Shown here: piece after piece, positions 1-64,000 of the stretch
How the letters are laid out: every line of letters begins with the position of its first letter
How positions within the stretch are numbered: position 1 is the first letter of the stretch
Origin: Candidatus Saccharimonadota bacterium
GTDB taxonomy: Bacteria; Patescibacteriota; Saccharimonadia; Saccharimonadales; JAXHNE01
Length of the DNA stretch: 64,000 nt
Assembly: GCA_034520885.1 (NCBI GenBank)
Contig: JAXHNE010000008.1
Span: 100 to 64,099, forward strand
Direction: 5' to 3'
The notes under the pieces: model-generated
What the model was told of the DNA's origin: nothing
Databases searched by the model: none
The model's input: the letters and a program-made list of their open reading frames with translations, nothing else
Program-made: the position numbers and the translations under genes

Positions 1-407
1 ATTTTACCGATTACTTTAAAGGATTCATGAACCGCGAGAACCCGGAAGTCCCGGTCAGTGACCTGGGGTGGTACATGGAGCCGGAAGGTTTGTACCCCCT
101 GATGCTGCGTACCTGGGTGCGCTATAAAAAGCCGATTTATGTCACGGAAAACGGCCTGGCCGACGCCAAGGACGAATACCGCCGCTGGTGGATAGAGGAA
201 ACCATCGTGGCCATGGAACGCGCGCTAAGCGAAGGCGTAGACCTGCGCGGCTACTTACACTGGAGTTTACTGGATAATTTTGAATGGAAATACGGGTGGT
301 GGCCGCAGTTCGGGTTAATTGAAGTGGATCGTAAAACTATGAAACGCACCGTCCGTCCCAGCGCCCAATGGTTCGCCGGCAGAATTGCGGAATTTAAAGA
401 AAAATAG
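1..407 (+). CDS. Glycoside hydrolase family 1 beta-glucosidase, C-terminal fragment (5' end outside window)
   Basis: The ORF is open to the window edge. It has YVTENG (the GH1 nucleophile motif) and HWSLLDNFEW, both typical of GH1. Confidence 0.8.
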   Translation, partial: FTDYFKGFMNRENPEVPVSDLGWYMEPEGLYPLMLRTWVRYKKPIYVTENGLADAKDEYRRWWIEETIVAMERALSEGVDLRGYLHWSLLDNFEWKYGWWPQFGLIEVDRKTMKRTVRPSAQWFAGRIAEFKEK

Positions 408-426
408 CAAGCCCGAAACAAGTATA

Positions 427-455
427 TTGACAAAAACGCTAATGTTTGCTAAAGT
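427..455 (+). promoter_or_regulatory. Sigma70-type promoter TTGACA-17nt-TAAAGT
   Basis: The consensus -35 is at 427-432 and the -10 at 450-455. The ATG at 463 lies ~7 nt after the -10, which implies a leaderless or near-leaderless mRNA. Confidence 0.4.
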
Positions 456-462
456 AGTTGAC

Positions 463-852
463 ATGAGTAAAGATAATAGAATCGAAATTCAACCCGAAAC
501 TGAGATTACCAGGCGAGACGCCCAGGAGGCTGCAAGGTCTGAGCGTCGCGGAAGGCTCGGCAAACTTTCAGCCGTCGCGCTAGCGTCCTTGCTAACAGTT
601 GCCGGAGCTAAAAGTGCAATCGGTGACCATGATCCGACCTCTGTCACTGATGGACAGGAGCGAACCGAATACACAACTCCCGATGGTGGGCAAGTGCAGG
701 TAGTAGACGATGAATACCAAGACGGTCCACGATATGACGTCACGCTAAACACTGGCGACGACGGGAACATTGAAATTGGGCGTGCCGATAGGATAGATGC
801 AGCAGAGATTACCAGCGATAATGCAGAAGGCGGCCCAGACCAGCCTAAATAA
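463..852 (+). CDS. Hypothetical acidic protein with one N-proximal hydrophobic segment
   Basis: The internal ATG of ORF 385..852 sits directly behind the promoter. The product has the TM-like LGKLSAVALASLLTVAGA. A terminator follows. Confidence 0.5.
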   Translation: MSKDNRIEIQPETEITRRDAQEAARSERRGRLGKLSAVALASLLTVAGAKSAIGDHDPTSVTDGQERTEYTTPDGGQVQVVDDEYQDGPRYDVTLNTGDDGNIEIGRADRIDAAEITSDNAEGGPDQPK

Positions 853-875
853 ATAGCGCACCAGCCACTACTTGA

Positions 876-907
876 CCCACCACATTTAGTGGTGGGTTTT
901 TATTTTT
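876..907 (+). terminator. Rho-independent terminator
   Basis: Stem CCCACCAC / GTGGTGGG with loop ATTTA, followed by TTTTTATTTTT. Confidence 0.6.
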
Positions 908-966
908 GTCAAATCTGTGGATAAATAAGCAAATTCAAGAGAAGAAAATAATAAAAAGGGTTGCAA

Positions 967-1012
967 GTGGAGTATTGTGGGTAGTAGACTGGCGTTAGTG
1001 GGTAATCGTGGG
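967..1012 (+). promoter_or_regulatory. MraZ-box-like direct repeats (GTGGA/GTGGG x4, spacing 10-21-10 nt)
   Basis: GTGGA is at 967 and GTGGG at 977, 998 and 1008. The last two sit in a perfect tandem GTGGGTAATC GTGGGTAATC. In model bacteria MraZ binds (T)GGG direct repeats with 10-nt periodicity upstream of its own operon. Confidence 0.5.
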
Positions 1013-1072
1013 TAATCCAAAATAGATTCCCCTCGATCTAAACACGAACTTTCACATCTCGAAGAAGCGCAA

Positions 1073-1160
1073 GGCGATTGTGAAGCGCGCAGTAAGCCGT
1101 ATATACATACGGTGCACGAGCACTGGAGCAATCAACACAGCGATTCTCGGGAAGCAAACA
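1073..1160. repeat. Copy 1 of ~85-nt hairpin-bearing repeat (partner 1861-1950)
   Basis: Core GTGAAGCGCGCAG..CCGTATATACATACGG..TGCACGAGCACTGGAGCAATCAACAC aligns with the second copy at about three quarters identity. Confidence 0.6.
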
Positions 1161-1247
1161 GGGTGGCCAACTTTGTTGGGCAACAGGTTTGCGGTGTGGA
1201 ATTCGTAAAAATAAAAACCACTAGTAATTTAAAACGAAGCGGTAACA

Positions 1248-1613
1248 ATGGCCAGGATAGATTACTTTCAGCGCAAACTCGACGAAAAACGGCGGTTGAC
1301 CATACCGACCGAACTACGCGACGAGTTCGAAAGCGGAGTAGTCATTACCCGGGGCTTTCAAAATTACTTGCACATGTACCCGAAATCGGTCTGGGACGAG
1401 TTGGTCGAGCCGAAACTCGAAGGGGATATCCTTGACGAGCGTGTGGCCGATATTAACGTAAAGTTCAGGATGGGTAAGACCGAGGCGACCTTGGATGTCA
1501 AACAGGGGCGAGTGTATGTTGAACAGCATTTACTCGACCACGCGGGCATCGATAAAGCGGTCGTAGCGGTTCGGGTCGGCAAGTACTGGCGCCTCATAGC
1601 AGAGACCGCTTAG
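1248..1613 (+). CDS. mraZ: Transcriptional regulator MraZ
   Basis: Two SpoVT/AbrB-like half domains (LDEKRRLTIP and LDVKQGRVYV). It occupies the first position of the dcw cluster. Confidence 0.85.
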   Translation: MARIDYFQRKLDEKRRLTIPTELRDEFESGVVITRGFQNYLHMYPKSVWDELVEPKLEGDILDERVADINVKFRMGKTEATLDVKQGRVYVEQHLLDHAGIDKAVVAVRVGKYWRLIAETA

Positions 1614-1663
1614 TCGTTCATTAACAAAAAATAGCGAAGCTAGTAACTGGCAATATGCAAAAA

Positions 1664-1691
1664 GCAACAAGCAACAAGCAACAAGCAACAA
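1664..1691. repeat. (GCAACAA)x4 heptanucleotide microsatellite
   Basis: Four perfect tandem copies read directly from the sequence. Confidence 0.9.
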
Positions 1692-1860
1692 GGCCAGGGA
1701 CTAGAAACTAAAACCTAGGAAGATTTGTATTTGAAAAAACACAAATCAACTGGCAAATTCATGATTTTGCACCAAAACTGCAAATAAGTGAAAAGTCACG
1801 GTTTTGTGCTTAATAAAGCATAAGGCCAGGTCATGGTTTTTTGCTTGAGTGAGATAGCGG

Positions 1861-1950
1861 GGCGAAAGTGAAGGGCACAGCGAGGCGTACTTAATGTACG
1901 GTGAGCGAGCACTGGAGCTTTCAACACGGTAGCTCGCCAAGAGCAGCACT
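1861..1950. repeat. Copy 2 of ~85-nt hairpin-bearing repeat (partner 1073-1160)
   Basis: GTGAAGGGCACAG..CGTACTTAATGTACG..TGAGCGAGCACTGGAGCTTTCAACAC. Confidence 0.6.
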
Positions 1951-2403
1951 TTCAATAAAAGCAAACTAGTTTTGTTTTATGAAAGTGATGCGGCAAAAAG
2001 GCATGAGAATCGAGGTTAGCTATTCGGCAGTCAACAAGTGGAATCTAGGTAACCACTCAAAAAACCTAAGAACCTTACACCAAAACACCTCCCAAAACTC
2101 CACCTCACACATAAGTCTCTCAAAACTTAAAAAAAGAGAAGTAGGAAGTTCGATGATTTTTTAAATCACAAAATACCTTCCACTCATACGGCTCTTTTTT
2201 ACACAAAAACAAAAACACCACAAAAAACAAAAAGTTGACTGCTGATTAGGTGACCTTGCAACCCGCGGTTACAAGGAAAACTAACGAACATGGCGCGAAG
2301 CCCAGTGTCTTAGTCTTCCGAAGTAAACGCGTTAAAACAAAAATACAAAACAAAAAGTCACCACTCGTTCGCTCGTCAGCGAACCAGCGGGACAGGCAAG
2401 TAG

Positions 2404-3342
2404 ATGCACCAAAACAAACACAAATCCGGTAGGAGATCTTCGTCAGCGAGCGAAACCTCACTACCCGGCAATCACACACCGGTTCTTTTACAAGAAGTAC
2501 TGTCATTACTGGATCCCCACGCGGGAGAAGCCTATTTGGACCTTACGGCCGGATACGGCGGACACGCGCGTGAGATTTTGGCACTGACCAATGCTCCGAA
2601 AAAAGCCACGCTCGTTGATCGGGACGAGAATGCCATGCGGTATCTCGAAAAGAACATCGATGCGTCGGTGACGCGACTGCACGCTGATTTCGAATCGGCC
2701 GCGGCGCGACTAAAAGAACAAGGGGAAACATTCGATATCGTGTTTGCCGACATTGGTGTGTCGTCACCGCACCTTAACGACGCGAGTCGTGGTTTTAGTA
2801 TACGCGGGGAAGGCCCGTTGGATATGCGTATGGACAAGCGCCAAAGCTTAACGGCGGCGGACATCGTCAATACGTATGACAAGGACAGCCTGACACGCGT
2901 ACTCCGTCAATACGGAGAAGAACCCAAAGCCGCGCGGGTGGCCGGAGCCATCATTGATGCCCGTCCACTCTCTACCACCACGCAATTGGCGGATATCGTC
3001 AAACGATCGTGGCGGGGAAGAAGCAAAGTGCATCCGGCAACCAGAACGTTTCAGGCGCTTCGTATTGAAGTGAATGACGAACTGGGCATGTTGGAACGCG
3101 CGTTGCCGCTATGGGTCGATCTGTTAAATCCCGGTGGTCGCCTGGGCGTGATTAGTTTTCACAGCCTGGAAGATCGCATCGTAAAGCAGTTTTTTGCCGA
3201 GCGCGCCGGTCATCGTTTCGATGCCACGTTGCGAACGCTCAATAAAAAGCCGCTTATCGCGTCAAAAAGTGAAATAGTTTCCAATCCGCGATCGCGTAGT
3301 GCCAAACTGCGCGGCGTCGTAAAAATAAAAAGGAAAGGGTAG
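2404..3342 (+). CDS. rsmH: 16S rRNA (cytosine1402-N4)-methyltransferase RsmH/MraW
   Basis: Motifs HTPVLLQEVL, DLTAGYGGH, DIGVSSPHL and SFHSLEDRIVK. The exact start is uncertain. Confidence 0.9.
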   Translation: MHQNKHKSGRRSSSASETSLPGNHTPVLLQEVLSLLDPHAGEAYLDLTAGYGGHAREILALTNAPKKATLVDRDENAMRYLEKNIDASVTRLHADFESAAARLKEQGETFDIVFADIGVSSPHLNDASRGFSIRGEGPLDMRMDKRQSLTAADIVNTYDKDSLTRVLRQYGEEPKAARVAGAIIDARPLSTTTQLADIVKRSWRGRSKVHPATRTFQALRIEVNDELGMLERALPLWVDLLNPGGRLGVISFHSLEDRIVKQFFAERAGHRFDATLRTLNKKPLIASKSEIVSNPRSRSAKLRGVVKIKRKG

Positions 3343-3487
3343 TAGCTCATGCCAATTCAGGTAAAAAGCTCATCCCGCGCCTATAAGGTACGCGTCCGCG
3401 TGCTGCATTAGGCAAAAAATAGCCCCGGTGCCGCGAAAACCGGTACCGGGGCAAAAAACAAACATAAAAAATGGGAAAAACAAAAAC

Positions 3488-3835
3488 ATGACATACTCAA
3501 GTTCCATTGCTCTCGGACGGCAACGCTACGGTGGGAAAAATCGAAACCTCACCGGCCAGCGTAGCCAAGAACGCACACTCGGCCCGGTAAGTAACACCGT
3601 GTTATTGATCGTGCTGGCCTGTATTTTGGGCCTGATTTATTTAACGCAAGTTACCAAGACCAACGCGTTCGGTTACCAGATTAACGAACTTCAGTCCCAG
3701 CAAGCTTCATTGCAAGAACAACACGATGAATTGTTGGTGTCGGAAGCGCGGCTTCGATCCTTGGATCGCGTCGAACAAAGTGACGTCGCCAAAAACTTGG
3801 TGACCGTCGCGCCGTCTGATACCTTACAGCGGTAA
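3488..3835 (+). CDS. ftsL: FtsL-like cell-division protein (single TM + coiled coil)
   Basis: ATG at 3488 within ORF 3428..3835. The product has the TM segment VLLIVLACILGLIYL followed by a Q/L-rich heptad region. It lies between rsmH and ftsI. Confidence 0.55.
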   Translation: MTYSSSIALGRQRYGGKNRNLTGQRSQERTLGPVSNTVLLIVLACILGLIYLTQVTKTNAFGYQINELQSQQASLQEQHDELLVSEARLRSLDRVEQSDVAKNLVTVAPSDTLQR

Positions 3836-3856
3836 CTCGGCCGTTTACGAATTATT

Positions 3857-5623
3857 ATGATTCTACGCAGGCAACTTAGCTCATTACAACGCGCGCGTAT
3901 CGGATACGTCGTGATTTTGCTGGTTTTTAGCGTATTTTTGGTACGTTTGTTTTATGTGCAGGTGATTCGACATGATGATTTCACTCAATCCGCCCTTACC
4001 AAGCAACTTAAAGAGTACCAAATTCCCGCACAGCGGGGCATTATCGCCGCGCAAAGCGGTGACGATGAAGTGCCGATTGTCCTGAACGAAGTGAAATATA
4101 CCGTTTTTGCCGACCCGGTTTACATTGAAAACGTGGACGATGCCGCGGCCAAAATAGCGGAAGTACTGGGCGGTTCGGCCGACGATTATAAGGAACCGCT
4201 TACCCGGGATACGCGCTACGCGATTTTGGCGAAAGAACAACCCGAAGAGGTGAAGCTGGAAATCGAGTCCCTGGAACTCAAAGGCGTCGGTGCCCGGGAA
4301 GCGGTGTATCGTACTTATCCGCAGGGGTCGCTGGCTTCACAAGTGCTGGGATTCGTAAACAACGAAGGCGAAGGCCGCTATGGCGTGGAGGAAGCCTTGC
4401 AAGACCGGCTTAAGGGCGAACCCGGGTTAGTGAAAGCTATCACCGATGCCCAGGGCGTTCCTTTGGCCGCCAACGAAGAAAACACGCTCATTGAGGCCGA
4501 ACCGGGAGACAAAGCGGTGCTCACCATTGATATAGGCATGCAGCAACGCCTGGAAACGATTCTAAAAAAGGGCGTCAAGCAATCGAACGCGCCCTCCGGA
4601 GGGGCGGTGATCATGGAAGTGGATACCGGAAAAATCAAAGCCATGGCCAACTATCCAACGTATAATCCCGCCAAATTCAGCGAAGTATCGCAAGATAACC
4701 AGGAAGTGTTTCAAAATAATACCGTCAGTAAGCCTTTGGAGGTCGGCTCCATAATGAAACCGCTCACCATGGCCGCGGCGCTGGACCAGGGCGCCGTGCA
4801 GCGCAACACTACCTACAACGACCCGTACCGTTTCGTGGTGGACGAAGCGGAAATCACCAACGTGGCCGAATCGGGCAGTCCGGGCACGAAAACCCTGGAC
4901 GATATATTGCAGCTTTCGCTTAACACCGGTGCGACCTGGCTGTTAATGCAAATGGGCGGCGGCGAAATCAATCAACGAGCCCGTGAAAACTGGTACGACT
5001 ACATGACGAACCATTATCGGTTCGGCCAAGAAACCGGGGTAGAGCAGGGGTATGAAGCACCGGGGCAGATTCCCGAGCCGAACGAGGGCTTCGGGTTGAA
5101 TATTCAGTATGCCAATACGGCTTTCGGGCAGGGGATGACCGCCACGCCGTTGCAAATGGCCGCGGCTTACACGAGCGTTCTAAACGGTGGCACGTACTAT
5201 CGTCCCCAACTCGTGGAGTACTACGAAACTCCCAGTGGGGAAAAGCAAGACGTTAAACCCGACATTATTAATGATAACGTTGTCAGTGACGAAGTGGGCA
5301 AAACCATAGCGAATCTTACGGAGTATGTTTTCGAAAGTAATCATCACTTTTACGGCATGCCGCAATTACGCCAAGAATATCGTATTGGCGCTAAAACCGG
5401 TACTGCCGAAGTCCCAAAACCCAGTGGTGGTTACTATACCGATCGGGAAAACGGGATGTTCGCCGGTTGGGTCGGTGGTGACTCCCCGCAATACATGATC
5501 ATCGTACGTATAGACACGCCGAAAGTTGCTGGTTACGCAGGGTCTACTGCGGCCGGTCCGGTGTTCGCGGATCTAGCCAACATGTTAATAGATAACTTTG
5601 GTGTTTCACCGAAGACCAGGTAG
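3857..5623 (+). CDS. ftsI: Class B penicillin-binding protein / D,D-transpeptidase FtsI
   Basis: N-terminal TM segment. The transpeptidase motifs are SIMK (SxxK), SLN (SxN) and KTGT. Confidence 0.9.
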   Translation: MILRRQLSSLQRARIGYVVILLVFSVFLVRLFYVQVIRHDDFTQSALTKQLKEYQIPAQRGIIAAQSGDDEVPIVLNEVKYTVFADPVYIENVDDAAAKIAEVLGGSADDYKEPLTRDTRYAILAKEQPEEVKLEIESLELKGVGAREAVYRTYPQGSLASQVLGFVNNEGEGRYGVEEALQDRLKGEPGLVKAITDAQGVPLAANEENTLIEAEPGDKAVLTIDIGMQQRLETILKKGVKQSNAPSGGAVIMEVDTGKIKAMANYPTYNPAKFSEVSQDNQEVFQNNTVSKPLEVGSIMKPLTMAAALDQGAVQRNTTYNDPYRFVVDEAEITNVAESGSPGTKTLDDILQLSLNTGATWLLMQMGGGEINQRARENWYDYMTNHYRFGQETGVEQGYEAPGQIPEPNEGFGLNIQYANTAFGQGMTATPLQMAAAYTSVLNGGTYYRPQLVEYYETPSGEKQDVKPDIINDNVVSDEVGKTIANLTEYVFESNHHFYGMPQLRQEYRIGAKTGTAEVPKPSGGYYTDRENGMFAGWVGGDSPQYMIIVRIDTPKVAGYAGSTAAGPVFADLANMLIDNFGVSPKTR

Positions 5624-5643
5624 CGTATAATGGAAAGGAATTT

Positions 5644-6690
5644 ATGATGACCGACATACTGACGATCACCATCGAAACCGACACTCTCATCCGATTGCTC
5701 GTATTGGCGTTCTTGAGCTTTGGCGTAAGTATGTTGATTACGCCGCTGTATACGACTATCGCGTACAAATATACCTGGTGGAAACGCCAGAGGAGTGATT
5801 CGTGGTCCGGCGGAGCGGCCTCGGTGTATAAAAAGCTCCACGCCGAAAAACACCGCCGAAATATTCCGACCATGGCGGGGTTAATTTTCGTTATATCGGT
5901 TGCGCTAGTGACGATTTTAAGCAACTTGGAGCGCAGCGAAACTTGGTTGCCCTTGGCCGGCATGTTGGGCTCCGGGATGATCGGTTTGATTGATGACTGG
6001 ATGAATATCCGCGGCAAAAAGGGCGGCATTGCCGGGATGCGCTCCAAGATTAAATTCGGCCTGCATAGCCTGGTGGCAGTGGTCGGCGGGTGGTGGTTAT
6101 TTTTCAAGCTGGACGTCAGCAGTTTACATGTGCCGTGGCTGGGGGAGCTGGAAGTCGGAATTTTGATGATCGCCGTATTTTGGTTGGTGGTGGTAGCCAC
6201 CGCCAACGCCGTGAACATTACCGATGGACTGGACGGGCTGGCCGGCGGCCTGCTTACGTCCTCCTTCTCGGCTTACGCCATCATCGCTTTCACGCAAGAG
6301 CAGTTCGCTTTGGCGGGCTTTTGTTTGACCATCGTGGGCGCGCTGCTCAGTTATACCTGGTTTAATATTTATCCGGCGCGTTTTTTCATGGGTGACGTGG
6401 GCTCGTTCGCGTTGGGAACCGCCCTGGGAATCATTGCCGTGCAAACCGATACCATCTTTATTTTGCCGATTATCGGGCTGGTCTACGTGGCGGAAACCGG
6501 GTCGGTTATCATTAATCGTACTTCCCGGGCGCTTCGGGGCGGCAAAAAGGTGTTTAAATCCTCGCCGATTCATCATCATTTCGAGGCCAGCGGATGGCCG
6601 GAAACCAAAGTCACCATGCGTTTTTGGATCTTCGGGCAGGTGGCCGCGGTTATCGGGTTGATTATCTACTTACTCGGGATGAATATATGA
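5644..6690 (+). CDS. mraY: Phospho-N-acetylmuramoyl-pentapeptide transferase MraY
   Basis: Motifs NAVNITDGLDGLA, FMGDVGSFALG and HHHFE. The protein is polytopic. Confidence 0.95.
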   Translation: MMTDILTITIETDTLIRLLVLAFLSFGVSMLITPLYTTIAYKYTWWKRQRSDSWSGGAASVYKKLHAEKHRRNIPTMAGLIFVISVALVTILSNLERSETWLPLAGMLGSGMIGLIDDWMNIRGKKGGIAGMRSKIKFGLHSLVAVVGGWWLFFKLDVSSLHVPWLGELEVGILMIAVFWLVVVATANAVNITDGLDGLAGGLLTSSFSAYAIIAFTQEQFALAGFCLTIVGALLSYTWFNIYPARFFMGDVGSFALGTALGIIAVQTDTIFILPIIGLVYVAETGSVIINRTSRALRGGKKVFKSSPIHHHFEASGWPETKVTMRFWIFGQVAAVIGLIIYLLGMNI

Positions 6691-7925
6691 GCCGTTTCGG
6701 GCGACAGCGGAGCATCGACACCAACGAAGGCCGTCGCCATCGTCCGGATTATTTACTGGTAGTTATTGCCGCCGCCCTGATGGTGGTGGGGCTGATTGTT
6801 ATTTTCGCGATCAGTCCGGGCTTGAGCGAACAGCAAGGTGTCGGGCAGGGCTTTTTCGTGAGCAAACAGCTGATTGCGATCGGCGTGGGAGCGCTCACGT
6901 TCTTGGTGACTTCCCGGGTGCCACGTTCCGTCTGGAAAAAACTTACCAAACCGTTGATTTTCGGGGCAATTTTGGTAACGATCATCGCTCTTATTTTGCC
7001 GGTGACACCGGATTATCCGGCACATCGATGGATCCGGCTGGGCGGTTTTTCACTCCAGGCCGTGGAGGTACTGAAGTTCGCCGCGCTTGTCGGGTTTTCT
7101 TACTTTTTCGCGCATCGCATGAAACAGGGGCGAATCGGGAGTACCAGCGAAACTTTCAAGCCGCTGCTGATTTTGCTCGGCGTTATTGGCGTGGTGGTGG
7201 CGGTTCTTCAGAGTGATCTCGGGTCGGCGGCGGTTTTGATGGCCATGATCGGGGGAATGGCGTTCGTGGCCGGACTGCCCATGACACGCGTCGCGTTGGT
7301 GGTCGCCGTGGTGGCCATCGCCGGATTATTGGCCATTTCGGCCAGTGATTATCGCCGCGAGCGGTTCGTATCCTACTTGAATCCGCAGAGTGATTGCCAA
7401 GACGAAGGCTACCAAGCGTGCCAAGCGTTGATCGCCATTGGTTCGGGTGGTTTGACAGGTAAAGGCTTCGGAGGCGGAGTGGCCGGATACGGCTACGTGC
7501 CGGAATCGGCCAACGACTCGATTTTCGCGGTGTATAGCGAAATGTTCGGCTTCGTGGGCGTGGCGATGTTGTTAGGCCTGTTCGTGGCCTTGTTTTCCCG
7601 GTTAAAACATATTATGGAACGCGCACCGGACGAGCAATCCCGCTTGCTGGTGGCGGGCGTGTTAGCCTGGCTGGGATTCCAATCGATAATTAATATCGGC
7701 GCCATGGCCGGGCTGTTGCCGCTTAAAGGTATTACGCTGCCCCTGGTAAGTTACGGGGGTACCAGTATACTTTTCGTGAGCGCGGCGCTGGGGATGGTGT
7801 TTCAGATTTCACGTTACACCAGTTTTACGGTTTCGGAAACGCCAGAAAGGGGAGCGCATGCATATTCTGCTTACGGGCGGAGGCAGCGGGGGGCACATAA
7901 CGCCCCTGTTAGCCGTCGCGCATGA
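6687..7925 (+). CDS. ftsW: SEDS-family peptidoglycan glycosyltransferase FtsW
   Basis: The start ATG overlaps the mraY stop (ATGA). The protein is polytopic, with motifs PESANDSIFAV and LPLVSYGGTS. Confidence 0.9.
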   Translation: MSRFGRQRSIDTNEGRRHRPDYLLVVIAAALMVVGLIVIFAISPGLSEQQGVGQGFFVSKQLIAIGVGALTFLVTSRVPRSVWKKLTKPLIFGAILVTIIALILPVTPDYPAHRWIRLGGFSLQAVEVLKFAALVGFSYFFAHRMKQGRIGSTSETFKPLLILLGVIGVVVAVLQSDLGSAAVLMAMIGGMAFVAGLPMTRVALVVAVVAIAGLLAISASDYRRERFVSYLNPQSDCQDEGYQACQALIAIGSGGLTGKGFGGGVAGYGYVPESANDSIFAVYSEMFGFVGVAMLLGLFVALFSRLKHIMERAPDEQSRLLVAGVLAWLGFQSIINIGAMAGLLPLKGITLPLVSYGGTSILFVSAALGMVFQISRYTSFTVSETPERGAHAYSAYGRRQRGAHNAPVSRRA

Positions 7926-9015
7926 ATTAAAGTCCAAACACCCCGAATGCAAGCTGAGCTACATCGGGGAAAAAGACGGTTCGTTCGGCCGCCTGGTGGT
8001 CGAAAGCGGCTTGTTCGCTCACGTTGATTACGTGCGGGCGGGCAAATTTCGGCGGTATCATGACGAGTCATTGCTCCGGCGCATTTTTGACGTAAAAACC
8101 AATGCGCTGAACGTGCGTGACGCGTTTTACGTGTTGATCGGATGCTTTCAGGCTTTCGTTTCGTTGCGACGCCGGGCACCGGACGCGATATTTGCCAAAG
8201 GCGGGTTCGTGGTCGTGCCGGTCGGGGTGGCCGCCCGATTACGCCGTATTCCTTTTATGACGCACGACTCGGACGCCGTTCCCGGCCTCGCCAACCGAAT
8301 CATCGGGCGCTGGGCCGCGCACCACGCCACCGGGTTGCCGGTTTCGTTTTATGACTACCCGGAAGAAAAAACCTCGTTCGTGGGCGTCCCGGGTGCCGCG
8401 GATTTTAAAAAAGCGACGCCGGCCATGGTAAAACGGGCCAGAAAAGCCATGGGAATCCCCGAAAACGCCGAAGTGGTGTTGGTAACCGGGGGGAGCCAAG
8501 GCTCGCAGCGGATCAATAGCGCCGTGAAAGCCATTGCCCGGCAACTGCTTGGGGAGCGGGAGAACGTTTGGGTGGTTCATCACTTGGGATCGCGAAACCA
8601 TGCGCTTTACGGAGACTTCACGCACGAAAGGCTAATAACGGCCACGTTTTTTGATAACTTCGCGGAAGTGGCGGCCGCGGCGGACGTGATTATCACCCGT
8701 GCCGGCGCTAACAGCATGACGGAGTTCGGTTTGCTGGAAAAAGCCACCGTAGTGATCCCCAGTCCTTTCTTGGCCAACGGCCATCAGTTAAAGAACGCCC
8801 GCCAACTGGCGGAAACCGACGCCATCGTGGAGCTGGACGAACCCGAAATCACACGGTCTCCCGAGGTATTATTAAAAGTAACCCGTCGGCTGCTTGATGA
8901 TAAAAATGAGCGCCGTCGCCTGGCGAGCAATTTACGAAAGGCCACCAAGGCCGATGCCGCCGCCGCTATTGCCCGGCTGGTGTATCAATTGGGTAAAAAG
9001 TCACATGAAGCTTAA
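7858..9015 (+). CDS. murG: Undecaprenyl-PP-MurNAc-pentapeptide GlcNAc transferase MurG
   Basis: LTGGGSGGHITPLLAV at the N-terminus, TRAGANSMTE near the C-terminus. Confidence 0.9.
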   Translation: MHILLTGGGSGGHITPLLAVAHELKSKHPECKLSYIGEKDGSFGRLVVESGLFAHVDYVRAGKFRRYHDESLLRRIFDVKTNALNVRDAFYVLIGCFQAFVSLRRRAPDAIFAKGGFVVVPVGVAARLRRIPFMTHDSDAVPGLANRIIGRWAAHHATGLPVSFYDYPEEKTSFVGVPGAADFKKATPAMVKRARKAMGIPENAEVVLVTGGSQGSQRINSAVKAIARQLLGERENVWVVHHLGSRNHALYGDFTHERLITATFFDNFAEVAAAADVIITRAGANSMTEFGLLEKATVVIPSPFLANGHQLKNARQLAETDAIVELDEPEITRSPEVLLKVTRRLLDDKNERRRLASNLRKATKADAAAAIARLVYQLGKKSHEA

Positions 9016-9952
9016 GTTACGTAAAAAAACTCCCCCGAAAAGCGATGATACTCAGCGTGAGTCGTTGCGTGGGAAAGTGTCCCGCCCGGAAGCCTACAAT
9101 TATCACGCCAGGCGGTATCAAAGTGAGCGGGGGAACGACCGGGGGCACCCCCGTCCCGCTCCAAAAAGCGGTGATTCGCTCGGCCGCCGGTTGGAGCGAC
9201 TTACGAGCACTATACTCATCGGGGTTTTGGTGTTTTCGTTTTTGTACTTATTCTGGCTGGATATGTCGCCACGTGTGCGGCTGGCAGATAATCCCACTGC
9301 CACGGAGCCCCGGGGCTTGTTACGTGAGCCCGCGGAATACGAGGCCGGTATTCGCGACATTTTGGACGATACGCCGCTTTCCCGCAGCAAGTTGACGATC
9401 AATACGGAACGAATGCAAGAAAAGATATTGCAGCGTTACCCGGAACTGGCTTCGGTTACCATCACGCTTCCGCTTACCGGACAAAGGCCGATTATTGATA
9501 TCCGCCCCAGAGAATCCGCACTGCTGCTTAATTCGCGTGTCGGCGGTACGTATACCGTGGATCGCAGCGGCACGATTATGGGCGATGTGTCCGAGATTCC
9601 TCAAAGTGAGCGGTCTCATATCGAGTCATTACCCCTGGTTGAAGACAATTCCGGCGTAGAAGCTCGCCCCGGCCAACAAATTGTGACATCGGAGACCGTG
9701 AACTTTCTTCTACAATTAACGCATCAATACCGGCAAGCCGAAGCGCCGATCCGGGACATAACGTTCCCCCGGGATAAACCCAATGAAATACGCGTAACGG
9801 ATAGTGGAAACGAGTTTTTCGTAAAATACATTGTTACCCGTACGGCCGCCGAGCAATTCGGTGCCTACCGAGCCGTATTAGAGCGTACGGGAGGGGAGGG
9901 GGTCGAAGAGTACGTGGATGTTCGGGTTCCGGGAAAAGCTTTTTATAAATAA
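9005..9952 (+). CDS. ftsQ: FtsQ/DivIB-like cell-division protein
   Basis: The internal ATG (MKLKLRKK) overlaps the murG end. One TM segment (ILIGVLVFSFLYLFWL) is followed by a POTRA-like region. It occupies the canonical position after murG. Confidence 0.55.
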   Translation: MKLKLRKKTPPKSDDTQRESLRGKVSRPEAYNYHARRYQSERGNDRGHPRPAPKSGDSLGRRLERLTSTILIGVLVFSFLYLFWLDMSPRVRLADNPTATEPRGLLREPAEYEAGIRDILDDTPLSRSKLTINTERMQEKILQRYPELASVTITLPLTGQRPIIDIRPRESALLLNSRVGGTYTVDRSGTIMGDVSEIPQSERSHIESLPLVEDNSGVEARPGQQIVTSETVNFLLQLTHQYRQAEAPIRDITFPRDKPNEIRVTDSGNEFFVKYIVTRTAAEQFGAYRAVLERTGGEGVEEYVDVRVPGKAFYK

Positions 9953-10058
9953 CGGAATCGTCCGCGTGCATCATAGTCTACGATCCGTAAACCGGACAGC
10001 GGTTGTGCTGAGCACAACGTTGCCGAAAAGAACGCCCTCCACCCCGTTGTTCCCTGAG

Positions 10059-10075
10059 TGTTCGCAAAATGTTCA
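10059..10075 (+). promoter_or_regulatory. TGTTCGCAAAATGTTCA motif, copy 1
   Basis: An exact 17-mer repeated at 10632-10648. It has a GTTC-N7-GTTC direct-repeat architecture. Confidence 0.3.
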
Positions 10076-10601
10076 CCACTGTGCAACGTTGGGTTCGTGA
10101 GAAAAAACTATATCAACATATGAAAGTGGGGGAATGTCAAAAAATATAATACACAAACAAAAATAGGGAATTGCAAATATTTATAATGAAATGTCAAAAA
10201 AGCAAATGTTTTCACGCTTAGCTGTGGAAAACTTGTGGCATAGTCGTGATTTACAACACGCCCTGGAACACCCGGGCAGAAACCGCTTATGATAAAACAA
10301 GAGGACGTATGTGCGGGGCAATAAAACGTTTTTATACGTGTCCGTAGCCTAAAACGCCAAAAGTCCCCCGTTCGGGGACGACCCTTTAATTGGCTTATTA
10401 CCAGAATGTCGAGTCGCAAAAGATACATTGTGCGACATCACGTGTATTGCTCGAATGGGTTCTCTGGCTTCATGTGTTTGTGCTGATTATTTTGATTTTG
10501 TCCGCCCATTTTTGTTTTTTGGTTTTTACATTTTTATGTCGCCCGCTCTTTTTAAGCTTTTAATGGGTTTTTGCGCGTTTAATGCACTTTTTATCAAAGC
10601 T

Positions 10602-10625
10602 TGTTATATAACTAGTTATATAACA
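10602..10625. promoter_or_regulatory. 24-bp double palindrome TGTTATATAACTAGTTATATAACA (family copy 1 of 4)
   Basis: A perfect palindrome. Each half, GTTATATAAC, is itself palindromic. Confidence 0.5.
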
Positions 10626-10631
10626 AAATCA

Positions 10632-10648
10632 TGTTCGCAAAATGTTCA
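10632..10648 (+). promoter_or_regulatory. TGTTCGCAAAATGTTCA motif, copy 2
   Basis: It lies 6 nt after the palindrome. The flank ATCATGTTCGCAAAATGTTCAG resembles ACCATGGTAGCAAAGATGTTTAG, which sits beside the 54339 and 56408 palindromes. Confidence 0.3.
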
Positions 10649-11092
10649 GTATGCATATAGTTAAATCGTATTGCGCATCGTAGAGCACTTGCGGTTTCCG
10701 GCAACGCAGCTTGACGTTCAAACATTGAACTACCTATGCTCCGATAGTAAAGCGAGCATGAAGCCGCAGTGCGCCAGGTCTTGCGCCGCTGATAAGCTAC
10801 CTTCCTGACATTTCCTTTGCTTGTGACTAACCAAAAGTCTGGACTCAGTAGCGCCACGATTCGCTTGACACCTAGTCCAGTGTCTTGCTTATAGCCCGAA
10901 CATAATAACGTATTGCTATCGACACCGCTTCTAATGGTCACATGGACAAAATGAACGTACCTGACCAGGAGCTGTAAAGAAAATGTGTTTCATGAGGCAT
11001 TTCACCTTGCACAAGGCTTTACCGGCAGGGATGAAGACCATAAAATTCGCCATTTGCCTCTTTGAGCATGTGCGCAATCACGGTTGTTCTGG

Positions 11093-11497
11093 CTAAGACG
11101 TATATCGAACTGGGAGGATGCCGAGTGTGATGAGTTTGGTACTTCGGGGGCTGTAGTGTTCTTGGGCGTGTTTTGTACCGGGTTTGACATCCCTCGATAG
11201 CACTGAGTTATTAAGCTTCGGCTCGAAGTAATTAGGCAACTGACGCTCTGTATCGATTGTGGCCTGTTTCTTTTCTAGATCGGTATTCAAGTCATGTAAT
11301 CTGGATAATATCGCTGTTTTAACATCCTCTCTTCGCGCTGCAGACTCAGCAGTAACAGCTCCAGCAATTGCTGCTTCGCCAATTTGAGGGGAGGAGTTTC
11401 GGAGTACGCTTTCTATGTCGCTCGCAGCTGTCCAGGCAATAATATCTTCGTTATCTACTGATGCTGTAGCCTGAAACGATGTTTCATTTTCATTCAT
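11093..11497 (-). CDS. Hypothetical protein
   Basis: 134-aa ORF with a GAAAGGA-like RBS ~12 nt upstream. No recognisable domain. Confidence 0.35.
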   Translation of the reverse strand: MNENETSFQATASVDNEDIIAWTAASDIESVLRNSSPQIGEAAIAGAVTAESAARREDVKTAILSRLHDLNTDLEKKQATIDTERQLPNYFEPKLNNSVLSRDVKPGTKHAQEHYSPRSTKLITLGILPVRYTS

Positions 11498-11575
11498 GTA
11501 AGCTTATTTGTCCTTTCTAGTTCAAGACAAAAGCACGTTTAGGGGATGTTTGTAAGCTTCGTAGTACTACTAACT

Positions 11576-12610
11576 TTACTCGGCTAAACTATACGTGGCT
11601 TTGGCGACGCGCTGGAACTGTTGTTTGCCTTGGAGGTTCAGTAAAATCGTGGTTTCTTTGACCTTGCGGCTTTTTAGCACTTCGCGGACGATATCGTCGC
11701 GGTGCATGGGTTCGCCGCTATTTTTAAGGACCTCGGCGATGACGTCGGCTACGGTACCCTTGTTAAAACCCCATTCTTTCAAGGCGTAGACGCCGCGTCC
11801 GATGAGCACGAAGCGCGGATCTTTAATAAGTTCGTTATGAATCGCCTGAGTGGTAACGTCTTTGCGTTTAAATTCGCTGGCTTTGATGGCTTCGGAAATT
11901 TCGTTGAAGTGCATGTGTTTGCCGGCGTCATGCAAAATCACGTAGATTTTGTCGCGGATATTCTTGGGGTTGACCATCGGCCATTTAATAAGTCCCCAGC
12001 GGTCGTTTAATGTGGCCAGTTTTTTGCTGACACTCGCTAGAGCTGCGGTGTGGTTGTGGTCTTCGTGCCCCGCCGCGGCGGCAATGCGCTTGATTTCGGC
12101 CGGTTCACCAATGGCCTTGACGGAATCAATCACCTTGTTTACCAGCTCTTTAACGGTTTTATCGTCGTGTACTTCACGGATGGCCACGGAATGGTGATAA
12201 TGATCGTTTTCCTCGACGTAACTCAGGCGCGGGCATAGTTGTGCCAAAAAGGCGATACGGGACTGCCCTACTTTGCTTGTATCGTCGGAAAGCCGATCGG
12301 TGAGCTTGCTGACTCGGGCGACGTGGCCTAAGGCCTGTAGTTCCTTAATAAAGCGTTGCTGCACCTCCGGGATATGTGGGAGCTCTTCCCCGCTCGCCTG
12401 GGCTTTGAGCCGGGCGACGATGGCTTTTTCCAGTTGGCGAACGCGTTCGCGGGTAATACCCAAGAGTTCCCCGATCTGTTCCAGAGTTTCTTTGCGGTCG
12501 AACAAGCCGAAACGCCGCGAAATAATTTCGCGTTCTCGGTCGCGATCGATCGTTTTTAGAATGTCGTTAATAATTTCTTTGGTTTGCAAAGAGGTTTGCT
12601 CCTCGGCCAT
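11576..12610 (-). CDS. Sigma-70 region-4 HTH protein with HARE-HTH / RNAP-delta-like winged-helix repeats
   Basis: The N-terminus has REREIISRRFGL..TLEQIGELLGITRERVRQLEKAIVARLK. The C-terminus has HFNEISEAIK...RFVLIGRGVYALKEWG. Confidence 0.6.
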   Translation of the reverse strand: MAEEQTSLQTKEIINDILKTIDRDREREIISRRFGLFDRKETLEQIGELLGITRERVRQLEKAIVARLKAQASGEELPHIPEVQQRFIKELQALGHVARVSKLTDRLSDDTSKVGQSRIAFLAQLCPRLSYVEENDHYHHSVAIREVHDDKTVKELVNKVIDSVKAIGEPAEIKRIAAAAGHEDHNHTAALASVSKKLATLNDRWGLIKWPMVNPKNIRDKIYVILHDAGKHMHFNEISEAIKASEFKRKDVTTQAIHNELIKDPRFVLIGRGVYALKEWGFNKGTVADVIAEVLKNSGEPMHRDDIVREVLKSRKVKETTILLNLQGKQQFQRVAKATYSLAE

Positions 12611-12839
12611 AGTAATTACTTCCTCACTGTGTTGCTATTTGTATAATTTTAAAACATTGAACTTAAAAAGTCAAGGTACTTTCCCACTTGCCTTATTTTA
12701 GCACATATTAGACATTCGTGCAGAGACTTTGGCTATTAATATCACTACGAAACAACTTGCTTAAGCTCAAAATTGTGGATAAATACACAAAGCTAATTGA
12801 TTAGCTAGCCACTACTCCCTGAGCACTACAACCTAACCC

Positions 12840-15125
12840 TTATTTCTTGCGGACTTGGCGGCGTTTCTTTTTGGCCGGGGCTTTTTTGATCATTTCTTTG
12901 GCTTCGTCCTCCGTGATCTTTTTGGGGTCTTGGTCTTTTTTGATGCGCACGTTCTTTTTGCCGTCGGTGACGTAGGGGCCATACGGGCCGTTTAGTACTT
13001 TAATGCCGGATGGGAATTCGTTGATGTGCTTTTCTTTTTCCTTTTTTAGTTTTTCGGCGTAGAATTCGCGGGCTTCTTGCTCGGTGATTTTCATGGGGTC
13101 GTGCGGCTTTATGGAGACGAACAGTTTATCAACTTTGACGTAGGGGCCGAAGCGGCCGATGTTAGCGTAAATGTCTTGCCCGTCCTCGGTTTTGCCGACG
13201 TGCCGCGGAAGTTTGAACATTTCCATGGCTTGCTCAAAAGTGACGTCCTCTAATTCCACGCCTTCGGGCATGGGGGCGAAGTCCGGCTTTTCGTCGCTAT
13301 CGGTTTCACCGCGCTGCAACATGGGGCCGTAGCGGCCGTAACGGGCAATGACGGGTTTGCCGGACTTGGGGTCATCACCCAAACGGCGGGCCTGGGAGGT
13401 TTCTTCCCGGCTGACATCGGCGGCGTCTTCGACTAACGGGTGAAAGTTTTTATAAAAGTCTTTGAGCATGGCTTGCCACTCTTCGCCGCCTTCGGCAATA
13501 CAATCAAAGGCGCTTTCTACCGTGGCGGTAAAGTCATAATCGACAATCGGCCCGAAGTGCTTAACCAAAAAATCCGTGGTAACGTTGGCCAAGGAGGTCG
13601 GCACCAGTTTATTTTTGTCGGCACCGTAGTTTTCTTTCGCGGTTTCTTCCGTGATTTCATTATCTTTTAAGTGTAAGTCCAGGGCGTCGCGCTGGCTGCC
13701 TTCTACGTCGACCTTTTCCACGTAGCCGCGAGCTTGCACGGTGGAAATGGTCGGGGCGTAGGTGCTGGGGCGGCCGATACCCAACTCTTCCAGTTTGCGC
13801 ACCAGGCTGGCTTCGCTATAGCGGGCGGGCGGCTTGCTGAAGGTTTCGTGGGCGTTCATTTCCTTTAGTTTAAGCGAATCCCCTTCCTGGAGTTCCGGCA
13901 GCAGTACGTCGTCCTTGGTGCCACCGTACACCTTGAAAAAGCCGTCAAATTTTAAGATTTCGCCCTTGGCCAGGAGTGATTCTTGGCGTCCGCTGATGGC
14001 AATGTCAATCTCCGTGCGATCAAACACCGCTTGCGCCATTTGGCTGGCCAGCGTGCGCCGCCAAATAAGCTGGTAGAGCTTTTCTTGGCCGGCATCGTTT
14101 CCGGCGGTTTCTTTACTGAAACTGGTAGGCCGGATGGCTTCGTGCGCCTCTTGCGCGCCCTGGCTTTTGGTTTTGTACTGGCGGACTTGGTGGTAGTTTT
14201 CGCCGTAGTTCTTCTTTATATAGGTTTCCGCGGATGTAATGGCCTGGCCGGAAAGCGTGGTGCTATCGGTACGCATGTAGGTAATGTGGCCGCTTTCATA
14301 TAGTCGTTGGGCGAGCGTCATGGTTTGGCGTACCGAAAAGCCCAATTTACGGGCGGCTTCTTGTTGCAAGGTGCTGGTAGTGAACGGCGCCCCCGGGTTT
14401 CGTTTCCCCGGTTTTTTGGTAATGGAATTTACGGAGAAATCCGCGGTTTTGGACGCTTCCAAAAGCTCCTTGGCACGTTCGGACGAATCCAGTTTGTCGG
14501 GAAGTTCGGCGGGGAGTTCGCTGCCACTCGCGTCGAATTGGGCGGTGATCTTAAAACTGCTTTCGGGCGTGAAATCCTTGATTTCGCGCTCGCGCTCCAC
14601 GATCAAACGAACGGCCACGGATTGTACGCGGCCGGCGCTGGTGCCGGGGCGAACTTTACGCCACAAAACCGGGCTGAGTTCGTACCCGACCAGCCGGTCC
14701 AAAATACGCCGGGCTTGCTGGGCGTTGACCAGCTTCATATCCACGCCGCGCGGGTTTTCAATGGCGTGCTCGATGGCCGGTTTGGTGATTTCGTGAAACA
14801 CGATACGCTTGGTTTTTTTGTCGTCCAAGTCCAAGGCTTTACAGAGGTGCCAGGCAATGGCTTCCCCTTCGCGGTCTTCGTCGCTGGCCAGCCAGACGGT
14901 ATCGGCCTCTTTCACCGCGGATTTGAGTTCGGAAATGGTCTTTTGCTTGTCGGCGTTAATCTTATAAGTGGGCTTAAAATCTTTTTCGATATCAATATTC
15001 AAGCCCTTTTTGGGCAGATCACGTACGTGGCCAAAGCTGCTTTTCACCGAATAATCTTTTCCGAGATATCGTTCAATGGTTTTGGCTTTTGCGGGGCTTT
15101 CGACTATAACAACGTTTTTTGCCAT
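12840..15125 (-). CDS. topA: DNA topoisomerase I
   Basis: TOPRIM start MAKNVVIVESPAKAKTIERYLG, the active-site region ITYMRTDS, and C-terminal repeats GRFGPYV/GPYGPYV with a Lys-rich tail. Confidence 0.95.
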   Translation of the reverse strand: MAKNVVIVESPAKAKTIERYLGKDYSVKSSFGHVRDLPKKGLNIDIEKDFKPTYKINADKQKTISELKSAVKEADTVWLASDEDREGEAIAWHLCKALDLDDKKTKRIVFHEITKPAIEHAIENPRGVDMKLVNAQQARRILDRLVGYELSPVLWRKVRPGTSAGRVQSVAVRLIVEREREIKDFTPESSFKITAQFDASGSELPAELPDKLDSSERAKELLEASKTADFSVNSITKKPGKRNPGAPFTTSTLQQEAARKLGFSVRQTMTLAQRLYESGHITYMRTDSTTLSGQAITSAETYIKKNYGENYHQVRQYKTKSQGAQEAHEAIRPTSFSKETAGNDAGQEKLYQLIWRRTLASQMAQAVFDRTEIDIAISGRQESLLAKGEILKFDGFFKVYGGTKDDVLLPELQEGDSLKLKEMNAHETFSKPPARYSEASLVRKLEELGIGRPSTYAPTISTVQARGYVEKVDVEGSQRDALDLHLKDNEITEETAKENYGADKNKLVPTSLANVTTDFLVKHFGPIVDYDFTATVESAFDCIAEGGEEWQAMLKDFYKNFHPLVEDAADVSREETSQARRLGDDPKSGKPVIARYGRYGPMLQRGETDSDEKPDFAPMPEGVELEDVTFEQAMEMFKLPRHVGKTEDGQDIYANIGRFGPYVKVDKLFVSIKPHDPMKITEQEAREFYAEKLKKEKEKHINEFPSGIKVLNGPYGPYVTDGKKNVRIKKDQDPKKITEDEAKEMIKKAPAKKKRRQVRKK

Positions 15126-15221
15126 GTATGAGATTAGTGTACCTATTAATATGATTTCGGCAAGCGAGTGTAGCGTATAATTATGAATAAGTAAAAATTA
15201 TGTGGTGGAGTTTGAGGGATA

Positions 15222-15812
15222 ATGTCAACATTTGAAACGATGCCAACAATGCTTGCTGAAGCTCAGCTGACTGATTTTGGTGAGTTTTACTACGATGCAA
15301 ATAACCAAGATTTTTTTATCGCGGGTGAAGTTGTGGCGATGGCGGACAAAGACGTATATAATTGCCTCTTATCCCCTATGCCTGAAAAGTCCGCTGAAAT
15401 TTCAAGAGAAGTAGGTGCTTTCATCACTTCGTTCGGAACAATAATTACCACACCTCTCGTACATAAGTGGCTCAGACTTAACGGGGAAGAAACTAACTTT
15501 AACGACGTCAATAATGTACTGCGCTACGTGTTTGAAGAGAAACTTGATAAGCAAGATGACGATACTTCGGTTGGCGGTCAATTATATGGTTTTAGCTCCC
15601 ATTTCGTACGTGAGGGCCAAGTAAGACTAAGCGTTACGGGGGACTGCGCCTGCTGTGGCCCGAACTTATTCGGGACTTTTGTGGAAGAGCACGAATGGGA
15701 AACAGGGTTTGCAGAGTATGAACTACACAATATCGACTTCCCCGCTCAACACGTTGCGCTACTTGCGGGGTTGGGCCACTTAGCGCTTACTGCCAAGAAC
15801 GCACAGCTATAG
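15222..15812 (+). CDS. Hypothetical protein
   Basis: 196-aa ORF with a GAGGGA RBS ahead of the ATG. No recognised domain. Confidence 0.5.
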   Translation: MSTFETMPTMLAEAQLTDFGEFYYDANNQDFFIAGEVVAMADKDVYNCLLSPMPEKSAEISREVGAFITSFGTIITTPLVHKWLRLNGEETNFNDVNNVLRYVFEEKLDKQDDDTSVGGQLYGFSSHFVREGQVRLSVTGDCACCGPNLFGTFVEEHEWETGFAEYELHNIDFPAQHVALLAGLGHLALTAKNAQL

Positions 15813-15989
15813 ACGCGTGGAGGTCAAATGGTAGCCGCCGCAATGCGGGCATTTGTAGCTTCGCCGGGGTTTTTTGTTGGCTTTCGTGGGGTTAATTCGC
15901 TTGATTGCCGCCAGCGCCTCCGTATCGTTTTTAAACCGGCGTTTGTTTTTGCAGTTTTGTGAACTCTTGGTGGGCTTTTTGAAAAACAT
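15807..15989 (-). CDS. Small basic zinc-ribbon-like protein
   Basis: 60 aa and Lys/Arg-rich, with C..CPHCGGYH at the C-terminus. Confidence 0.4.
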   Translation of the reverse strand: MFFKKPTKSSQNCKNKRRFKNDTEALAAIKRINPTKANKKPRRSYKCPHCGGYHLTSTRL

Positions 15990-16022
15990 AACTTTAGTCT
16001 ACGCTATTTTTACGACTTTGGT

Positions 16023-16880
16023 TTACGATAACGTCCACTGTCCGCCGCCCTGGTTTCTTATTTTGCCATTGATTTCTAGCATTGTGAGGGTTTGGTTAAA
16101 CTGCGTGGCGTCCAACTCGCTGGCCTTTTGCAGTTGATGTGTGTCGTGAATGCTATCGGCGATGAGTTTTAGGAGCGTGGTTTCCTCTGGCGTATCGCCA
16201 AAGAGCTCGGTTTGCCGCTGTGTGCTATCCATTCCCAGAGCCGTGAGAATGTCTTCCGCTTCGGTAACCGGCACCGCGCCGGCTTTAATCAGATTGTTGG
16301 TGCCTTGGCTGGTATGGCTGGTGATGTTGCCCGGGATCGCCATGACGGTTTTTCCTTGGTCCAGGGCAAAATTGGCGGTATGCATGGTGCCGCTTTTGGC
16401 GGCGGCTTCGGTAATCAGCACCGCGTCGGAAAGGCCGGAAACCAAGCGATTTCGCTCCGTAAAGTGTGGCAGGAGCGGCGGCTTGCCTTCGGGGTATTCA
16501 CTGATGAGCGCGCCACCGCTTTTTAGTATCCGTTTTCCGATGTGAAAGTGGCTTTTGGGATAAATTTCATCCAACCCCGCGGGCATAATTGCTACCGTGT
16601 AGGCGTTGGCTTCCAGGGCGGCTTCATGGGCGAGTCCGTCGACTCCGAGCGCCAACCCGCTTACAATCCCGACGCCCTTGTCCGCTACCTCCCGGATTAA
16701 CCGGGACGTGACGTCGCGCCCGTAGCCGGATACTTTGCGGCTCCCCACCACTGCCAACAGAGGTATACTTTCCGCTTGCAGTATCTCCCCTTTTGCGTAT
16801 AATCTTTTGGGCGGCGAAGGGATTTCACGCAGTTTCCGAGGGATATCGTTACCGGTAAGCGTAACCACCTTGCCTTTCAT
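16023..16880 (-). CDS. dprA: DNA-processing protein DprA
   Basis: Rossmann-like core VVGSRKVSGYG, SGLALGVDGLAHEAAL, and a C-terminal winged helix. Confidence 0.9.
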   Translation of the reverse strand: MKGKVVTLTGNDIPRKLREIPSPPKRLYAKGEILQAESIPLLAVVGSRKVSGYGRDVTSRLIREVADKGVGIVSGLALGVDGLAHEAALEANAYTVAIMPAGLDEIYPKSHFHIGKRILKSGGALISEYPEGKPPLLPHFTERNRLVSGLSDAVLITEAAAKSGTMHTANFALDQGKTVMAIPGNITSHTSQGTNNLIKAGAVPVTEAEDILTALGMDSTQRQTELFGDTPEETTLLKLIADSIHDTHQLQKASELDATQFNQTLTMLEINGKIRNQGGGQWTLS

Positions 16881-16899
16881 ATAAAAATGTTTTTTAGTA

Positions 16900-16928
16900 T
16901 TGACATAAGAAAATATATTTGTTAATAT
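16900..16928 (+). promoter_or_regulatory. Near-consensus sigma70 promoter TTGACA-17nt-TAATAT
   Basis: Read directly from the sequence. It points away from dprA into a ~500-nt ORF-free interval. Confidence 0.5.
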
Positions 16929-16934
16929 GGCAAC

Positions 16935-17375
16935 TTGTAAGCGTCATTTCGATAGCTTACGCACCTTATACCCCCAATTCTAACATCTTTGGACATCTGT
17001 CCGTTTCTCATGTAGAAAATACATTGAGTACGGGAATGCGATGCCCAAGGAAACAAATGTTAGGTTGTTTTAGAGCGTGTCATAAGAAAGTTGTTACCCT
17101 CCGCTTTCTCCTTGGTTGACCCCTTCGGGTCGGCCAACCGTTCTAAAACAAACTAACCCCTTTAACCGCAGGTGTTTTCATCTGCAATTCAACGGTGAAT
17201 ATCCAGTATTCTCTGCCTTTTGGCGGGGAGGCGTGACCCTCGGTAGTTAGGCGTACACGCTTCACCGGGTGTGGGTTGAAGGGTGGAATCCGGGCACGTC
17301 TCACTTTTGCGAGATGAGAGGTGCCCACTGATGAGCCTCCAGCGGTGCCCACCCCCTCTGGAGGCTCGTTTATTA
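16935..17375 (+). ncRNA. Unassigned ~440-nt structured RNA candidate (promoter-to-terminator unit)
   Basis: Strong promoter upstream. It contains a UUCG-capped hairpin (17114-17139), several GC-rich helices, and a terminal 10-bp stem GAGCCTCCAG/CTGGAGGCTC followed by GTTTATT. No credible ORF; class not identified. Confidence 0.3.
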
Positions 17376-17428
17376 TGTATAAGATACTTGCTCCTTTCGG
17401 AGGGTGCGAGGTTCTTACAAAGTGTTTG

Positions 17429-17998
17429 TTACCAAATATTGGCCAGTGCTACTTTGGACAAAGCATGTACGTGTTCTGCATACGTATGTTTCCTTGCTTC
17501 AGTTCCCAACACCTTCATGAGTGAGAAAATTGGCATAGCTCGAGCTACGGTTATCTCACCGGGCTTTCCTTGGCTTAAAAGTCTAATTTGTTCGTCGATG
17601 TCTTTTTCTTCGGATAAGGGGTTTTTTAACAATAGGGATTGCGGATAGTCCCAATTTTTTACAACGCGGTTTTCTTCACTTGGTCGATTTTTCCTGCTCA
17701 CGAATCGATTGACCAAGCTTTCGGCGTGGAAGACTTTATGTACCTGTAGAGCAGGTTGCTGAATTCTTTCGTTTTCCGGTTCGTGAATACCAGGAGCAGA
17801 AACAATACCAGCCGATGCTTGTATGTGCATCGTGTTTGCTAATTTGTCGCGTTCTTCGGCTTCCTCGACCACCAGACGATATAGCGGCTGACCATAAGCC
17901 ATCATGGCATATTCTTGCCCGAGTTCTTTGCTCCCAAAACAGTCTTCAATTTTCCCCATGCATTCAATGATGCTCCGTTTTAATAATTTTGCAAGCAC
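17429..17998 (-). CDS. Hypothetical protein
   Basis: 189-aa ORF with a GTG start or an internal ATG. No recognised domain. Confidence 0.45.
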   Translation of the reverse strand: MLAKLLKRSIIECMGKIEDCFGSKELGQEYAMMAYGQPLYRLVVEEAEERDKLANTMHIQASAGIVSAPGIHEPENERIQQPALQVHKVFHAESLVNRFVSRKNRPSEENRVVKNWDYPQSLLLKNPLSEEKDIDEQIRLLSQGKPGEITVARAMPIFSLMKVLGTEARKHTYAEHVHALSKVALANIW

Positions 17999-18005
17999 AA
18001 GGGTT

Positions 18006-18650
18006 TTATACTAAAAAACTACGGGTTTCGGGGGTGAGTTCGCCGCTGTAGATGATTTCCGTCAAGATACTGCTGACCTCTTTTCGGAGGTTCGGGAGCT
18101 CTTTTCGCTCCTTATCCGATAAATTGGCCAGAACGAAATCGCTGCTGTCCATTCGGGCGGGCTTTTCATCGCTGCCAACGCCAATGCGGACTCGGCCGAA
18201 GTTGCTGCCAAAGTGTTTTATGACATCCTTAAGGCCATTATGCCCCGCCGGTCCGCCACCCATGCGGGTGCGGATTTGCCCGAACGGAATGTCCAGCTCA
18301 TCGTGAACCACGAACGTATTCTCGGCGGAAATCTTATAAAAGTCGGCAATGGCCCGCACCGCTTCCCCGCTGCGGTTCATCATGGTACTCGGTTTAAGCA
18401 GCATCACGCGGGTTTCACCCAGGGTTTTTTGGCTGATATACCCTTTCATGTCCTTTTTTTCGATCCACTGCGGAAATTCATTAGTGTGGGCAAAATAATC
18501 CACGCACATAAACCCCAGGTTGTGACGGGTTTCGAGGTACTTTTTGCCGATATTGCCCAAACCCACGATCAGCACGGTTTTATTATGGCCAAAACTGTAC
18601 ATTTGTTTGCCAACATCTTGCGTGAACGGATTTTTCTGCAAAATTCCCAT
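18006..18650 (-). CDS. pth: Peptidyl-tRNA hydrolase
   Basis: Motifs LIVGLGNIGKKYLETRHNLGF and GGGPAGHNGLKD. An alternative start at 18602 is possible. Confidence 0.9.
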   Translation of the reverse strand: MGILQKNPFTQDVGKQMYSFGHNKTVLIVGLGNIGKKYLETRHNLGFMCVDYFAHTNEFPQWIEKKDMKGYISQKTLGETRVMLLKPSTMMNRSGEAVRAIADFYKISAENTFVVHDELDIPFGQIRTRMGGGPAGHNGLKDVIKHFGSNFGRVRIGVGSDEKPARMDSSDFVLANLSDKERKELPNLRKEVSSILTEIIYSGELTPETRSFLV

Positions 18651-18751
18651 GTGCTTGTAGTGTAACGTAAATCGCGTAAAAAGCCTGAAATTACGCGGGG
18701 AGGTGTGCCGTGACGCTCCCGTAGCGACGAATCACCGGTTCATGAAGGGTT

Positions 18752-20143
18752 TTAGTTTTGCGAAGAGTCGGTTTCTTGAACTTTATTTCGTTCGGAGCGT
18801 TTGGGGTCGCGGCGGTCGAAGAACCAAAACCGAATGGCCGTGCCCTCAAAACCAAAGGTTTCACGGAAGCTACGCTCCATGTGGCGCTTGTAGGACCAAT
18901 GCAAGAACTTGGTGTCACTGCCGAACACTTTAAAGTTCGTCGGGTTGTCGCTTTCTTGCATGATGTAGTGCAGTTTGGGCTTTTTATTTTTCAACCCCGC
19001 CGGCGGGTGTGAATCGGTGGTTTTTTTGAGCCATTTATTAAGCTTCGCGGTTTTAATTTGCGTTTGCCGGCGCCCATAAATTTCAAGCGCGAGTTCGAAT
19101 AGTTTGGTGACATTTTGCCCGTCTACCGCGCTGGTGAAAATAAGCGGCGCCCAGGGTACGAAATCAAATGTATGCATAATGTGTCGCCGGGCTTGATTGA
19201 ATAAATCGGCGGCGCTTGCCTCGTCGGAAGTCCGTGACCTTCCTTCGGGGTCCCACTTGCTCACTACCAGTACGAGTCCTTTATTTGCCTCCTTGATCAT
19301 GCCGGCGATTTTTTGATCCAGGCTAACGCCGAGTTCATTGACGTCAATAAGTAATAAACAAATATCGGCTTGTTCAATGGCCGCCAGGGAACGAATGACA
19401 CTAAAATGCTCGATTCCTTTGCCGATTTTGCCGCTTTTACGGATGCCGGCGGTGTCCATCAAATGCATCTCGCGGCCTTCGTAGCGAACGTCAATTCGAT
19501 TCACGTCCCGCGTGGTGCCGGCCCGTTCGGAAACTACGGCCTGTTGTTTTTTGGCCATGGCGTTAAACAGTTTTGATTTGCCGACGTTCGGCCGCCCCAA
19601 CAACGCAAGATTTATTCGCGTATCTTCACTTCTTTTTTGCCGTTTGGGGATAACCTCGATCACTTCGTCCAGCAGCCGGTTAATACCGCCGTTTTGCGTG
19701 GTACTGGTTAAGACGATGTCTTTAATGCCGAGTTTTTTGTAATCATTTTCGGTGGCCTTTTTGGCTTTATCGGCTTTGTTGGCGACCAAAAACACCGGTT
19801 TCTTGGATTTGAGAGCCAGTTTGGCTAAGCGACGGTCTTCTTCGGTGATTTTGGTGTCGGCTTCTATAACCACCCAAATAACGTCTGCGCTGTCCGCGGC
19901 CTGGGTGATCTGTTCCTGAATAGTGAACTCGAAATCATCTTCCGGTGTCTTGACCCCGGCGGTGTCCACCAGCCAAAATTGCCGGTCATGATGCTGTGCA
20001 ATGGCGAAGATACTGTCCCGGGTGGTACCCGCTTCTCTTGCCACTATCGCTTCACGGCGGCGTAAGACGGCGTTGAATAGGCTGGATTTGCCGACGTTGG
20101 CGCGACCAACGATAGCAACAATCGGCAACGACTTACTCATCAC
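18752..20143 (-). CDS. der: Ribosome-associated GTPase Der/EngA
   Basis: Two GTPase domains (GRANVGKSSLFN and GRPNVGKSKLFN; DTAG twice) plus a KH-like C-terminus. Confidence 0.95.
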   Translation of the reverse strand: MMSKSLPIVAIVGRANVGKSSLFNAVLRRREAIVAREAGTTRDSIFAIAQHHDRQFWLVDTAGVKTPEDDFEFTIQEQITQAADSADVIWVVIEADTKITEEDRRLAKLALKSKKPVFLVANKADKAKKATENDYKKLGIKDIVLTSTTQNGGINRLLDEVIEVIPKRQKRSEDTRINLALLGRPNVGKSKLFNAMAKKQQAVVSERAGTTRDVNRIDVRYEGREMHLMDTAGIRKSGKIGKGIEHFSVIRSLAAIEQADICLLLIDVNELGVSLDQKIAGMIKEANKGLVLVVSKWDPEGRSRTSDEASAADLFNQARRHIMHTFDFVPWAPLIFTSAVDGQNVTKLFELALEIYGRRQTQIKTAKLNKWLKKTTDSHPPAGLKNKKPKLHYIMQESDNPTNFKVFGSDTKFLHWSYKRHMERSFRETFGFEGTAIRFWFFDRRDPKRSERNKVQETDSSQN

Positions 20144-20221
20144 ACCTCCAGAAACGGAAGATGAAAATCGAAAAAAGAAAATAGTCGCTGCAAAGTAGGT
20201 AGCTTTTACTCATCCAGAACA

Positions 20222-20875
20222 TTATATATTAATTTTTTCAAATTTTCCAGAGGTGATAGTGCCGAGTTTATGGGGTCCGAACTGGGTGCGGTGCAGTTTT
20301 TTGACGCTGTAACCGAGCGACGCGAATGTGCGGCGGATTTGGCGGTTGCGGCCTTGGTGCATACTTACGTGCCACTGCTTCCCTTTCCCGGAAAGTTGCA
20401 AGGAAGAAACGCCGTCCTCCAGCGCGACCCCTTCCTGTATCTTGGTTCGGTCACTTTCTGTAAGTTCTTTGTCAAGTGTTACTTCATAAAGCTTTTCTTT
20501 TGTAAAGCTTGGGTGTGTCAGTTCGTGGTGCATCTGCCCGTCGCTGGTAAGTAACAGTAAGCCCGATGAATCCTTGTCCAAGCGGCCGACCGGTTTTAAA
20601 TGTGTATATTCTTCCGGGAGTAGTTCGTAAATGGTTTTGCTTCCCTGCCCCCGGCGTGAACACACATAACCTTTTGGCTTATGGAGTAAAATAGTGATGT
20701 CGTTTTCCGGAGAGGTTATGATTTCTCCGTCTAATGTTACGACATCATCGGGATCTACCTGGGCGCCAATATGCGCGACGTGCTCGTTAACGCGTATTTT
20801 ACCTTGGCCGATCAAGTCGTCAGCCTTACGGCGGCTTAGGCCACTAGCATGGGCAATGAACTTATTTAAGCGCAT
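20222..20875 (-). CDS. RsuA/RluB-family rRNA pseudouridine synthase
   Basis: S4 domain (MRLNKFIAHASGLSRRKADDLI) and the catalytic GRLDKDSSGLLLLTSDG. Confidence 0.85.
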   Translation of the reverse strand: MRLNKFIAHASGLSRRKADDLIGQGKIRVNEHVAHIGAQVDPDDVVTLDGEIITSPENDITILLHKPKGYVCSRRGQGSKTIYELLPEEYTHLKPVGRLDKDSSGLLLLTSDGQMHHELTHPSFTKEKLYEVTLDKELTESDRTKIQEGVALEDGVSSLQLSGKGKQWHVSMHQGRNRQIRRTFASLGYSVKKLHRTQFGPHKLGTITSGKFEKINI

Positions 20876-20898
20876 ATCATTAGCATAACGCGAAAAGG

Positions 20899-22716
20899 TT
20901 ATAGAGCGATAGAGTTCGGATCGTTGTTATCGTTGGGCCGGATGGCCGAACCTGACTGTGGGGGTGGGGTTTGTTGCTGCTGTGGTGGCTGTTGTTGCTG
21001 CTGTTGTTGCTGATTGTTTGGCGATACGACGGGTTGTTGGTCCGGTTTAGAAGCGTCGGAAACGGTCGGTGTCTGCTTGGAAGCTTCTTCTTCGGCTGCC
21101 ATTTTTTGGAGATCCAGTTTTTTATTGAGATCGTTCAAAGGCTTTATGACCTTCTTTTTACTGCTCGCGGCTACCGGATTGGTCGTGGTAGAGGTTTCGT
21201 CCTTGGATTCGGCTGGCTGGGGCGCGGGAGCCGTTTGTTGTTGATCGGCGCCGGACTTCTCCCCTTTCTCCAGCATGTTGTTCACGGTATCGGCCAACTT
21301 TTCGGCGGTTTCCGAAGCTTTGCCGGTTTGGTCTTCACTGCTTTCAGTTAATGGCGCCGTCTTTACCCCGATATTGGCGACCTGTTGCTTTGATTCTTGG
21401 CTTTTAGGGGCCTCGGAGGTAGTCGGCGCCGGGGTGTTCGGAGCGCTCGCGGGTTGTTCCGGCGGATTCTCGGAAGTTTCCGGTGTTCCGGCGTTTTGGC
21501 TGTTGGTAAAATCTTTGATCTGTTTGTTTACCACTTGTTGTTCGTGGGCGGAAGTATCGGCCAGATTGTTCGCCTCGGCATTACCGCTGGAGGCTTCGGG
21601 AGTTTTTGCCGGTTGCGCGGAAGTGGAAGTATCGCTGGAAGGGGGCGAGGCCTGTGCTTGGCTTTGTTGCGCCGCGGAATTGGCAACCGGAGAAGAAGCG
21701 GCCGCGTTTTGAGTTTGCTGAGGTTGGGGACTACCGGAAGCTTGTTCGCTGCTTCGTGAGGGCGAAGCAGGGCTCGCAGCCGCTTGGGGCGGATTTTGTA
21801 CTGGTGGCTTTTGCTGCTGAGGGGTTGTCGGTTGTTGCGCTGGTGGTTGTGCCGGCGCTTGTGATGCCGGCTTAGCTTTTGGGTCCGGCTCGGCGGAAGA
21901 AGAAGCCGCTGGGGGGCTTTTAGGTTCGGTGGGCGGTTGTGGTTCAGGTTGGGTTTGAGGCTGCGGAGCAGGTTGATTAGGTGTTTGTTGTGAGGGTTGT
22001 TGTTGAGGTGTCTGTGCGGGGGCAGTTTGCTGCTGTTCGTTCTCTTGCTCATTGGCAGGTGTTTGCGTTGGCGCCAGAGAGTTTGGTGTATCTGAGGTCG
22101 ACCAGCCATTCGTAGACGGTGTTTGTGGCTGAGGAGTTGATTGCGGCTGCACAGGTTTTTGAGCGGTTTGTGACGGTTGCGTTGAAGGAGTTTGCGTGCT
22201 GGAATCATCGTTTTGCGCAGGCTGGACAGGCGGAGTGGCAGGCCGTTGCTGAGCAGTTTGTTGATTATCTGAAGCTTGTGGGTTGTTTTGAGCTTGGTCG
22301 TTCCCTTGATTTTGCGCGGGCGCGTTGTTAGTTTGCCCGCCGCCGTCTTCGCCACTGAGTACCTCTTTGGCGACGTTGGCCACGTCTTCCAGCGTTACCT
22401 GTGATTTGACCAAGTAGCGATCGGCACCGAGCTTGTCCGCGCGGTTTTTATCTTCGGCTTGGGACAGAGCGGTCATCATGACTACCTTGGTATCTTTGGT
22501 TTCCGGCGTACTTCGCAAGATATCCAACATATCAAAACCGCTAATTTTCGGCATCATAACGTCGGAGATAATCAAATCCGGTTTTTCTTTTACCGCCAGT
22601 GCGAGCGCTTCCTCGCCGTCCTTGGCGGAGACAATTTCATGACCTTCCGCTAGCAAACGGGCTTCGTAAATCTCACGTAAATTGTTGTCGTCCTCGACGA
22701 GCATTATTTTTGACAT
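20899..22716 (-). CDS. Response-regulator receiver domain fused to ~480-aa P/Q/T/S/A-rich low-complexity tail
   Basis: The N-terminal 120 aa is a CheY-like REC domain (LVEDD...DLIISDVMMP...MMTAL..K). The remainder is compositionally biased and ends in a poly-Q run. No output domain is visible. Confidence 0.8.
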   Translation of the reverse strand: MSKIMLVEDDNNLREIYEARLLAEGHEIVSAKDGEEALALAVKEKPDLIISDVMMPKISGFDMLDILRSTPETKDTKVVMMTALSQAEDKNRADKLGADRYLVKSQVTLEDVANVAKEVLSGEDGGGQTNNAPAQNQGNDQAQNNPQASDNQQTAQQRPATPPVQPAQNDDSSTQTPSTQPSQTAQKPVQPQSTPQPQTPSTNGWSTSDTPNSLAPTQTPANEQENEQQQTAPAQTPQQQPSQQTPNQPAPQPQTQPEPQPPTEPKSPPAASSSAEPDPKAKPASQAPAQPPAQQPTTPQQQKPPVQNPPQAAASPASPSRSSEQASGSPQPQQTQNAAASSPVANSAAQQSQAQASPPSSDTSTSAQPAKTPEASSGNAEANNLADTSAHEQQVVNKQIKDFTNSQNAGTPETSENPPEQPASAPNTPAPTTSEAPKSQESKQQVANIGVKTAPLTESSEDQTGKASETAEKLADTVNNMLEKGEKSGADQQQTAPAPQPAESKDETSTTTNPVAASSKKKVIKPLNDLNKKLDLQKMAAEEEASKQTPTVSDASKPDQQPVVSPNNQQQQQQQQPPQQQQTPPPQSGSAIRPNDNNDPNSIAL

Positions 22717-22788
22717 GTGCTATTCCTTGTTTCGTACGCGCTTAATTACTTGCATTGATCCTATTGTACAACATGCTTTTGCTTACCG

Positions 22789-24525
22789 CTACCCCGCCTT
22801 CGCCGTGGTGTTGGCGGCCGGTTGTTGGGCTTGGTTCAAGGCGATAAGCTCGTTGGCTTTTTGCGAGGAAAGTCGCGGCAAATTGATATAAAACGTACTT
22901 CCCTTTCCTTCCTCACTCTCTACCCAGATGCGACCTTGGTACAATTCAACGATTTTGCGGCAAATGAACAACCCCAACCCCGTGCCGCCCACGGTGCGCG
23001 TGGAGCTGTTATCTACCCGGTAAAACTTTTGGAACAAGTGCGGTACGTCGTCCGCGGGAATGCCCGGCCCGGTATCTTGAATGTAGAGTTGAACCACCTC
23101 TTTGTTGCCGGTGAGGCCGATGGAGATTTTGCCGGATTCGGTGTATTTTACGGCGTTATCGAACAGGTTGGTAATGACTTCGCTGAGCCGGTCGGGGTCA
23201 ACTTTTACGTAATATAAGGGCTTGACGACTTTTTCGCCGCCAGTAGTTCCACCGGACGCGCCGATTACGAAGTCCAGCAATAACCCTTTTTTCTCCGCGG
23301 CGAAACGCAGCGAATCGGTAAGGCGTTCCATGAACTCGCCCATTTCCACGGCTGTGGGGTGGCTGACTAAGCGCCCGTCTTCGGCCTTGGCGCTGGTTAA
23401 CAGATCCTGGAACAGTTTACCAAGGTGCTGCGTGGAAGCGTGAGCTTTGTCCAGGTAGCTGCGGGCTTTTTCGTCAATGCTGGAGACGCGGGCGTTCATG
23501 GCCAGCGCCAAGTACCCTTCTATGGCCGCGACGGGCGTACGCATTTCGTGGCTGGCGGTACTTATAAAATCGGCCCGGCGTTTTTCTTCCGCCCGGGTGG
23601 CGCTCACGTCACGCATAATGGCAATGGCACCGGTGACCTCTTCGTTTTTGTCGGCCACGACCGGGGAAACCACCAAGGATACGATACGCTGGGCGCCGTT
23701 ACGGCCGATCAATTGCAAGGTTTGTTCAATCGGCTTTTTCTCCTGGAAGACGTTGTCAAAGGGGTTGTCGGAGGGAGCGATGTCTTCTCCGTCTTCGGTT
23801 TGTAATTTGACGACCAAGTGTACGTCGATACCCCCGGCCTCCTCCACCGTCCATTCGGTGAGTTTTGCCGCCGCCGGGTTCATGAGGCTAATGGCCCCTT
23901 CGGGCGTCACTACGATCATGCCGTCGGCAATGGATTGAATTAACAATTCGGCCTGCTGCTGCTTGGTTTGTAGTTGTCCGGTTAACTGGCGGATCTTTTT
24001 ACTCTCGGCGTCAGTGAACTTCATGCGCCACAGTAAGTACCCAATGAACCCCGCGGCGTACGTTCCCCCGACCGCTCCGAGAGCCACGAAGGACAGTTGC
24101 CCGCTGGCACTCGGTCCGGTTTCGATCAAAATGTAATAAATGGTAACTAGGAAACTGCACCCGATCACGCCGTACAAGCCGAAAATGCCGCTGGAAAATA
24201 CCGTAATTCCCCACACGATCAAGTACCAAGAATGCAGCTGCCCGGTATTATGGATCAAATTAATGACGTTCAGCGACAAAAGCATGGCGCCGTACAGCGC
24301 GGCGGCCCAGGGGTTGCGGCGAACTTCGCGCCGAAATAAAAAAGCACCGTAGAGGATATGCGCGATGGCGAGCCCGAGCGTGAGGGCCGAAAAGCCGGTG
24401 TCCAACTCCAGTTCTTCCAGGGGCGGAATAAACCAGAAGGCCAAAATCGCCACGGCCAATAACGCGCTAAACGTGGTCGCTATCCGGTTATGCCACTTAT
24501 AGTAAGCGTCAGCGACCAGCTGCAT
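22789..24525 (-). CDS. Sensor histidine kinase (polytopic N-term, PAS, HisKA, HATPase_c)
   Basis: H-box SHEMRTPVAAIEGY, N-box NLFDNAVKYT, and G-boxes DTGPGI and GGTGLGL. Confidence 0.85.
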   Translation of the reverse strand: MQLVADAYYKWHNRIATTFSALLAVAILAFWFIPPLEELELDTGFSALTLGLAIAHILYGAFLFRREVRRNPWAAALYGAMLLSLNVINLIHNTGQLHSWYLIVWGITVFSSGIFGLYGVIGCSFLVTIYYILIETGPSASGQLSFVALGAVGGTYAAGFIGYLLWRMKFTDAESKKIRQLTGQLQTKQQQAELLIQSIADGMIVVTPEGAISLMNPAAAKLTEWTVEEAGGIDVHLVVKLQTEDGEDIAPSDNPFDNVFQEKKPIEQTLQLIGRNGAQRIVSLVVSPVVADKNEEVTGAIAIMRDVSATRAEEKRRADFISTASHEMRTPVAAIEGYLALAMNARVSSIDEKARSYLDKAHASTQHLGKLFQDLLTSAKAEDGRLVSHPTAVEMGEFMERLTDSLRFAAEKKGLLLDFVIGASGGTTGGEKVVKPLYYVKVDPDRLSEVITNLFDNAVKYTESGKISIGLTGNKEVVQLYIQDTGPGIPADDVPHLFQKFYRVDNSSTRTVGGTGLGLFICRKIVELYQGRIWVESEEGKGSTFYINLPRLSSQKANELIALNQAQQPAANTTAKAG

Positions 24526-24766
24526 GGATTCCTTGCGTTTTATTGTGAGCAGCGGTTTCGTACGTCATTAAGCCCCACATTACTACTTTTGGTTATCTGG
24601 TAAACAGTATACGAAAAACGCGCGCAAAACGCTAACGCTGATAGTTCGACAGCCCGCCCCTGTTATGCTATGATTATTCGCGAGCTAAATGCTATAAGCT
24701 TTAAGCTAAAAGCTAAACGTAGTCCCATCGCCCCGGTAGTAACATCAAAGATGTACTACGGGATAC

Positions 24767-25073
24767 ATCTAACGGTCAGGCTTGCCCACCAAAGCTTCAG
24801 CGACGGCGGGACATCAGGCAGTCGTAATAAGGCTTATCCGTTTATCGAAAAAAACTGGGAATGTTTACAGGAGGCGGGTCGATCCCGAATCGAACCCCAC
24901 ACGTACGTTACAATAAACCAAGTCACGGTCCCTTCGTCTAACGGTCAGGCTTGCCCGCCAAAGCTTCAGCGACGGCGGGACATCAGGTTCTCTCCGCTGA
25001 AGAGCGGACTGAAAATAAGGCGGCTCGATTCCGAATCGAACCCCCACACGTACGTTACAATAAACCAAGTCAC
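24767..25073 (+). repeat. Two decayed tandem copies of the tRNA-Glu 5' half plus its upstream flank
   Basis: 24767-24818 and 24927-24992 match tRNA-Glu positions ~1/10 to 36. Each carries an identical-position 30-nt hairpin insert (CTTGCCC[A/G]CCAAAGCTTCAGCGACGGCGGG) in the D-arm. The flank CGAATCGAACCCC(C)ACACGTACGTTACAATAAACCAAGTCAC is repeated at 24880-24926 and 25033-25073. Confidence 0.7.
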
Positions 25074-25148
25074 GGTCCCTTCGTCTAGTGGTCAGGACAT
25101 CAGGTTCTCATCCTGAAAACACGGGTTCGACTCCCGTAGGGATCACCA
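25074..25148 (+). tRNA. tRNA-Glu (anticodon CUC), CCA encoded
   Basis: The cloverleaf folds by hand. The acceptor is GGTCCCT/AGGGATC, the anticodon loop is TTCTCAT, and the T-arm is ACGGGTTCGACTCCCGT. Confidence 0.9.
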
Positions 25149-25165
25149 CTCGACTCATTACATTC

Positions 25166-25196
25166 GCTCATGGCAAGCCATGGGCGTTTTTATTTT
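25166..25196 (+). terminator. Rho-independent terminator after tRNA-Glu
   Basis: Stem GCTCATGG / CCATGGGC followed by GTTTTTATTTT. Confidence 0.5.
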
Positions 25197-25311
25197 CGAA
25201 TGACTCTGAGCTTGTCGAAGAGCCGATGCGTTTCACGCCCCGTAAGGTCGGGTATTTTTCATCGGTGGTTTTCGCCGGCAGTTGCGAACTCTGTCAATCG
25301 TCCAGTGTCAC

Positions 25312-25587
25312 TTACTCGGCTTCCGGGAGTTCCGCTGGCGAGGCTTCGGCAGTTCTTTGTCGTTTTTTTATCATTCGGCGGCGTTGGCGTTCGGAAGTGC
25401 CACCCCACACGCCGTGATCAATTCGTTCGGTTACGGCGTAATCCAGGCACTCTTCCTGTACTAGGCACTCTGCGCATATCCGTTGCGCTATTAGCACGCC
25501 GATTCCATCGCTTGGAAAAAATGTTTCCGGTGGGTGGTCCCGGCAATCCCCGTCTTCCATCCATTCCGTACCCAGCTTCTCTGACAT
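25312..25587 (-). CDS. WhiB-like (Wbl) Fe-S transcription factor
   Basis: Four Cys in the C-Xn-C-X2-C-X5-C pattern (C..CAECLVQEEC), a GVWGG turn, and a basic tail RRRMIKKRQR. Confidence 0.85.
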   Translation of the reverse strand: MSEKLGTEWMEDGDCRDHPPETFFPSDGIGVLIAQRICAECLVQEECLDYAVTERIDHGVWGGTSERQRRRMIKKRQRTAEASPAELPEAE

Positions 25588-25610
25588 GAATTAACGATAC
25601 CACATTATCA

Positions 25611-26891
25611 CTAATTTACCAGTGGTATATCATCCCAATCACTGACGTAGCGGGGGCTTTTGATGGTTTGCCTGGATTCCCAGGCGCTTCCCATAAGTTC
25701 CGTGGCGTAGCGTACGGTGTGTTTGCCGTAGCGTTCGTTCAGCGTATCCACCGCGCGTAAACGGCGCTCCGCGCTTTGTTCTTTTTTAACGTCGACCGCA
25801 CCGAGTATATCGGTTTGTAGGTGGTCTTCCGGTACAAAATCCCCTAGCAATACCCCGGCGCGGTGGTAGGCATGCCCCGCCCGGTAACAGCCGTCCAGTA
25901 GTTCCATGGCGGCGTTAATGAGCTGGCCGGTGTCGGCGGTCGGCGTTTCAAAGTGAGCCTCCCCGCCCCAGCGGCCGTATCCCGGTTTATGCTGGTTGGT
26001 AGTAATAAAGATTGACAACCCGTGCGTGCGCAGACCGCTCATGCGTAAACGAAAAGCCGCGGCGTGCACGAAACTGGCCAAGGCGGCTTGTAAGTCCTCT
26101 TTTTTGTTGGTATCCCGGCCGAATGTGCGAGTCCGGGCGATGCTTTGGCGCACGCGCTTCTCGCGCTCCAGTGGAAAACACGACGTCCCGTTGAGTTCGG
26201 CCACCGTTTGCCGGCCGCGAATACTCAACAGTTGCTGGGCGTGCGCGGGACGCATACGAGCGTAATCCAAGGCGTTCATAACGCCTTCCGCCTTAAGTTT
26301 TGCCGCCAGACGCCGTCCCACGCCCCATACGTCTTCTATAGGAATCCGCAACAAGTGCTTTCCAATCGTTTGCAAGGAGGCTCCTTGCAAACTGAGGGCT
26401 CCTTCAAGGTTCGGGGCTTTTTTGGCGCGCTCCACGGCGGCTTTGGCCAGGGTTTTGCTCGGCGCGATACCGAAGGACACCGGTACGCCGATCCAATCCA
26501 GAATGTTTTGCCGCACGCGCCTTCCCCATTGCTCGTAGTCTTTTGTGGGGAGTTCGCTCAAATCCAAAAACGATTCGTCAACGGAGTAGATTTCAATTTT
26601 GGGCGTGACGGTAGCAAGTAAGCCGATGATTCGCCGGGAAATATCGCCGTAGAGCTCAAAATTAGCACTGAATGTGACTATTTTGTGTTTTTCGAACAGA
26701 TCCCGGTACTTAAAAGCCGGAGCACCCATAGGGATGCCCAGAGCCTTTACTTCGCTACTGCGGGCGACCGCGCAGCCGTCGTTATTGCTCAGAACGGCTA
26801 CCGGCCTATCTTCCAGGTCCGGCCGGAACAGTCGTTCACAGCTTACGAAAAAGTTATCACAGTCCACTAAAGCAAAGACGGGTCGCTTCAT
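25611..26891 (-). CDS. umuC: Y-family translesion DNA polymerase, UmuC-like
   Basis: FALVDCDNFFVSCERLFRPDL..PVAVLSNNDGCAVARS and YSVDESFLDL closely parallel the E. coli UmuC N-terminus. Confidence 0.9.
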   Translation of the reverse strand: MKRPVFALVDCDNFFVSCERLFRPDLEDRPVAVLSNNDGCAVARSSEVKALGIPMGAPAFKYRDLFEKHKIVTFSANFELYGDISRRIIGLLATVTPKIEIYSVDESFLDLSELPTKDYEQWGRRVRQNILDWIGVPVSFGIAPSKTLAKAAVERAKKAPNLEGALSLQGASLQTIGKHLLRIPIEDVWGVGRRLAAKLKAEGVMNALDYARMRPAHAQQLLSIRGRQTVAELNGTSCFPLEREKRVRQSIARTRTFGRDTNKKEDLQAALASFVHAAAFRLRMSGLRTHGLSIFITTNQHKPGYGRWGGEAHFETPTADTGQLINAAMELLDGCYRAGHAYHRAGVLLGDFVPEDHLQTDILGAVDVKKEQSAERRLRAVDTLNERYGKHTVRYATELMGSAWESRQTIKSPRYVSDWDDIPLVN

Positions 26892-27018
26892 ATCCGGACT
26901 CCGTAATTCCCGGTGCCCAATCCCCGGTTTTTATTCAACAGCCAATTCCTAAATACCAATCGGCCTATTACCGCATTGATCATTGATAGCAAAATTGAAA
27001 ACCGAAACGTTTGAAAAT

Positions 27019-27360
27019 TCATTTTTTTGGGGTTCCAAGTTGGCGTACTACCCCGGTCAACGTGCCCCATACCGCACGATCCATTGCGACCCGGTGCTTG
27101 AGTGATAGGCGAAAGCTCTCCTCCTCCCACCAAATCACCAGGTCGTTTTTACCGGCGGGGCGGGCACGATCAATTACTAGAATGTCCCCGCGTAAAATGC
27201 CGTACTCCCGCCAGTCGTTGTTATGGGCACGGAAAAAGTAGGTGCTTACCGAGTTTTTGATTAAAAGTTTATTAAGATCAAGGGTTTGGATGGCGGTGTC
27301 CGTGGCGGCATTGGGAAAGCCGTCGTGTACGGCCACGCCCTTGGGCTGTTGAAAATACAT
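27019..27360 (-). CDS. umuD: UmuD'-like S24-fold protein, probably non-autocleaving
   Basis: DGFPNAATD..LDLNKLLI..STYFFRA aligns with UmuD CGFPSPAAD..IDLNQLLI..ATYFVKA. Only 13 aa precede the GFP motif. The GDSM nucleophile position reads NNDW. Confidence 0.75.
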   Translation of the reverse strand: MYFQQPKGVAVHDGFPNAATDTAIQTLDLNKLLIKNSVSTYFFRAHNNDWREYGILRGDILVIDRARPAGKNDLVIWWEEESFRLSLKHRVAMDRAVWGTLTGVVRQLGTPKK

Positions 27361-27380
27361 GGCAATTACTCCGTAATTTA

Positions 27381-27412
27381 GAGGGTAGACGTTAGAGGTT
27401 AGAAGTTAGTGG
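27381..27412 (-). repeat. Heptad-periodic G-poor tract (short copy, pyrimidine-rich on - strand)
   Basis: The reverse complement reads CCACTAA CTTCTAA CCTCTAA CGTCTAC CCTCTAA. Confidence 0.6.
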
Positions 27413-27544
27413 AGCCACTTTTAGTGGCTAAAGTCATCCGTTCTGGCTTTGCGCGAAGACGGAAGACGAGTAATTGCTTGTAAAGCCCGTGAGTAGATGG
27501 CCGTTAGACTCATACCCACGCTGCCGACTATTATTATACAACGC

Positions 27545-27943
27545 TCAAGCTAACTGGTCGAGGAATTTTACCAGCTGCTTAGGCGTGACTTCGGCTTTGA
27601 TAATGTAACCGTCGGCTTGTTTTTCAATGGCAGCCCGGTCTTCCTCGGACTGTTCCAGGTTGGTGGTGACGATCACTTTGGCGCGCACCGGACTGGCGTC
27701 TTTGCCGCGGAGTTTCCGCAAAATTTCAAAGCCGGTAAGCGAAGGAATCATGATGTCCAGCAAAATGATGTCGTAGGTGTCGGTCAAGGCCTCCTGCAGG
27801 GCGTCTTTCCCGTCCACCACGATCTTGATGTCATAGCCGGCTTTCCGCATGGCCCGGGCGTAGAGTTCGCTAATAAATCGTTCGTCCTCGATACAGAGTA
27901 TCTTCTTGCCGTTATCCGGCGTTTTTGGCGGTTCGTTTTGCAT
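27545..27943 (-). CDS. Single-domain response regulator (CheY-like)
   Basis: 132-aa REC domain: ILCIEDE, DIILLDIMIP, VTTNL. Confidence 0.85.
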   Translation of the reverse strand: MQNEPPKTPDNGKKILCIEDERFISELYARAMRKAGYDIKIVVDGKDALQEALTDTYDIILLDIMIPSLTGFEILRKLRGKDASPVRAKVIVTTNLEQSEEDRAAIEKQADGYIIKAEVTPKQLVKFLDQLA

Positions 27944-27983
27944 AAGCTCATTGTAACACTAGAAATGAAACAAAAAGCACTGG

Positions 27984-28043
27984 CCTCTTCACCTTCTCTA
28001 ACCCCTAACGTCCAACCTCCAACCTCTAACCCCTAACGTCTAT
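27984..28043 (+). repeat. Heptad-periodic G-poor tract
   Basis: ACCCCTA ACGTCCA ACCTCCA ACCTCTA ACCCCTA ACGTCTA. It overlaps the last codons of the 28033 kinase gene. Confidence 0.7.
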
Positions 28044-29571
28044 AAAGTGAGTGGTTTTTAATCCAGCCGTGCGCGGTGCGTGTCATACCGTCATTGTCGT
28101 CGCCGGCGTTTTCGGCCATGTCATACGGTTGCAGGCCGAACCCGAACGTGCTGCCCTCCTCCGGCTTGGAAGATACCCAAATTTGGCCTCCGTGAGCATT
28201 AACCAGCGACTTGCAAAGGTATAGTCCGAGTCCGCTGCCACCCACTTGGCCTTTGGTGCGGTGATTACGGTAAAACTTTTCGAAAATGTGCGGGACGACA
28301 CTTTCGGGAATACCCACGCCGAAATCTTGCACAGTCGTTTCTACCAGCCCGTCCTTGCCCATACGGGAATTAATGATGATTTTCTTTTCCTCGCCGCTGT
28401 ATTTTATGGCGTTGTCCACCAGATTGTTGATAATCTCGAACACGCTGACTTTATCAATGGCCACCTCCGGGAGGTCGTCATCGATATGTAGCTCCAGCGT
28501 TTTGCCGTTCGTCTTGGCTTTGCTCTGGATTTCGCCCACGATTTCACTTAACGTATCCTTCCAGTCGGCCTTTGCCAAGTGAAGCGTGAGGGCGTTTTCT
28601 TCCACTTTGGCGACGTTTAGAATATTGCCCACGAAGGCGTTGAGTTGGCGGGCGGAAAGATCCATTTTCCGGAGGAAATCTTTCATTTCGTCGTCCAGCT
28701 TCTCATCCAGTTCGTCCACGAAGACTTCGATGTAGCCGCGGAGCATGGTCAGCGGCGTGCGTAATTCGTGGACGGCCAGTGCCACGAAGCCCATGCTGTT
28801 ATCGTCTTGCTGATACCGTTCGGTCCGGTCGAACATGGTCACGATAAATTCCGTACCGGCCGGATTGTCTTTGTTATAGTGCGCTGCCATGTCGCAGCGG
28901 CGATATTTTACGTCGCTGCCAGAGGGTAAAACGATGCGCACCCGTTCCCAGTAGGCGGTATCGGTGACTTTGTTTTTCATGCAACCCTCAATCCAGTTTT
29001 CCAAGGTGTTTTCGCTGGGAAACTCCAGATTGACCGACTCGCTCAGCACTTTGCCGAACAGTTCCGAACTCTCCAGCCCGCAATACTCCAGCCCGATGTC
29101 GCTGGCGTTGGTTACCAATAGTTCTTTATTGAAAACGAACAGCGGCAAGGGCATGTGGCTTACGATGTTGGCCGATTGAATGGTGGTATTCCGGCGCGTG
29201 CCGCTACTGCCTTCGCTTTCCTGGACGCTACTGGCCAGTTGATACACCTGGGCAACCAGATTGCTTACCAGTGTCCGGCCGATCTTTAAATCTTCGGCTC
29301 GGGGCGGCGACTCGTTTTGCGTTTTATCGGAAAGGTGCGTGACCGTACGCCACAGCACATACAACGGGCGCAGAACAACCGAGGAAAGGATCGCTCCGGC
29401 GAGAACACTCAAAATGATACCTATCGCCACGGTGATGCCGGTGGCCGGCACCAGCGAAAAACCGAGCAGCCGCAAGCCGCCGAACGCCCCAAGGCCAATT
29501 AAAAACACTGCTACCATCACTACACCGATAAGGCCGCCGATTCGCCTGCGCAGTGCCGTGAAGTGATCCAC
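28033..29571 (-). CDS. Sensor histidine kinase (2 TM, PAS-like, HisKA, HATPase_c)
   Basis: H-box VHELRTPLTMLRGY, N-box NLVDNAIKYS, and G-boxes DFGVGI and GGSGLGL. Confidence 0.85.
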   Translation of the reverse strand: MDHFTALRRRIGGLIGVVMVAVFLIGLGAFGGLRLLGFSLVPATGITVAIGIILSVLAGAILSSVVLRPLYVLWRTVTHLSDKTQNESPPRAEDLKIGRTLVSNLVAQVYQLASSVQESEGSSGTRRNTTIQSANIVSHMPLPLFVFNKELLVTNASDIGLEYCGLESSELFGKVLSESVNLEFPSENTLENWIEGCMKNKVTDTAYWERVRIVLPSGSDVKYRRCDMAAHYNKDNPAGTEFIVTMFDRTERYQQDDNSMGFVALAVHELRTPLTMLRGYIEVFVDELDEKLDDEMKDFLRKMDLSARQLNAFVGNILNVAKVEENALTLHLAKADWKDTLSEIVGEIQSKAKTNGKTLELHIDDDLPEVAIDKVSVFEIINNLVDNAIKYSGEEKKIIINSRMGKDGLVETTVQDFGVGIPESVVPHIFEKFYRNHRTKGQVGGSGLGLYLCKSLVNAHGGQIWVSSKPEEGSTFGFGLQPYDMAENAGDDNDGMTRTAHGWIKNHSLYRR

Positions 29572-29580
29572 CTTAACTCC

Positions 29581-30720
29581 TTATTTACTAAAACTAATAT
29601 CGCCCGCGGTGACCATAGCGATCCAGGTTTGCCCGGGATTTAGGGCCAATAATTCGCCGTCCTTGGCTTTGAATACGTAGGGGCTTTTGCGGTTTTTCTT
29701 GGACCACGTTCCTACCGTGGCTTTGCCGTCCTGAAACACGGTAACCTTCCCTTTTCCGGTGACGCCGTATATCGAATAAATTCCGTCTTTACGGTAACTC
29801 GTTTCCAGGGCGATAACTACTTCCGGCGTGATTTGCTTGCCGGATTTTTCATCGGTATGCGGTTTATTGGCCATATTTCGTTTATAGGAATTGGATTTTT
29901 TATGGTAGGTGTAGCTGCTGTTGTAGTTAAAGCTGGAAACGTCAATGTTAATTTTGGTGGCCGATGGTTTTTTGGCCGGATCGGCCTCTTTACGGGCGTA
30001 GCCGTCGAATTTACTGGAGGTGAACCCTTTTTCTTTATGCAACTGCAAAAGTTGTTTGCGATTGGTATAAAGGTTATGCGGTGAATAGCGATTGTTGGTT
30101 CGTTGGTAATAGTTGGGGTGATGAGCTTGGTCCAGATCCTTTATCCCCTGTCTTCTGATTTCATCCAGGGCTCGGGCGCTTCCCCCCGCATGAGCAATCG
30201 CGGCGTCGAACGGTGCCAGAAAGTCAAGATAGTGCGTCCGGGCGGAGCGTACCGGTCCGATGGTTTCCGGCTGCGATTCCTGGTACAAAGCCAAAAATCG
30301 GGTTATGCCGCCTTCGGCGAGGGCCTCAAACACCACTCCGGCCTGCTCCAGGCCGGTTTGCGGCCGGGCTTCGGGACTGTTTTCGATCATCACCCCGGTT
30401 ACCGGTAGTTTGGTTTTGGCAATTGACACTTCAACACCGGTCAGGGGTGAGGGCGCGGTAGTCGGCTCCGGTTCTTCCGGCGGTGGGATGTAGGCCGGGA
30501 CGATCGGTTCGGGCTCTTTGATGATTACCCGCAAAGCCGCGGATGTGGCGGCTACTAAAAATACCCCTATGGCTAGCAGAATAAGTACGCGGTATTTTAG
30601 ATCCAAACGCTGCCACGGGGCAATGAGTTCATGCCACTTGGCCAGCCATTTGTTGCGATGCGGAATATGCCCGTTGGTGTTCCCCGCCCGCGGCTCGTGC
30701 TGCGGTGTTTGTTCTTCCAT
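29581..30720 (-). CDS. DUF3048-family membrane-anchored protein
   Basis: N-terminal TM segment, then a VMIENSPEARPQ..FEALAEGGITRFLALY pattern typical of DUF3048/YerB-like proteins. Confidence 0.7.
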   Translation of the reverse strand: MEEQTPQHEPRAGNTNGHIPHRNKWLAKWHELIAPWQRLDLKYRVLILLAIGVFLVAATSAALRVIIKEPEPIVPAYIPPPEEPEPTTAPSPLTGVEVSIAKTKLPVTGVMIENSPEARPQTGLEQAGVVFEALAEGGITRFLALYQESQPETIGPVRSARTHYLDFLAPFDAAIAHAGGSARALDEIRRQGIKDLDQAHHPNYYQRTNNRYSPHNLYTNRKQLLQLHKEKGFTSSKFDGYARKEADPAKKPSATKINIDVSSFNYNSSYTYHKKSNSYKRNMANKPHTDEKSGKQITPEVVIALETSYRKDGIYSIYGVTGKGKVTVFQDGKATVGTWSKKNRKSPYVFKAKDGELLALNPGQTWIAMVTAGDISFSK

Positions 30721-30741
30721 TTCGATTATTGTAGCAGGATT

Positions 30742-32268
30742 TTACGAATTCTCTAATGCTTTGACGGAGGTTTTTAGCCGGGCAAAGGTTTTTTGCTTTC
30801 CCAGTACCGCCAAGGTCTCCGCTAACCCCGGACTGGCCGGTGCCCACGTGGTAGCGATACGAATCAGGCTCAGCAGTACGGCCGGTTTGTGACCGGTGTC
30901 TTCCAGGAGTTGATTGAGCTTGGCCTGCAGGTCATCGGCGGAAAAATCGCTGGTTTCCAGTGCGTTTTCGGTGCGTTGCAGTAAATCTTTTAACTCCGAT
31001 GTGTCAAACTTCTTTAGTTTTTTATGATTTTTTATGAGTGACATGTCAACCGGCAAGTCAGTAAAGAAGAAACGTGTCAACTCTGGCAGTTCCGCAAAGT
31101 ATTTCATGCGCTCCTGTACAAGGCCGAGCACTTGTTTTTTATAAGCTTCACTCGCCTCATCTGCTTCCGCCGGCCAAAAGCTTTGCCCTTCTTCGCTCTC
31201 TGTTCTCCGTTCTCCTGTCTTCAATCCTCTTTGCCCGCTTACGAGCTCATAAAGCTCGTCGAGCTCCATCTGGCGGATAAAATGGCCGTTGGCCCACAGC
31301 AAACGGCGCTGATCAAAACGCGCGCCGCCTTTTTGCACGCGGTCCAGGTCGAACTTGTCGATCAGCTCTTTCGTGGTAAATATTTCTTGTTCGGTACCGT
31401 CATTCCAGCCCAGCGTGGCGATAAAACTAATCAGTGCCTCCGGGAGATAGCCTTCTCGCAGGTAATCCAAAATATCTTTGGCACCGTCGCGTTTGGATAA
31501 CTTTTTATTCCCCTGCTCGTTCATGATCGGCGGCATAGTGGCCAAGATCGGGCGTTCCAGCTTTAAAGCTTCATAAAGGTTTAAGTAATTCGGTACGCTG
31601 GCCAAAAACTCCTGCCCGCGGATTACGTGGCTAATTCGCATTTCGGCGTCGTCCACGATGTGCGCGAAGTTGTAGGTAGGAAAGCCGTCGGATTTTATGA
31701 GCACGAAGTCGTCGACCACTTCCGGCCCGGTGGACATTTCGCCCATGACTTCATCATGCCAGGCGTAGGCTTTGGGATCGGACTTAAACCGGAGTGGCAC
31801 GCCGCCGCGCCCCGTGGCGTATGCTTTGGGGTTCCAGGCGGTGTCGTTTCTTTGTTCTTCGGAAACGAAGTTACGATACAAAAAGGCTTTCTTTTCTTTT
31901 TGGGCTTGCTCGCGAAATTTTTGTACTTCTTCATTGCCGTACGGATCGGCGTAGGCCCGCCCGCTATCCAGGAGCTTTTGTGCCCATTTTTTATAGATAT
32001 CCAGTCGTTCGCTTTGCCGGTACGGGGCGTAGTCGCCGGGCTTATCCGGCCCTTCATCGTAATCCAGTCCCAGGGCGCGTAAGGAATCGCTAATGTGCTG
32101 AGCGGCGCCCTCTACTTCCCGCTTTTGGTCGGTGTCTTCCAGGCGCAGCACGAACTGCCCGCCGGCTTGCCGGGCCAATAACCACGCGAAAAGCGCGGTA
32201 CGAATACCGCCAACATGTAAATAGCCCGTAGGGCTCGGGGCGAATCGTGTACGTACTGCTTTACTCAT
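30742..32268 (-). CDS. gltX: Glutamate--tRNA ligase
   Basis: RTRFAPSPTGYLHVGG (HIGH-type motif) and KLSKR (KMSKS-type motif). Confidence 0.95.
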   Translation of the reverse strand: MSKAVRTRFAPSPTGYLHVGGIRTALFAWLLARQAGGQFVLRLEDTDQKREVEGAAQHISDSLRALGLDYDEGPDKPGDYAPYRQSERLDIYKKWAQKLLDSGRAYADPYGNEEVQKFREQAQKEKKAFLYRNFVSEEQRNDTAWNPKAYATGRGGVPLRFKSDPKAYAWHDEVMGEMSTGPEVVDDFVLIKSDGFPTYNFAHIVDDAEMRISHVIRGQEFLASVPNYLNLYEALKLERPILATMPPIMNEQGNKKLSKRDGAKDILDYLREGYLPEALISFIATLGWNDGTEQEIFTTKELIDKFDLDRVQKGGARFDQRRLLWANGHFIRQMELDELYELVSGQRGLKTGERRTESEEGQSFWPAEADEASEAYKKQVLGLVQERMKYFAELPELTRFFFTDLPVDMSLIKNHKKLKKFDTSELKDLLQRTENALETSDFSADDLQAKLNQLLEDTGHKPAVLLSLIRIATTWAPASPGLAETLAVLGKQKTFARLKTSVKALENS

Positions 32269-32319
32269 TACAGGCTAGTATGCCACAAACAGAGGTAATT
32301 TGTCACGAGATGTACGACG

Positions 32320-32351
32320 GGGGTGTTATATAACTAGTTATATAACACCCC
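32320..32351. promoter_or_regulatory. 32-bp perfect palindrome GGGGTGTTATATAACTAGTTATATAACACCCC (family copy 2 of 4)
   Basis: It contains the 24-bp core. It lies 51 nt upstream of the gltX ATG, directly after a terminator in the - strand sense. Confidence 0.5.
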
Positions 32352-32352
32352 G

Positions 32353-32387
32353 AAAAACACCCACGTGAATAAGCGTGGGTGTTTTTT
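32353..32387. terminator. Bidirectional intrinsic terminator
   Basis: AAAAA + CACCCACG / CGTGGGTG + TTTTTT. Confidence 0.55.
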
Positions 32388-32469
32388 ACATAACTTAGCT
32401 GTTATTCTGCGAACAATTTGTTCGGAAAGAGTTTGGAGCTCACTCGCCACCCATTTTTTACTTATTACT

Positions 32470-32665
32470 TTCCCCATCTTCCATCTTCTAGCCGTTGCAT
32501 TCAATCCCCATTCCCCAATCTTCCATCTGTCATAACTATCACCTATTATCTATCATCTATTAACTATTAATTCTCACCTATGCGGCTTTGCCGCACTCAC
32601 CCATTGCGACGAAGTCACTTGCCATATTCCATCTTCTAAATTCCATCTTCCAACTACTAACCCCT
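32470..32665 (+). repeat. Heptad-periodic G-poor tract with embedded small hairpins
   Basis: TCTTCCA TCTTCTA ... TAACTAT CACCTAT TATCTAT CATCTAT TAACTAT TAATTCT. It contains TGCGGCTTTGCCGCA and CCATTGCGACGAAGTC. Confidence 0.7.
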
Positions 32666-33701
32666 AAAGACCGCTGGCGATTCGTAAAAGCTGGTCGGTG
32701 TTCAACGAGGACTCGCCTTCTACTTGAAACCAGACGCCACCGCTGACCCAAGTGGCGTTGTTGTCACCGTAAATATAAATGGTTTTGCCTTTGTCCTGTA
32801 CGGTTTGGAACGGCCGGTCGGAAGCTTGCACGTAGTTTTCCAGCAGTGCCTGGCTGTTCCAGTCGGAGTTTTGTTGCACGATCTTAAAATTGCGGTCATC
32901 GGCGGAATTGGATTGGTAGGAAAGCGCGATTTGTCCGGTGCTGTATTCGATCGGTCCGGACAAGTCAAAGCCGGCCGGTTCGTAGCCCGGTAACTTGGCT
33001 TCCACGCCGGCCCGTGTGGCGGCTAGTTGCACCGCTAGCGTGGGAAGGTGCTGTTTGGCAAAAAGCCCGCCAACGCTCAGAACCAACAAAACGCCCAGTC
33101 CGGTGGACAATGCGCGCGGGCTAATACGTAATTTCCGGGAAGCTCGCTCCCGGAAGGTTAACTTGCTGGGAGCCGGTTGTTCGTGGCTGTTGGCACGCTG
33201 CAAGGCCATGTCGAAGGGCGAAAGCGGCAGGACGCTCCGCTTGGCGGGCTCTGGTTCCGCGCTCGTGTCTTGTGCTGGTTGTTCGGGCGGCGGTGATTTG
33301 ATTTCCATCGGCTGGGTACTGGTTTTGGCCTGAAACTTGGCCACGTGCGGGTGTTTTTGCACTTGCTGAGCGCGTGAAACGCGAGCTTGGTCGGGCTGCA
33401 TGGTTCGCTTGGCTATCGGCCGGGACGGCGTAGTGTTTGCCTCGGATGACAAAGCCGGCTTTGCGAGACCTTGCCGACGCAAAGTTTTGGATTTATTCAC
33501 TTTGTTGTGTACGGCGTGGGAAGGAGTCGGCGTTTTCGGCGTCACCGTTTTTTGTGGTGCGATGCGGCGCACGGGGGTGAACCCATCGACCGAACGCGGT
33601 TTGTCGACCCCGGCGTTATTAGCCACTCGCCCCAGTTGCTCGCCGGTGCGAGCGTCGTACTTATATCCGTTTAATTCAATTGTATCGTTTTGTGTTGTCA
33701 C
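32664..33701 (-). CDS. Hypothetical single-pass membrane protein (basic/Pro-rich N-half, globular C-half)
   Basis: 345-aa ORF with the TM segment LGVLLVLSVGGLFA. No confident domain. Confidence 0.5.
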   Translation of the reverse strand: MTTQNDTIELNGYKYDARTGEQLGRVANNAGVDKPRSVDGFTPVRRIAPQKTVTPKTPTPSHAVHNKVNKSKTLRRQGLAKPALSSEANTTPSRPIAKRTMQPDQARVSRAQQVQKHPHVAKFQAKTSTQPMEIKSPPPEQPAQDTSAEPEPAKRSVLPLSPFDMALQRANSHEQPAPSKLTFRERASRKLRISPRALSTGLGVLLVLSVGGLFAKQHLPTLAVQLAATRAGVEAKLPGYEPAGFDLSGPIEYSTGQIALSYQSNSADDRNFKIVQQNSDWNSQALLENYVQASDRPFQTVQDKGKTIYIYGDNNATWVSGGVWFQVEGESSLNTDQLLRIASGL

Positions 33702-33827
33702 GTTTCGCCAGTACCCTCTTTGCGCTATTAGGTGATATCTTATCGCGAATAGTAAGCGATAGCAATACTAAAACAGGGAGACATGATGGAAAGATCGAAC
33801 ATTTTCCAGTACAATAATGGTTAGGTC

Positions 33828-35312
33828 ATGGACTTTTTAGATCCGAAAAAACGAAAAAAACATAATAGAAGAATTCTCGTCGGCTACGGGCTGATTGCCG
33901 TATTGATAGGGATGGTTTCTATTCTATTGCTTTTGCAGGCGTACGGCTATACCTACAACGTGCGCACCGGGGACGTTTCCCAGAACGGCTTACTGTTCGT
34001 TGACGCCCAACCCCGACCGGCAACTTTGTACCTAAATGACGAATTCAAGGGGCAAACCGATAAACGCATGGTACTAAAACAGGGTCCTTACGATTTATCC
34101 CTGCAGCGCGAAGGCTATCACAACTGGGAGCGCTCCATGACGCTCAAAGGGGGCGAGATCGAGCGCTTCCAATACCCGTTTTTGTTCCCGGCGGAAGTTG
34201 AATCCAATGATACGGAGCTGTTTTCCAAACGCCCGGATTTCGTCACGCAGAGCCTCGATCGCCGGTGGTTGGTCGTACGATTACCCGGGGGGTCGCTAAA
34301 TAATTTCGAAACGTTAGACCTTAACAGTGATACGATTGTCCCCGCCAGTTTCACGCTGCCAAACGGAGTGTTAACCTCCGCCGGCGGGACGCATCGTTTT
34401 GAACCGGTAGAATGGTCGACGAATAATCGCCATTTCATTATGTTGCACCGTTACGAAGGCGGGCGGGAATATATTTTGGTTGATCGCCAGCGGCCCGCCC
34501 AGTCGCTGAACCTTACGGAGGAAATCGACACTTCGTTTTCCGATTTGCGTCTGCGTGATAAATCACACGACAGCTACTACCTGTATTCCGACTCCCGAAA
34601 CACCCTGCGCCGCTACGACTTGGACGATGACGACCTCACTCCCGTTCTGACCAATGTTTTAGCCTATCAATCGCATGGCGATGACGAGATTCTGTACGTA
34701 ACCGATAGCGGGCGCTCCGACTCCGATACCGTGAGCTTGCGCATGGTGGAAAACGGCGAAACTTTTACGATACGCGACTTCCCAAGAAGCGAACGCTATC
34801 TGCTGGAACTTGCCACGTACGACGGTAGCTGGTATATGGTCGCCGGCCCCTCCGCCGAAGAGCGAGTATACGTATTTCAGGATCCTTTGGACGTATTGCG
34901 GCACAATCCGGACGCCAAAATCGTGCCCGAAGCGGTGTTACGCGTGGCGAATGCCAGTAGTGTGAAGTTTTCCCAAAACACCAGGGTGATCGCCGCGCAA
35001 AGTGGTTCCCGGGTGGGCGTGTATGACGCGGAGCGCGAAAACACCCACCACTACGATACCGAGCTGGCGATTGATAATTCCGTCGAATTCGAATGGATGG
35101 ACGGGCATCGCTTAACGGCCATCGTGGACGGCACGCAGCAAGTGTTCGATTTTGACGGCACCAACCGCAGGCCTTTGGGTGGCGGTTACGATGACACCTC
35201 GCCATTTTTTAATACCAACTACACAGCGGTGTTTACGGTTGCCCCGTCTGCCGATGTGGAGGGGCGCAGCACGCTGCAACGCAGCGAACTGTTAACCGAA
35301 GCCGACCGGTAA
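33828..35312 (+). CDS. Membrane-anchored PEGA-domain protein
   Basis: N-terminal TM segment, a PEGA-like module (ATLYLNDEFKGQT...GPYDLSLQREGYHNWE), and a long beta-rich C-terminal region. Confidence 0.6.
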   Translation: MDFLDPKKRKKHNRRILVGYGLIAVLIGMVSILLLLQAYGYTYNVRTGDVSQNGLLFVDAQPRPATLYLNDEFKGQTDKRMVLKQGPYDLSLQREGYHNWERSMTLKGGEIERFQYPFLFPAEVESNDTELFSKRPDFVTQSLDRRWLVVRLPGGSLNNFETLDLNSDTIVPASFTLPNGVLTSAGGTHRFEPVEWSTNNRHFIMLHRYEGGREYILVDRQRPAQSLNLTEEIDTSFSDLRLRDKSHDSYYLYSDSRNTLRRYDLDDDDLTPVLTNVLAYQSHGDDEILYVTDSGRSDSDTVSLRMVENGETFTIRDFPRSERYLLELATYDGSWYMVAGPSAEERVYVFQDPLDVLRHNPDAKIVPEAVLRVANASSVKFSQNTRVIAAQSGSRVGVYDAERENTHHYDTELAIDNSVEFEWMDGHRLTAIVDGTQQVFDFDGTNRRPLGGGYDDTSPFFNTNYTAVFTVAPSADVEGRSTLQRSELLTEADR

Positions 35313-35351
35313 GGCCGCTCGCTTTAAAACGGCGCGCATAGTTTTCGCTTA

Positions 35352-36593
35352 TTAGAACAACCAGTCGGTGAAACGTTGCCATAAGGACGGCGCGTTAGAA
35401 GGAAGGACTTCCGGCTCCGCGGCGGTGGTACGTGTCGTAGCCGAACTTTGGGTATTTTCGTCGGGATCGGGCGAGATCTGTTCGGCAATCACCACTAACC
35501 GGTTTATGGCCGTACCGGGCGGGTCACAGGTAATCAGGGTCATGGTGGCCTCGCGATCGGTGTTTCCCAGCACCGAAACCTCGCTGGGTTTTACTATTTT
35601 TTTATCGTAAACTTCGTAGACGTAGCGCGTGCCGTCTTTGTGTACGAAAAAGGTGTCTCCCGATTCCAGCTGCTTCAGTTGTACGAACACGTATTTATAA
35701 TCGCCCTCGTTAAAGATGTTGTTGCTGGAGTGGCCGAAAATAACCGAATTACCCCGTTCGCCGGGCTCCGGCGTGGTAGCGTAGTGCAATACGCCGTCTT
35801 CCAGGGATTCTTGCACGGCGTCCTCGGCAATCGATTCTTGATCGTATACCACCGGTACCTCAATGTTAATTTTGGGGATGATCAGTTTGGGCTCCGGTCC
35901 CACTTCCCCGCCTTCTTCTAAAATCAACGGGGTGGCGCCAATGGCGTGGCTGGGTTTTATGAACGGTACCAGGACGCGTTCGTTAAAAAACCCGAACATC
36001 ATAATCGCGACCGCAATGAACCCCGAAATAAGCCCGAATTTGAGCGACGATTTATGGTGCGTCGCTTTGTTCTCGCGCTGGGAGCGAGCGCTCACCTTTT
36101 GTTTTATATCGTTTTTTATTTTGGCCGGCGTTCGCCGTGGCGGCTCGTAGGCCGGCAAAGTTTCCGGCGCGGTATGGTGCGGGCGCGAGGCGGCGGTTTG
36201 GACTTTCGGGGTTGGTTTGGCGGAAGACGCCTGGTTGTAATTGGCGTAAAATTCTTGCCATACCTGGTGTTTTTCTTCGTCGGGCAGATTTACGTAGTAG
36301 TTATGCCACGCGGTCTGGATTTCCGCCAGGGGCTTTCCCGAAACGCTTAAATCATGCATGAACTGTTGGTGTTTGGAGCGCCGTCCGTGATGAGCTTTGT
36401 CTTCGGAAAGTTCTTTTTGGGCTCTTGGCTCTTGGTCGTACAGTGTATTGAGCTTTTCACGGATCAGATTTATGGCGCTTTCGTCGCTGAGTGCCGGCTC
36501 GGTATCTTCATGCAGCGGCCGTATCACCTTTTCTTTCTTGGAAGGCAGGGCGTGGTTCTTCGGGTCGTGGTTATCGTGATCTTCGGGTGGCAT
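35352..36593 (-). CDS. Sortase-family transpeptidase with long N-terminal extension
   Basis: Catalytic signature FGHS ... MTLITCDPPGT ... NRLVV, with a TM segment before the domain. Confidence 0.8.
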   Translation of the reverse strand: MPPEDHDNHDPKNHALPSKKEKVIRPLHEDTEPALSDESAINLIREKLNTLYDQEPRAQKELSEDKAHHGRRSKHQQFMHDLSVSGKPLAEIQTAWHNYYVNLPDEEKHQVWQEFYANYNQASSAKPTPKVQTAASRPHHTAPETLPAYEPPRRTPAKIKNDIKQKVSARSQRENKATHHKSSLKFGLISGFIAVAIMMFGFFNERVLVPFIKPSHAIGATPLILEEGGEVGPEPKLIIPKINIEVPVVYDQESIAEDAVQESLEDGVLHYATTPEPGERGNSVIFGHSSNNIFNEGDYKYVFVQLKQLESGDTFFVHKDGTRYVYEVYDKKIVKPSEVSVLGNTDREATMTLITCDPPGTAINRLVVIAEQISPDPDENTQSSATTRTTAAEPEVLPSNAPSLWQRFTDWLF

Positions 36594-36864
36594 AAACAGG
36601 TACGATTATAGTACAATGTCGCTTGCAATTACTAGTGAGCCGGAGTGGAAAGGCTAGTAAGTTTATCCCGTCTGGATGGGGCCGCGGTGGCGGATCCACG
36701 CCACAAATCTTGACGCTTCACAATCTGATTGCAGACTGTTTCGCTCAGGATTTGTAGCAGGATAAAGTTGCTTGTCCTCCGAAGCCTCGGCGAAGGAGGA
36801 GTATACGCGTACGACTGCCTACTCCGCCGTAGCTATGTTTTGGCAATAGCTTAACTTAACAAAT

Positions 36865-36949
36865 GGCGCTGTGATGGAATTGGTAGACATGCACGACTCA
36901 AAATCGTGTGGGGAGACCCGTGTCGGTTCGACTCCGACCAGCGCCACCA
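36865..36949 (+). tRNA. tRNA-Leu (anticodon CAA), CCA encoded
   Basis: Type II tRNA. The acceptor is GGCGCTG/CAGCGCC, the anticodon loop is CTCAAAA, there is a long variable arm, and the T-arm is GTCGGTTCGACTCCGAC. Confidence 0.9.
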
Positions 36950-36984
36950 AACACGTAAACTCCACCAAAGGGCTTCATTTAGAG

Positions 36985-37773
36985 CTACTCGGGATTCATT
37001 ATTAAGCCGGAAGTAAGGGCTTCGAAAGGCTTATTGGGGTTTTGTAGGTGCCAAATCGCGGCCTTGGTGGCGGTTTCGTTGCGCCAAAGTTCGCGCTCAT
37101 TGCTCACCTCGGTCACGCTGAGCCGTTTATCCGCCGCAACGAATACTCCGTTTCGCCTTTTTACTACTATGTTGGCTTTTGTTTCGGCCGTAAATCGTTC
37201 AAGCCGCTTGGCGAACAAATCCGTGGGGCTTTCAAAGGTCAGCGGCTCGGTAAAACCCAGGGTTTTGGCCGCCAACTGTAAATTAGCCATAGTCATGACC
37301 AGATCGGTGTCGGGTCGTTTGAGAATATCATCGGACTGCTTTAAAAGCGTTTCCAGCGCATCGCCGCTAATTGTCAAAATACCTTGGTATTTTCGGGAAA
37401 ATTCCTCCAAAAGTGCCGCCGCTTCCGCGTTTCGGCTGACATCTCCAATCACTAACACGCCATCGGCCCACCCCGCCGCGTCTATCAGCACTGGGAGCGC
37501 CTCCTTGGCAAAGCTTCCCGAGGGGTTGCTTGGTGCGAATAGCGCATGTTCGAACACCCCGCCCGCAAACTTTTGGATCACGTCCGGCAAAAGTACGCGC
37601 ACTTCGCCTACCCTGTTTTTGCGAGCATGTTCATATGCTTCGCCGACCGCTGAAAAACCAAAGGAGTTTCCCCCGACAACCAGTAGCTTGCCGGCCAATT
37701 TTTTGTTTTCTGGCTTACTCCAGAGCATATCCGGGAATAATGGCTTATCAGCTGACTGATGTTGTAACTGCAT
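36985..37773 (-). CDS. YjeF-C / carbohydrate-kinase-like protein (function uncertain)
   Basis: AGKLLVVGGNSFGFSAVGEAYEHARKNRVGEVRVLLP resembles the NAD(P)HX-dehydratase N-region. The C-terminal GxGD motif was not seen. Confidence 0.4.
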   Translation of the reverse strand: MQLQHQSADKPLFPDMLWSKPENKKLAGKLLVVGGNSFGFSAVGEAYEHARKNRVGEVRVLLPDVIQKFAGGVFEHALFAPSNPSGSFAKEALPVLIDAAGWADGVLVIGDVSRNAEAAALLEEFSRKYQGILTISGDALETLLKQSDDILKRPDTDLVMTMANLQLAAKTLGFTEPLTFESPTDLFAKRLERFTAETKANIVVKRRNGVFVAADKRLSVTEVSNERELWRNETATKAAIWHLQNPNKPFEALTSGLIMNPE

Positions 37774-38476
37774 ATTCTTTATCTCCCTTTGTCAATTCGT
37801 ATACCACATTCTTGCGTTCAATAACAATTTTCCACCCCTTATCTTGTGCGTGCTTCAAGAGTAATCCGGTGGGGTTGAAGGCAATGGGTCGGGCAACCGT
37901 TTCCAGCATGGGAATATCGCTTTCGCTGTCGCCAACGGCGTAACTTTCCGAAAATGTACCCTCGTGCTTTTTTACGAGTTCACGCAAAAGCCGCGGTTTT
38001 TCTTCGCGCTTTAAAACGGTGTTTTCGCCGGTAAAATAGTTGTTTTTATGTTGATAGACGCTTCCGCCGAAATCATCGAAGCCGTAAAAGGCCGCAAAGC
38101 GCTTTACGATCTCTTGCGGAGAAGCCGAAATGGCGAACAGTAAATAACCTTCCTTCCGCAGCTTTCTTATGAGGTTTCGGGTATACGTGTATGTTTGCCG
38201 CTTATATTCGTCGAAGGCTTCGTCCATGACTTTTAAAAATTCATCCCGCGGGACGCGCCGAATGGCGCCTTCGTAGGCTCGAACCAAAGTGTTTTCGTAG
38301 GTATCGTAGGCATCCCGCCCCGTGCGACGTTTCCAGGCCATGCGGGCGTCTTTTGCGGCTCGGAAATCTTTCTCCTTGAAATGCCCGGAACGAATGAGCG
38401 CGTCACTAAGCGCATGAAATAACTGCCAGCGAACAATCGTTCCGTCAATATCAAACACCGCGAACTTCTTGCCCAT
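37748..38476 (-). CDS. HAD-IB superfamily hydrolase (SerB-like)
   Basis: Motif I is FDIDGT, motif II is SASP, and motif IV is GDSESD. Confidence 0.8.
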   Translation of the reverse strand: MGKKFAVFDIDGTIVRWQLFHALSDALIRSGHFKEKDFRAAKDARMAWKRRTGRDAYDTYENTLVRAYEGAIRRVPRDEFLKVMDEAFDEYKRQTYTYTRNLIRKLRKEGYLLFAISASPQEIVKRFAAFYGFDDFGGSVYQHKNNYFTGENTVLKREEKPRLLRELVKKHEGTFSESYAVGDSESDIPMLETVARPIAFNPTGLLLKHAQDKGWKIVIERKNVVYELTKGDKEYAVTTSVS

Positions 38477-38506
38477 ACGACGCAGTATAGCAGTTTTATT
38501 GATTCG

Positions 38507-39190
38507 TTACGGGGTAGCGCCGGTAACGACTTCCGGGTACTGTTTTTGGTACTCTTCGCTGAATTCACACTGGTCAAGACAGGTCGGTTCGTACCAGGGC
38601 TGCGTGTCTTGCGTGTTGTCGCCGTACAAGAAACCTTCGACCACCTCGTCAGGGTAGATTACATCAACTACAAGATCGGTCTCCCCGGAGTTGACTACAC
38701 TGTGTTGTACGTGAATTGTGGCAGGTGTCTTGCCCGATAACTCTTGTTGATAGTCAACATAGGGGTTGATGAGCTTGGTGCGGATTTCCTTTTTTAAGGC
38801 GTCGTCAAATTGCCCGCCGGGCGTAAAGACGACGATGGGGGTGTCGTCTTCACTGTCGCTGCTTTCAGACTCAGCCGACGCTTCTTCACTCGTGTCTGCG
38901 CTATCCGCCTCGGATTGTAGCGTGGCAACCTGCTCTTTGAGCGCGGTAATTTTTTCATCTTTGGCGGCTAGCTGTTTATCTTTCTCATTGAGCAGATAAT
39001 ATCCCGCGACTCCGATCACTGCGAGAGCGATAAGTACTAAAAATACCACTAAGACTTTTTTGCCTTTGGGCTTTTTAGGTGGCTTGGGCTGTTCTTTGGG
39101 GTTCTCCGGCTTTTTGTCTTCTTCTTGTGGTGGCGCTGGCGTTGGTTCCATATTTTGTTGCGTGCTTGGACTCTTCATTTGATCATTCAT
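38507..39190 (-). CDS. Hypothetical membrane-anchored protein
   Basis: Pro/Lys-rich N-terminus, the TM segment VLVVFLVLIALAVIGVAGYYLL, a coiled coil, and an acidic linker. Confidence 0.5.
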   Translation of the reverse strand: MNDQMKSPSTQQNMEPTPAPPQEEDKKPENPKEQPKPPKKPKGKKVLVVFLVLIALAVIGVAGYYLLNEKDKQLAAKDEKITALKEQVATLQSEADSADTSEEASAESESSDSEDDTPIVVFTPGGQFDDALKKEIRTKLINPYVDYQQELSGKTPATIHVQHSVVNSGETDLVVDVIYPDEVVEGFLYGDNTQDTQPWYEPTCLDQCEFSEEYQKQYPEVVTGATP

Positions 39191-39239
39191 TGTAATCTCC
39201 TATATTTAGCATAAGCTTATTGTAGCAAACTTGCTTGGA

Positions 39240-40154
39240 TTATGTCAGCTGTCGCAGCGCCTGGCGAATCAACTGGACGTTTTCGTGTTCGTTACGGTGA
39301 CCGCTTAAAGCGGTGATTAGCTCGGCGCCCGGGAGATTTTCGTGTAAAGCAAACGCATTCTTGGGCGGACAGATCATGTCATAACGCCCCTGTACTATCG
39401 TCACCGGAGCTTTTATTTTATGAGCATTTTTAAGAACGTGTTTACTCGGTAAAAAGCAGTCGTTAGAAAAGTAATGCGCGGCAATAATCAGACCTTCCGG
39501 CTCAAAATCTTCGTAGCTTACGGGCATGAAAAAATCATCCAACTGCAAGATTTTGCCTTCCAGGTTCATGTAGTCGTACGCGGACCGTTTTTGCCGTTTC
39601 TTACTACCGTGCAGCATCTTGTCAAAGTGATAGCTTGTCGGGTCGGTTTGATGCGATTTTGGAACGGTTCGTAGATACTGCTCCCAGACCTCCGGGTAAA
39701 ACGTTTTAAATAATCCCTGGTTGAGCCACTTTGCTTCTTCTTGGCTTCCCGTGAAAATGCCGGAGAGTACCATACCCTTTAAGCGGTCGGTGTGTTTGAT
39801 GGCGTAAGCTAACGCCAGGCAGCTCCCCCAAGAACCGCCACAAATAACAAAGGAGCCGACTTTGCAGTGATCGGCAACGGCATTAATATCGCCGATTAAA
39901 TCATCGGTTGTGTTATCGGTGATGGAGCCATATGGCAGGCTTTGGCCCGCTCCGCGTTGGTCAAAAAATATCACTCGCTGCTTGTTGGGGTCGAACAGCT
40001 TCTTGTGGCTGTCTTTACACTGCGAACCCGGACCGCCGTGTAAAAAAATAATTGGGGTTTTGGCTTCCGGGTTACCCCAGTCGTGCACCCAAAGCGTGTG
40101 CGACTTATTAACTTCCAGATGCGTTACCTTGTTAGTGAATTCGTCTTTATTCAT
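39240..40154 (-). CDS. pip: Proline iminopeptidase (alpha/beta hydrolase)
   Basis: Motif HGGPGS, the nucleophile elbow GGSWGS, and a C-terminal His. Confidence 0.85.
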   Translation of the reverse strand: MNKDEFTNKVTHLEVNKSHTLWVHDWGNPEAKTPIIFLHGGPGSQCKDSHKKLFDPNKQRVIFFDQRGAGQSLPYGSITDNTTDDLIGDINAVADHCKVGSFVICGGSWGSCLALAYAIKHTDRLKGMVLSGIFTGSQEEAKWLNQGLFKTFYPEVWEQYLRTVPKSHQTDPTSYHFDKMLHGSKKRQKRSAYDYMNLEGKILQLDDFFMPVSYEDFEPEGLIIAAHYFSNDCFLPSKHVLKNAHKIKAPVTIVQGRYDMICPPKNAFALHENLPGAELITALSGHRNEHENVQLIRQALRQLT

Positions 40155-40648
40155 GCTTCAAACACTTTCTTTGTTATTTCTTCCATGGCTTCCATATACT
40201 TTTCTGGAGTTCGCTTGAGTTCCTCGTATAGTTTGTTCAAGTTGATCCATGCGATCTCATCTACCTCCTCTGCTTGAAGAATAAATTCTGTTAGCCGTTT
40301 TTGCGTGTGCGCAATGTAGCACATGTTTGCACGATAGCCGATGTGAGCTTTATGCATGATAAGTTGAGATTCTTCCAGCTTCAGGTTTACGCCAAGCTCT
40401 TCTTGTAATTCACGCACCGCGGTCTCTTTGTATATGTCACCATGTTCGACAGTCCCCACTACCGAGGGTCCCCACTTACCGGGATCCATTCGATTATTCA
40501 TTGAGCGTTTCGCAATCAATAGTTCATCGCTTTGGTTAAGTACCCACACCGAAATAATGCGCCAACGATCGTTGTCGTTAAGTTTGGAACGCTTTTTACT
40601 ACCAATTTCATTATCTTGTTCGTCTACCAGGGTAACAATCTCTGACAT
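40151..40648 (-). CDS. NUDIX hydrolase
   Basis: Nudix box GTVEHGDIYKETAVRELQEELGV. Confidence 0.85.
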   Translation of the reverse strand: MSEIVTLVDEQDNEIGSKKRSKLNDNDRWRIISVWVLNQSDELLIAKRSMNNRMDPGKWGPSVVGTVEHGDIYKETAVRELQEELGVNLKLEESQLIMHKAHIGYRANMCYIAHTQKRLTEFILQAEEVDEIAWINLNKLYEELKRTPEKYMEAMEEITKKVFEA

Positions 40649-41610
40649 TACGTAATTTCTATACTTACCGGGCAGTGGTCGCTGCCCATGACTTGATCAT
40701 GAATTTCGGCTTTTTTAACCTTGTTTTTTATGGATTCCGATACCAAAAAGTAATCGATACGCCAGCCAACGTTGCGTTCGCGGGCGTTGGCCCAATGCGT
40801 CCACCAGGTGTAGTGGCCGTTGCCTTTTGTGAATAGGCGGAACGTATCCACGAAGCCGGCTTTTAACCAGTCGTCAAAGCCGCGGCGTTCTTCGTCCGTA
40901 AAGCCTTTTTTGCCTTTGTTGTCTTTTGGCCGCGCCAGGTCATCCTCGGTATGCGCGACGTTCATATCACCGCAATACACCACCGGCTTCGTTTTTTGCA
41001 GGTCCGCACAGTAAGCAATCATCGCTTGGTCCCATTTTTCGCGCAATGGCAGCCGGGTCAGATCGTTCTTGGCGTTGGGCGTGTAGGCGGTGACCACGTA
41101 GAATTCGTCGTACTCCGCGGCAACTACCCTGCCCTCTTGGGTGGCATCGCCATATCCATCGCCGTTTAAGCCGGCTTGTTTTACGAACTTTTCCGGGATG
41201 CCATTAATTACCGCGATGGGCTTGGTTTTGGTGAAAATCGCCGTGCCGCTGTAACCTTTTTTTTGCGCGCTGTTCCAGTATTCTTCGTAGTCGGGCAAAT
41301 CAACCGGAGACTGACCTTGTTCAGCCGGAAGATCGACACCGCCCGAACTTTCGGGCTGCGCAGCCAGCTCAGCGGCCATCCGTGACTTTTCGCTTCGCGT
41401 CGTAGCTTCGGCTACGCCTTGTCGCGATAAAGCTCCCGGCTGGTTCACTGCTCTGGCTTCTCGCCATTTCGAAAGTTGGACAGCGTCAATCTTGGTTTCT
41501 TGTAAGCACAGAATGTCCGGTTGGTGTTCTTTTATGAAAGGTTCGAATAATTCCTTGCGGTGCACCGCCCGAATGCCGTTTACGTTCCAAGAATAAATCT
41601 TCATCCCCAC
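40648..41610 (-). CDS. xth: Exodeoxyribonuclease III with ~55-aa internal low-complexity insertion
   Basis: Motifs WNVNGIR, LCLQETK, GDMNVAH, WRIDY and SDHCPV. Confidence 0.9.
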   Translation of the reverse strand: MGMKIYSWNVNGIRAVHRKELFEPFIKEHQPDILCLQETKIDAVQLSKWREARAVNQPGALSRQGVAEATTRSEKSRMAAELAAQPESSGGVDLPAEQGQSPVDLPDYEEYWNSAQKKGYSGTAIFTKTKPIAVINGIPEKFVKQAGLNGDGYGDATQEGRVVAAEYDEFYVVTAYTPNAKNDLTRLPLREKWDQAMIAYCADLQKTKPVVYCGDMNVAHTEDDLARPKDNKGKKGFTDEERRGFDDWLKAGFVDTFRLFTKGNGHYTWWTHWANARERNVGWRIDYFLVSESIKNKVKKAEIHDQVMGSDHCPVSIEIT

Positions 41611-41630
41611 AAGTATAGCATTCCAAAAAT

Positions 41631-41664
41631 TCTCATTTTCGTGACGATCGTCACGAAAATGAGA
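41631..41664. promoter_or_regulatory. 34-bp perfect palindrome in xth/pyrH divergent region (second copy 42282-42315)
   Basis: TCTCATTTTCGTGACGA|TCGTCACGAAAATGAGA. Confidence 0.45.
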
Positions 41665-41739
41665 GTTTATGGGGTAATTTTGGGCGGGATTTTTTTGTTA
41701 TTTCTGGTAAACTTAATGGCAATGTATAAACGCGTACTA

Positions 41740-42261
41740 CTAAAGATTTCCGGCGAGCAACTGGCCGGTGAATTCGAAGGCGGGATAGACCCTAAGCATG
41801 CTGGCTGGTTGGCCGATTAAGCCGGCTTGTTTTACGAACTTTTCCGGGATGCCATTAATTACCGCGATGGGCTTGGTTTTGGTGAAAATCGCCGTGCCGC
41901 TGTAACCTTTTTTTTGCGCGCTGTTCCAGTATTCTTCGTAGTCGGGCAAATCAACCGGAGACTGACCTTGTTCAGCCGGAAGATCGACACCGCCCGAACT
42001 TTCGGGCTGCGCAGCCAGCTCAGCGGCCATCCGTGACTTTTCGCTTCGCGTCGTAGCTTCGGCTACGCCTTGTCGCGATAAAGCTCCCGGCTGGTTCACT
42101 GCTCTGGCTTCTCGCCATTTCGAAAGTTGGACAGCGTCAATCTTGGTTTCTTGTAAGCACAGAATGTCCGGTTGGTGTTCTTTTATGAAAGGTTCGAATA
42201 ATTCCTTGCGGTGCACCGCCCGAATGCCGTTTACGTTCCAAGAATAAATCTTCATCCCCAC
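41740..42261 (-). pseudogene. Truncated duplicate of xth (N-terminal 147 codons, then out-of-context tail)
   Basis: Identical to the xth N-terminus and created by the 651-bp duplication. Confidence 0.7.
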
Positions 42262-42366
42262 AAGTATAGCATTCCAAAAATTCTCATTTTCGTGACGATC
42301 GTCACGAAAATGAGAGTTTATGGGGTAATTTTGAGCGGGATTTTTTTGTTATTTCTGGTAAACTTA

Positions 42367-43077
42367 ATGGCAATGTATAGACGCGTACTACTAAAGATTT
42401 CCGGCGAGCAACTGGCCGGTGAATTCGAAGGCGGGATAGACCCTAAGCATGCTGGCTGGTTGGCCGAGGAAGTAAAAAAAGCTACCAGTACCGGCGCGCA
42501 AGTAGTGATCATGGTCGGTGGCGGGAATTTCCTGCGTGGCGCGCAAATTGCCGGGCACGGCATTAAACGTGTCACGGCCGACCATATGGGCATGGTAGGA
42601 ACTTTAATGAACGCTTTGGCGCTTACCGATATTTTTGAATCGAAGGGCGTAAAAACCCGTTGTCTGAGCAATATTTTCGCCCAACAAGTGGCGGAGCCGT
42701 TCGTGCACCGCTTGGCCGAAAAGCATTTGCAAAAAGGCCGTGTGGTCATCGTGGCCGGTGGTATCGGCCGCCCCTACTTAACGACCGACACGGCGGCCGT
42801 CTCGCTTTCGCTGGAACTAAATTGCGATGTGGTGCTCAAGGCCACCAAAGTTGACGGCGTCTACGATAAAGATCCGAACGGGCACGACGACGCCCAAAAG
42901 TTGGATGAGCTTACCTACCAACAAGCCGTGGAAGACGGCGCTATTAAAATCATGGACAAAGCGGCCATGGGGCTGGCCATGGAACATAAAATGCCCCTGG
43001 TCATTTTTGATTTATTACACGAAGGCAACGTGGCCGGCGTTATCGAAGGCCGGTCTATCGGCACGACGGTTAGTTAA
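42367..43077 (+). CDS. pyrH: UMP kinase
   Basis: Motifs RVLLKISGE and VVIMVGGGNFLRG, with an amino-acid kinase fold. The start was taken at MAMYRR. A 5' stub of this gene lies at 41716-41816 in copy 1 of the duplication. Confidence 0.9.
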   Translation: MAMYRRVLLKISGEQLAGEFEGGIDPKHAGWLAEEVKKATSTGAQVVIMVGGGNFLRGAQIAGHGIKRVTADHMGMVGTLMNALALTDIFESKGVKTRCLSNIFAQQVAEPFVHRLAEKHLQKGRVVIVAGGIGRPYLTTDTAAVSLSLELNCDVVLKATKVDGVYDKDPNGHDDAQKLDELTYQQAVEDGAIKIMDKAAMGLAMEHKMPLVIFDLLHEGNVAGVIEGRSIGTTVS

Positions 43078-43222
43078 CAAGATCTTTCTCAAGAACCTCG
43101 AAACAACTTTTACATAGATGGTATTTATCGACCTTGCCGTGCGCATCCGGCGGGCCGAGCAAAATTGCTCCCATTCCTGTCAGTTCTTGCCCGCACTTGT
43201 CACAATTCGGTGAAATCGCCAT
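43070..43222 (-). CDS. Possible 50-aa zinc-ribbon protein (below ORF-track cutoff)
   Basis: Hand translation: MAISPNCDKCGQELTGMGAILLGPPDAHGKVDKYHLCKSCFEVLEKDLVN. There are two CxxC pairs, no clear RBS, and the 3' end overlaps pyrH by 8 nt. Confidence 0.35.
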   Translation of the reverse strand: MAISPNCDKCGQELTGMGAILLGPPDAHGKVDKYHLCKSCFEVLEKDLVN

Positions 43223-43547
43223 ATTTTTACAAACCTATCTATATCATTATATCAATCTTACTTAATACTAAGGGAACTACGTGCCGTCCGGTTCGTGGCG
43301 AAGTCATGTACCGTCCGGCGTGTGGCAGAGGAAGGGATGATGCGCATGAATCTGTGCGCCGAGTTTACTCGGGCAGCAGACTCATACACGAGCCCCTCTC
43401 GAGGGTTCGAATCCTTTTTCTTGCAACGAGGAGAAAAACGGCCAGAGAAAAATCTCTGACCGCTCTTCTCCTGGTTCTTCGACTCACTGCGTTCGCTCAG
43501 AATCATTCACCTTGCTGGCTTGCCATGAGCAAGCGCAGCGCGTCGAA

Positions 43548-43637
43548 TGGCGGAGAGAGAGGGATTCGAACCCTCGGTACGGTTGCCCGCACACACGCTT
43601 TCCAAGCGTGCTCCTTCGACCGCTCGGACACCTCTCC
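43548..43637 (-). tRNA. tRNA-Ser (anticodon GGA), CCA encoded
   Basis: Type II tRNA. The acceptor is GGAGAGG/TCTCTCC, the anticodon loop is TTGGAAA, there is a long variable arm, and the T-arm is GAGGGTTCGAATCCCTC. Confidence 0.9.
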
Positions 43638-43642
43638 AGCAC

Positions 43643-43894
43643 TTAAGAGTTTAGTATATCTCGGTATTGCTGTCTAAAAAGTCTTTTGCCTTCAGTGGTT
43701 TTTAAAAACCTTTCTCTTCTTTGGGCGTCGGGTTTTAACGAGTAAGCCTCATAGCCAATAAGTTTAACCGGTTGCCTATTCTTCGTTGCTTTTACTTTTT
43801 GGTTTTTATGCTCTAAGACTCTTTGCTTTAGTTGCCCGGTCATGCCGGTATATATTTGTTCATTGCTCAGCTTAAGAAAATACACGTAGTACAT
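43643..43894 (-). CDS. Stand-alone GIY-YIG nuclease-domain protein
   Basis: YVYFLKL...IYTGMT (GIY..YIG), R..EHK, and a conserved E in TEGKR. It starts 3 nt after the pseudo-tRNA and ends 6 nt before tRNA-Ser. Confidence 0.8.
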   Translation of the reverse strand: MYYVYFLKLSNEQIYTGMTGQLKQRVLEHKNQKVKATKNRQPVKLIGYEAYSLKPDAQRRERFLKTTEGKRLFRQQYRDILNS

Positions 43895-43896
43895 AA

Positions 43897-44025
43897 TGCG
43901 GATTATATAGGATTCGCCATGTCATGCGACATGGCGCCCTGTCGAATGACGGGGCGAACCCTCGGTACCCTTGCGGGTACACAGTCTTTCCAGGACTGCC
44001 AGTTCGACCGCTCCTGCATCTCTCC
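43897..44025 (-). pseudogene. tRNA-Ser(GGA)-like pseudogene with 39-nt hairpin insert in the T-loop and mutated 3' acceptor
   Basis: The 5' acceptor, D-arm, anticodon arm (CTGGAAA) and variable arm are recognisable. The T-loop TTCG|AAT is split by the insert at 43916-43954. The 3' acceptor ATAATCC cannot pair with GGAGAGA. Confidence 0.6.
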
Positions 44026-44047
44026 ACGTATAATAATTGTAAATGAA

Positions 44048-44119
44048 CCTTCGACCCACGGCATGTCGCCACCCCGTCATGTCGACATGGCATGGTGGCA
44101 TGCACTCGGACACCTCTCC
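44048..44119 (-). pseudogene. tRNA-Ser 5' fragment (acceptor + D-arm) with 47-nt hairpin insert in the D-loop
   Basis: GGAGAGGTGTCCGAGT[47 nt]GGTCGAAGG. The insert (44057-44103) contains the palindrome CCATGTCGACATGG and is related to the T-loop insert. Confidence 0.5.
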
Positions 44120-44223
44120 GCGCAAGCACGCATTATACGCGAAATTCGTATTTTCTTCATCCCGACGTGCCGCGCGATAAAAACGGTTGTCTTCCCTGTT
44201 AGTTTTGCAGTACACTTAAATAA

Positions 44224-45108
44224 ATGCCAGCGAATCCAATTATTGAACTCAACGAAGTAAGTAAACTTTACGGCTTCGGCGATGCCACGACTGTCGCCGT
44301 GGATAGCGTGTCGCTTTCCATAAAAAAAGGTGAGTTCGTGGCGGTCATGGGACCGAGCGGTTCGGGGAAATCAACTTTGATGAACGTCATTGGCCTGCTG
44401 GATCGCCCCACTCACGGTAACTACTCGCTCAATGGCCGCCGTGTTTCGAGATTGCGACAAAATCGCAGCGCACGGATACGCCGCGATCGAATGGGCTTCA
44501 TTTTTCAAAACTTTAACCTGCTGCCACGTATCAACGTTTTGGAAAATGTCGCTTTGCCGCTTACTTACAAAGGCATGCTGCAGTCGCGCCGGCTCAGGCG
44601 GGCGGCCGATATGCTCGAGCAAGTCGGATTGGCCGATCGTGAGTACTTTATGCCCAAACAACTCAGCGGCGGCCAAGCACAGCGCGTGGCAATTGCCCGG
44701 GCGCTGGTGAATAACCCGGAAGTTATTATCGCGGACGAGCCGACGGGCAATCTGGATAGCGCGGCCAGCCGTATAGTGATGGAGCTTCTCAGTGATTTGC
44801 ACAAAATGGGGCACACCGTACTACTCGTGACTCATAACCCCGAACTCACCCGCTACGCCGGCCGCGTTTTATTTATGCATGACGGCGAAATTATCGCCGA
44901 TGAACGCACCAAGGTCGGTGAGGTCCCCGAACTGGCCCAAAAGTTTTATCATTTGCCCAAACAAACGCAGGAAGATCACCTGGCCGGCATTTCCGCCTTA
45001 ATGACCGCCATTCCGCAAAAAAAATCCGGCAAAAAGAAATCCAAAAAGAAGAAGTCCAAAAGCAAAAAAAGCTATAAAACCAAGTCCGGCAAAAAGGAGA
45101 ATAACTGA
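44224..45108 (+). CDS. ABC transporter ATP-binding protein (MacB/LolD/FtsE-like) with Lys-rich tail
   Basis: Walker [10 protein letters not shown], signature LSGGQAQR, and Walker B IIADEP. Confidence 0.9.
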
Positions 45109-46346
45109 TGCTGCTAGGCGGTTACGTAAAACTGGCCCGATTTTCCATGAAAAGCGCGCGCTGGCGTAGCTTGCTCACCATGTTGGGCATTATCGTGGGG
45201 ATCGTGTCCGTGGTAACCACTATTTCCATTGGCGAAGGCGTAAAACGGCAGGTCGTCCAGCAAATTAACGAGCGCGGTGAAGATTTAATTACCATACTAC
45301 CCGGCGAAACCGATACCGAAAACGCCAGCACGTACTTTTCCCGCCTGAGCCCGAGCAGTTCACGGCCGAACATTTCTTTCGGTGAGAGCGACTACCAAGC
45401 CGTACGGGAAGTGCCGGAGCTGGCCGCCGTTGCTCCGTTCGGTTACGTCTCCGGTGAAGTTGCCGAACAAGGCGATGCTTACGACGATGTCAGGGTGGTG
45501 GCCACCACGGAAGATTTTACGAAAATATTGCAACGTGAAGTAGCGTTCGGCTCGTTCATTACTGGGAACGAAGCCGGAAGCGCCAACGGTGCGGTGATAG
45601 GCCAAGGAGTCGCCGAAGGGATGTTCGGAGAAAACGTACCGCTCGGGCGCTCCTTCACCATTCGCGATACGCGCTTTATCGTGCGCGGCGTATATGAAAG
45701 CTTCGAGGAGTCCTCTCCCCTGCTATCTACCGATAATTACGATGACACCATTTTTATTCCCCATCGGCTCGGACAGGAACTCATGGGCGGAAATATGCAA
45801 ATTTACCAGATGCTGGCCCGCGCTCGTGGCGGTGCCGAGAATGCTTCCGTAGCTATTGAGGAAACCGAAACCGCATTAAGTGCAGTGCGCGGCAATAGCA
45901 GGGATTCTTCGGTGCTCAAACAGTCCGAAACGCTCAGCCTGGCCGAGGAAACGCTTACGCTGCTGACTACTATGATTGCCGGCGTGGCGGCGATTTCCCT
46001 GCTGGTTGGCGGCATTGGCATCATGAACATCATGCTGGTATCGGTTACCGAACGCACGCGGGAGATCGGCGTTCGTAAGGCGGTCGGCGCCACTAATCGC
46101 CAAGTCATGTATCAGTTTATTACCGAAGCCGCGGTGCTTAGTCTCATCGGTGGTATTTTGGGTATTTTATTGTCGCTGGGGACGAACTTCTTGCTCCGGG
46201 TTACGACCAATCTGGAACCGGTTATTACCGCGCCGATTATGGGACTTGCCGTTGTCGTGGCTTTTGTCGTCGGAGTGGTGTTCGGTGCCGCCCCGGCTTT
46301 CGTTGCCGCCCGTAAAGATCCGATAGATTCCCTGCGCTACGAATAA
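45108..46346 (+). CDS. ABC transporter permease, MacB/FtsX type
   Basis: N-terminal TM segment, a large periplasmic-type domain, and a C-terminal FtsX domain (GGIGIMNIMLVSVTERTREIGVRKAVGA). An ATGA overlap couples it to the ATPase gene. Confidence 0.85.
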   Translation: MLLGGYVKLARFSMKSARWRSLLTMLGIIVGIVSVVTTISIGEGVKRQVVQQINERGEDLITILPGETDTENASTYFSRLSPSSSRPNISFGESDYQAVREVPELAAVAPFGYVSGEVAEQGDAYDDVRVVATTEDFTKILQREVAFGSFITGNEAGSANGAVIGQGVAEGMFGENVPLGRSFTIRDTRFIVRGVYESFEESSPLLSTDNYDDTIFIPHRLGQELMGGNMQIYQMLARARGGAENASVAIEETETALSAVRGNSRDSSVLKQSETLSLAEETLTLLTTMIAGVAAISLLVGGIGIMNIMLVSVTERTREIGVRKAVGATNRQVMYQFITEAAVLSLIGGILGILLSLGTNFLLRVTTNLEPVITAPIMGLAVVVAFVVGVVFGAAPAFVAARKDPIDSLRYE

Positions 46347-46987
46347 TCCCGGTCGCCGCGTGTAAGTAAAACGGCGAATCGTTTTATCAACATGAACTCC
46401 GCCAAAAGCGTAAATAGCAATAAAACGGTGCCGCTATAGTGATCGGACACGAAAACGCTTACACCGGCCCGGGTCAGTACCGGCGTAACGAGGCTCACGG
46501 CGATAATGGCGACCGCGCCGATACACAAGGTGGCCAAAATACTTGGGGCCAAGGTTGGTTTGAGTTGTGGCCGTTCATTCAGAAGTTTAAGTGCTTCCAG
46601 CCAAAACGCGCTGATGATCGCCCAGAGTATCAAGTGTGTCGCGATCAAACCGATTCGCGGCCCGCCAAGGTGTCCTACGATCGTGGCTATCATGGAAAAC
46701 GGGAACTCGACCTTTTCCAAAAGAGGCAATGCGCTGCTGGAGAAAACCGACTGTAAAATGCTGATATTGGCGAACCATATGGCGATCAGCACGCTGAAAA
46801 CCGCGGCGATTACTCCGTATAGCGTGTTGTCCGGCCGCCCGAAAACCCGGGCGCACAAGCCCACCAGCGGATAAAATTTTTTGCCGATTTTTATAAAAGA
46901 CCGCCGGGTATCTTTAAGCTCGGTTCGCATGCGGTTTCGTATAGTGCCCATTATTTTATTCCGTTCTTCCCCCATATCATAACGCAA
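46337..46987 (-). CDS. Hypothetical polytopic membrane protein
   Basis: Several hydrophobic helices. The start is uncertain (ATG at 46951 is also possible). Confidence 0.45.
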   Translation of the reverse strand: MRYDMGEERNKIMGTIRNRMRTELKDTRRSFIKIGKKFYPLVGLCARVFGRPDNTLYGVIAAVFSVLIAIWFANISILQSVFSSSALPLLEKVEFPFSMIATIVGHLGGPRIGLIATHLILWAIISAFWLEALKLLNERPQLKPTLAPSILATLCIGAVAIIAVSLVTPVLTRAGVSVFVSDHYSGTVLLLFTLLAEFMLIKRFAVLLTRGDRDYS

Positions 46988-47066
46988 ATACCGTTTTTTT
47001 GCCCGAAAACCGTAAGTGTTTTGGTTTTATTTACAGCAACATAACTCTTTTGTTGGTGATTCATGC

Positions 47067-47094
47067 TTGACATACATTTTGATGCCTGTAGAAT
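47067..47094 (+). promoter_or_regulatory. Sigma70-type promoter TTGACA-16nt-TAGAAT
   Basis: Read directly from the sequence. It would give a ~270-nt leader before the LysM-CHAP gene. Confidence 0.4.
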
Positions 47095-47368
47095 CTTTTC
47101 TTGTGTCTTGACATGCGAGGTGGAGAGACATGGCAAAAAGCGGGTAAAAAAACCGAGAATGTGGGAAGCCCGCGAAAATGAAGTAGTCGTTTAATTACAA
47201 TTTAGGAACCCATCTTTGGGTGTCTTTACGTTGCCAAAACCGGCTGGCGAACGCGATTGTCAGCGATGCGGCCAAAGCGACGCGGACAAAAGAAGCCGCC
47301 GGCGCGTACAGCGCGGGTCGGTTCGCTGCAAAAGGACTTCTAAAGATGGGTTCTAAGGAGGACGTATT

Positions 47369-48190
47369 ATGCGTATGACCGCTGCTATTGCGGCCATTGT
47401 TTTGTGTGCGGGCGTATTCGTTACACAATCCGCAACCGCGGATGCATTGTCGCCGGCGGAGCTTTCTACCATGGAAGACTCACCGACATTATTAGAAGAT
47501 CTCGCGGAAAAACATGAGCGGGACAAAGAAGAAATTGAGAAGGAGTTGCAAAAAGAAAAAGAAAAGCGCGAAGAGTCAAAGCCTAAGAAATACAAGGTAA
47601 AAGAAGGCGATACGCTCATATCCATCGCCAAAGAACACGACACGACATGGAAACGTCTGTTCTACGCCAATGAAGAAGTTGAGCATCCGGACGAGCTATC
47701 CGTCGATGAAGAGCTTACCGTCCCCGACGAAAACGAAGAGCTTGAAGAGCGTGAACTTCCCGAGTTAAACACGCAATCAAGTGCCCCGGAGGGTACTTCC
47801 GGTAACTCACGAGCCGCAAGCGCTACCACGCGGAGAAACGAAAGTGCTTCGCGGAGCACGAGTTCCACGTCACGCTCAAGAACGACCAGCTCGAGCGCCG
47901 GTAACCGATACGTTCGCGGGTATTGCACCTGGTACGTTAAAAACCGCCGCCCTGACCTGCCCAATAATCTCGGAAATGCCATTTCATGGGTCTCACGAGC
48001 CGCCTCACAAGGCCTGCCGACCGGATCAACGCCGCGCGCGGGTGCCGTTGGCCAAAGCGGCAACCACGTCGTCTACGTGGAGTCGGTAAACGGTAACGGC
48101 ACGGTCACGGTCAGCGAAATGAACTGGAACGGCTGGAACGTCAAAAGCAGCCGCACCGCCCCGGCCTCCAGTTTTCGCTATATTTACTAG
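47369..48190 (+). CDS. Secreted LysM + CHAP peptidoglycan hydrolase
   Basis: Signal peptide ending SATA. LysM domain YKVKEGDTLISIAKEH. S/T/R-rich linker. CHAP domain with GYCTWYV (Cys) and GNHVVYVE (His). Confidence 0.85.
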   Translation: MRMTAAIAAIVLCAGVFVTQSATADALSPAELSTMEDSPTLLEDLAEKHERDKEEIEKELQKEKEKREESKPKKYKVKEGDTLISIAKEHDTTWKRLFYANEEVEHPDELSVDEELTVPDENEELEERELPELNTQSSAPEGTSGNSRAASATTRRNESASRSTSSTSRSRTTSSSAGNRYVRGYCTWYVKNRRPDLPNNLGNAISWVSRAASQGLPTGSTPRAGAVGQSGNHVVYVESVNGNGTVTVSEMNWNGWNVKSSRTAPASSFRYIY

Positions 48191-48449
48191 GCCCGTTTGG
48201 ATTTTTTGGGGTCTAAAGCGAAAAAGGACGTCCAAAGTGGCGGATCGATAAGTTCGTATACGCCAATGGAGAAGTTCCCTTTCCTTCGCCAAGAAAAGGA
48301 TGGCCGTTAACGAGCGGCTGAGCCCGGCTCAAGCCCTCGGTCCGAACAGCAGAACTGCGACGATCACGTTTAACAACAAAGCTTCCGCGAAAGTTATTGT
48401 TGCCATCCAAGCCAGCGATCAGTAGATTCCGCTCACCTTCACTGGTGTT

Positions 48450-49100
48450 TTATTGCGTGGGAACGGATTGAACGTTTTGGGGGAGCGAAATGTTCACGTC
48501 GCGATATTCGTACGTAATAGTGAACTCGCCACCAGTGCCGCTGGTTTTGGCCTGGCTGACGGTTTGGTCGTCGGTGATGAACACGGTAGTGGTGGTGCCG
48601 TCCTCGGTAATTTCCCACACATTACAGGTACCGGCCGGGCAGCTTTGGCGCCCTTGGTAGTTGGCCGTGTCGCGGAAATCACTAAAATCTTCTTCGTTAT
48701 AGTTGTAGTCCGGGGTTGACGGGAGCGAAGATTGGTCGCCATATTCAAAGCAGTTGCCGGCGGTACACAACACATAACGGTTTGCTGTCGTATAAAACTC
48801 TACTTGCTCGCCCGCGGTCGTTCCCGTGAAGTGGGTTGATCCGTTGCTGTCATATTCTATTTCGCCATTAAACTCTTCCCCTTCTGTGGTCGTGCCGTTC
48901 ATGGTGGCCACGAAGTCTTGTCCGCTTGTCGCGGCGGGGTCGAAGGTCGGCGCGTCGCCGGATTCGGCGCTTTGTTCATCCTCTTGAGCCGTGGTTTGGC
49001 TGCCGCTTTCTTCCCCGTTATTCCGCGTTACGAAATACGCTACACTCCCGCCGATACCGAGTACGGCGACGATGATTCCGATAATCATTCCCTTACTCAT
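48450..49100 (-). CDS. Hypothetical membrane-anchored extracytoplasmic protein
   Basis: The N-terminal anchor MSKGMIIGIIVAVLGIGGSVAYFV is paralogous to that of the neighbouring gene. It also has an acidic linker. Confidence 0.5.
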   Translation of the reverse strand: MSKGMIIGIIVAVLGIGGSVAYFVTRNNGEESGSQTTAQEDEQSAESGDAPTFDPAATSGQDFVATMNGTTTEGEEFNGEIEYDSNGSTHFTGTTAGEQVEFYTTANRYVLCTAGNCFEYGDQSSLPSTPDYNYNEEDFSDFRDTANYQGRQSCPAGTCNVWEITEDGTTTTVFITDDQTVSQAKTSGTGGEFTITYEYRDVNISLPQNVQSVPTQ

Positions 49101-49121
49101 TTTTCCTCCTTGCTTAGCTTT

Positions 49122-49613
49122 TTAGTTAACGTTTAACGTGCCGACCATGCCCAACTGGCGATGCTGGCCAATGTTACAGTAATATTCGTAACTTCCCGAA
49201 GCGTCTTTCGGTACGGTAAAAGTGACGGATGTGGTTTCGCCGGTGTTAGTGGTCTGGCTTCTTACGTCGAACTCGTCCAGGAACAAATTATGTTCGCCGC
49301 CGGAGTTCGTGAGGTTTAGCGTAATAGTGTCACCGGGGCTGGCAGTGATTTCCTCTACTGAAAATTCATAGTTACGCATATCGATGGTCAGTTCCTGATC
49401 AACGTCGGATGACTCTTCTTCGTCCTGAGGTTGGTTTTGCTCCGTGCCTTCGGTCGCTTCGCCCGGCGTTTCGTCCTCATCGGCCACTTCCCTTTGTTCC
49501 GAGGTGGTCGTGGTGGTGGCGACTTCTTCCTCATCCTGCATAACGAAGTACGCCGCACCTCCGCCAATTGCTAATAAAGCGATAATAATTCCAATAATTG
49601 CACCTTTTCTCAT
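49122..49613 (-). CDS. Membrane-anchored cupredoxin (type-1 blue copper) protein
   Basis: Putative ligand set: His in GGEHNLF, then C-x4-H-x4-M in YYCNIGQHRQLGM. Confidence 0.7.
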   Translation of the reverse strand: MRKGAIIGIIIALLAIGGGAAYFVMQDEEEVATTTTTSEQREVADEDETPGEATEGTEQNQPQDEEESSDVDQELTIDMRNYEFSVEEITASPGDTITLNLTNSGGEHNLFLDEFDVRSQTTNTGETTSVTFTVPKDASGSYEYYCNIGQHRQLGMVGTLNVN

Positions 49614-49724
49614 GACCCGTCCTCCTAATTACCGATAACATTATACGCCACACACCGTTTAGCGCAAAAACCATAACCTTGACTGTTTGACCACAAACGT
49701 ATTTGCTTGTGTTATGATGTGCTC

Positions 49725-50297
49725 ATGAGTGAAATGGGCTATCCGGCGCAATACAACGGTGAGTTTTTCGACTCGCAAACCGAGGCCGCGTGGGCGGCAT
49801 ATTTTGACGCTGCGGGTATAGAGTGGGAGCGCGAGCCGGAAACGTTCGAGCTTGCTCCGGGTTTTGTCTACACGCCTGATTTTTACGTTGGCCAATGGGA
49901 CAGCTACATGGAGGTGAAAAACGGCAATGCTTCACTCGACACATGCAAAAAACTACAAATACTCAGTGGTAAGCTTGGCCGGGCGAGCATTTTGGCGAAC
50001 GGCAAACCCCACAACCTCTCACTTTATATTTATGGGCCGGAAAGTATCCATAACGAGGTTCGGCCGGACGTATACGTGTTCGGGGAGGATTTTACTATTA
50101 CTGGGCAAAAGCTTTTCAAGCCGGCCGATTTACGGGATCGCTCACCGGCCCTTCGCCACTTTTGGGGGCTCTGGAATCAATCGCGTGAAGGCTGGACGAC
50201 CGATATAGACCCGGACGTCCGTCAAAAATCCAAAGACCGTAAACATGAACTGTCTAACGACCCCACGACCCTATACGACACTCCTTCGAAAAGCTAA
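49725..50297 (+). CDS. Hypothetical protein with PD-(D/E)xK nuclease-like N-terminal motif
   Basis: FDSQTEAAWAAYFDAAGIEWEREPETF..VYTPDF..YMEVK gives an E...PD...E-x-K pattern. Confidence 0.45.
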   Translation: MSEMGYPAQYNGEFFDSQTEAAWAAYFDAAGIEWEREPETFELAPGFVYTPDFYVGQWDSYMEVKNGNASLDTCKKLQILSGKLGRASILANGKPHNLSLYIYGPESIHNEVRPDVYVFGEDFTITGQKLFKPADLRDRSPALRHFWGLWNQSREGWTTDIDPDVRQKSKDRKHELSNDPTTLYDTPSKS

Positions 50298-50324
50298 GTA
50301 AGTGAAATTTTGAACCCCACAAGG

Positions 50325-50711
50325 CTATTTTTGCGGCTCGGAGTGGGCTTTGAGCCACTCGGCGATTTCTTCCACGCTTAATTTGTCAGTCGCCACCTTG
50401 ACGGCAAAATCTTCCAGATCGCCCTCGTTGACTTTAGTGTCTTCGCCGTTGATTTCTAAAAACGTTAAACCACTGAGCATCCCCGTACGCTTATTGCCGT
50501 CCACGAAAGGATGGTCGGCAATGATGCCACGAATGAGTGCGGCGGCTTTGTCGTGCGGGCTTTCGTAGATTTCCGCGCCAAAAACGGCTTGCGTTTGGGT
50601 GGCGACGACTGACTCCAGTCTCCCTTGATCGCGGACACCGCTTCCGCCTCCCGTTTCTTCGAGCAACAGCTCATAAATTGCGAGAATCTGCTCCAGGGTT
50701 AAGAACTTCAT
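50325..50711 (-). CDS. doc: Doc (death-on-curing) Fic-family toxin
   Basis: Doc-type Fic motif HPFVDGNKRTG. Confidence 0.9.
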   Translation of the reverse strand: MKFLTLEQILAIYELLLEETGGGSGVRDQGRLESVVATQTQAVFGAEIYESPHDKAAALIRGIIADHPFVDGNKRTGMLSGLTFLEINGEDTKVNEGDLEDFAVKVATDKLSVEEIAEWLKAHSEPQK

Positions 50712-50926
50712 CGCTCAGCAAGGTTTTTGAAGTCTTTTTTGTGTTTGCGGAGGATGTTTTGGGCGGCTTCCAACGCTTGATTGTCCGCTGCGCTGTTTTC
50801 GTTCAGTGCTTTTAAGGCTGCCATACGCAAAAAGTCGCTGCGGCTGGTGTATTGCTTTTTGGCCGCCGCGTCAATCTTTTTGACCAGTTCTTCGTCCATG
50901 GATACGTTAAATGTTTTCTTTGCCAT
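50708..50926 (-). CDS. Ribbon-helix-helix (CopG-like) antitoxin
   Basis: MAKKTFNVSMDEELVKKIDAAAKKQYTSRSDFLRMAAL. An ATGA overlap couples it to doc. Confidence 0.75.
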   Translation of the reverse strand: MAKKTFNVSMDEELVKKIDAAAKKQYTSRSDFLRMAALKALNENSAADNQALEAAQNILRKHKKDFKNLAER

Positions 50927-50962
50927 ACATAAATTATACAAAATTTGTATAAACCCCGTCAA

Positions 50963-51128
50963 CGCCCACCCTCACCTATCACCTATAACCAATCACCTAT
51001 TAATTCTCATCTATCATCCATTGCGACGAAGTCGCCTACCACCTTCCACCTTCCACCTTCCAACGTCTACCCTCTAACCTCTAACTTCTAGCATCTATCA
51101 ACTACTATCTATCACCAACTCCCGCTAC
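50963..51128 (+). repeat. Heptad-periodic G-poor tract
   Basis: CCACCTT CCACCTT CCACCTT CCAACGT CTACCCT CTAACCT CTAACTT CTAGCAT CTATCAA CTACTAT CTATCAC. It contains CCATTGCGACGAAGTCGC. Confidence 0.75.
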
Positions 51129-51243
51129 GCCTCCCAGTCTTCAATCGTAATCTTCCCATTCTCTTCAGTAACCACGACTTTCTGGTGCTCCCGCCAGGCC
51201 AGCTTGTTCATGATTTCTTTGGGAATGGTTACCATACAGTTTC
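51125..51243 (-). pseudogene. 3' fragment (last ~37 codons) of an AbrB/SpoVT-like gene
   Basis: Translates as YMVTIPKEIMNKLAWREHQKVVVTEENGKITIEDWEA*. It is clearly homologous to the intact gene at 54140-54322. It has no start codon or promoter. Confidence 0.7.
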
Positions 51244-51299
51244 AGTTGCGTGCTTTAGCTACTCAGAACACTGTTTTAAAAGGAGTAAGTTTAGTAGTT

Positions 51300-51328
51300 T
51301 TGACTATTAATTTTGTTCCAGCTATCAT
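51300..51328 (+). promoter_or_regulatory. Sigma70-type promoter TTGACT-17nt-TATCAT
   Basis: Read directly from the sequence, ~100 nt upstream of the precursor-peptide ORF. Confidence 0.45.
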
Positions 51329-51431
51329 GAATATGAAAACAAAAAGTTAAAACTCACCTGCTTAAATCAAGAAGGGAGGTGGATTTAACTTAAACTATTA
51401 GTTGTTAAATATCTTAAAATGGAGGGAGATT

Positions 51432-51656
51432 ATGAGCGCAGAAACACTGCTACGTTCAAGTGAAGAAGAAAAACTGCCGGAGGTTACAGGGGAGCAAGCG
51501 GCTTCGCTAGGTGAAACAGTTTTCTCGGCCTTGGCCGTAGATGCTGAATTGGCGACTAAAGGCGAAGACGGCGGATATGGTGGAGCGGAAAACTATGAGT
51601 TTACGAACTCCGTTACGCGGCTGGGCGATGGCCAAACTGTGCCCGACGAAAGATAA
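51432..51656 (+). CDS. Candidate graspetide (omega-ester/amide RiPP) precursor peptide, 74 aa
   Basis: GGAGGGA RBS 5 nt before the ATG. The leader is acidic. The C-terminal region ATKGEDGGYGGAENYEFTNSVTRLGDGQTVPDER is rich in Thr/Ser/Lys donors and Asp/Glu acceptors. It lies immediately upstream of the ATP-grasp ligase. Confidence 0.6.
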   Translation: MSAETLLRSSEEEKLPEVTGEQAASLGETVFSALAVDAELATKGEDGGYGGAENYEFTNSVTRLGDGQTVPDER

Positions 51657-51669
51657 CCAGGCGCGGTAA

Positions 51670-51696
51670 GGGTGGTTACTGTAGCCACCCTTTTTT
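51670..51696 (+). terminator. Intrinsic terminator/attenuator between precursor and ligase genes
   Basis: Stem GGGTGG / CCACCC followed by TTTTTT, ending 3 nt before the ligase ATG. Confidence 0.5.
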
Positions 51697-51699
51697 ATT

Positions 51700-52674
51700 A
51701 TGTCTGAAATCGCAATTTTTAGTACGAGTTTCGATCAGCCGACTTATGGGCCTGTGGCTTCCAAACTGCATGAGCGTGGCTACGAAACCTGGGTTTATAA
51801 AGCCGACAAGGTGCTCAGCGGCGAGGATGAATTAACAGTAAGGGTTAACGATGAAGGATTTGGTCTTGTCTATAACGGCGTTAGTCGAGTTTTAAGTGAC
51901 ACCGGCTGCGCTTGGTTTCGACATCCAGAAGTGTACGGATTGAATTATCCAGACAAAGCAAAGCAAATGAGTATTGAGCAAGAAACATCAAATTTGCAAG
52001 AATCATTTTGGCGACAAGTTCCTGACGAAGCTTGGCTGAATCATCCTCGGCAAATGCAGAAAGCGCAGGCAAAATTGTCTCAGTTAGTCTTAGCCCAGGA
52101 GCTGGGTTTTCACGTACCAGCAACAGTTGTCTCCAGTTCTTGGGAAGAAATTGATAATTTAAGTTCTTCTAAAGAATTTGAAGACATCATTGTGAAGATG
52201 CCAAGAGGGGTTTTACACGATTCGGATGGCGTGAGAGTTCTTTATGCAACAAGGCTTAATAAAGAAAGAAGAGTGTCACTACAGGAAAATAACCCGTTCC
52301 CTGCTTTCTATCAAGAATACATGACAAAGGCACGCGAATGGCGCCTCACAGTTGTTGGAGACGATGCTTTCGGAGCAGCAATTTACACAACCGAAGATGC
52401 GAAAGATGATTGGAGGCGGCATCAATTTGGTTCGGGTGTTCGTTTCGAGAAAGACGAGCTGCCCGATAAAGAAATTGATAGATGTATTAAATACTTACGA
52501 CACTTTAATTTGCTTTACGGAGCTTTTGACTTTGTAGAAGATCACGAGGGTGTACTAACATTTCTTGAATGTAATACAAATGGTCAATACCGTTGGCTGG
52601 AAGATCTTCTTGGGTTGCCGATCAGCGATGCCATTGTTTCGCAACTGGTGACAAAACACGAAAGTAACAAATAG
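51700..52674 (+). CDS. MdnC/MvdD-type ATP-grasp macrocyclase (graspetide ligase)
   Basis: Collinear by-eye matches to the microviridin ligase MdnC, listed as window/MdnC: CAWFRH/AVWYRR; AKLSQLVLAQELGFHVPATVVS/HKQLQLQVARQLGLLIPGTLTS; EWRLTVVGDDAFGAAI/ELRITIVGEQIFTAAI; DWRR/DWRK; LLYGAFDFV/LNYGAIDMI; FLECNTNGQYRWLE/FLEINPVGEFFWLE. Confidence 0.85.
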   Translation: MSEIAIFSTSFDQPTYGPVASKLHERGYETWVYKADKVLSGEDELTVRVNDEGFGLVYNGVSRVLSDTGCAWFRHPEVYGLNYPDKAKQMSIEQETSNLQESFWRQVPDEAWLNHPRQMQKAQAKLSQLVLAQELGFHVPATVVSSSWEEIDNLSSSKEFEDIIVKMPRGVLHDSDGVRVLYATRLNKERRVSLQENNPFPAFYQEYMTKAREWRLTVVGDDAFGAAIYTTEDAKDDWRRHQFGSGVRFEKDELPDKEIDRCIKYLRHFNLLYGAFDFVEDHEGVLTFLECNTNGQYRWLEDLLGLPISDAIVSQLVTKHESNK

Positions 52675-52675
52675 A

Positions 52676-53152
52676 CTACACTGGTTTATGCGTAGGTAGT
52701 TCAGTGATAAGTTGTTTTTGTCTGGGATGCCTAAGGAGTTTATTAAATGTAGCGTAGCTTACGAAACGGATCTTAATGTCAGCTCGGTGTAGCGCGGTAA
52801 ACACGCTTTGGTATGTATCTTTGCTAGTTGGTTTTACCGGTTTTTGGCTGACCATCTCATAATTACTGAGCGCTCCCTGTGGTGTTGGCTGGAAGTTATC
52901 GGCCGGTACAGTGTAGATTGCTCCGCCCTTGTCTTTTTCTTTGAACGCTTGCGGCGTGGAGCAAATCACAATGTTGGGTTCATTTTCCGGACTCATGAGC
53001 GTTGGCAGGCCTTTTGGAACCAGGTACATCAACGCCATTTTGTAGTTTTTGGTCGCGAAGACGTAATCACCGATGTACTCGTCGTTGCTTTTCGTCGGTT
53101 GCGGAGTAAGTTCACTCAGGTTTTTTTGCCCCGATGCATGGTACAAGTTCAT
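52676..53152 (-). CDS. Hypothetical 158-aa protein with H-Y-E ADP-ribosyltransferase-like motif pattern (speculative)
   Basis: MNLYHAS at the N-terminus (compare hYHGS/T). GDYVFATKNYKMALMY (compare the Y-x-F/S-A/T...Y...Y segment of PARP/diphtheria toxin). A later NYEMV has a candidate catalytic Glu. Confidence 0.5.
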   Translation of the reverse strand: MNLYHASGQKNLSELTPQPTKSNDEYIGDYVFATKNYKMALMYLVPKGLPTLMSPENEPNIVICSTPQAFKEKDKGGAIYTVPADNFQPTPQGALSNYEMVSQKPVKPTSKDTYQSVFTALHRADIKIRFVSYATFNKLLRHPRQKQLITELPTHKPV

Positions 53153-53167
53153 AAACTCATCATAACA

Positions 53168-53500
53168 AACCTCCCATCCCCCATCTTCTATCTACCACCT
53201 ATAACCTATAACCTCTAACCTATCACCTATTAACTATTATCTATCATCCATGAGTAACTCCCGTTACTCCTCCCATCCCCCATCTTCTATTTACCAACTT
53301 CCACCTTCCAACTTCCACTTATCACCTATAACCTATCACCCCTCACCTATTAACTATTATCTATCATCTATGAGTAACTCCCGTTACTCCTCCCATCCCC
53401 CATCTTCTATTTACCAACTTCCACCTTCCATCTTCCAACTTCCATCTTCCAACTTCTAACGTCTAACCTCTAACTTCTAGCATCTATTATCTATCATCCA
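53168..53500 (+). repeat. Longest heptad-periodic G-poor tract, containing a 120-bp internal tandem duplication
   Basis: CCTATAA CCTATAA CCTCTAA CCTATCA CCTATTA ACTATTA TCTATCA. The 53223-53310 segment repeats at 53343-53430, including the hairpin GAGTAACTCCCGTTACTC. Confidence 0.8.
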
Positions 53501-53582
53501 TTCGAGTCGTTGAAGACAGTAAGAGGCGAGAATCTACTAAACGCTCATGGTTACCAGTTAAATACGTTGTATATTTAAGTAA

Positions 53583-54143
53583 ATGAGTATATTTTCACCT
53601 AATACGGTAAACTTTCGAACCGATGTAAGGGCGCATAGGCAAAAGGCGGTTGATGTGGGTGTCTATGGGCGCCCAGTCCCGGAACGTGTTGATTCTGTCT
53701 TACTCGATGGCGAACCGGTGCGTTTTGAAAATCAAGATACGGTTGAACGGGTTTTTGGTGCCGCACACGAACTAGGGAAGCTTAAACGGCATCGAGCACC
53801 TGCGGATTCTTTTGGATTCGTGGCGTTATACGGTGGATACGTTGATATTAAAAATGTTCCCAGAAGATTTGATCGTTGGTTGGATATTTCGGTTAATGAG
53901 GATCCAATATCACCGTCAGATATTGATGACGGCGATACGGTTGCCATCGGAGCGCATTACCACGATATGAAAAGCCCCATGATCCGTCACGCGCTCGTGG
54001 CGGCCGAAACCAGTGAAGACATGATGTTTTTCCACATACTTGGAAGTGACGGACCGTTTGCCTTGTCCGGACTCAAGGAAGCGCTTGACACATATAAAAG
54101 CTCGAACGTCTACAATTTTGAAGAAATAAAACTTTTGGACTAA
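53583..54143 (+). CDS. Hypothetical protein
   Basis: 186-aa ORF with no recognised domain. Its 3' end overlaps the convergent AbrB-like gene by 4 nt. Confidence 0.5.
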   Translation: MSIFSPNTVNFRTDVRAHRQKAVDVGVYGRPVPERVDSVLLDGEPVRFENQDTVERVFGAAHELGKLKRHRAPADSFGFVALYGGYVDIKNVPRRFDRWLDISVNEDPISPSDIDDGDTVAIGAHYHDMKSPMIRHALVAAETSEDMMFFHILGSDGPFALSGLKEALDTYKSSNVYNFEEIKLLD

Positions 54144-54322
54144 CCGGACCAATCGGTAATTTTAACGGTCTTGCCGTCCAGTTCGACGACAACTTTTTGG
54201 TGTTCGCGCCAGCTCAGCTTGTTCATGATTTCTTTAGGAATAGTTACCATGTAGCTTTCGCCCTCACGGCCGGTTTTTTGTATTTTACGGATGTTTTCTT
54301 CACCCAAGTCTTGCCTGCTCAT
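54140..54322 (-). CDS. AbrB/SpoVT (MazE-like) swapped-hairpin DNA-binding protein, 60 aa
   Basis: YMVTIPKEIMNKLSWREHQKVVVELDGKTVKITDW. A GAAAGG RBS is present, and the palindrome lies 16 nt upstream of the ATG. Confidence 0.8.
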   Translation of the reverse strand: MSRQDLGEENIRKIQKTGREGESYMVTIPKEIMNKLSWREHQKVVVELDGKTVKITDWSG

Positions 54323-54338
54323 CTTTGCGCCTTTCTTT

Positions 54339-54362
54339 TGTTATATAACTAGTTATATAACA
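54339..54362. promoter_or_regulatory. 24-bp double palindrome TGTTATATAACTAGTTATATAACA (family copy 3 of 4), candidate operator/-10 region of the AbrB-like gene
   Basis: A perfect palindrome that overlaps TATAAC -10-like hexamers on both strands. Confidence 0.5.
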
Positions 54363-54380
54363 CCATGGTAGCAAAGATGT

Positions 54381-54602
54381 TTAGCTCGCGGGGTTTTCTC
54401 TCTCAAGCAGTGTGCCTTTGTTGTTGAATACGAATATTTCAGATTTGTGTTTAGAGGCGTCTTTGCGAGCCGAAGCGAGAGCTTCGTTCTTTGTATTAAA
54501 AAGCTTATTGGGATTAGTCTTAACATCGGCTTTGCGTACATACCAGCCCTTGCCGTTATGTGAATCGAGATGATTCATGTATACGGTATTTTTCGGGTCC
54601 AT
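54381..54602 (-). CDS. DUF2188-like small protein
   Basis: From the internal ATG: MDPKNTVYMNHLDSHNGKGWYVRKA...FNTKNEALASARKDA...IFVFNNKGTL. Confidence 0.55.
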   Translation of the reverse strand: MDPKNTVYMNHLDSHNGKGWYVRKADVKTNPNKLFNTKNEALASARKDASKHKSEIFVFNNKGTLLERENPAS

Positions 54603-54726
54603 CCTGCCTTCAAGCCGGCTAGTTATGGCAAATACGTAAAGGTTCAAGCTAGTTAAGTCGTCGCGCAAGTTGACAGCACACTTTGGAATGCTACTATAAG
54701 CTTAAGCTAAATAACGTAAAGCAAAT

Positions 54727-56187
54727 ATGGCCAAGAAGAAAACAAGTAAAAAAACCAAAGCTAAAAGGAGCAAAACCGTGGCTAAATCACGTGCTAAAAA
54801 AGTAAATCGTTCCAATCGTTCCAAACAAAAAAAGCAGAGCCTCCCCCAGAAATTTATGAACTTGCCCAAGGTCGCATTATTTGTCATTGCCTTCGGTCTC
54901 GTTGGCTTAGCAGGCCTAGCCTACACAAACGCGCAGCCAGACTACAACATGGCCCACATGCATTTAGACAAGGTAAATTCAATTAACGCCGCAAAAGTCA
55001 AAGAAACCGAAGGCAATAAACGTAACGCTCAAGTGGTAGAGGTGCCAAACTCGGCGACTTCTTCCAATTCGAAGGCTACCTTTTCAAGAGACGTGCCCAC
55101 GGGAAGCTGGCAAGCTTGCGCCATCGGCAAAGCCACCAAGGGGTCGCCCAGTGTCACGCTTCGTGGGCGGGAGTGGACTTCCCAGCATCAAAACGGCATA
55201 GACTTGGCTAAAACTACTTTTACGCTGGAACAATCCTCGGACTATCAAGAAATCGGCTGCATCACCGTTGATCACACCAATAGCTCTACTCTGGCCTTCT
55301 ACGTTGAAAATAACAGCCCTGACACTTCTTTGCGCGTTAGCATTATCGTGGTTAGCAAAGTCAATGACATTCCGGCTAGCGAAGTCAGTGTCTCGACCTC
55401 TTCAGCGAGTGAAAACGGCGAATTGACGTGGGCTCCACCACAACTGGATAATCCAACTACTATTGATCTCAACACCGAAAACTGGACAGTTAAACTCGAT
55501 GACAGCAAAGACTACATCCTTAACATGCCAGACGAGCCAGTCACTAGGGCGCTTGTCATTGTCGGTGGGCGCGATGTAGTGATGGTTGGTGGCGAGATTG
55601 CTATACCGCACCAGGGTAGCGACCCATCTATCTCGTCACGTACCGGGCTCAAGCTCAAGAATCAAAAAGGCACCGTACACATCGAAGGTCTGTTGATCCA
55701 CGGCAAGGATATTTCTGAAGGTATTCAGATTGACGCCGATGACGCGATCGTTCAATTACAAAACCTACGTGTTTGGAACCTTCACGCCAGAGACCAAGAC
55801 GGCTTTACTGATAATCACCCTGATGTTGTTCAGCCCTACGGTGGCGCTCAGGAATTGCGTATCGACATGCTTACCGGTGAATCCGACTACCAGGGCATGT
55901 TTTTGGTTGCTAACGCCGGTTCTGGCCCTAACGAGCTTGGAGCCGTAAAACTATCACGGATTAACCTTCACGCTACACCGACGACTCGCTATATGCTCTG
56001 GAAGTCAGGCGATTACCCGGTTACTACTAACGAAGTGTACGTTGATCGTCCTGATGGGCGGACGTGGGATAAAACCTTGCGCTATGTCGAGGACTTCCCT
56101 GACGTCAAGGAAGGTCAGCCAGCAAATGGCGACTTCGTCCCCGAGACTGCGGTTGGCCTAAACTACGAGTCACCCGGCTACAAGTAA
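54727..56187 (+). CDS. Membrane-anchored/secreted large hypothetical protein (Lys-rich N-tail, TM, beta-rich ectodomain)
   Basis: Contains the TM segment VALFVIAFGLVGLAGLAY. An alternative start is at 54856. No confident domain. Confidence 0.6.
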   Translation: MAKKKTSKKTKAKRSKTVAKSRAKKVNRSNRSKQKKQSLPQKFMNLPKVALFVIAFGLVGLAGLAYTNAQPDYNMAHMHLDKVNSINAAKVKETEGNKRNAQVVEVPNSATSSNSKATFSRDVPTGSWQACAIGKATKGSPSVTLRGREWTSQHQNGIDLAKTTFTLEQSSDYQEIGCITVDHTNSSTLAFYVENNSPDTSLRVSIIVVSKVNDIPASEVSVSTSSASENGELTWAPPQLDNPTTIDLNTENWTVKLDDSKDYILNMPDEPVTRALVIVGGRDVVMVGGEIAIPHQGSDPSISSRTGLKLKNQKGTVHIEGLLIHGKDISEGIQIDADDAIVQLQNLRVWNLHARDQDGFTDNHPDVVQPYGGAQELRIDMLTGESDYQGMFLVANAGSGPNELGAVKLSRINLHATPTTRYMLWKSGDYPVTTNEVYVDRPDGRTWDKTLRYVEDFPDVKEGQPANGDFVPETAVGLNYESPGYK

Positions 56188-56205
56188 GCCGTAATCCAGT
56201 TAGTC

Positions 56206-56233
56206 GTAGCGCCCGGATTTTAACGGGCGCTAC
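56206..56233 (+). terminator. Hairpin terminator candidate (weak T-tract)
   Basis: 10-bp stem GTAGCGCCCG / CGGGCGCTAC followed by TTGATT. Confidence 0.4.
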
Positions 56234-56342
56234 TTGATTAAAAGTTATTGGAAGCCCCCAGGCCAAACCGGAATGGAGAGAACCAGGCCGGACGGCAAAT
56301 CGAATTTCGTAGTTACCTATATGCTAAAAGCCAGCCTTTTTA

Positions 56343-56452
56343 GTTTTTGTATTTTACGGATGTTTTCTTCGCCTAAGTCCTGTCTGCTCATCTTTACGCC
56401 TTTCTTTTGTTATATAACTAGTCATATAACACCATGGTAGCAAAGATGTTTT
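56343..56452 (-). pseudogene. 5' fragment (first 16 codons) of an AbrB-like gene with RBS, palindrome (56408-56431, one mismatch) and upstream flank
   Basis: MSRQDLGEENIRKIQK is identical to the N-terminus of the 54322 gene. The ~110-nt block parallels 54276-54383. Confidence 0.7.
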
Positions 56453-56810
56453 TCTCCTGTTTCGTTGCCCGCTTTCAGCGGGGCGTGACGACCACCTTTT
56501 TGAGTCGGCAAAAAGGTGGGTAAAAAACCGACCCATGCGGCTTTGTCTTGATGGGCTCACCTGTCAAGCCTGACAACGGCCCTTGCGGAACTCCCGTTGG
56601 TCGGTCTCGCCGCTTTGTCTCATAGGAAGGCGGCTCAACTGGTCCTCGGGCGTTACTCGTTGTCAGTTTGACGTAGCTAGCCGGCGCAAAAACAAAAAGC
56701 AATATTTTTGAACAAGCCCTGAAGGCTACAAACCACGTTTCCTTCCGCAACGTATCTACGGATACGTCTTGTCAGGAGAACAAGATTTCTAGCTCATCAG
56801 AATCTTGGCT

Positions 56811-56874
56811 CAAAATTTATCACTTTGTCTTCACGCCGGCTATAGCCCTCAGGTAAAAGCCGAAATGGGAGTGC
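56811..56874. repeat. Direct repeat DR1 flanking the DUF218 gene
   Basis: CAAAATTTATCACTTTGTCTTCACGCCGGCTATAGCCCTCAGG...GCCGAAATGGGAGTGC. Confidence 0.7.
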
Positions 56875-57530
56875 TAAAGCAGATGCTTATCGTAGCCAGC
56901 TTCAACTAGTTTTTCGTAAGCCTGCCATACTTCGTCGGATATTTCCTGCTCAATTTGATAGCCTAGTTTAGGGTATTCTTTAATTCTTTGTAGGTCGCCT
57001 ACCATGATATTGATTGCAAAGTCAGCGTCGTGAGCCGGATCACTCAAGTAGTCCTCAAATGAAATATTTTGTGACGTTACTATAAATTCTGGCTGCGGGT
57101 TTGGCCACTGGGCTTTAAGCGTAGCAAAAGCGCGTCGTTGCATGTAAGGTTTCTGTGCCGCGATCAAGGAATTTATTTTTATACCATGTGATTTCACTAG
57201 CTCGTAGGAAAGTTTGATGTTTTCACCGGTGTTACTGGCTTTGTTTTCGACTAAAATGGCTTTGCTTGGTACTCCCTTTTGCTTGGCAATTTCAGCAAAA
57301 ACGTCTGCTTCAGGCCTTCCGTCAAAACCGCTCACTTCTTTGCCGACGCCCTCGTTGCCGCTGAATAGAATCCACGGAGCGTAGCCTTCTAAGAATAAAT
57401 CGCTTGCGTACTCCGCTACGCGCCGATCATGGCTGCCAAGTACCAAAATGAGGTCAACTTTCTTTAAATCATGATGTAGCTTGTGATAATCCCAAACGAT
57501 TTTAGCTGACTCAATCACTCCTGCGTTCAT
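56874..57530 (-). CDS. DUF218 / YdcF-family protein
   Basis: The LILVLGSHD...SGNEG...NTGEN pattern is characteristic of YdcF-like proteins. Confidence 0.8.
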   Translation of the reverse strand: MNAGVIESAKIVWDYHKLHHDLKKVDLILVLGSHDRRVAEYASDLFLEGYAPWILFSGNEGVGKEVSGFDGRPEADVFAEIAKQKGVPSKAILVENKASNTGENIKLSYELVKSHGIKINSLIAAQKPYMQRRAFATLKAQWPNPQPEFIVTSQNISFEDYLSDPAHDADFAINIMVGDLQRIKEYPKLGYQIEQEISDEVWQAYEKLVEAGYDKHLL

Positions 57531-57543
57531 AGACTAATACTAT

Positions 57544-57638
57544 CAAAATTTATCGTTTTGTCTTCGCACCGGCTATAGCCCTCAGGCGTGCCCGGTGAAC
57601 TTTGTTCTACTATCGGGAAAACCCGAAATGGGGTGCGC
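57544..57638. repeat. Direct repeat DR2 flanking the DUF218 gene (with 34-nt internal insertion)
   Basis: CAAAATTTATCGTTTTGTCTTCGCACCGGCTATAGCCCTCAGG[34 nt]ACCCGAAATGGGGTGCGC. Confidence 0.7.
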
Positions 57639-57798
57639 AGGGTCGGACCTTCCACACATAATTAGCTTGAAATGTAATTATTGGAACGGCTACCCCTGAC
57701 AAAAACCGCTTTTTACACACACTTTTTGACACTTAACCCAATCAGACCCTGCAAACCTAATTATTAAAGCTAAATCGCTACGCTGTCTTCACGAGTAG

Positions 57799-60621
57799 CT
57801 ATACGCCTTCGATGAAGGTTTCGATGAATTTGTTTAGCTTGGAGCTTATTCTTTCTACAATTGTTTTGCGCTTAAGCACGCTGGGCTGCTCGGCGAGCGT
57901 GTTGGCAATCTCATCTCCCCGCGGTTTGCGGCCGCTGTAGAGGTAGTTATCAATCAAACCCTGCAACTCCTCGCTCAAGACGCCTTCCTCGCGGCACATG
58001 GCTTCAAAAGCGGCAGCTTTTTCGTCGGTCCAAAAGCTTTCAAAGGTACCTTCTACATCGTCAGCATCAGAGATTTCGGGGATGTGTGATTCAATGAACT
58101 TTTCAATCAATTCGCGCTTGCTCCTGAGCGTTGCTTCGGAGTTGACAATATTTCGTATGCTCTTCTTGATGGATTCGGCTTGCTCCTCGTCAGCATCTAC
58201 TAATTTAGCCAGTAGGCGGATGATGTAGTCCACATTTATATCATCACGCCGGATGAGCTCCAGCTCAAAATCAACGTCTTCTAAAATCGACACCTTTTCC
58301 TTGGCTTGGTCGGATTTCACTTTATCGTAGATGTCCAGGTACTTACTCTTAAAATCTTCAAACGTCTGAGCATCAATAGCGGCATCTTCAAACGTAAAGT
58401 CGGTAAATGAGCGCAGTACGTTGCGCAGACGCATTACTTCACGAAAATGCTGCACAAACTCTAGTTGCTGATCTTCGCCAACTAGCTCGTCTACCCCGCT
58501 CGGGGTGGAGGCGAGATGTCGCATTTCCATGATTGCCTGGTTGAAGTTTTTCAGATAGGTCTCATACGGGTGCATAAAGATGGTTTCTTTAGCGTCTACA
58601 TTGCTAAATAGCTGAATGGCGTCGTCGGTATACTCTTTAAGATTACGAAACACGACGATATTTCCCTGGGATTTAGCGTCGCCCAAAATGCGATTAGTTC
58701 GCGAATAAGCCTGTAGCAACCCGTGATAACGCAGGTTTTTATCAACATAGAGTGTATTAAGCCTTGGGCTAAGCCGAAGCCTGGAGCATGTCCGCCGCTA
58801 CAGCAAAATATCGATCTCGTTATTTTTTACGCGCCGGGCAATATCGCGGTAGTAATGATAAAAGCTCTTGCTGTCTTTAGTGGTGTAGCTCGTGCCAAAC
58901 ATTTTGTTGTAGTCATTTATGTAGCTTTCTAGCCGGTCGCGACTATGTTTATCCAAGCTGCCGAGCGACAGTTGCGGGCCAGCGTCGTGCGCGAGCATTT
59001 CTGCTTTGTCGTCCTCGTTGGCGCTGTAGGTAAAAATTGTCGCGATTTTAAGCTTGCGATCTTTGTCAGCCTGTTTTTGTTTAAATAGCTCATAGTATTT
59101 GCACAACACATCTACGCTAGACACGGCAAAGATTGCGTTAAAGTCACGGGAGTGCGTTTTGCGATCATGGTTGGCCAAAATGTAATCAGTGATCTGCCCG
59201 AGTCGTTGTGGTGACTCCATTAATTCTTTGGTATCAAGAGCTTCTACTTCTATATCCTGTTCGTTTTTCGTATCTTTGCGTCTGTAGCGGCCAACATACT
59301 CCACGCTGAACTTCAGCACGTTTTCATCATTAATTGCATCGGTGATGACGTATTGGTGTAGGCGATCTCCAAATAAATCCTTGGTAGTCCGCTTGCCAAG
59401 TGCGTTGCCGGTGGCGTTATCGGCGAATATTGGTGTGCCGGTGAACCCAAACAGTTGTTTGTTATTAAAAAACTCTACAATTCGCTTGTGCGTTTCGCCA
59501 AACTGGCTGCGATGACATTCGTCAAAAATAAAGACGATCTTCTCATCTTTGTGCTCGTCCATCTTAAGCAAATGTTTTTGGTGCGTAATGGCGTTATTAA
59601 GCTTTTGGATGGTAGTAACGATCAGCTTGCTATCCGGATCGGCAAACTGCTTCACGAGCTGTTTGGTGTTGTCGGTAGTGTCCACGCTGTTTGCTTTGAA
59701 GTTATTGAACTCTTTGATTGTTTGCGTATCGAGGTCGTTTCGGTCTACCACGAACACAACTTTGTAAATATCCGGCAAGTCTACGAGAATTTGGCTGGCT
59801 TTAAAAGAGGTCAAAGTTTTGCCACTACCAGTTGTGTGCCAAATATAGCCGCCTTTGTTGCTGTGTTTTACGCGGTCTACCAGAGCTTCGACTGCGTAGT
59901 ATTGATACGGTCGCAGCGCCATCAGGGTTTTGGTTTCGGCTAGCACAATGTGCTTGGCAATCATTTTGCTAATGTGGCAGCGCTCTAGAAAACTTTCGGT
60001 AAATTCCGCAAGTTCGGTTATTTTGTGGTTGTCTTTGTCCGTCCAGTAGCTAGTGAACTTAAAGCCGGCTTTGCGGTTATTGGCGTAGTATTTGGTGTTT
60101 ACACCGTTACTAATTACAAATAGCTGGATGTACTGAAACAGCCCGTATGACGAATCGTAACTATGCTTTTGGTAGCGATGTGTCTGGTTAAAGGCTTCTT
60201 TTAATTCTAATCCCCGGCGTTTAAGCTCCACTTGCACCAGTGGTAAACCGTTTATCAGCAGCGTTACGTCGTAGCGGTTTTTGTAAGCCCCATGCATGGT
60301 GACTTGGCTAGTCACCTGGTATTGGTTTTGACACCATTCTTTTTGGTTAAAAAACTCTACATAAAAGTTCCCCTCATCACGCTTGAGCACGTATTTATCG
60401 CGCAGGGTCTGCGCTTTATCGAACACGTTACCTTTGCTCAGGTGATTGAGGATTTGCTGAAACTCTTTTTCGTTAAAGGTTGTTTGATTATGTTTTTCCA
60501 GCTGGGTTTTTAGGTTCGCGAGCAAATCTTTTTCTTCACGAATCGTTACACGTTCGTATTTCAAACCTTCAAGCTGCTTTATAAGGTTATTTTCTAGTGT
60601 TTGCTCGGATTGCGTGGTCAC
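57799..60621 (-). pseudogene. hsdR: Type I restriction enzyme R subunit HsdR, interrupted by in-frame TAG inside a scrambled motif V
   Basis: The N-terminal ORF has HTTGSGKT and FDECHRSQ. The C-terminal ORF starts at LQAYSRTNR (motif VI). Both ORFs are in the same frame, separated by a TAG at 58798-58800. Confidence 0.85.
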
Positions 60622-61262
60622 TTTGCGCCGATAATATCTTTAAATTTCTTTCCGATAGTAGTGATGCTAAGTTTTTCCATATCTTCTAGAGCTTTCTTTG
60701 CGTCATTCATATACTTGACTGGTGTGTAAGCAGCAAAATCTTCTTGTCGGCTCATGTACAATTTGTCAAATATTTCCATGCGTTGATTATAGTTTTTTAG
60801 CTGTGACTCTGTGTCCTGTTCGCCTGTATTGTCAAGGAAGTCCTTTGTTATTTCGGCAAACATCCTTTGTTTGTTGTACCTGATTTGTCTTATATCATCG
60901 TCAAATGATGCAGCACTTGCTTTTATTGACTCATCCAAGACTTTTGCGTTCTGATAAAAATCTGTGATTGTCTCCCATTCGTCTTTATCAAAGTTACTAG
61001 AGAATAAATGGCTGTATTTTGACCAAGAATCATCCCGAATTATATTCAGGTCAAGGTTGAGACTACCTCGCCTTGTTGCTTCTTTAAGCTTTGGGATACA
61101 GCTCTCAATGTGCTGAATTTCTAAGAAAATAGAATTTGCTGCAGCGACCTTCCGGTCATTCTTCTGACGTCTATAAATTAAGAACGCGAATAGCCCTACA
61201 ATAAACGTTACGAAAGTTTGTAGAAAGTTTGAATTTAGAAAATTTACGAAAATTTCCATCAT
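60618..61262 (-). CDS. Hypothetical 214-aa protein with N-terminal TM helix, embedded between hsdS and hsdR
   Basis: TM segment FLQTFVTFIVGLFAFLIY, then a helical soluble part. A GTGA overlap couples it to the hsdR start, and an ATGA overlap couples it to the upstream ORF. Confidence 0.6.
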   Translation of the reverse strand: MMEIFVNFLNSNFLQTFVTFIVGLFAFLIYRRQKNDRKVAAANSIFLEIQHIESCIPKLKEATRRGSLNLDLNIIRDDSWSKYSHLFSSNFDKDEWETITDFYQNAKVLDESIKASAASFDDDIRQIRYNKQRMFAEITKDFLDNTGEQDTESQLKNYNQRMEIFDKLYMSRQEDFAAYTPVKYMNDAKKALEDMEKLSITTIGKKFKDIIGAK

Positions 61263-61570
61263 TTACCGTCCTTGTTTTCAAACATGGATAGTTTATCAAT
61301 TGTTTTAATATCAAGTTTGTTAAGCATTTCCAGCATAGCGGACATTGATTCTACCTCGTCTTTTGTAGGTATTTTTTTGTTTTCTATTTCTGCAAGTTTT
61401 GATTTCATTGCTTCAATTAGCTTCATTGCTTGCTCAAATCTCTTCGCTAATTTTTCGTATTGTTCTTTGCTCGGCGAAGAGGGTGTGTCCAACATTTCAA
61501 GTGTTGCTTTTAGGCTTCCGTACTCTTCGTCTATTTTGCCGCTCTGTTTAAGGTCATCGTAATCACTCAT
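61259..61570 (-). CDS. Hypothetical 103-aa acidic/Lys-rich coiled-coil protein, embedded in the R-M operon
   Basis: It starts 20 nt after the hsdS stop. An ATGA overlap couples it to the 214-aa ORF. Confidence 0.55.
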   Translation of the reverse strand: MSDYDDLKQSGKIDEEYGSLKATLEMLDTPSSPSKEQYEKLAKRFEQAMKLIEAMKSKLAEIENKKIPTKDEVESMSAMLEMLNKLDIKTIDKLSMFENKDGK

Positions 61571-61590
61571 ATGAATCTCCTTTGCTTAAA

Positions 61591-62865
61591 TTATATAAAC
61601 ATCTGCTGGAGGAGGGATTTTTTGAATTTCTTGGCTTGTTCCAGCTTCTTCTCCTCTAATTCTATTTTAGCATCCAAGCTTTTTAAGAAGTCGGCGATTT
61701 TCTGCTGTTCTTCAAGTACTGGCATTTTAACCTTGGTATTCTTGGCTCCGTCAATTGTGTATGTGGCGACTGTGGTAATCGACGCATTATCAGCCATCTG
61801 TTTTTGTATAAACCGAGTTTGAAGCGCCTGGAAGAGAAACTTTGGATCTAACTTTTCCGATTTCCTAAACCACAAGACATTACCATCTTTGAAATAAAAC
61901 TTATCATCATTATCAACCAAATACGCCGATCCGATACTACCTACCCCAGTGACAAGCATATCTCCAGGCTTCGGTGTGCCATATTTTTTGGATAGCTCAT
62001 CGTATAGGTTTTCTGAAATAAATATAGGGGTTCTGAACGGCTTACCTTGTGCCAAATTGATGATCTCTCTAGTCCTATAGAAAGGCACACCTGATTGTTG
62101 CCAGTCTTTCTGTAGAACTCTTTTGCTAGATCCAATTTCCATTACCCCCCCTAGCTTTTTTTCTTGCCAGGCGGGTAAGGGTTTGCCGTTGTCGTCTTTG
62201 AAGCGAATTTCGGGCGTCTGTACTGAGCTTGTCGAAGGAAAGATTTTTTGCATGATGCCTTTTTTGTATTTTTTCAGCAGCTCCACCTTTTTATCAATCG
62301 CAGAAACCTTATCATCAACAGTAGATAAAAACCCCGCAATTTTCTCTTGTTCATCTTTGGTTGGAAGAGCAAATTTCATTCGCTTGAGGTGTGTAGGGCC
62401 AAAATGATGTAGCACTGCTCCTGTGCTCATAATCTTAGCTTGTCGTTGAAAGACCGGAGAGGTTAGTAGCTGTTTTAGATATTTTTTCTCAGAAATATTA
62501 GTTGGACGAAAGCGGATTATACCAGTGTAGGCAACGGAGCCAACAGTATCACTGTCGACTTCACTTACGTTGCCAAGCGTTCCGCTAGTCGTGACCAGCA
62601 TATCGCCAGTTTTCAGTCTGAAATGACTCCATTTTTCATCAACTTTACTTGGATCAAGATAGTTACACCCTTCAAGTGTAACTGATTGTCCAGAGAGTCC
62701 ACTTAATCTGATTAGTGGCACGCCGTCATCGTGAAAATCTTTTGCTAAAATTCCCGGTCCTTCTTGAAAATCAGCAATGTTTGGAAGCATTTCTTCTTCC
62801 CACTCTCCATTAAACCCCGGAAACCTCAGTTTTGGCACTTTTCTGGTTTTTGTATCAGCAGTCAT
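61591..62865 (-). CDS. hsdS: Type I restriction-modification specificity subunit HsdS (two target-recognition domains)
   Basis: N-terminus VPKLRFPGFNGEWEE. Each half ends in a conserved helical spacer: KKVELLKKYKKGIMQKIF and KKLEQAKKFKKSLLQQMF. Confidence 0.9.
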   Translation of the reverse strand: MTADTKTRKVPKLRFPGFNGEWEEEMLPNIADFQEGPGILAKDFHDDGVPLIRLSGLSGQSVTLEGCNYLDPSKVDEKWSHFRLKTGDMLVTTSGTLGNVSEVDSDTVGSVAYTGIIRFRPTNISEKKYLKQLLTSPVFQRQAKIMSTGAVLHHFGPTHLKRMKFALPTKDEQEKIAGFLSTVDDKVSAIDKKVELLKKYKKGIMQKIFPSTSSVQTPEIRFKDDNGKPLPAWQEKKLGGVMEIGSSKRVLQKDWQQSGVPFYRTREIINLAQGKPFRTPIFISENLYDELSKKYGTPKPGDMLVTGVGSIGSAYLVDNDDKFYFKDGNVLWFRKSEKLDPKFLFQALQTRFIQKQMADNASITTVATYTIDGAKNTKVKMPVLEEQQKIADFLKSLDAKIELEEKKLEQAKKFKKSLLQQMFI

Positions 62866-63722
62866 TTTTTTGCCATCCCCTTTTGCTTATTAGCCAACCC
62901 AATACTAAATAAAGGCTGCTTGAAGCTGAAGCCTCCGTGCGAGTTCTTCCATTCTTTCTGTATTAGAGATATAGTCAAAATTTTTTCTCTGGGCTTCACC
63001 CCAAGTGTATGCAATGCAGTAAGACGTAAATTTTGTAAAAGAGTTATAACAAACGCACAGTCACCGAACAGTCTTTGTATCTTAAAGCTAACGGTTCTCT
63101 TATAAACTGCGGGAGCTCCCTCCAGCGTAGGATCATTGGCATTTTTTAGCGGCTCTTTCGAGAAGTATGTAATCTGACAGTCGGCTTCTACTAGTAGTTG
63201 GTTCTCGTTATTTTTATCTACAAGCGATACATAATTCTTACCGTGCTTTGCGCTAACACGACATCCGTGTTTGTAGGCATTCAGCAGTTGATAATTATCT
63301 AGGTAATCTTTAGCAACCGCACAAATTAAACTCGTGTATTCTTCATAGCGCTTTTTATAGTCCGGTGATTCTTTTTGAATAGCAAATATGTAGTTTGTCA
63401 AAAACCAACTAGAAAATCTAGTCGTTTTGAGAAAGTTGTCTCTTATAAATTTTTGGAGATTCTTTGAGTCAATAAATAGTGCGCTCGGGAATCTATTAGT
63501 TTTTAATGATAGTGCATAGGCATTAATGAACAACACCTCAAGTATTTGAAGGTAAATAGAATAAAGTTCAAACACAATTCTACTTTGTTTCTTTGGATCT
63601 TTTAGCCTTTCAAATTTATTATGCAGTCCATTTACTTTTTTGAACCAATAATCAATGTCCATGTTGTTATAGTGGTCTAGTTTGAACTTGTGGAGCTCCT
63701 TATCCAGAATTTGCTGGCTCAT
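62862..63722 (-). CDS. Hypothetical 286-aa protein inserted at the 5' end of hsdS; contains an R-x4-H (HEPN-like) motif
   Basis: Starts MSQQILDKELHKF. The motif context is LLNAYKHGCRVSAKHG. There are ATGA overlaps at both ends. Confidence 0.6.
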   Translation of the reverse strand: MSQQILDKELHKFKLDHYNNMDIDYWFKKVNGLHNKFERLKDPKKQSRIVFELYSIYLQILEVLFINAYALSLKTNRFPSALFIDSKNLQKFIRDNFLKTTRFSSWFLTNYIFAIQKESPDYKKRYEEYTSLICAVAKDYLDNYQLLNAYKHGCRVSAKHGKNYVSLVDKNNENQLLVEADCQITYFSKEPLKNANDPTLEGAPAVYKRTVSFKIQRLFGDCAFVITLLQNLRLTALHTLGVKPREKILTISLIQKEWKNSHGGFSFKQPLFSIGLANKQKGMAKK

Positions 63723-63793
63723 ATTCTGCCCCACTCGCCACCAAACCCCGGAAACCTCAGTTTTGGCGTATTTGTCGGTCTACTACTGTTCAT
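63719..63793 (-). pseudogene. 24-codon hsdS 5' stub
   Basis: MNSSRPTNTPKLRFPGFGGEWGRI* parallels the hsdS N-terminus MTADTKTRKVPKLRFPGFNGEWEE. The DNA core AAACCCCGGAAACCTCAGTTTTGGC is identical at 62813-62837 and 63743-63767. Confidence 0.6.
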
Positions 63794-64000
63794 TTCTTTA
63801 ACGCCTCGTAAATCTCCGTAGCAGCAACTGTAATAAACATAGCGAGTGGCACAAAAACAAAAACAATTGTTGGTATCCACCAATGTATATAGTTAAAATT
63901 AAGCTTTACTGAATCAATAACTCCAACTACGTTTAGCAATCCAAATCCTACTGATAGGAAAGCTATCATGAGCAAGTACCAAACTAGACAGAGTGAGTTG
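63790..64000 (-). CDS. Small/partial membrane protein (reading frame open to window edge)
   Basis: Two hydrophobic helices. The stop overlaps the stub ATG (ATGA). There is no in-frame stop between 63975 and the window end. Confidence 0.4.
   Translation of the reverse strand, partial: NSLCLVWYLLMIAFLSVGFGLLNVVGVIDSVKLNFNYIHWWIPTIVFVFVPLAMFITVAATEIYEALKK

What the first reader, a model, noticed from the sequence alone, without database searches (positions are those of the whole stretch)
43548..44119. GIY-YIG ORF nested precisely between tRNA-Ser(GGA) copies that carry related hairpin inserts in their D- and T-loops
On the - strand the order is as follows:

1. A tRNA-Ser 5' fragment (44119-44048) whose D-loop is split by a 47-nt insert.
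2. A full-length tRNA-Ser(GGA)-like pseudogene (44025-43897) whose T-loop (TTCG|AAT) is split by a 39-nt insert and whose 3' acceptor is mutated.
3. Three nt later, an 83-aa GIY-YIG nuclease ORF (43894-43643).
4. Six nt later, the intact tRNA-Ser(GGA) (43637-43548).

The two inserts are related: each is built around a hairpin or palindrome, with stems GCCATGTC/GACATGGC in one and CCATGTCGACATGG in the other. A further inverted T-arm fragment lies at ~43395-43420. The tight spacing and serial decay look like repeated invasion or repair of a tRNA gene by a small GIY-YIG cassette and/or a hairpin element that targets conserved tRNA loops. The gene is rescued each time by duplication. I am not aware of such an arrangement being described.
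Basis: partly seen in the sequence, partly recalled or inferred. Interest (0 to 1): 0.65.

Follow-up and report, generated by a model that had tools for sequence, protein, structure and literature searches.

The report
Nuclease-and-hairpin parasite of tRNA genes
A tiny DNA-cutting enzyme gene and a pair of short DNA hairpins sit inside a duplicated serine tRNA gene; the same layout recurs at tRNA genes in dozens of unrelated bacteria, which suggests an apparently undescribed selfish element that invades tRNA genes but always leaves a working copy.

Summary
On the minus strand of this Candidatus Saccharibacteria window the order is:
- a 26-nt tRNA-Ser 5' fragment split by a 46-nt insert;
- the first 71 nt of a second tRNA-Ser(GGA), ending at the T-loop TTCG;
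- a 40-nt pair of hairpins, then AATCC;
- an 83-aa GIY-YIG gene;
- an intact tRNA-Ser(GGA).

It is one member of a large family. Of the 80 best homologues in other genomes, 60 have a same-strand tRNA starting within 80 nt of the stop codon, 8 have one ending at the start codon, and all 80 have a tRNA or the hairpins next to them.

The hairpin pair (GTC-ATNC-GAC / GTC-GNAT-GAC) is conserved. It covaries almost entirely by Watson-Crick changes, and it interrupts a truncated copy of the neighbouring tRNA in the T-, anticodon- or D-loop.

Related Saccharibacteria have an empty site, or the same tRNA hit in the anticodon loop by a 39%-identical GIY-YIG with different hairpins.

The closest known system is the Ssn/NTS single-strand nuclease and hairpin pair (2025). 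That motif is not matched, and its paper never mentions tRNA.

Best reading: a hairpin-guided nuclease element that colonises tRNA genes and duplicates the tRNA segment. How it moves is inferred, not shown.

The parts
44103..44119 (-). frag1, 5' piece: tRNA-Ser positions 1-17 of the lineage's native ('N') type
   Evidence: 15 nt are identical to the intact tRNA 5' end (D4). The same N-type 26-nt fragment sits at the same place in relatives L081 and L084.
44057..44102 (-). Degenerate, nested hairpin-pair insert in the D-loop of frag1
   Evidence: Similar to the reverse complement of the T-loop insert (score 17, 0 of 2000 shuffles). Its fold is not significant on its own.
44048..44056 (-). frag1, 3' piece: GGTCGAAGG (D-loop and D-stem 3' side)
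   Evidence: Matches intact tRNA positions 18-26.
44026..44047 (-). Spacer TTCATTTACAATTATTATACGT, by eye similar to the sequence just upstream of the working tRNA in relative L081 (promoter-like)
   Evidence: Compared by eye with L081 CGTTTACAATAAACATAGT|GGAGAGG. The consensus promoter scan does not flag it.
43955..44025 (-). Truncated tRNA-Ser(GGA) copy ('F' type), positions 1 to T-loop TTCG
   Evidence: 76% identical to the intact gene. Read from the alignment, all three stems differ by compensatory changes. By my count about 86% identical to the working tRNA of relative L084.
43915..43954 (-). Hairpin pair. hp1 is CGCCCCGTC-ATTC-GACAGGGCG (43956-43935). hp2 is CGCCATGTC-GCAT-GACATGGCG (43936-43915). 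The pair lies between TTCG and AATCC of the T-loop.
   Evidence: Fold z = -5.0. It fits the family consensus. Covariation: 99.4% of cells paired and 11 of 16 pairs compensatory. These are the only such hairpins in the window.
43910..43914 (-). AATCC: the last target-derived bases (T-loop 3' side) before the ORF leader
   Evidence: In the 26 type A loci measured, the tRNA-derived sequence continues only 0-8 nt past hp2, and 4-8 nt in 21 of them.
43895..43909 (-). AT-rich leader TATATAATCCGCATT
   Evidence: Sequence. Leaders are 4-39 nt and not conserved across loci.
43643..43894 (-). GIY-YIG nuclease gene: 83 aa, single domain
   Evidence: Pfam PF01541, E=3e-11. 100% identical to an NCBI Saccharibacteria MAG protein. 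Invariant Y3, Y5, G17, R25, H29 and E61. AlphaFold pLDDT 93; best folds are UPF0213 and the Slx1 nuclease domain.
43638..43642 (-). 5-nt spacer GTGCT between the stop codon and the tRNA
   Evidence: In type A loci this trailer ranges from a 7-nt overlap to 48 nt.
43548..43637 (-). Intact tRNA-Ser(GGA), native N type, with CCA encoded
   Evidence: ARAGORN. Rfam tRNA 52.8 bits. Same type as the single tRNA at the empty sites L083, L211-L213 and L216.
43425..43476 (-). 24-nt-arm inverted repeat downstream of the tRNA (probable terminator)
   Evidence: I1. CsrC-terminator-like Rfam alignment.
43400..43414 (+). Inverted copy of the T-arm, CGAGGGTTCGAATCC. Its relation to the element is unresolved.
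   Evidence: 100% complementary to 43562-43576 (I3). It lies in a terminator-like hairpin on the plus strand. A similar motif sits at the same place in L081 and L214.

Best explanation
The locus is one copy of a widespread selfish element. The element consists of a small, single-domain GIY-YIG nuclease of the Slx1/UPF0213/Ssn type and its cognate DNA hairpins, and it lives in tRNA genes.

Shown:
- The nuclease gene lies between a truncated copy and an intact copy of the same tRNA.
- The truncated copy carries a conserved, inverted pair of hairpins (read as GTC-ATNC-GAC on one strand or the other) in a loop of the cloverleaf, usually the T-loop at TTCG|AATCC.
- tRNA-derived sequence usually stops only 4-8 nt beyond the hairpin pair, where the ORF module begins.
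- The other edge of the duplicated segment is the end of the tRNA gene.
- Sites are empty in relatives, and the same gene can be hit independently by a divergent nuclease with different hairpins.

Inferred:
- By analogy with SsnA, the nuclease binds its hairpin in single-stranded DNA and cuts a few nucleotides 5' of it. That cut position would mark the junction.
- tRNA genes are hit because their arms are natural look-alikes when single-stranded. The T-loop TTCGAAT resembles the hp2 core GTC-GAAT-GAC.
- Repair of the break copies the element and duplicates a tRNA segment, giving the pattern S-E-S. One working tRNA always survives, and the broken copy then accumulates further hairpins.
- The universal conservation of tRNA sequence provides portable homology for spread between lineages. 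This would explain 58-75% protein identity across phyla and the foreign-type tRNA allele in the window.
For: Identity of the parts.

Family-wide architecture:
- 60 of 80 loci have a tRNA within 80 nt downstream on the same strand, 8 of 80 have one directly upstream, and 80 of 80 have a tRNA and/or hairpins adjacent. Partners cover at least 12 isoacceptor types.
- Hairpin loops ATNC (86 cases) and GNAT (79 cases) dominate; every other loop occurs 1-2 times.
- 56 hairpin pairs were found, flanked by GGTT and AATC.
- Covariation: 99.4% of cells paired, 85 double changes against 25 in shuffles (0 of 500 reach it), and only 3 G-U pairs in 544 cells. This argues for DNA-level pairing.

The truncated copies:
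- They align from tRNA position 1 and are up to 100% identical to the intact gene, apart from a 40-nt T-loop insert and 21-22-nt single hairpins in D and anticodon loops.
- Junctions lie 4-8 nt beyond hp2 in 21 of the 26 type A loci measured. In type B loci, 5-7 nt precede hp1.

Signs of a selfish repeat:
- Truncated ORFs in L024, L040, L041, L046 and L080.
- Several copies per genome, and tandem arrays.
- 21 of 80 ORFs lie within 400 nt of a contig end.

Synteny:
- Empty sites in L083, L211-L213 and L216.
- An independent anticodon-loop insertion in L214/L215 by a 39%-identical GIY-YIG with different hairpins.

Analogy with Ssn:
- SsnA is a 94-aa single-domain GIY-YIG that binds a hairpin repeat only as ssDNA and cuts a few nt upstream of it (PMC11893778).
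- NTS-flanked Ssn-like ORFs hit the family profile at 25-33 bits.
- Proteins next to the 36-nt D-loop hairpin subtype are more alike (73%) than they are to the rest (59%).
Against: - No biochemical or population evidence of cutting or movement is available.
- GIY-YIG enzymes are hydrolytic, so strand joining must come from the host. No step that would create the tRNA duplication is demonstrated.
- The ORF module has no conserved ends (leader 4-39 nt; trailer from a 7-nt overlap to 48 nt). That fits repair-mediated copying but not a defined transposon.
- The hairpins do not match the published Ssn motif (0 of 34).
- Both hairpins lie on one side of the ORF, not on either side as in NTS-ssnA-NTS.
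- The intact tRNA next to the ORF keeps an unaltered T-loop. Something must limit re-cutting, or re-cutting is what produces the serial remnants.
- Of the inserts that contain a canonical hairpin core, 12 of 51 map outside the three loops (the alignments there are loose).
- In the window the two tRNA copies are only 76% identical, which a purely local duplication does not explain.
Confidence: 0.6

Rival explanations
1. Classical free-standing homing endonuclease. The GIY-YIG protein cuts double-stranded tRNA genes that lack it, as T4 SegB does. It is copied in by double-strand-break repair using the tRNA as homology. The hairpins are only an insertion that destroys the recognition site in the spare copy.
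For: - T4 SegB is a GIY-YIG homing endonuclease located in, and cutting, a tRNA gene cluster (PMC2330249).
- Both empty and occupied alleles exist.
- The window's disrupted copy and intact copy are different alleles, as expected after inter-lineage conversion.
- The TTCGAA core of the T-loop is palindromic.
Against: - The protein is 83 aa with only the catalytic domain and no DNA-binding domain.
- The intact neighbouring tRNA, and every other tRNA in the cell, would keep the target.
- The hairpins are strongly conserved, covary, and are reinserted singly in other loops of 100%-identical copies. A passive site-breaker would not do that.
- Homing does not normally duplicate the target.
- The best structural and sequence relatives are UPF0213, Slx1 and Ssn, not I-TevI.
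Confidence: 0.2
2. A domesticated or host-serving system. As proposed for SsnA/NTS in Neisseria, the nuclease and its hairpins modulate recombination of incoming single-stranded DNA, or the expression or processing of tRNA operons. The tRNA fragments are by-products of unrelated recombination at a hotspot.
For: - SsnA/NTS modulates natural transformation (PMC11893778).
- The ORF is well conserved (mean column identity 68%).
- The same locus in relatives L081 and L084 carries other inserts and tRNA fragments without any GIY-YIG gene, so the site is a hotspot in its own right.
Against: - Presence is patchy among close relatives.
- There are several copies per genome, decayed ORFs and tandem remnants.
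- The partner tRNA differs from locus to locus.
- Near-identical architecture recurs across distant phyla.
- These are the marks of a selfish repeat, not of a housekeeping function.
Confidence: 0.12
3. Assembly artefact or chance. The tandem tRNA copies come from collapsed or chimeric strain variants in a metagenome-assembled genome.
For: - The window comes from a MAG.
- It contains a suspicious 651-nt tandem duplication 2 kb away.
- Many homologous loci end at contig breaks.
Against: - The same ordered architecture, with precise junctions, recurs in more than 60 assemblies made by different groups and assemblers, including a single-cell genome (L032).
- The copies in the window differ by compensatory changes.
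- The hairpins covary.
Confidence: 0.02

Closest known systems
Ssn family nucleases with NTS/SRM hairpin repeats (Chenal et al., Nat Commun 2025, PMC11893778)
   Same: - A single-domain GIY-YIG protein of about 90 aa.
- The gene is physically associated with short hairpin-forming repeats, which often occur as inverted doublets.
- Nuclease and hairpin appear to co-vary.
- SsnA cuts a few nt 5' of the hairpin in ssDNA, which fits the 4-8-nt junction offset seen here.
- NTS-flanked Ssn-like ORFs are detectable homologues (25-33 bits).
   Different: - The hairpins do not match NTS or the SRM motif (0 of 34).
- Both hairpins lie on one side of the ORF.
- They are inserted inside tRNA gene copies, with duplication of the tRNA. 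The Ssn paper contains no mention of tRNA, and the three NTS-flanked ORFs examined have no tRNA nearby.
- The family scores at least as well against UPF0213 (39.8 bits) as against Ssn-like proteins.
- Its hosts are mainly Patescibacteria.
REP/REPIN repeats with RAYT, and IS200/IS605 (hairpin-dependent single-strand transposition)
   Same: - Short palindromic hairpins occurring as inverted doublets.
- The doublets are associated with one small nuclease gene.
- Recognition probably occurs on single-stranded DNA.
   Different: - The enzyme is a hydrolytic GIY-YIG, not an HUH/Y1 transposase.
- The targets are tRNA loops, not extragenic sites or a tetranucleotide.
- The target is duplicated over tens of nucleotides.
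Phage T4 SegB and other free-standing GIY-YIG homing endonucleases (PMC2330249)
   Same: - GIY-YIG chemistry.
- The gene is embedded among tRNA genes.
- Spread is expected to occur by repair from an occupied allele.
   Different: - Seg proteins are much larger and have DNA-binding domains.
- They have no hairpins and cause no duplication of the tRNA.
- They are phage-borne. This family is essentially absent from viral contigs.
Integrase-driven genomic islands and prophages that integrate into tRNA genes
   Same: - They use a tRNA gene as the landing site.
- They keep the gene functional by supplying a duplicate of the part displaced.
   Different: - There is no integrase.
- The element is about 0.3-0.4 kb.
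- It usually duplicates the 5' part.
- The break point lies inside loops and is marked by hairpins.
Slx1 and UPF0213 (YhbQ-like) structure-specific GIY-YIG nucleases
   Same: These are the best fold and sequence matches (1zg2, 1ywl, Slx1; TM 0.63-0.65). Slx1 cuts branched and hairpin DNA.
   Different: None of them is known to be associated with repeats or with tRNA genes.

Membership tests
GIY-YIG nuclease superfamily (Pfam PF01541) | Significant match to the GIY-YIG domain model | tested here: met
   E=3.1e-11 and 43.8 bits against a cut-off of 22.6, covering residues 1-70.
GIY-YIG nuclease superfamily (Pfam PF01541) | Conserved catalytic residues (two Tyr, Arg, His/Tyr, Glu) and the beta-beta-alpha-beta-alpha fold | tested here: met
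   Y3, Y5, G17, R25, H29 and E61 are invariant and Y15 nearly invariant in 20 sequences. E61 aligns with the REKQ glutamate of Ssn-like proteins. AlphaFold pLDDT is 93 with the expected strand/helix order. PDB fold hits are UPF0213, Slx1 and I-TevI.
Ssn site-specific ssDNA nucleases (CDD cd10448) | Single-domain GIY-YIG protein of about 90-100 aa with no DNA-binding domain | tested here: met
   83 aa with one domain. Relatives are mostly 80-160 aa.
Ssn site-specific ssDNA nucleases (CDD cd10448) | Placement in the cd10448 clade, or close homology to SsnA | tested here: inconclusive
   No CDD tool and no SsnA sequence were available. Three NTS-flanked 96-97-aa ORFs from metagenomes hit the family profile at only 25-33 bits over residues 4-66. 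UPF0213 BH0048 scores 39.8 bits.
Ssn site-specific ssDNA nucleases (CDD cd10448) | Gene flanked by NTS/SRM repeats (HGTCWY...RNCYNB) | tested here: not met
   The SRM pattern matches 0 of 34 hairpin-pair sequences and finds nothing in the window, while the NTS control matches. Other, cognate hairpins are present, sharing only GTCAT.
Ssn site-specific ssDNA nucleases (CDD cd10448) | Binds the hairpin only as ssDNA and cuts a few nt upstream of it | not testable with these tools
   Indirect evidence only. Junctions lie 4-8 nt (21 of 26 type A loci) or 5-7 nt (type B) from the hairpin, on the side that is 5' when the hairpin is read as GTC-ATNC-GAC.
Free-standing GIY-YIG homing endonucleases (Seg/I-Tev type) | N-terminal GIY-YIG domain plus linker and C-terminal DNA-binding domain | tested here: not met
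   83 aa with the catalytic domain only.
Free-standing GIY-YIG homing endonucleases (Seg/I-Tev type) | Occupied and empty alleles of the same site in related genomes | tested here: met
   Empty sites: L083, L211-L213 and L216. Occupied sites: the window and L214/L215.
Integrase-type tRNA-integrating elements | Tyrosine or serine recombinase gene and att repeats formed by the tRNA 3' end | tested here: not met
   The only ORF between the tRNA copies is the GIY-YIG gene. The 5' part is the one duplicated in the window and in 60 of 80 loci.
IS200/IS605 and REP-RAYT | HUH/Y1 transposase | tested here: not met
   Pfam gives GIY-YIG as the only hit.
tRNA introns (group I, or archaeal bulge-helix-bulge) | The insert is followed by the remaining 3' part of the tRNA, so that splicing restores a tRNA; for group I, a ribozyme fold | tested here: not met
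   Only AATCC follows the insert in the window, and 0-8 nt follow it elsewhere. Rfam finds no intron family.

The most novel reading that the evidence does not exclude
This would be a previously unrecognised class of mobile element with these properties:
- A hydrolytic, hairpin-guided single-strand DNA nuclease recognises the folded arms of tRNA genes as mimics of its own hairpin.
- It inserts hairpins and its own gene into the loops.
- The mechanism of insertion itself duplicates the tRNA segment, so the essential gene is never lost.
- It thereby drives horizontal replacement of tRNA alleles across bacterial phyla, probably through natural transformation in Patescibacteria.
Probability: 0.4. 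Interest if true: 0.85.

Novelty: new variant of a known kind. Interest (0 to 1): 0.78.

Why it matters
- It would add tRNA genes to the targets of nuclease-plus-hairpin repeat systems. It would also give the recently discovered Ssn-type single-strand nucleases a clear selfish, genome-shaping role.
- It offers a concrete explanation for the tRNA fragments, tandem tRNA remnants and contig breaks that are common in Patescibacteria assemblies, and for the replacement of tRNA alleles between lineages.
- It shows a way for an element to occupy an essential single-copy gene at no cost.
- It supplies many natural nuclease/hairpin pairs with apparently different specificities. This is the kind of reagent wanted for cutting single-stranded DNA at chosen sites.
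- The predictions can be tested directly with oligonucleotides and one 83-aa protein.

Tried and rejected
(1) Chimeric tRNA idea. I first argued that the intact tRNA is a chimera of an element-borne 5' part and a host 3' part. The argument was that copy2's GGAGAGA pairs perfectly with the 3' strand TCTCTCC, whereas the intact 5' end gives G7-U66. Rejected: the single tRNA at empty sites in relatives (L083, L081) has the same G7-U66, so that wobble pair is native.

(2) Intron readings (group I, or archaeal loop introns). Rejected because no 3' tRNA half follows the insert and Rfam gives no hit.

(3) A known RNA family for the inserts, or for the roughly 90-nt insert in relatives. Rfam finds none.

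(4) A leaderless-mRNA promoter at TATATAAT, just 5' of the ATG. The consensus scan does not call it. The only promoter-like site (43676-43648) is at chance level.

(5) Plasmid or phage carriage. There is one weak plasmid hit and one distant viral hit in 2.9 million contigs.

(6) Exact-protein lookup of the window ORF in assemblies. Nothing is on record.

(7) A strain-level empty/occupied pair through the flanking genes of another locus (P0094). All six places shown had the same occupied context, and flanking proteins from fetched loci cannot be looked up.

(8) A match of the hairpins to the published SRM motif. None.

(9) My regex for sorting T-loop-type loci failed. Only the D-loop subtype comparison from that call is used.

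(10) The loose gapped alignments produce spurious small 'inserts'. Only inserts containing a canonical hairpin core are counted.
Full report
**Source and observation**

The GIY-YIG protein is 100% identical to an NCBI protein from a Candidatus Saccharibacteria MAG on a 105.6-kb contig.

- **frag1.** GGAGAGGTGTCCGAGTG (44119-44103), then a 46-nt insert (44102-44057), then GGTCGAAGG (44056-44048). This is the first 26 nt of a tRNA-Ser split in the D-loop.
- **copy2.** After a 22-nt spacer come 71 nt of a tRNA-Ser(GGA) running to the T-loop TTCG (44025-43955). Then follow a 40-nt insert (43954-43915), AATCC, and a 15-nt AT-rich leader.
- **ORF.** 83 aa (43894-43643), Pfam GIY-YIG E=3e-11.
- **Intact tRNA.** Five nt after the stop codon lies tRNA-Ser(GGA) at 43637-43548 (ARAGORN; Rfam 52.8 bits).

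First, copy2 has no 3' acceptor half at all. Second, copy2 is not a decayed duplicate. It is 76% identical to the intact gene, and by my reading of the alignment the D, anticodon and variable stems differ by compensatory changes. It is therefore a different, well-formed allele.

The 40-nt insert folds into two hairpins, CGCCCCGTC-ATTC-GACAGGGCG and CGCCATGTC-GCAT-GACATGGCG (z = -5). The D-loop insert is not significantly structured on its own. It is, however, significantly similar to the reverse complement of the T-loop insert (0 of 2000 shuffles). Hairpins of this kind occur nowhere else in the 64 kb.

**The family**

The protein has hundreds of close relatives at 58-75% identity. Most are in Patescibacteria; some are in MAGs labelled Gammaproteobacteria, Verrucomicrobiota, Omnitrophota or Bacteroidetes. 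A profile search of 1.84 billion cluster representatives finds 13,229 small GIY-YIG relatives at E<=1e-3 and 1,999 at E<=1e-10.

I fetched the 80 best genomic loci, chosen by protein similarity alone, and scanned them for tRNAs.

| Class | Loci | Layout |
|---|---|---|
| Type A | 60 | same-strand tRNA starts within 80 nt of the end of the protein match |
| Type B | 8 | tRNA ends at the start codon |
| No adjacent tRNA called | 12 | 5 run off the contig within 66 nt; all 12 have the hairpin core next to the ORF |

The partner tRNAs are Ser (all four anticodons, 40 loci), Lys, Arg, Gly, Gln, Pro, Met, Cys, Thr and Asn. For a genome with roughly 45 tRNA genes per megabase, my estimate of the chance expectation is about 0.2% per gene.

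**Architecture**

Printing the junctions shows one plan.

- **Type A (as in the window):** [tRNA from position 1 up to a loop] - hp1 - hp2 - [a few more tRNA bases] - AT-rich leader - ORF - short trailer - [intact tRNA of the same isoacceptor].
- **Type B:** [intact tRNA] - ORF - GGGTTCG - hp1 - hp2 - [AATCC plus the 3' end of the same tRNA].

The canonical T-loop insert reads GGTT|CGCCNNGTC-ATNC-GACNNGGCG/CGCCNNGTC-GNAT-GACNNGGCG|AATCC, with the middle CG shared by the two hairpins. That is 40 nt between TTCG and AATCC. The window matches this exactly.

The two loops are reverse complements of each other, so the pair is an inverted doublet of one hairpin. Loops ATNC (86 cases) and GNAT (79 cases) dominate; all other loops occur once or twice.

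I took 34 distinct pairs, selected only on the invariant core. In these, 99.4% of stem cells pair and 11 of 16 pairs show compensatory changes. There are 85 double changes against 25 in shuffles (0 of 500 shuffles reach the observed value). Slid-register controls fall to 16-41% paired. Only 3 of 544 cells are G-U. I take this as evidence that pairing matters in DNA, on both strands, rather than in RNA.

Other insertion sites occur:
- anticodon loops of Ser-CGA, Ser-TGA, Arg-GCG and Pro;
- the D-loop, with a 36-nt subtype in Saccharibacteria class I tRNAs.

Proteins next to that D-loop subtype are 73% identical to one another but 59% identical to the rest. This suggests that nuclease and hairpin co-vary.

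**The duplicated tRNA**

In type A loci the interrupted copy aligns from tRNA position 1 and is often 95-100% identical to the intact gene. The exceptions are the 40-nt T-loop insert and additional single 21-22-nt hairpins in the D-loop (around positions 13-22) and the anticodon loop (around position 34). L011, L050 and L078 have three inserts each in otherwise 100%-identical copies.

Among inserts containing a canonical core, 25 are in the T-loop, 10 in the D-loop or arm, 4 in the anticodon loop and 12 elsewhere (those alignments are loose). Hairpin insertion is therefore fast relative to point mutation, and it mostly hits the loops of the cloverleaf.

The left edge of the duplication lies at tRNA position 1. 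In L008 and L022 (and more weakly L024 and L078) some of the upstream flank is shared as well.

The loop-side edge is tight.
- In 26 type A loci measured, tRNA-derived sequence continues 0-8 nt beyond hp2, and 4-8 nt in 21 of them. These bases match the local tRNA: AATCC, ATTCC, AGTCCC.
- In type B loci, only 5-7 nt (GGGTTCG) precede hp1.

Both junctions lie on the side that is 5' when the adjacent hairpin is read as GTC-ATNC-GAC.

The general form is S-E-S. S is a tRNA segment bounded by the gene end and by a point a few nt from the hairpins. The copy of S that is not joined to the rest of the tRNA carries the hairpins.

ORF-less remnants are common. Intact tRNAs are followed by one to three tandem units of [spacer + GGTTCG-hp-hp + 3' part], as in L075, L022, L043, L062, L079 and L005.

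Other signs of a selfish repeat:
- five ORFs are truncated;
- several genomes or loci carry two or more copies;
- 21 of 80 ORFs lie within 400 nt of a contig end.

**Empty and occupied sites at this very locus**

I used the neighbouring ABC ATPase to find relatives and fetched their loci.

| Locus | ABC ATPase identity | State of the tRNA-Ser(GGA) site |
|---|---|---|
| L083 | 83% | one tRNA of the 'N' type (same type as the window's intact gene); empty |
| L211-L213 | 85% | one N-type tRNA; empty |
| L216 | 80% | one N-type tRNA; empty |
| L214/L215 | 83% | occupied in the anticodon loop, see below |
| L081/L082, L084 | 87%, 86% | N-type 26-nt fragment shared with the window, plus a different insert, see below |

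In L214/L215 the sequence is N(1-35) - CCACCGCCTATGGCGGGGTCCCGCTATAGGCGGG - AAAGCG - leader - a 79-aa GIY-YIG - intact N-type tRNA. That GIY-YIG is only 39% identical to the window's, and its hairpins are different. This is the same architecture produced by a divergent nuclease/hairpin pair.

L081/L082 and L084 share the window's N-type 26-nt fragment, so frag1 is old. They carry a different insert of about 86-92 nt and no GIY-YIG gene (see the passing notes). In L084 the working tRNA is the 'F' type, by my count about 86% identical to the window's copy2, and the N-type copy is the interrupted one.

So two alleles of this tRNA alternate as the working gene among close relatives. This argues for allele replacement accompanying these insertions. 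The direction of replacement in the window is not resolved.

**The protein**

AlphaFold gives a confident single GIY-YIG domain (pLDDT 93). The best solved folds are UPF0213 BH0048, the Slx1 nuclease domain (TM 0.63-0.65) and EF2693; I-TevI is much weaker. By sequence, 1zg2 scores E=3.6e-9 and 1ywl 7.5e-8.

**Closest known system**

Literature searches found no description of GIY-YIG genes with hairpins in tRNA genes. They did find the Ssn family (PMC11893778).

- SsnA of N. meningitidis is a 94-aa single-domain GIY-YIG.
- It binds the hairpin repeat NTS only as single-stranded DNA and cuts a few nt upstream of it.
- Homologues are flanked by related hairpins (SRM), and the layout NTS-ssnA-NTS resembles an insertion sequence.
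- That paper does not contain the word tRNA.

I scanned metagenomes for NTS. Three NTS-associated 96-97-aa ORFs hit this family's profile at 25-33 bits over residues 4-66, and they identify E61 as the catalytic glutamate. None of the three has a tRNA nearby. The SRM pattern matches none of 34 hairpin pairs and nothing in the window.

I therefore file the element as working like Ssn/NTS but not as a demonstrated member. It is a sister small GIY-YIG family with its own hairpins and a new target.

**Mechanism (inference)**

1. The nuclease binds its hairpin in single-stranded DNA and nicks 4-8 nt 5' of it. With an inverted doublet this gives one nick on each strand, flanking the pair. These are exactly the positions where the ORF module is joined.
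2. tRNA genes are targeted because their arms form hairpins when single-stranded. The T-loop TTCGAAT resembles the hp2 core GTC-GAAT-GAC.
3. Repair or template switching copies hairpins and ORF and duplicates the tRNA segment. A working gene therefore always remains.
4. The spare copy then collects more hairpins.
5. In type A loci the native tRNA promoter would drive the truncated copy, the ORF and the tRNA as one transcript.
6. tRNA conservation supplies homology for transfer between lineages.

The family is almost absent from viral contigs and plasmids.

What is not explained:
- the enzymology of joining;
- why the ORF module has no fixed ends;
- how the intact neighbour escapes cutting;
- the origin of the 76%-identical allele in the window.

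**Verdict**

The element is a new, tRNA-targeting variant of the nuclease-plus-hairpin repeat systems. It is widespread and, as far as I could find, undescribed.

Noticed in passing
window 41168-42469: A 651-nt segment is repeated in tandem. It covers the 5' half of the exonuclease III gene, the intergenic region and the first ~60 codons of pyrH. The junction reads ...GGCTGGTTGGCCGA|TTAAGCCGGC. Relatives have single copies. It could be a real duplication or an assembly artefact.
   Followed up: partly
L081 3795-3886 (minus strand); L084 about 1700-1790 and 1480-1565 (minus strand): At the same tRNA-Ser(GGA) locus, relatives carry a different homologous insert of 86-92 nt. It has four predicted hairpins, and 6 pairs are compensatory among the 3 copies. 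It sits after tRNA position 26 or in the T-loop, again next to a truncated copy plus an intact tRNA. There is no GIY-YIG gene and no Rfam match. It may be a second kind of tRNA-loop-targeting element.
   Followed up: partly
L214 1890-2330 and L215 1-125 (loci oriented with the ABC gene on the plus strand): The same tRNA-Ser(GGA) gene is hit independently in the anticodon loop. The GIY-YIG there is 79 aa and 39% identical to the window's, and its hairpins are different (CCGCCTATGGCGG / CCGCTATAGGCGG). The upstream copy is 100% identical to the intact tRNA over positions 1-35.
   Followed up: yes
window 43400-43414 and 43389-43409 (plus strand): A perfect inverted copy of the T-arm lies inside a terminator-like hairpin downstream of the tRNA terminator. 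A similar GGNTTCGAAC motif sits at the equivalent place in L081 and L214. In L081 it lies between the tRNA and a duplicated 3' end plus terminator. Its meaning is unknown.
   Followed up: partly
window 43281-43326 (plus strand); L084 downstream of the intact tRNA: Short direct repeats lie downstream of the tRNA locus. In the window they are GTGCCGTCCGGTTCGTGGC and GTACCGTCCGGCGTGTGGC. In L084, ACGGTACATGGCTCCGCCAACGAA occurs twice and looks like tRNA 3'-end debris.
   Followed up: no
L002 1-640; L075 3357-3540; L022 2450-2790: There are tandem arrays. L002 has two GIY-YIG ORFs head to tail, each followed by GGTTCG-hp-hp-3' end. L075 and L022 have three or more repeats of [spacer + GGTTCG-hp-hp + tRNA 3' part] after an intact tRNA. 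L022 contains a run of N there, so the assembly is uncertain.
   Followed up: partly
L063 2891-2960; L030 1700-1765; L068 3429-3500: Hairpins are nested inside the loop of another hairpin. An example is GTCAGGTC[CACGGCATGTCGCCATGGCGTG]CGAATGACCTGAC. The inner sequence recurs in the window's D-loop insert (44056-44071, plus strand).
   Followed up: no
loci L086, L094, L095, L097, L113, L136, L142: Exact NTS repeats of the Neisseria type are common in soil, sludge and freshwater metagenome contigs. They often occur as closely spaced +/- doublets.
   Followed up: no

What the first reader, a model, noticed from the sequence alone, without database searches (positions are those of the whole stretch)
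51125..56452. An AbrB/SpoVT-like gene apparently split by a ~5.1-kb block that carries its own intact paralog
Two fragments of one small gene lie 5.1 kb apart in the same orientation.

- The 3' part (51125-51243) encodes YMVTIPKEIMNKLAWREHQKVVVTEENGKITIEDWEA*.
- The 5' part (56343-56452) has codons 1-16, MSRQDLGEENIRKIQK, plus the RBS, the 24-bp palindrome and ~20 nt of upstream flank.

Both are homologous to the intact 60-aa gene at 54140-54322 and its promoter. Only ~7 codons are missing between the fragments. The intervening block (51244-56342) contains the graspetide pair, an ART-like ORF, two hypothetical genes, a DUF2188-like gene, a large secreted protein and the intact paralog. It has no recombinase. 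The simplest reading is insertion, or homology-driven replacement, into a resident AbrB-like gene by a cargo block that brings a replacement copy. That would be a recombinase-free, gene-targeted island.
Basis: partly seen in the sequence, partly recalled or inferred. Interest (0 to 1): 0.7.

Follow-up and report, generated by a model that had tools for sequence, protein, structure and literature searches.

The report
Orphaned ends of an AbrB-like gene
In a Saccharibacteria genome, a leftover front end and a leftover back end of a small regulator gene flank 5 kb of accessory genes and one intact copy of that gene; this is a real recombination scar of a broadly familiar kind, but whether one insertion made it cannot be shown, because no close relative has been sequenced.

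Summary
An intact 60-aa AbrB/MazE/SpoVT-like gene lies at 54140-54322 (-).

- A 5' orphan at 56344-56456 carries the promoter, the 24-bp palindrome, the RBS and codons 1-16. It is 93-94% identical to the intact copy.
- A 3' orphan at 51125-51238 carries codons 25-60 and the stop. It is 83-86% identical over 65-72 nt.
- Almost all coding differences are synonymous, so both pieces come from once-functional genes and were truncated recently.
- Contigs from a separate assembly are 100% identical and span both junctions, so chimeric assembly is unlikely.

The "one block split one gene" reading is only partly supported. The block has no recombinase and no terminal inverted or direct repeats. Its composition is mixed. 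The neighbouring DUF218 gene is also flanked by direct repeats. A distant relative has two full tandem copies around a cargo gene.

I favour recombination anchored on the gene's own homology, in a lineage known to take up DNA. In this reading cargo was added on each side, the old gene ends were pushed outward, and one copy stayed intact, as in Rhs/CDI/T6SS end displacement or e14 at icd. A single illegitimate insertion and decay of tandem paralogs remain open.

No close relative exists in the collections searched, so the empty-site test could not be run. Interest is moderate to low.

The parts
56344..56456 (-). 5' orphan of the AbrB-like gene. It holds about 65 nt of promoter region, the 24-bp palindrome (56408-56431, one mismatch), the RBS and codons 1-16. 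It then reads into 8 unrelated codons and a stop.
   Evidence: It is 93% identical to 54275-54387 (D4), or 94.4% over 108 nt with E=7e-43. The 4 coding differences are all synonymous. Logan contig L007 spans it.
54140..54322 (-). Intact 60-aa AbrB/MazE/SpoVT-like gene (NCBI MDZ7786263.1). Its promoter/operator lies at 54323-54387, with the perfect palindrome at 54339-54362.
   Evidence: PF04014 at 30.8 bits, cutoff 24.7. There are weak matches to solved archaeal AbrB-family regulators 5itm and 2l66. Four close homologues exist.
51125..51238 (-). 3' orphan: codons 25-60 plus the stop (36-aa ORF, annotated MDZ7786258.1). It has no promoter or RBS. Its C-terminal tail is of the 'TEENGKITI' type seen in P0003 and P0004.
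   Evidence: It is 83% identical over 72 nt to 54186-54257 (D5). Codons 25-46 match at 56/66 nt, with 8 synonymous differing codons and 1 non-synonymous. tblastn gives 83% identity to P0003. Logan contig L008 spans it.
54381..56343 (.). Cargo segment A, between the 5' orphan and the intact gene. It holds the DUF2188 gene (54381-54668, -), a 486-aa protein with a Lys-rich N-terminus and a hydrophobic segment (54727-56187, +), that gene's terminator hairpin, and 107 nt of unique sequence.
   Evidence: the 107 nt has no other copy. GC3 is 0.51-0.54.
51239..54139 (.). Cargo segment B, between the intact gene and the 3' orphan.
- 186-aa ORF (53583-54143, +), which overlaps the AbrB stop by 4 nt
- three ~120-nt heptamer-array units (53170-53503)
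- DUF6886 gene (52676-53152, -)
- graspetide-type ATP-grasp gene (51700-52674, +)
- precursor (51432-51656, +) with its own promoter (51300-51328)
   Evidence: GC3 is 0.375-0.52, against 0.56-0.63 for core genes.
50974..51121 (-). Hairpin and heptamer-repeat array directly after the 3' orphan's stop codon, followed by the RHH-Doc promoter. It is homologous to the arrays at 53170-53503 and 32440-32670.
   Evidence: (D1, D2). The motif GGGAGGNGTARCGGGAGTT occurs only at 51117-51135, 53256-53274 and 53376-53394, with 0.13 expected by chance.
56452..56700 (-). 'X' element: a ~230-nt structured intergenic repeat immediately upstream of the 5' orphan's promoter. In L001 and L004 the same element lies downstream of the AbrB gene and its array.
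   Evidence: Alignments. nhmmer finds at least 3 copies in L001. Two-sequence folding shows 10 of 50 pairs with compensatory changes. There is no Rfam match.
56810..57632 (-). DUF218 gene (56874-57530), flanked by ~60-90-nt direct repeats at 56810-56869 and 57543-57632. It is a third cargo bracketed by imperfect direct repeats in the same locus.
   Evidence: (D6 at 91%, D12 at 89%).
50325..50962 (-). RHH antitoxin and Doc/Fic toxin pair, forming the flank on the 3'-orphan side. It is syntenic with L001, where an intact AbrB gene lies upstream of RHH-Fic.
57799..60621 (-). Type I restriction hsdR (split in the window), forming the flank on the 5'-orphan side. It is syntenic with L004, where hsdR is followed 52 nt later by an intact AbrB gene.

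Best explanation
The two pieces are orphaned ends of an AbrB-like regulator gene. They were left behind when accessory DNA was added on each side of the gene by recombination anchored on the gene's own homology, and one copy of the gene stayed intact throughout.

**Shown**
- One intact gene, one 5' piece and one 3' piece, all in direct orientation. Each piece forms an imperfect direct repeat with the matching part of the intact gene (113 nt at 93%; 72 nt at 83%).
- These repeats bracket cargo A (DUF2188 gene and 486-aa protein) and cargo B (186-aa ORF, arrays, DUF6886 gene, graspetide genes).
- Both pieces derive from functional genes.
- No mobility gene and no transposon-type ends.

**Inferred**
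- DNA taken up by a naturally competent Saccharibacterium paired with the resident gene on one side and joined illegitimately on the other (homology-facilitated illegitimate recombination), or a small circle integrated by a single crossover.
- An event anchored in the promoter/5' part brought a new 3' end plus cargo B. It pushed the resident 3' end (codons 25-60, with its hairpin, array and RHH-Doc) downstream.
- A mirror-image event anchored in the 3' part brought cargo A plus a promoter/5' end. It pushed the resident promoter and codons 1-16 upstream.
- Both orphans can therefore still be pieces of the one original resident gene, and the present intact gene is a mosaic that was never interrupted.

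The gene product is most likely a small autoregulated DNA-binding protein that binds the 24-bp palindrome. The orphans are probably inert, apart from one spare operator.
For: **Repeat geometry**
- The repeats are as described above.
- Recombination between each pair would cleanly remove cargo A or cargo B and leave hsdR-X-P-AbrB-array-RHH-Doc. That matches the single-gene contexts of L004 and L001.

**Origin of the pieces**
- Differences to the intact copy are almost all synonymous. The repeats therefore reflect divergence between functional alleles, not decay of a dead duplicate.

**Same pattern nearby and elsewhere**
- DUF218 next door is flanked by 60-90-nt direct repeats.
- L038, a distant Patescibacterium, has two tandem full copies that are about 96% identical from -52 to about codon 45. 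Their tails and downstream cargo differ: DUF3800 versus a Dam methyltransferase gene.
- L014 has two copies 3.3 kb apart.

**Composition**
- The block is heterogeneous: ATP-grasp GC3 0.375, 186-aa ORF 0.43, 486-aa protein 0.54.
- The 3' orphan is core-like (0.68). The intact copy is lower (0.56).

**No autonomous mobility**
- No recombinase or transposase domain.
- No terminal inverted or direct repeats above chance.

**Literature**
- Saccharibacteria are naturally competent and integrate DNA by homologous recombination (PMC10633639).
- Homology-anchored illegitimate joining and displaced orphan 3' ends are documented or proposed for T6SS, Rhs and CDI loci (PMC5361080; PMC3240628).
Against: - Two events are needed. 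Their illegitimate junctions, at codon 16 and codon 24/25, lie only 24 nt apart without overlapping. I estimate a chance of about 0.1-0.2 for that. A single insertion predicts it directly.
- No donor, intermediate (A only or B only) or empty allele has been seen.
- 5'-end displacement is less documented than 3'-end displacement.
- The anchors are short and diverged (about 70-140 nt at 83-94%).
- The extra 'AbrB-tail' relics in the arrays may just be array sequence. A similar string occurs in the array at 32.5 kb, far from any AbrB gene.
Confidence: 0.45

Rival explanations
1. One illegitimate, homology-independent insertion of a contiguous 5.1-kb segment (A, intact paralog, B) landed in a resident AbrB gene between codons 16 and 25, with loss of about 24 nt. 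The event was tolerated because the insert supplies a working copy.
For: - The fragments are co-oriented and nearly complementary, with no overlap.
- Their coding divergence from the intact copy is statistically the same (4/48 vs 10/66, p=0.39).
- Both were recently functional.
- The flanks match single-gene contexts in L004 and L001.
- It needs a single event.
Against: - A random insert would have to hit a 183-nt gene and also carry that gene's paralog. Nothing mechanistic links the two, and I could find no homology-driven single event that yields this gene order.
- There is no target duplication and there are no terminal repeats.
- The block's composition is mixed.
- The same direct-repeat bracketing occurs around DUF218.
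- No uninterrupted allele appears among 5.8 billion protein clusters.
Confidence: 0.22
2. Decay of a tandem paralog array. The locus once held three full AbrB-like copies in tandem with cargo between them, as L038 holds two. Two independent deletions then removed the 3' part of the first copy and the promoter/5' part of the third. On this reading the fragments are not halves of one gene.
For: - Tandem full copies around cargo exist in L038, and paired copies exist in L014 and in L022/L023.
- The C-terminal tail of the 3' piece is of a different type from the intact copy. The 5' piece is closest to the intact copy (44/48 nt, against 39/48 or fewer for any orthologue).
- Overall identity differs between the two pieces (8/113 vs 12/72 differences, p=0.05).
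Against: - It needs two recent, independent truncations that happen to be nearly complementary.
- Neither fragment shows any decay (no frameshifts, almost only synonymous differences).
- The closest relatives (L001, L002, L004) have a single copy at the locus.
Confidence: 0.22
3. Assembly artefact. The MAG contig is chimeric at repeats, and the fragments are mis-joined pieces of paralogs from different strains.
For: - The region is rich in repeats.
- Logan contigs break at 51015-51035, 53252-53401, 54332-54662 and 56508-56536.
- hsdR differs between the MAG and the Logan assembly.
Against: - Logan contigs, built by a different assembler, are 100% identical to the window. They run straight through both junctions: L008 across 51238-51244 and L007 across 56342-56344.
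- By reading the alignment, the longest exact run shared between the repeat copies is under about 30 nt.
Confidence: 0.03

Closest known systems
C-terminal (3'-end) displacement with orphan fragments at Rhs, CDI and T6SS effector loci, attributed to homology-facilitated illegitimate recombination (PMC5361080 and the references it cites)
   Same: - A conserved part of a gene acts as the homologous anchor.
- The incoming module brings a new 3' end plus cargo.
- The old 3' end is kept downstream in the same orientation.
- No dedicated recombinase is involved.
- The lineage is naturally transformable.
   Different: - The gene here is a 60-aa DNA-binding regulator, not a large polymorphic toxin.
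- The cargo is not an immunity gene.
- A 5' orphan is present as well, so displacement would be two-sided.
- There is only one example, and no population data.
e14 / phage 21 integration into icd of E. coli, and islands that target the 3' ends of tRNA or tmRNA genes (from my own knowledge)
   Same: - The element carries a substitute portion of the target gene, so the gene stays intact.
- A displaced partial copy remains at the far end of the element.
- The two copies differ mostly at synonymous sites.
   Different: - Those elements encode a site-specific integrase and have a defined att core.
- No integrase or att-like core was found here.
- The repeats here are 72-113 nt and 83-94% identical.
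Homology-facilitated illegitimate recombination in naturally transformable bacteria (Acinetobacter, S. pneumoniae, P. stutzeri; see PMC3240628)
   Same: - A one-sided homologous anchor with an illegitimate junction at the other end.
- Recombinase-free gain of foreign DNA next to the anchor.
   Different: - It is demonstrated experimentally with anchors usually of 150 nt or more.
- The junction microhomologies cannot be checked here without the donor sequence.
Minimal mobile elements of Neisseria: cargo exchanged between conserved flanking genes by transformation and homologous recombination (from my own knowledge)
   Same: - Cargo with no mobility genes.
- Spread depends on flanking homology in a competent species.
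   Different: - Minimal mobile elements sit between two different intact conserved genes.
- They do not leave partial copies of a gene.
Integron gene cassettes
   Same: - Small cargo units stacked in one locus.
- Structured repeats lie between genes: the X element, the arrays and the repeats around DUF218.
   Different: - There is no integron integrase and no attC-type sites.
- The genes are in mixed orientation.

Membership tests
AbrB/MazE/SpoVT (PF04014) DNA-binding domain proteins | Sequence match to the swapped-hairpin domain above the curated threshold | tested here: met
   The intact gene scores 30.8 bits against a cutoff of 24.7, over residues 21-55. TIGR01439 scores 19.9 bits, below its cutoff. 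There are weak profile matches to solved archaeal AbrB-family regulators.
AbrB/MazE/SpoVT (PF04014) DNA-binding domain proteins | DNA binding, here to the palindromic operator upstream of its own gene | not testable with these tools
   - A 24-bp perfect palindrome lies 18 nt upstream of the ATG.
- Its half-sites change symmetrically in L004.
- Long lineage-specific palindromes precede most homologues across Patescibacteria.

This is consistent with autoregulation, but binding has not been shown.
Type II toxin-antitoxin antitoxin (MazE/VapB-like) | An adjacent, co-transcribed toxin gene | tested here: not met
   - No co-oriented gene follows the intact copy. A convergent 186-aa ORF overlaps its stop codon.
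- There is no conserved neighbour family across 26 loci.
Integrase-mediated island that restores its target gene (e14/icd or tRNA-island type) | A tyrosine or serine recombinase encoded at one end | tested here: not met
   No recombinase domain was found in any ORF from 49.7 to 57.5 kb with Pfam, NCBIfam, PHROGs or PADLOC. The only related hit is a weak PD-(D/E)xK-like match at 49707-50297.
Integrase-mediated island that restores its target gene (e14/icd or tRNA-island type) | Direct repeats of part of the target gene at both ends, with the target left intact | tested here: met
   Repeats of 113 nt (93%) bracket cargo A and of 72 nt (83%) bracket cargo B, and the gene between them is intact.
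Transposon / IS element | Transposase, terminal inverted repeats and target-site duplication | tested here: not met
   - There is no transposase.
- The best inverted or direct match between the block ends is no better than in shuffled sequence.
- About 24 nt of the target is missing rather than duplicated.
End displacement by homology-facilitated illegitimate recombination (Rhs/CDI/T6SS-type orphan arrays) | An orphan gene end in the same orientation beside an intact copy, with homology confined to the conserved part and a divergent tail | tested here: met
   The 3' orphan shares codons 25-46 with the intact copy (85%) but has a different tail type. L038 shows the same pattern: a conserved 5' two-thirds and a divergent tail.
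End displacement by homology-facilitated illegitimate recombination (Rhs/CDI/T6SS-type orphan arrays) | Polymorphism among related strains that shows stepwise gain, and microhomology at the illegitimate junction | not testable with these tools
   No relative closer than about 80% DNA identity in the gene itself was found. The best non-self hit to a neighbouring CHAP/LysM protein is 62%.
End displacement by homology-facilitated illegitimate recombination (Rhs/CDI/T6SS-type orphan arrays) | Host capable of natural transformation and RecA-type recombination | not tested
   Taken from the literature for cultivated Saccharibacteria (PMC10633639). The competence genes of this MAG were not examined.
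Integron cassette array | IntI integrase, attI and attC sites, co-oriented cassettes | tested here: not met
   There is no integrase and the genes are in mixed orientation. The intergenic repeats (X element, arrays) have no Rfam match.

The most novel reading that the evidence does not exclude
In naturally competent Patescibacteria, this small AbrB-like gene, together with its lineage-specific palindromic operator, serves as a general recombinase-free landing pad. On this reading accessory modules (often restriction-modification or other defence genes) travel with a partial or whole copy of the gene. They integrate by homology at the resident copy, stack on both sides of it, and always leave one working regulator. 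That would make it a gene-anchored cassette system distinct from integrons and integrase-borne islands.
Probability: 0.1. Interest if true: 0.65.

Novelty: new member of a known kind. Interest (0 to 1): 0.35.

Why it matters
How ultrasmall, host-dependent Patescibacteria gain accessory genes is poorly understood. They carry few classical mobile elements but are naturally competent.

A locus where cargo is bracketed by partial copies of a resident gene, with no recombinase, is a concrete candidate footprint of gene gain by transformation plus homology-anchored recombination. If the pattern recurs at this gene family, it would give a testable rule for where accessory DNA lands in these genomes.

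On present evidence it is a single recombination scar, and its history cannot be reconstructed.

Tried and rejected
**Empty-site search**
- The AbrB protein search found only 5 sequences, with no uninterrupted T-type allele from this lineage.
- GTDB representative genomes gave only relatives at 47-57% identity. JGI metagenomes gave 44-58%.
- A CHAP/LysM anchor protein 3 kb away has a best non-self hit of 62%, on 1-kb contigs.
- Exact-protein look-ups returned only Logan contigs of one sample, identical to the window, or nothing.
- The test could not be done.

**Same cargo next to AbrB elsewhere**
- tblastx of L001, L002 and L004 against the window shows no shared cargo.
- The 186-aa ORF has no homologue other than itself.

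**Other leads**
- Phage origin: no relatives in IMG/VR and no informative PHROG hits.
- Terminal repeats or target duplication at the block ends: not above shuffled controls.
- An 18/21 similarity between the sequence just upstream of the 3' piece (51242-51262) and the end of X (56456-56476) would have meant a separate promoter deletion. Its score of about 20 is within the range of shuffles (mean 18, maximum 29), so I dropped it.
- X as a known RNA: no Rfam family matches.
- TA-antitoxin reading: no partner toxin here or across the family.
- L002 versus L003 as a polymorphic junction: they are the same sequence.
- 'AbrB-tail relics' in the arrays: the 19-mer is specific. A similar purine-rich string in the unrelated array at 32.5 kb makes homology uncertain, so I treat this as suggestive only.

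Full report
**Source.** The window comes from a Candidatus Saccharibacteria MAG contig of 105.6 kb. The intact gene is NCBI MDZ7786263.1 and the 3' piece is annotated as MDZ7786258.1.

**Observation**

All three copies lie on the minus strand.
- The intact gene (54140-54322) encodes MSRQDLGEENIRKIQKTGREGESYMVTIPKEIMNKLSWREHQKVVVELDGKTVKITDWSG. It matches PF04014 above threshold.
- The 5' piece (56344-56456) is 93-94% identical to 54275-54387. It covers about 65 nt upstream, the 24-bp palindrome (one mismatch), the RBS and codons 1-16. After codon 16 it reads into unrelated sequence and stops after 8 more codons.
- The 3' piece (51125-51238) is 83-86% identical to the intact copy over 65-72 nt. 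It runs from codon 25 to the stop.
- Codons 17-24 (24 nt) are missing between the pieces.
- tblastn finds no other copy in the window.

**The pieces were recently functional**
- The 5' piece differs from the intact copy at 4 of 48 coding nucleotides, all synonymous.
- The 3' piece differs over codons 25-46 at 10 of 66 nucleotides, in 8 synonymous codons and one Ser/Ala codon.
- Under random mutation these patterns have P of about 0.001-0.003 and P<=4e-4.
- Both pieces therefore diverged from the intact copy while encoding protein, and were truncated recently.
- The two coding divergences do not differ (p=0.39).
- The C-terminal tail of the 3' piece (TEENGKITIEDWEA) is of the type found in P0003 and P0004. 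The intact copy's tail (ELDGKTVKITDWSG) is of the P0002 type.

**Assembly**

Logan contigs of SRR26473340 are 100% identical to the window and tile it:

| Contig | Window coordinates |
|---|---|
| L006 | 49119-51035 |
| L008 | 51015-53252 |
| L044 | 53401-54332 |
| L007 | 54662-56536 |
| L005 | 56508-60157 |

Both junctions lie inside contigs. The contigs break only at repeats. L005 differs from the window in hsdR, so the two assemblies are not copies of each other. A chimera is unlikely.

**Contents and surroundings**
- Cargo A holds the DUF2188 gene and a 486-aa protein.
- Cargo B holds a 186-aa ORF convergent with the intact gene and overlapping it by 4 nt, three ~120-nt units of a 7-nt-period array, the DUF6886 gene, a graspetide-type ATP-grasp gene and its precursor.
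- No recombinase or transposase domain occurs in or around the block.
- The block ends share no inverted or direct repeat above chance.
- GC3 is 0.56-0.63 in the neighbouring core genes, 0.68 in the 3' piece, 0.56 in the intact gene, 0.51-0.54 in cargo A and 0.375-0.52 in cargo B. The block is compositionally mixed.
- The flanks are an RHH-Doc toxin-antitoxin pair on one side. On the other are a DUF218 gene, a type I hsdR and hsdS.
- The whole right third of the window is a variable, lower-GC region.

**Relatives**
- The protein search found only four close full-length homologues plus the fragment.
- L004 has hsdR followed 52 nt later by an intact gene with a T-type tail.
- L001 has an intact gene followed by two genes and then RHH-Fic.
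- The window's two flanks therefore match single-gene contexts elsewhere. That fits one ancestral gene between hsdR and RHH-Doc.
- These genomes are distant: 75-82% DNA identity within the gene and little outside it.
- GTDB representatives and JGI metagenomes add only homologues at 44-58% identity.
- A neighbouring CHAP/LysM protein has no hit above 62%.

**The gene family**
- Homologues with the ENIRKIQ and WREHQKVV motifs occur across Patescibacteria.
- They are stand-alone, with no conserved neighbour and no toxin partner.
- Nearly all are preceded by a long perfect palindrome of lineage-specific sequence.
- In L004 the half-sites change symmetrically.
- This points to a small autoregulated DNA-binding protein.
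- The window's palindrome also lies upstream of gltX and at 10603.
- Several homologues sit beside restriction-modification genes.

**Why I do not accept the single-insertion reading as it stands**
- A homology-independent insertion would have to hit a 183-nt gene while carrying that gene's paralog.
- I could construct no homology-driven single event (double crossover, Campbell integration of a circle with a full copy, or break repair from a paralogous template) that gives the order 5' piece, cargo, intact gene, cargo, 3' piece.
- Each cargo is bracketed by an imperfect direct repeat of part of the gene. This is the product expected when incoming DNA is anchored by homology on one side and joined illegitimately on the other, or when a circle carrying a partial copy integrates by one crossover.
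- The adjacent DUF218 gene is bracketed in the same way by 60-90-nt repeats.
- In L038 two full tandem copies are about 96% identical from -52 to about codon 45, with different tails. They precede different cargo.
- Saccharibacteria are naturally competent and recombine incoming DNA (PMC10633639).
- Homology-anchored joining is reported to be orders of magnitude more frequent than fully illegitimate insertion. It has been proposed for orphan 3' ends at T6SS, Rhs and CDI loci (PMC5361080, PMC3240628).
- In the stepwise version both orphans can still be pieces of the same original gene, and the intact gene was never interrupted.

The two junctions are only 24 nt apart and do not overlap. A single insertion predicts this. 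Two independent events would give it about 10-20% of the time by my estimate. I therefore keep the single insertion at about 0.2, decay of a tandem paralog array at about 0.2 and an artefact at 0.03, and I give the stepwise homology-anchored model 0.45.

**Verdict.** This is a real recombination scar at a small regulator gene in an accessory-gene region of a Saccharibacterium. It is recombinase-free and gene-associated, and closest in kind to end displacement or target-restoring integration. Its exact history cannot be resolved without closer relatives or read-level data.

Noticed in passing
window 50974-51121, 53170-53503, 32440-32670 (- strand sense): These are purine-rich arrays with a 7-nt period (GGTGATAG, GGAAGGT and AGAGGTT types) that follow gene 3' ends. 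Each ~120-nt unit starts with a small hairpin plus ATGGATGATAGAT and ends in an SD-like GGGAGG. The hairpin shows compensatory changes between copies. Similar short arrays follow genes in L001 and L004. Their function is unknown.
   Followed up: partly
window 56452-56700 (-); L001 10252-10483, 13209-13467, 8913-9069; L004 4884-5005: The 'X' element is a ~230-nt structured intergenic repeat with no Rfam match.
- L001 has several full or partial copies after successive genes, close to a Y1 (IS200/RAYT-like) transposase gene.
- It may be a REP-like mobile repeat or a small RNA.
- Ten of 50 predicted pairs show compensatory changes, but only two sequences were compared.
   Followed up: partly
window 54339-54362, 56408-56431, 32322-32349, 10601-10649; loci L009-L043 upstream of AbrB homologues: Almost every member of this Patescibacteria-wide AbrB-like family is preceded by a long perfect palindrome whose sequence differs between lineages. 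In the window the same palindrome also lies 54 nt upstream of gltX and at 10603. This suggests a small regulon.
   Followed up: partly
L036 2815-3685; L038 10001-12435; L013; L004; window 57799-62865: AbrB-like homologues often sit beside restriction-modification genes.
- L036: 11 nt upstream of a TaqI-like endonuclease gene.
- L038: upstream of a Dam methyltransferase gene.
- Next to hsdS in L013, and next to hsdR in L004 and the window.

A controller-protein-like role with an AbrB fold is conceivable.
   Followed up: partly
window 56810-56869 and 57543-57632: The DUF218 gene (56874-57530; GC3 0.44) is bracketed almost exactly by 60-90-nt imperfect direct repeats. It looks like a separately acquired cassette.
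   Followed up: partly
window 58719-58803 versus L005: hsdR is split into two ORFs in the window but is continuous in the Logan contig. The difference is a ~35-nt patch. In the window this patch is the inverted complement of 59282-59307, which fits a quasi-palindrome template-switch mutation, strain variation or a consensus error.
   Followed up: partly
window 24768-25148: Two ~150-nt tandem copies upstream of tRNA-Glu carry the tRNA's 5' half, with an insert, and a T-arm-like segment. They may be tRNA-derived repeats or unusual tRNA-like genes. ARAGORN and Rfam call only the last copy.
   Followed up: no
window 41161-41460 and 41812-42111: A 300-nt direct repeat, 100% identical and 651 nt apart, lies inside a coding region. 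It is either a very recent duplication or an assembly artefact.
   Followed up: no
window 49707-50297 (+): A 196-aa ORF beside the Doc toxin gene has a PD-(D/E)xK-like motif (YTPDF...MEVK) and weak PHROG matches to a Holliday-junction resolvase family (E=1.5e-5). It is the only nuclease-like gene near the locus.
   Followed up: no
window 43567-43638 and 43955-44026: tRNA-Ser has a 76%-identical 72-nt relative 388 nt away that the tRNA finders do not call. It may be a tRNA pseudogene or the remnant of an integration site.
   Followed up: no

Follow-up and report, generated by a model that had tools for sequence, protein, structure and literature searches.

Degenerate, G-poor heptanucleotide tracts in intergenic spacers of a Saccharibacteria genome

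Degenerate intergenic heptanucleotide tracts are an established class of repeats, and a poorly understood one. The cyanobacterial STRR (short tandemly repeated repetitive sequences; Mazel et al. 1990) are reportedly heptamers, STRR1, STRR2, and STRR3 being CCCCAGT, TTGGTCA, and CAACAGT. Elhai et al. 2008 (Genome Res 18:1484) reportedly found small hairpin elements (SDR, in families of 21 to 27 nt) lying inside tandem heptamer arrays of Nostoc punctiforme. In Beggiatoaceae, Cyanobacteria, and Bacteroidetes, intergenic repeats of TAACTGA and of mixed heptamers have been described (MacGregor 2015, PMC4679880); these repeats lie in expanded spacers missing from close relatives, and their indels come in 7-nt steps. 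The same paper relays from Mrazek et al. 2007 that heptamers are the commonest repeat unit of 5 to 11 nt in prokaryotes, phylogenetically scattered and ascribed to polymerase slippage. It also mentions that Bacillus subtilis CspB binds pyrimidine-rich heptamers with one protein per unit and that known CsrA sites are more than 7 nt apart and usually in hairpin loops. Here, we describe a set of tracts from a member of the Saccharibacteria, a group for which we found no link to heptamer repeats in the literature searched. The tracts consist of head-to-tail 7-nt units in intergenic, noncoding DNA, and homologous copies change in length by the unit, as expected of heptanucleotide tandem repeats. 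An earlier note on this DNA had not recognized the known class, that is, degenerate intergenic tandem heptamers, sometimes with small hairpins. That note had raised the question of a match to a described repeat family; such a match was found at the level of the class (the STRR, long SSR, or TAACTGA kind) and not at the level of sequence.

We analyzed a 64-kb window, the whole stretch of DNA under study, and found five intergenic tracts (T1 to T5), all of them between ORFs with Pfam-supported neighbors and at, or a few bases off, the positions that the earlier note had given (Table 1). The heptamer strings and the three hairpins quoted there were all located in the sequence. BLAST searches with tract queries across the window returned no copies beyond these five. 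The tracts had been described as almost devoid of G on one strand, and the counts bear this out: on the plus strand, there are 8 G over the 351 nt of T5 (two copies of a hairpin hold six of them, and a CTAACGT and a CTAGCAT unit one each), T4 has 9 in 166 nt (five within its hairpin), and T2 has 2 in 60 nt. The hairpins hold nearly all of the G in the tracts. Strand polarity is the same in four of the five; T1 is opposite and has the mirror-image composition, with 1 C in 42 nt.

Table 1. Heptad tracts, their modules and hairpins, and an adjoining promoter-like site. The lag-7 column gives the match fraction, with the z score in parentheses.
Feature	Position	Strand	Description	Lag-7 match (z)	Context
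T1	27373-27414	- (inverted)	Short heptad tract; - strand = CTAACTT CTAACCT CTAACGT CTACCCT	0.63 (4.3)	Spacer/leader upstream of UmuD-like (S24) gene of umuDC-like operon; opposite polarity
T2	27984-28043	+	Heptad tract; TAACCCC TAACGTC CAACCTC CAACCTC TAACCCC TAACGTC	0.62 (5.2)	Operon spacer; fills gap from histidine kinase stop to response regulator
T3	32439-32672	+	Mosaic tract, 234 nt; CCCCATCTTC head, CTATNAN array, two hairpins, CCATCTT array, CTAAC tail	0.49 (6.6)	3' UTR, between stop of ORF 32664-33701 (-) and terminator/palindrome upstream of GluRS
T4	50963-51128	+	Mosaic tract, 166 nt, 21 heptamers; B module 50994-51018, hairpin 51023-51035, CACCTTC x3, CTAACNT array, CTAGCATCTAT tail	0.60 (8.3)	Left edge abuts -35 box of RHH-Doc promoter; right edge overlaps stop of MazE/AbrB-like mini-ORF
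T5	53153-53503	+	Largest tract, 351 nt	0.63 (12.8)	Most of divergent spacer from DUF6886 gene (start 53152, -) to ORF 53583-54143 (+)
B module	53344-53368	+	CACCTATTAACTATTATCTATCATC; again at 53224-53248; as CACCTATTAATTCTCATCTATCATC at 50994-51018; most conserved nonperiodic module		
Tail module	53467-53487	+	CCTCTAACTTCTAGCATCTAT, 21 nt; identical at 51078-51098; 2 matches vs 0 expected		Second copy in T4
Hairpin GAGTAAC-TCCC-GTTACTC	53252-53269	+	Identical second copy at 53372-53389; DNA fold -4.9 kcal/mol, z -7.8		
Hairpin TGCGGC-TTT-GCCGCA	32581-32595		Folded only inside a 46-nt segment, not standing out (z -1.75)		T3
Hairpin GCGAC-GAA-GTCAC	32606-32618				T3
Hairpin GCGAC-GAA-GTCGC	51023-51035		Folds better than shuffles, z -3.6		T4
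Hairpin AGCCACT-TTT-AGTGGCT	27413-27429				Abuts T1
Promoter-like site	50933-50962	-	TTGACG-18-TATAAT, 11/12		RHH-Doc operon; adjoins T4, outside the repeat

Periodicity was measured as the fraction of matches at lag 7, with z scores against 500 composition-preserving shuffles. This comparison of lag-7 autocorrelation with shuffled controls, a check that the earlier note had proposed, gave a strong signal throughout, with match fractions of 0.49 to 0.63 against a window mean of 0.255 and z values of 4 to 13. Harmonics appeared at lags 14, 21, and 28, with troughs at other lags. Tandem Repeats Finder, which called T1 as well, reported periods of 7, 14, and 21 over the five loci and a 120-nt unit at 2.1 to 2.3 copies in T5. 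A scan of the whole window (42-nt windows, lag-7 matches of ≥66%) recovered T2 to T5, with T1 under the cut, and otherwise only an unrelated (GCAACAA)5 array at 1657-1692. The tracts are noncoding, as had been claimed: their position is intergenic, and a 7-nt period cannot fit a reading frame. An array of stop codons in all frames was also considered and rejected, given that the CCANCTT arrays read through without a stop in all six frames. Further small 7-nt arrays occur in the window, namely, the (GCAACAA)5 just mentioned and an (AGCTAAA)5, and their presence suggests a genome that is generally prone to 7-nt slippage.

T3, T4, and the units of T5 align collinearly as copies of one mosaic, in which a C-rich head (CCCCATCTTC) leads into a CTATNAN/CACCTAT array and then the B module. 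A small GC-rich hairpin or a pair of them comes next, then an array of CCANCTT units and another of CTAACNT units, and CTAGCATCTAT...TCTATCA closes the mosaic as its tail. T1 and T2 are short pieces of the CCAAC/CTAAC part and share CTAACNT-type heptamers, the inverted T1 showing 87% complementarity to T5 and 84% to T4. Within T4, a single 7-nt phase is kept over 21 consecutive heptamers, the 21-nt hairpin segment included. T5 is built of 2.7 copies of a 120-nt higher-order unit (unit starts at 53175, 53295, and 53415), each unit being made of 14 heptamers plus a 22-nt hairpin segment (120 = 17 x 7 + 1). The 120-bp tandem duplication that had been reported for this largest tract corresponds to 53174-53293 and 53294-53413, which are 88% identical.

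Two modules stand out from the periodic background. The pattern of the B module, CACCTATTAAYTMTYATCTATCATC, had three exact matches, vs 0 expected. It had been quoted earlier as CACCTATTAA.T.T..ATCTATC, and this module is indeed real and shared, but that rendering has one dot too many, the true form being CACCTATTAAYTMTYATCTATCATC. The second is the tail module, whose sequence CCTCTAACTTCTAGCATCTAT carries the irregular unit CTAGCAT, and T4 and T5 therefore have a common descent. A further module named in the earlier note, CCATTGCGACGAAGTC, is common to T3 and T4. Given that irregular, nonperiodic modules are held in common, T3, T4, and T5 descend from one sequence and do not have independent origins, so that their collinear units can rightly be called one family. 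Among the homologous copies (T4, T5.1, T5.2, and T5.3), the differences consist chiefly of whole heptamers, the CANCTTC units numbering three or six and the CTATNAN units from three to five.

The same divergence bears on whether the tracts could be an assembly artifact or a chance low-complexity feature. Their source is a metagenome-assembled genome, and tandem repeats like the 120-nt unit can collapse or expand in assembly. Against this, there are five separate loci with unique flanks and intact neighbor genes, the copies have diverged (76 to 88% identity), and the periodicity and module statistics are far beyond chance. We consider such an origin extremely improbable, only the copy number of T5 being open to assembly error.

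The foldable elements in the tracts are 5- to 7-bp hairpins only. On the pyrimidine-rich strand, the tract pairs only in hairpins, and the G-containing flank (53500-53582) takes part in every further predicted pair; the purine-rich strand is unstructured (z -0.2). T3, T4, and T5 carry different small GC hairpins at the equivalent relative site. When copies of the hairpins were sought outside the tracts in the 64-kb window, with up to two to three mismatches allowed, none was found except one of the T4 hairpin with two mismatches (44452-44466), at about the chance rate (0.25 expected). An Rfam search over the window gave no match at the gathering score except three tRNAs, and at a permissive threshold over the tract regions, no credible match at an E value of ≤1 was obtained, the CsrB/Rsm families included. 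Among ca. 68 ORFs scanned in the window, no transposase, integrase, RAYT, or Y1 transposase was present.

These results narrow the range of known repeat types. Neither strand folds beyond the small hairpins, there is no Rfam family, and a Y1 transposase is missing from the ORFs scanned, so that a REP/BIME/REPIN origin was rejected, in line with the earlier opinion that the tracts are not classic REP/BIME elements. The same opinion had been given of CRISPR arrays and also stands: repeat analysis revealed the 7-nt period and the 120-nt duplication and no repeat-spacer architecture, that is, no identical repeats of 24 to 48 nt with unique spacers of similar length. On the other hand, the suggestion of decayed miniature mobile elements fails in the MITE sense. 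Each tract is poor in G on one and the same strand at its two ends, which are thus not complementary, and this makes terminal inverted repeats impossible; no flanking direct duplications were seen, and there is no transposase among the scanned ORFs. The other roles put forward in the earlier note, binding arrays for a nucleoid or regulatory protein and recombination hot spots, are conjectural.

A nonautonomous element moved in trans would be a different matter, in the manner of REPIN/RAYT, of palindromes derived from IS200/IS605, or of the small dispersed repeats of Nostoc. It would suit the finding, inside 26 kb, of four or more homologous copies spread over three loci and of two further fragments, the different GC hairpins at the same relative site in T3, T4, and T5 (with another adjoining T1), the shortness of the tract-bearing spacers in relatives, and the location of T4 and T5 in a toxin-antitoxin/restriction island. 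However, the ends described above are unsuited to terminal inverted repeats, no target-site duplications were seen, the hairpins were not found outside the tracts in the window, no enzyme of the transposase, RAYT, or integrase kind was among the ORFs scanned, and the copies vary by heptamer units with ends that are not fixed. Mobilization of this kind is, in our judgment, unlikely.

The tracts had been placed at gene boundaries, and this holds: T2 is at the kinase/regulator junction, and T4 lies between the MazE/AbrB-like mini-ORF and the RHH-Doc operon. Their ends coincide with the start of selected sequence (stop codons, start codons, and -35 boxes). Their positions with respect to the genes are inconsistent, corresponding to a 5' leader (T5 and T1), a 3' UTR (T3), an operon spacer (T2), and the region upstream of a promoter (T4). 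As for the toxin-antitoxin/restriction island containing T4 and T5, the idea that these two tracts are the ends of a larger duplication with two MazE-like genes was rejected, as the paralogues share only ca. 72 nt.

The complement of T5 gives GGGAGG 6 nt upstream of the AUG at the DUF6886 start. This motif would fit a purine-rich transcript acting via GGAGG/GGUGG/GGA motifs, either as ribosome stand-by sites or as a CsrA-like sponge, or, in a variant, via two-tetrad G-quadruplexes or R-loops of the G-rich nontemplate strand. Along similar lines, four of the five tracts (T2, T3, T4, and, with reading from the divergent promoter region, T5) have their purine-rich strand in the sense direction of the neighboring genes, and the complement of the CCANCTT arrays has a GGA every 7 nt. 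Yet the polarity of T1 is opposite and T3 is in a 3' UTR, the Rfam searches gave no match to the CsrB/Rsm families or any other, and the tract RNA is unstructured, whereas the CsrA sites referred to in PMC4679880 are more than 7 nt apart and usually in hairpin loops. An action through the purine-rich transcript is very unlikely.

For comparison with relatives, the GTDB species representatives supplied the 80 best genomic matches (1.3 Mb), nearly all of them Saccharibacteria. The gene order up345 (345 aa, function unknown)-GluRS-DUF3048-histidine kinase-response regulator-UmuD-UmuC is kept in most of those 80 matches and, thanks to this conservation, the ancestral state of the spacers can be read. 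The spacer between kinase and regulator measures 89 nt here (T2 accounting for 60 nt), and its median over 56 relatives is -5 nt; the one between up345 and GluRS measures 395 nt (T3 accounting for 234 nt), and its median over 67 relatives is 55 nt. Since the orthologous spacers are so much shorter in relatives, T2 and T3 are additions in this lineage. The contig with the closest other GluRS (L082, 74% identical) is without tracts and has a different gene order.

The same scan detected heptad tracts in only one of the best 80 related loci (L038, 17354-17843), where the heptamers are different ones, (GGAATTA)11, TTTCTAT, CTTTAGT, ATTTCAA, and CTTGACT, and where a small hairpin is present too. 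With the remaining loci devoid of them, such tracts recur sporadically in the phylum with lineage-specific sequences. Beyond the relatives, the exact module pattern had 0 matches in 185,579 GTDB species representatives. In a metagenome scan, the B module gave one match (L081), in an unrelated genome with Bacteroidota-like neighbors, where an intergenic heptad tract takes the form of inverted arrays; it is a parallel occurrence and not a homologous locus. Unannotated arrays of (CTAACYT)n were found in 46 viral contigs, one of them with ca. 100 copies, and CCACCTT in 2, but a permuted control heptamer was as frequent (47 contigs), and a special recurrence of the tract heptamers was accordingly dismissed. 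BLAST of the tracts against phages gave no match, and against plasmids, it gave a single one, an unannotated (TTCTAAC)8 array in a Pseudoalteromonas replicon.

The 82 in-phase heptamers, of 36 types, fit Y-A-N-C-N-H-Y: position 2 is A in 81/82, position 4 is C in 72/82, and position 7 is a pyrimidine in all 82, while positions 3, 5, and 6 are nearly free. None of the 14 differences between the T5 duplicates falls at position 2 or 7. Raw heptamer counts are not independent, because the units are amplified by slippage, and changes were counted conservatively as the 40 changes on a minimum spanning tree of the 36 types. Once unit amplification was discounted in this way, heterogeneity among positions did not reach significance (p = 0.067 by chi-square test; for position 2 by itself, uncorrected P = 0.016), so that the conserved core is explicable by shared ancestry, and we do not take the conserved positions as proof of selection. 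Among the inferred changes, 4/40 involve G (P ~6e-4 if all targets are equal), and there are 19 C<->T vs 0 A<->G. This avoidance of G, the more robust of the two signals, suggests either that mutation is asymmetric between the strands or that G is selected against.

A binding array in a 7-nt register should be weighed here, in which a single-strand (cold-shock/OB-fold or S1-like) or a duplex-binding nucleoid protein would coat the G-free strand or its transcript with one protomer per heptamer, recognize a Y-Y-A-N-C core, and modulate transcription or translation of the adjoining genes. The near-invariant A, with C at +2, a pyrimidine at -2, and the three other positions nearly free, is what such a protein might read, the changes avoid G and both strands are kept unable to fold, and T5, T1, T4, and T2 adjoin start codons or promoters. 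There is, besides, the precedent of B. subtilis CspB reviewed in PMC4679880. However, with 40 changes among 36 types the heterogeneity among positions does not reach significance, the gene-relative positions range from 5' leader to operon spacer and 3' UTR, the orthologous spacers of relatives have no such tract, and the window encodes no candidate for the binding protein. We regard the binding array as unlikely. A broader version, in which the tracts would be a functional element of this lineage, with a register-reading protein and a G-free strand kept unstructured by selection, tuning expression at leaders, promoters, and the junctions within operons where classical regulators are very few, appears to us quite unlikely. 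If the conserved core and the avoidance of G did reflect selection, they would point to a register-reading protein; the present evidence does not require one.

The reading that we favor, with a probability of ca. 0.6, is that the tracts are lineage-specific heptanucleotide repeats of the STRR/long-SSR kind, generated by slippage, copied between spacers, and probably without a dedicated function. A G-free founder heptamer, Y-A-N-C-N-H-Y, would have been expanded by slipped-strand mispairing in a 7-nt register, after which point changes, with C<->T prevailing and G hardly ever gained, may have made the units diverge, and subarrays may have been reamplified as 14-, 21-, and 120-nt higher-order repeats. 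The mosaic would then have been copied into several intergenic spacers, with ectopic recombination, template switching, or other mobilization as candidate routes. Under this model, the tracts would grow until they meet sequence under selection, be it stop codons, start codons, or -35 boxes, and a halt of expansion at such sequence would explain why they fill their spacers exactly. Incidental effects on the neighboring genes are plausible, such as a Shine-Dalgarno-like GGGAGG for the DUF6886 gene, uncoupling of kinase and regulator, or a longer 3' UTR.

Against this reading stands the strand polarity that four of the five tracts share. There are also hints of constraint that sit less easily with neutrality, namely, A at position 2 (81/82), a pyrimidine at position 7 (82/82), the T5 duplicates unchanged at both, and the G avoidance (4/40). 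Selection that keeps a strand unstructured, or that maintains a binding register, would be compatible with these constraint-like features as well.

Saccharibacteria and other CPR genomes are small and streamlined, and expanded repetitive spacers are unexpected there. The patchy distribution of heptanucleotide tracts, comprising cyanobacteria, Beggiatoaceae, and some Bacteroidetes, is hereby extended to two Saccharibacteria MAGs. The origin of such tracts can be studied here in a compact setting, since dozens of relatives have kept the flanking synteny and the spacer state "before" is known. In practical terms, the tracts are likely to break short-read assemblies and likely to be hypervariable markers for strain typing.

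In order to put these tracts into perspective, we compared them with the described systems. With the proteobacterial REP/BIME/REPIN elements, they share a mosaic, intergenic, multicopy nature and the inclusion of small palindromes; however, in those elements the palindrome is the REP unit itself and depends on RAYT, whereas the tracts are mostly unfoldable, palindromes are a minor insert, and there is no RAYT in the window. The long simple sequence repeats that PMC4679880 summarizes from Mrazek et al. 2007 are alike in having 7 nt as the commonest unit class, in being noncoding and scattered over phyla, and in their attribution to slippage, but they are near-perfect arrays by definition, while ours are strongly degenerate, with nonperiodic modules and hairpins. 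The TAACTGA repeats that PMC4679880 describes from Beggiatoaceae, Cyanobacteria, and Bacteroidetes are likewise direct intergenic heptamers, sporadic, often near start codons, in expanded spacers, and with 7-nt indels. They differ in that one exact heptamer is present in 2 to 6 copies (43 at most), in most cases a short way upstream of a start codon, in contrast to the many variants, long mosaics, and lack of constant position seen here.

The two remaining systems belong to cyanobacteria. The Nostoc SDRs resemble the hairpins of the tracts as small inserts within tandem heptamer arrays, different hairpins taking equivalent positions, but SDRs are reported to have many copies in many contexts, whereas the tract hairpins occur only inside tracts, at one to two copies in 64 kb. 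As for the STRR, none of the STRR1-3 units or of their rotations is among the 36 tract heptamer types. The units here are YANCNHY (CATCTTC, CACCTAT, and TAACNTC), the host is one of the reduced-genome Saccharibacteria, and a fixed mosaic is itself repeated. In spite of these differences, the tracts are like the cyanobacterial STRR in having head-to-tail 7-nt units in degenerate arrays, in being intergenic and present at multiple loci (here, five in 64 kb), and in having lineage-specific sequences.

Between T4 and T5, two of the five G-poor heptamer tracts (T1 to T5), there is a graspetide-type RiPP cassette, which is unusual in a Saccharibacteria genome. Its maturase (324 amino acids) is an ATP-grasp ribosomal peptide maturase that matched TIGR04187 at 5.9e-48, below the cut-off of the family. 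The surrounding region, from 50 to 64 kb, is a lower-GC defence and toxin-antitoxin island that includes a type I restriction-modification locus with hsdR split into two ORFs, an RHH-Doc operon and two MazE-like mini-ORFs. Directly downstream of T1, an operon encodes a umuD-like S24 peptidase and a umuC-like Y-family polymerase with DUF4113, a pair that is syntenic in many Saccharibacteria.

Coordinates of features in the window and, where a contig is named, in other genomes.
Feature	Coordinates	Remarks
(GCAACAA)5	1657-1692	
(AGCTAAA)5	24683-24717	
Palindrome TGTTATATAACTAGTTATATAACA	10602-10627, 32324-32347, 54339-54362, 56408-56431	
113-nt repeat	54275-54387 / 56344-56456	
tRNA-Glu	25074-25148	repeats upstream within 24750-25150
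umuD-like/umuC-like operon	25611-27360	
-10-like hexamers	27950-27958, 50933-50938, 53570-53575	TACAAT with upstream TG, TATAAT, TATATT
Exo_endo_phos genes	40648-41610, 41740-42261	full-length, truncated
651-bp duplication	41161-42323	
300-nt block	41161-41460 / 41812-42111	
50-nt palindrome	41623-41672, 42274-42323	
RHH-Doc	50325-50962	
MazE-like mini-ORFs	51128-51241, 54143-54262	
RiPP cassette	51402-52674	
Small ORF MSAETLL...TNSVTRLGDGQTVPDER	from about 51432	stem-loop downstream, ahead of the maturase gene
Type I restriction-modification	57799-63734	
hsdR	58798-60621, 57799-58719	
hsdS	61591-62865	
L081 tracts	4549-4667, 5633-5758, 8896-9000	
L105 array	4143-4855	

Inspection by eye showed that in three genes adjoining the tracts, a -10-like hexamer ends only 5 to 7 nt upstream of the ATG, and this short spacing suggests leaderless mRNAs in the source organism. 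A promoter scan called only one of the three sites, the TATAAT. A perfect 24-bp palindrome, TGTTATATAACTAGTTATATAACA, was present in four copies, of which three are identical and the fourth differs by one mismatch. The start of the glutamyl-tRNA synthetase gene has a copy ca. 56 nt upstream, and another copy precedes a MazE-like mini-ORF. Two copies lie within a 113-nt repeat (93% identity), one in each repeat copy. Judged from sequence, the palindrome looks like a candidate operator or bidirectional promoter element.

Duplication was also observed elsewhere in the window. A tandem duplication of 651 bp, including a block of 300 nt that is 100% identical, has generated two Exo_endo_phos nuclease genes, one of them truncated, and the same 50-nt palindrome follows each gene. 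Upstream of tRNA-Glu, there are two extra partial copies of its 5' half together with the preceding promoter-like sequence (repeats 96 to 98% identical), one of which is broken by a GC-rich insert of ca. 30 nt; the copies could represent tRNA pseudogenes or scars left by integration. Two more short intergenic heptamer arrays, (GCAACAA)5 and (AGCTAAA)5, are unrelated in sequence to the T1 to T5 family and hint at 7-nt slippage as a general trait of the source genome.

Intergenic heptamer tracts were also found in an unrelated contig with Bacteroidota-like neighbours (L081; JAESGH010000021.1), laid out as long inverted arrays, e.g., (GAATGAT)n facing (ATCATTC)n. Within one of these tracts lies CACCTATTAACTATCATCTATCATC, which resembles the B module, the most conserved nonperiodic segment common to T4 and T5. 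In a viral or prophage contig (L105), a near-perfect (CCTCTAA)n array of ca. 100 copies separates a tape-measure-like gene from the ORF that follows it, and shorter arrays occupy the same junction in four related contigs (L089, L125, L126, and L127).
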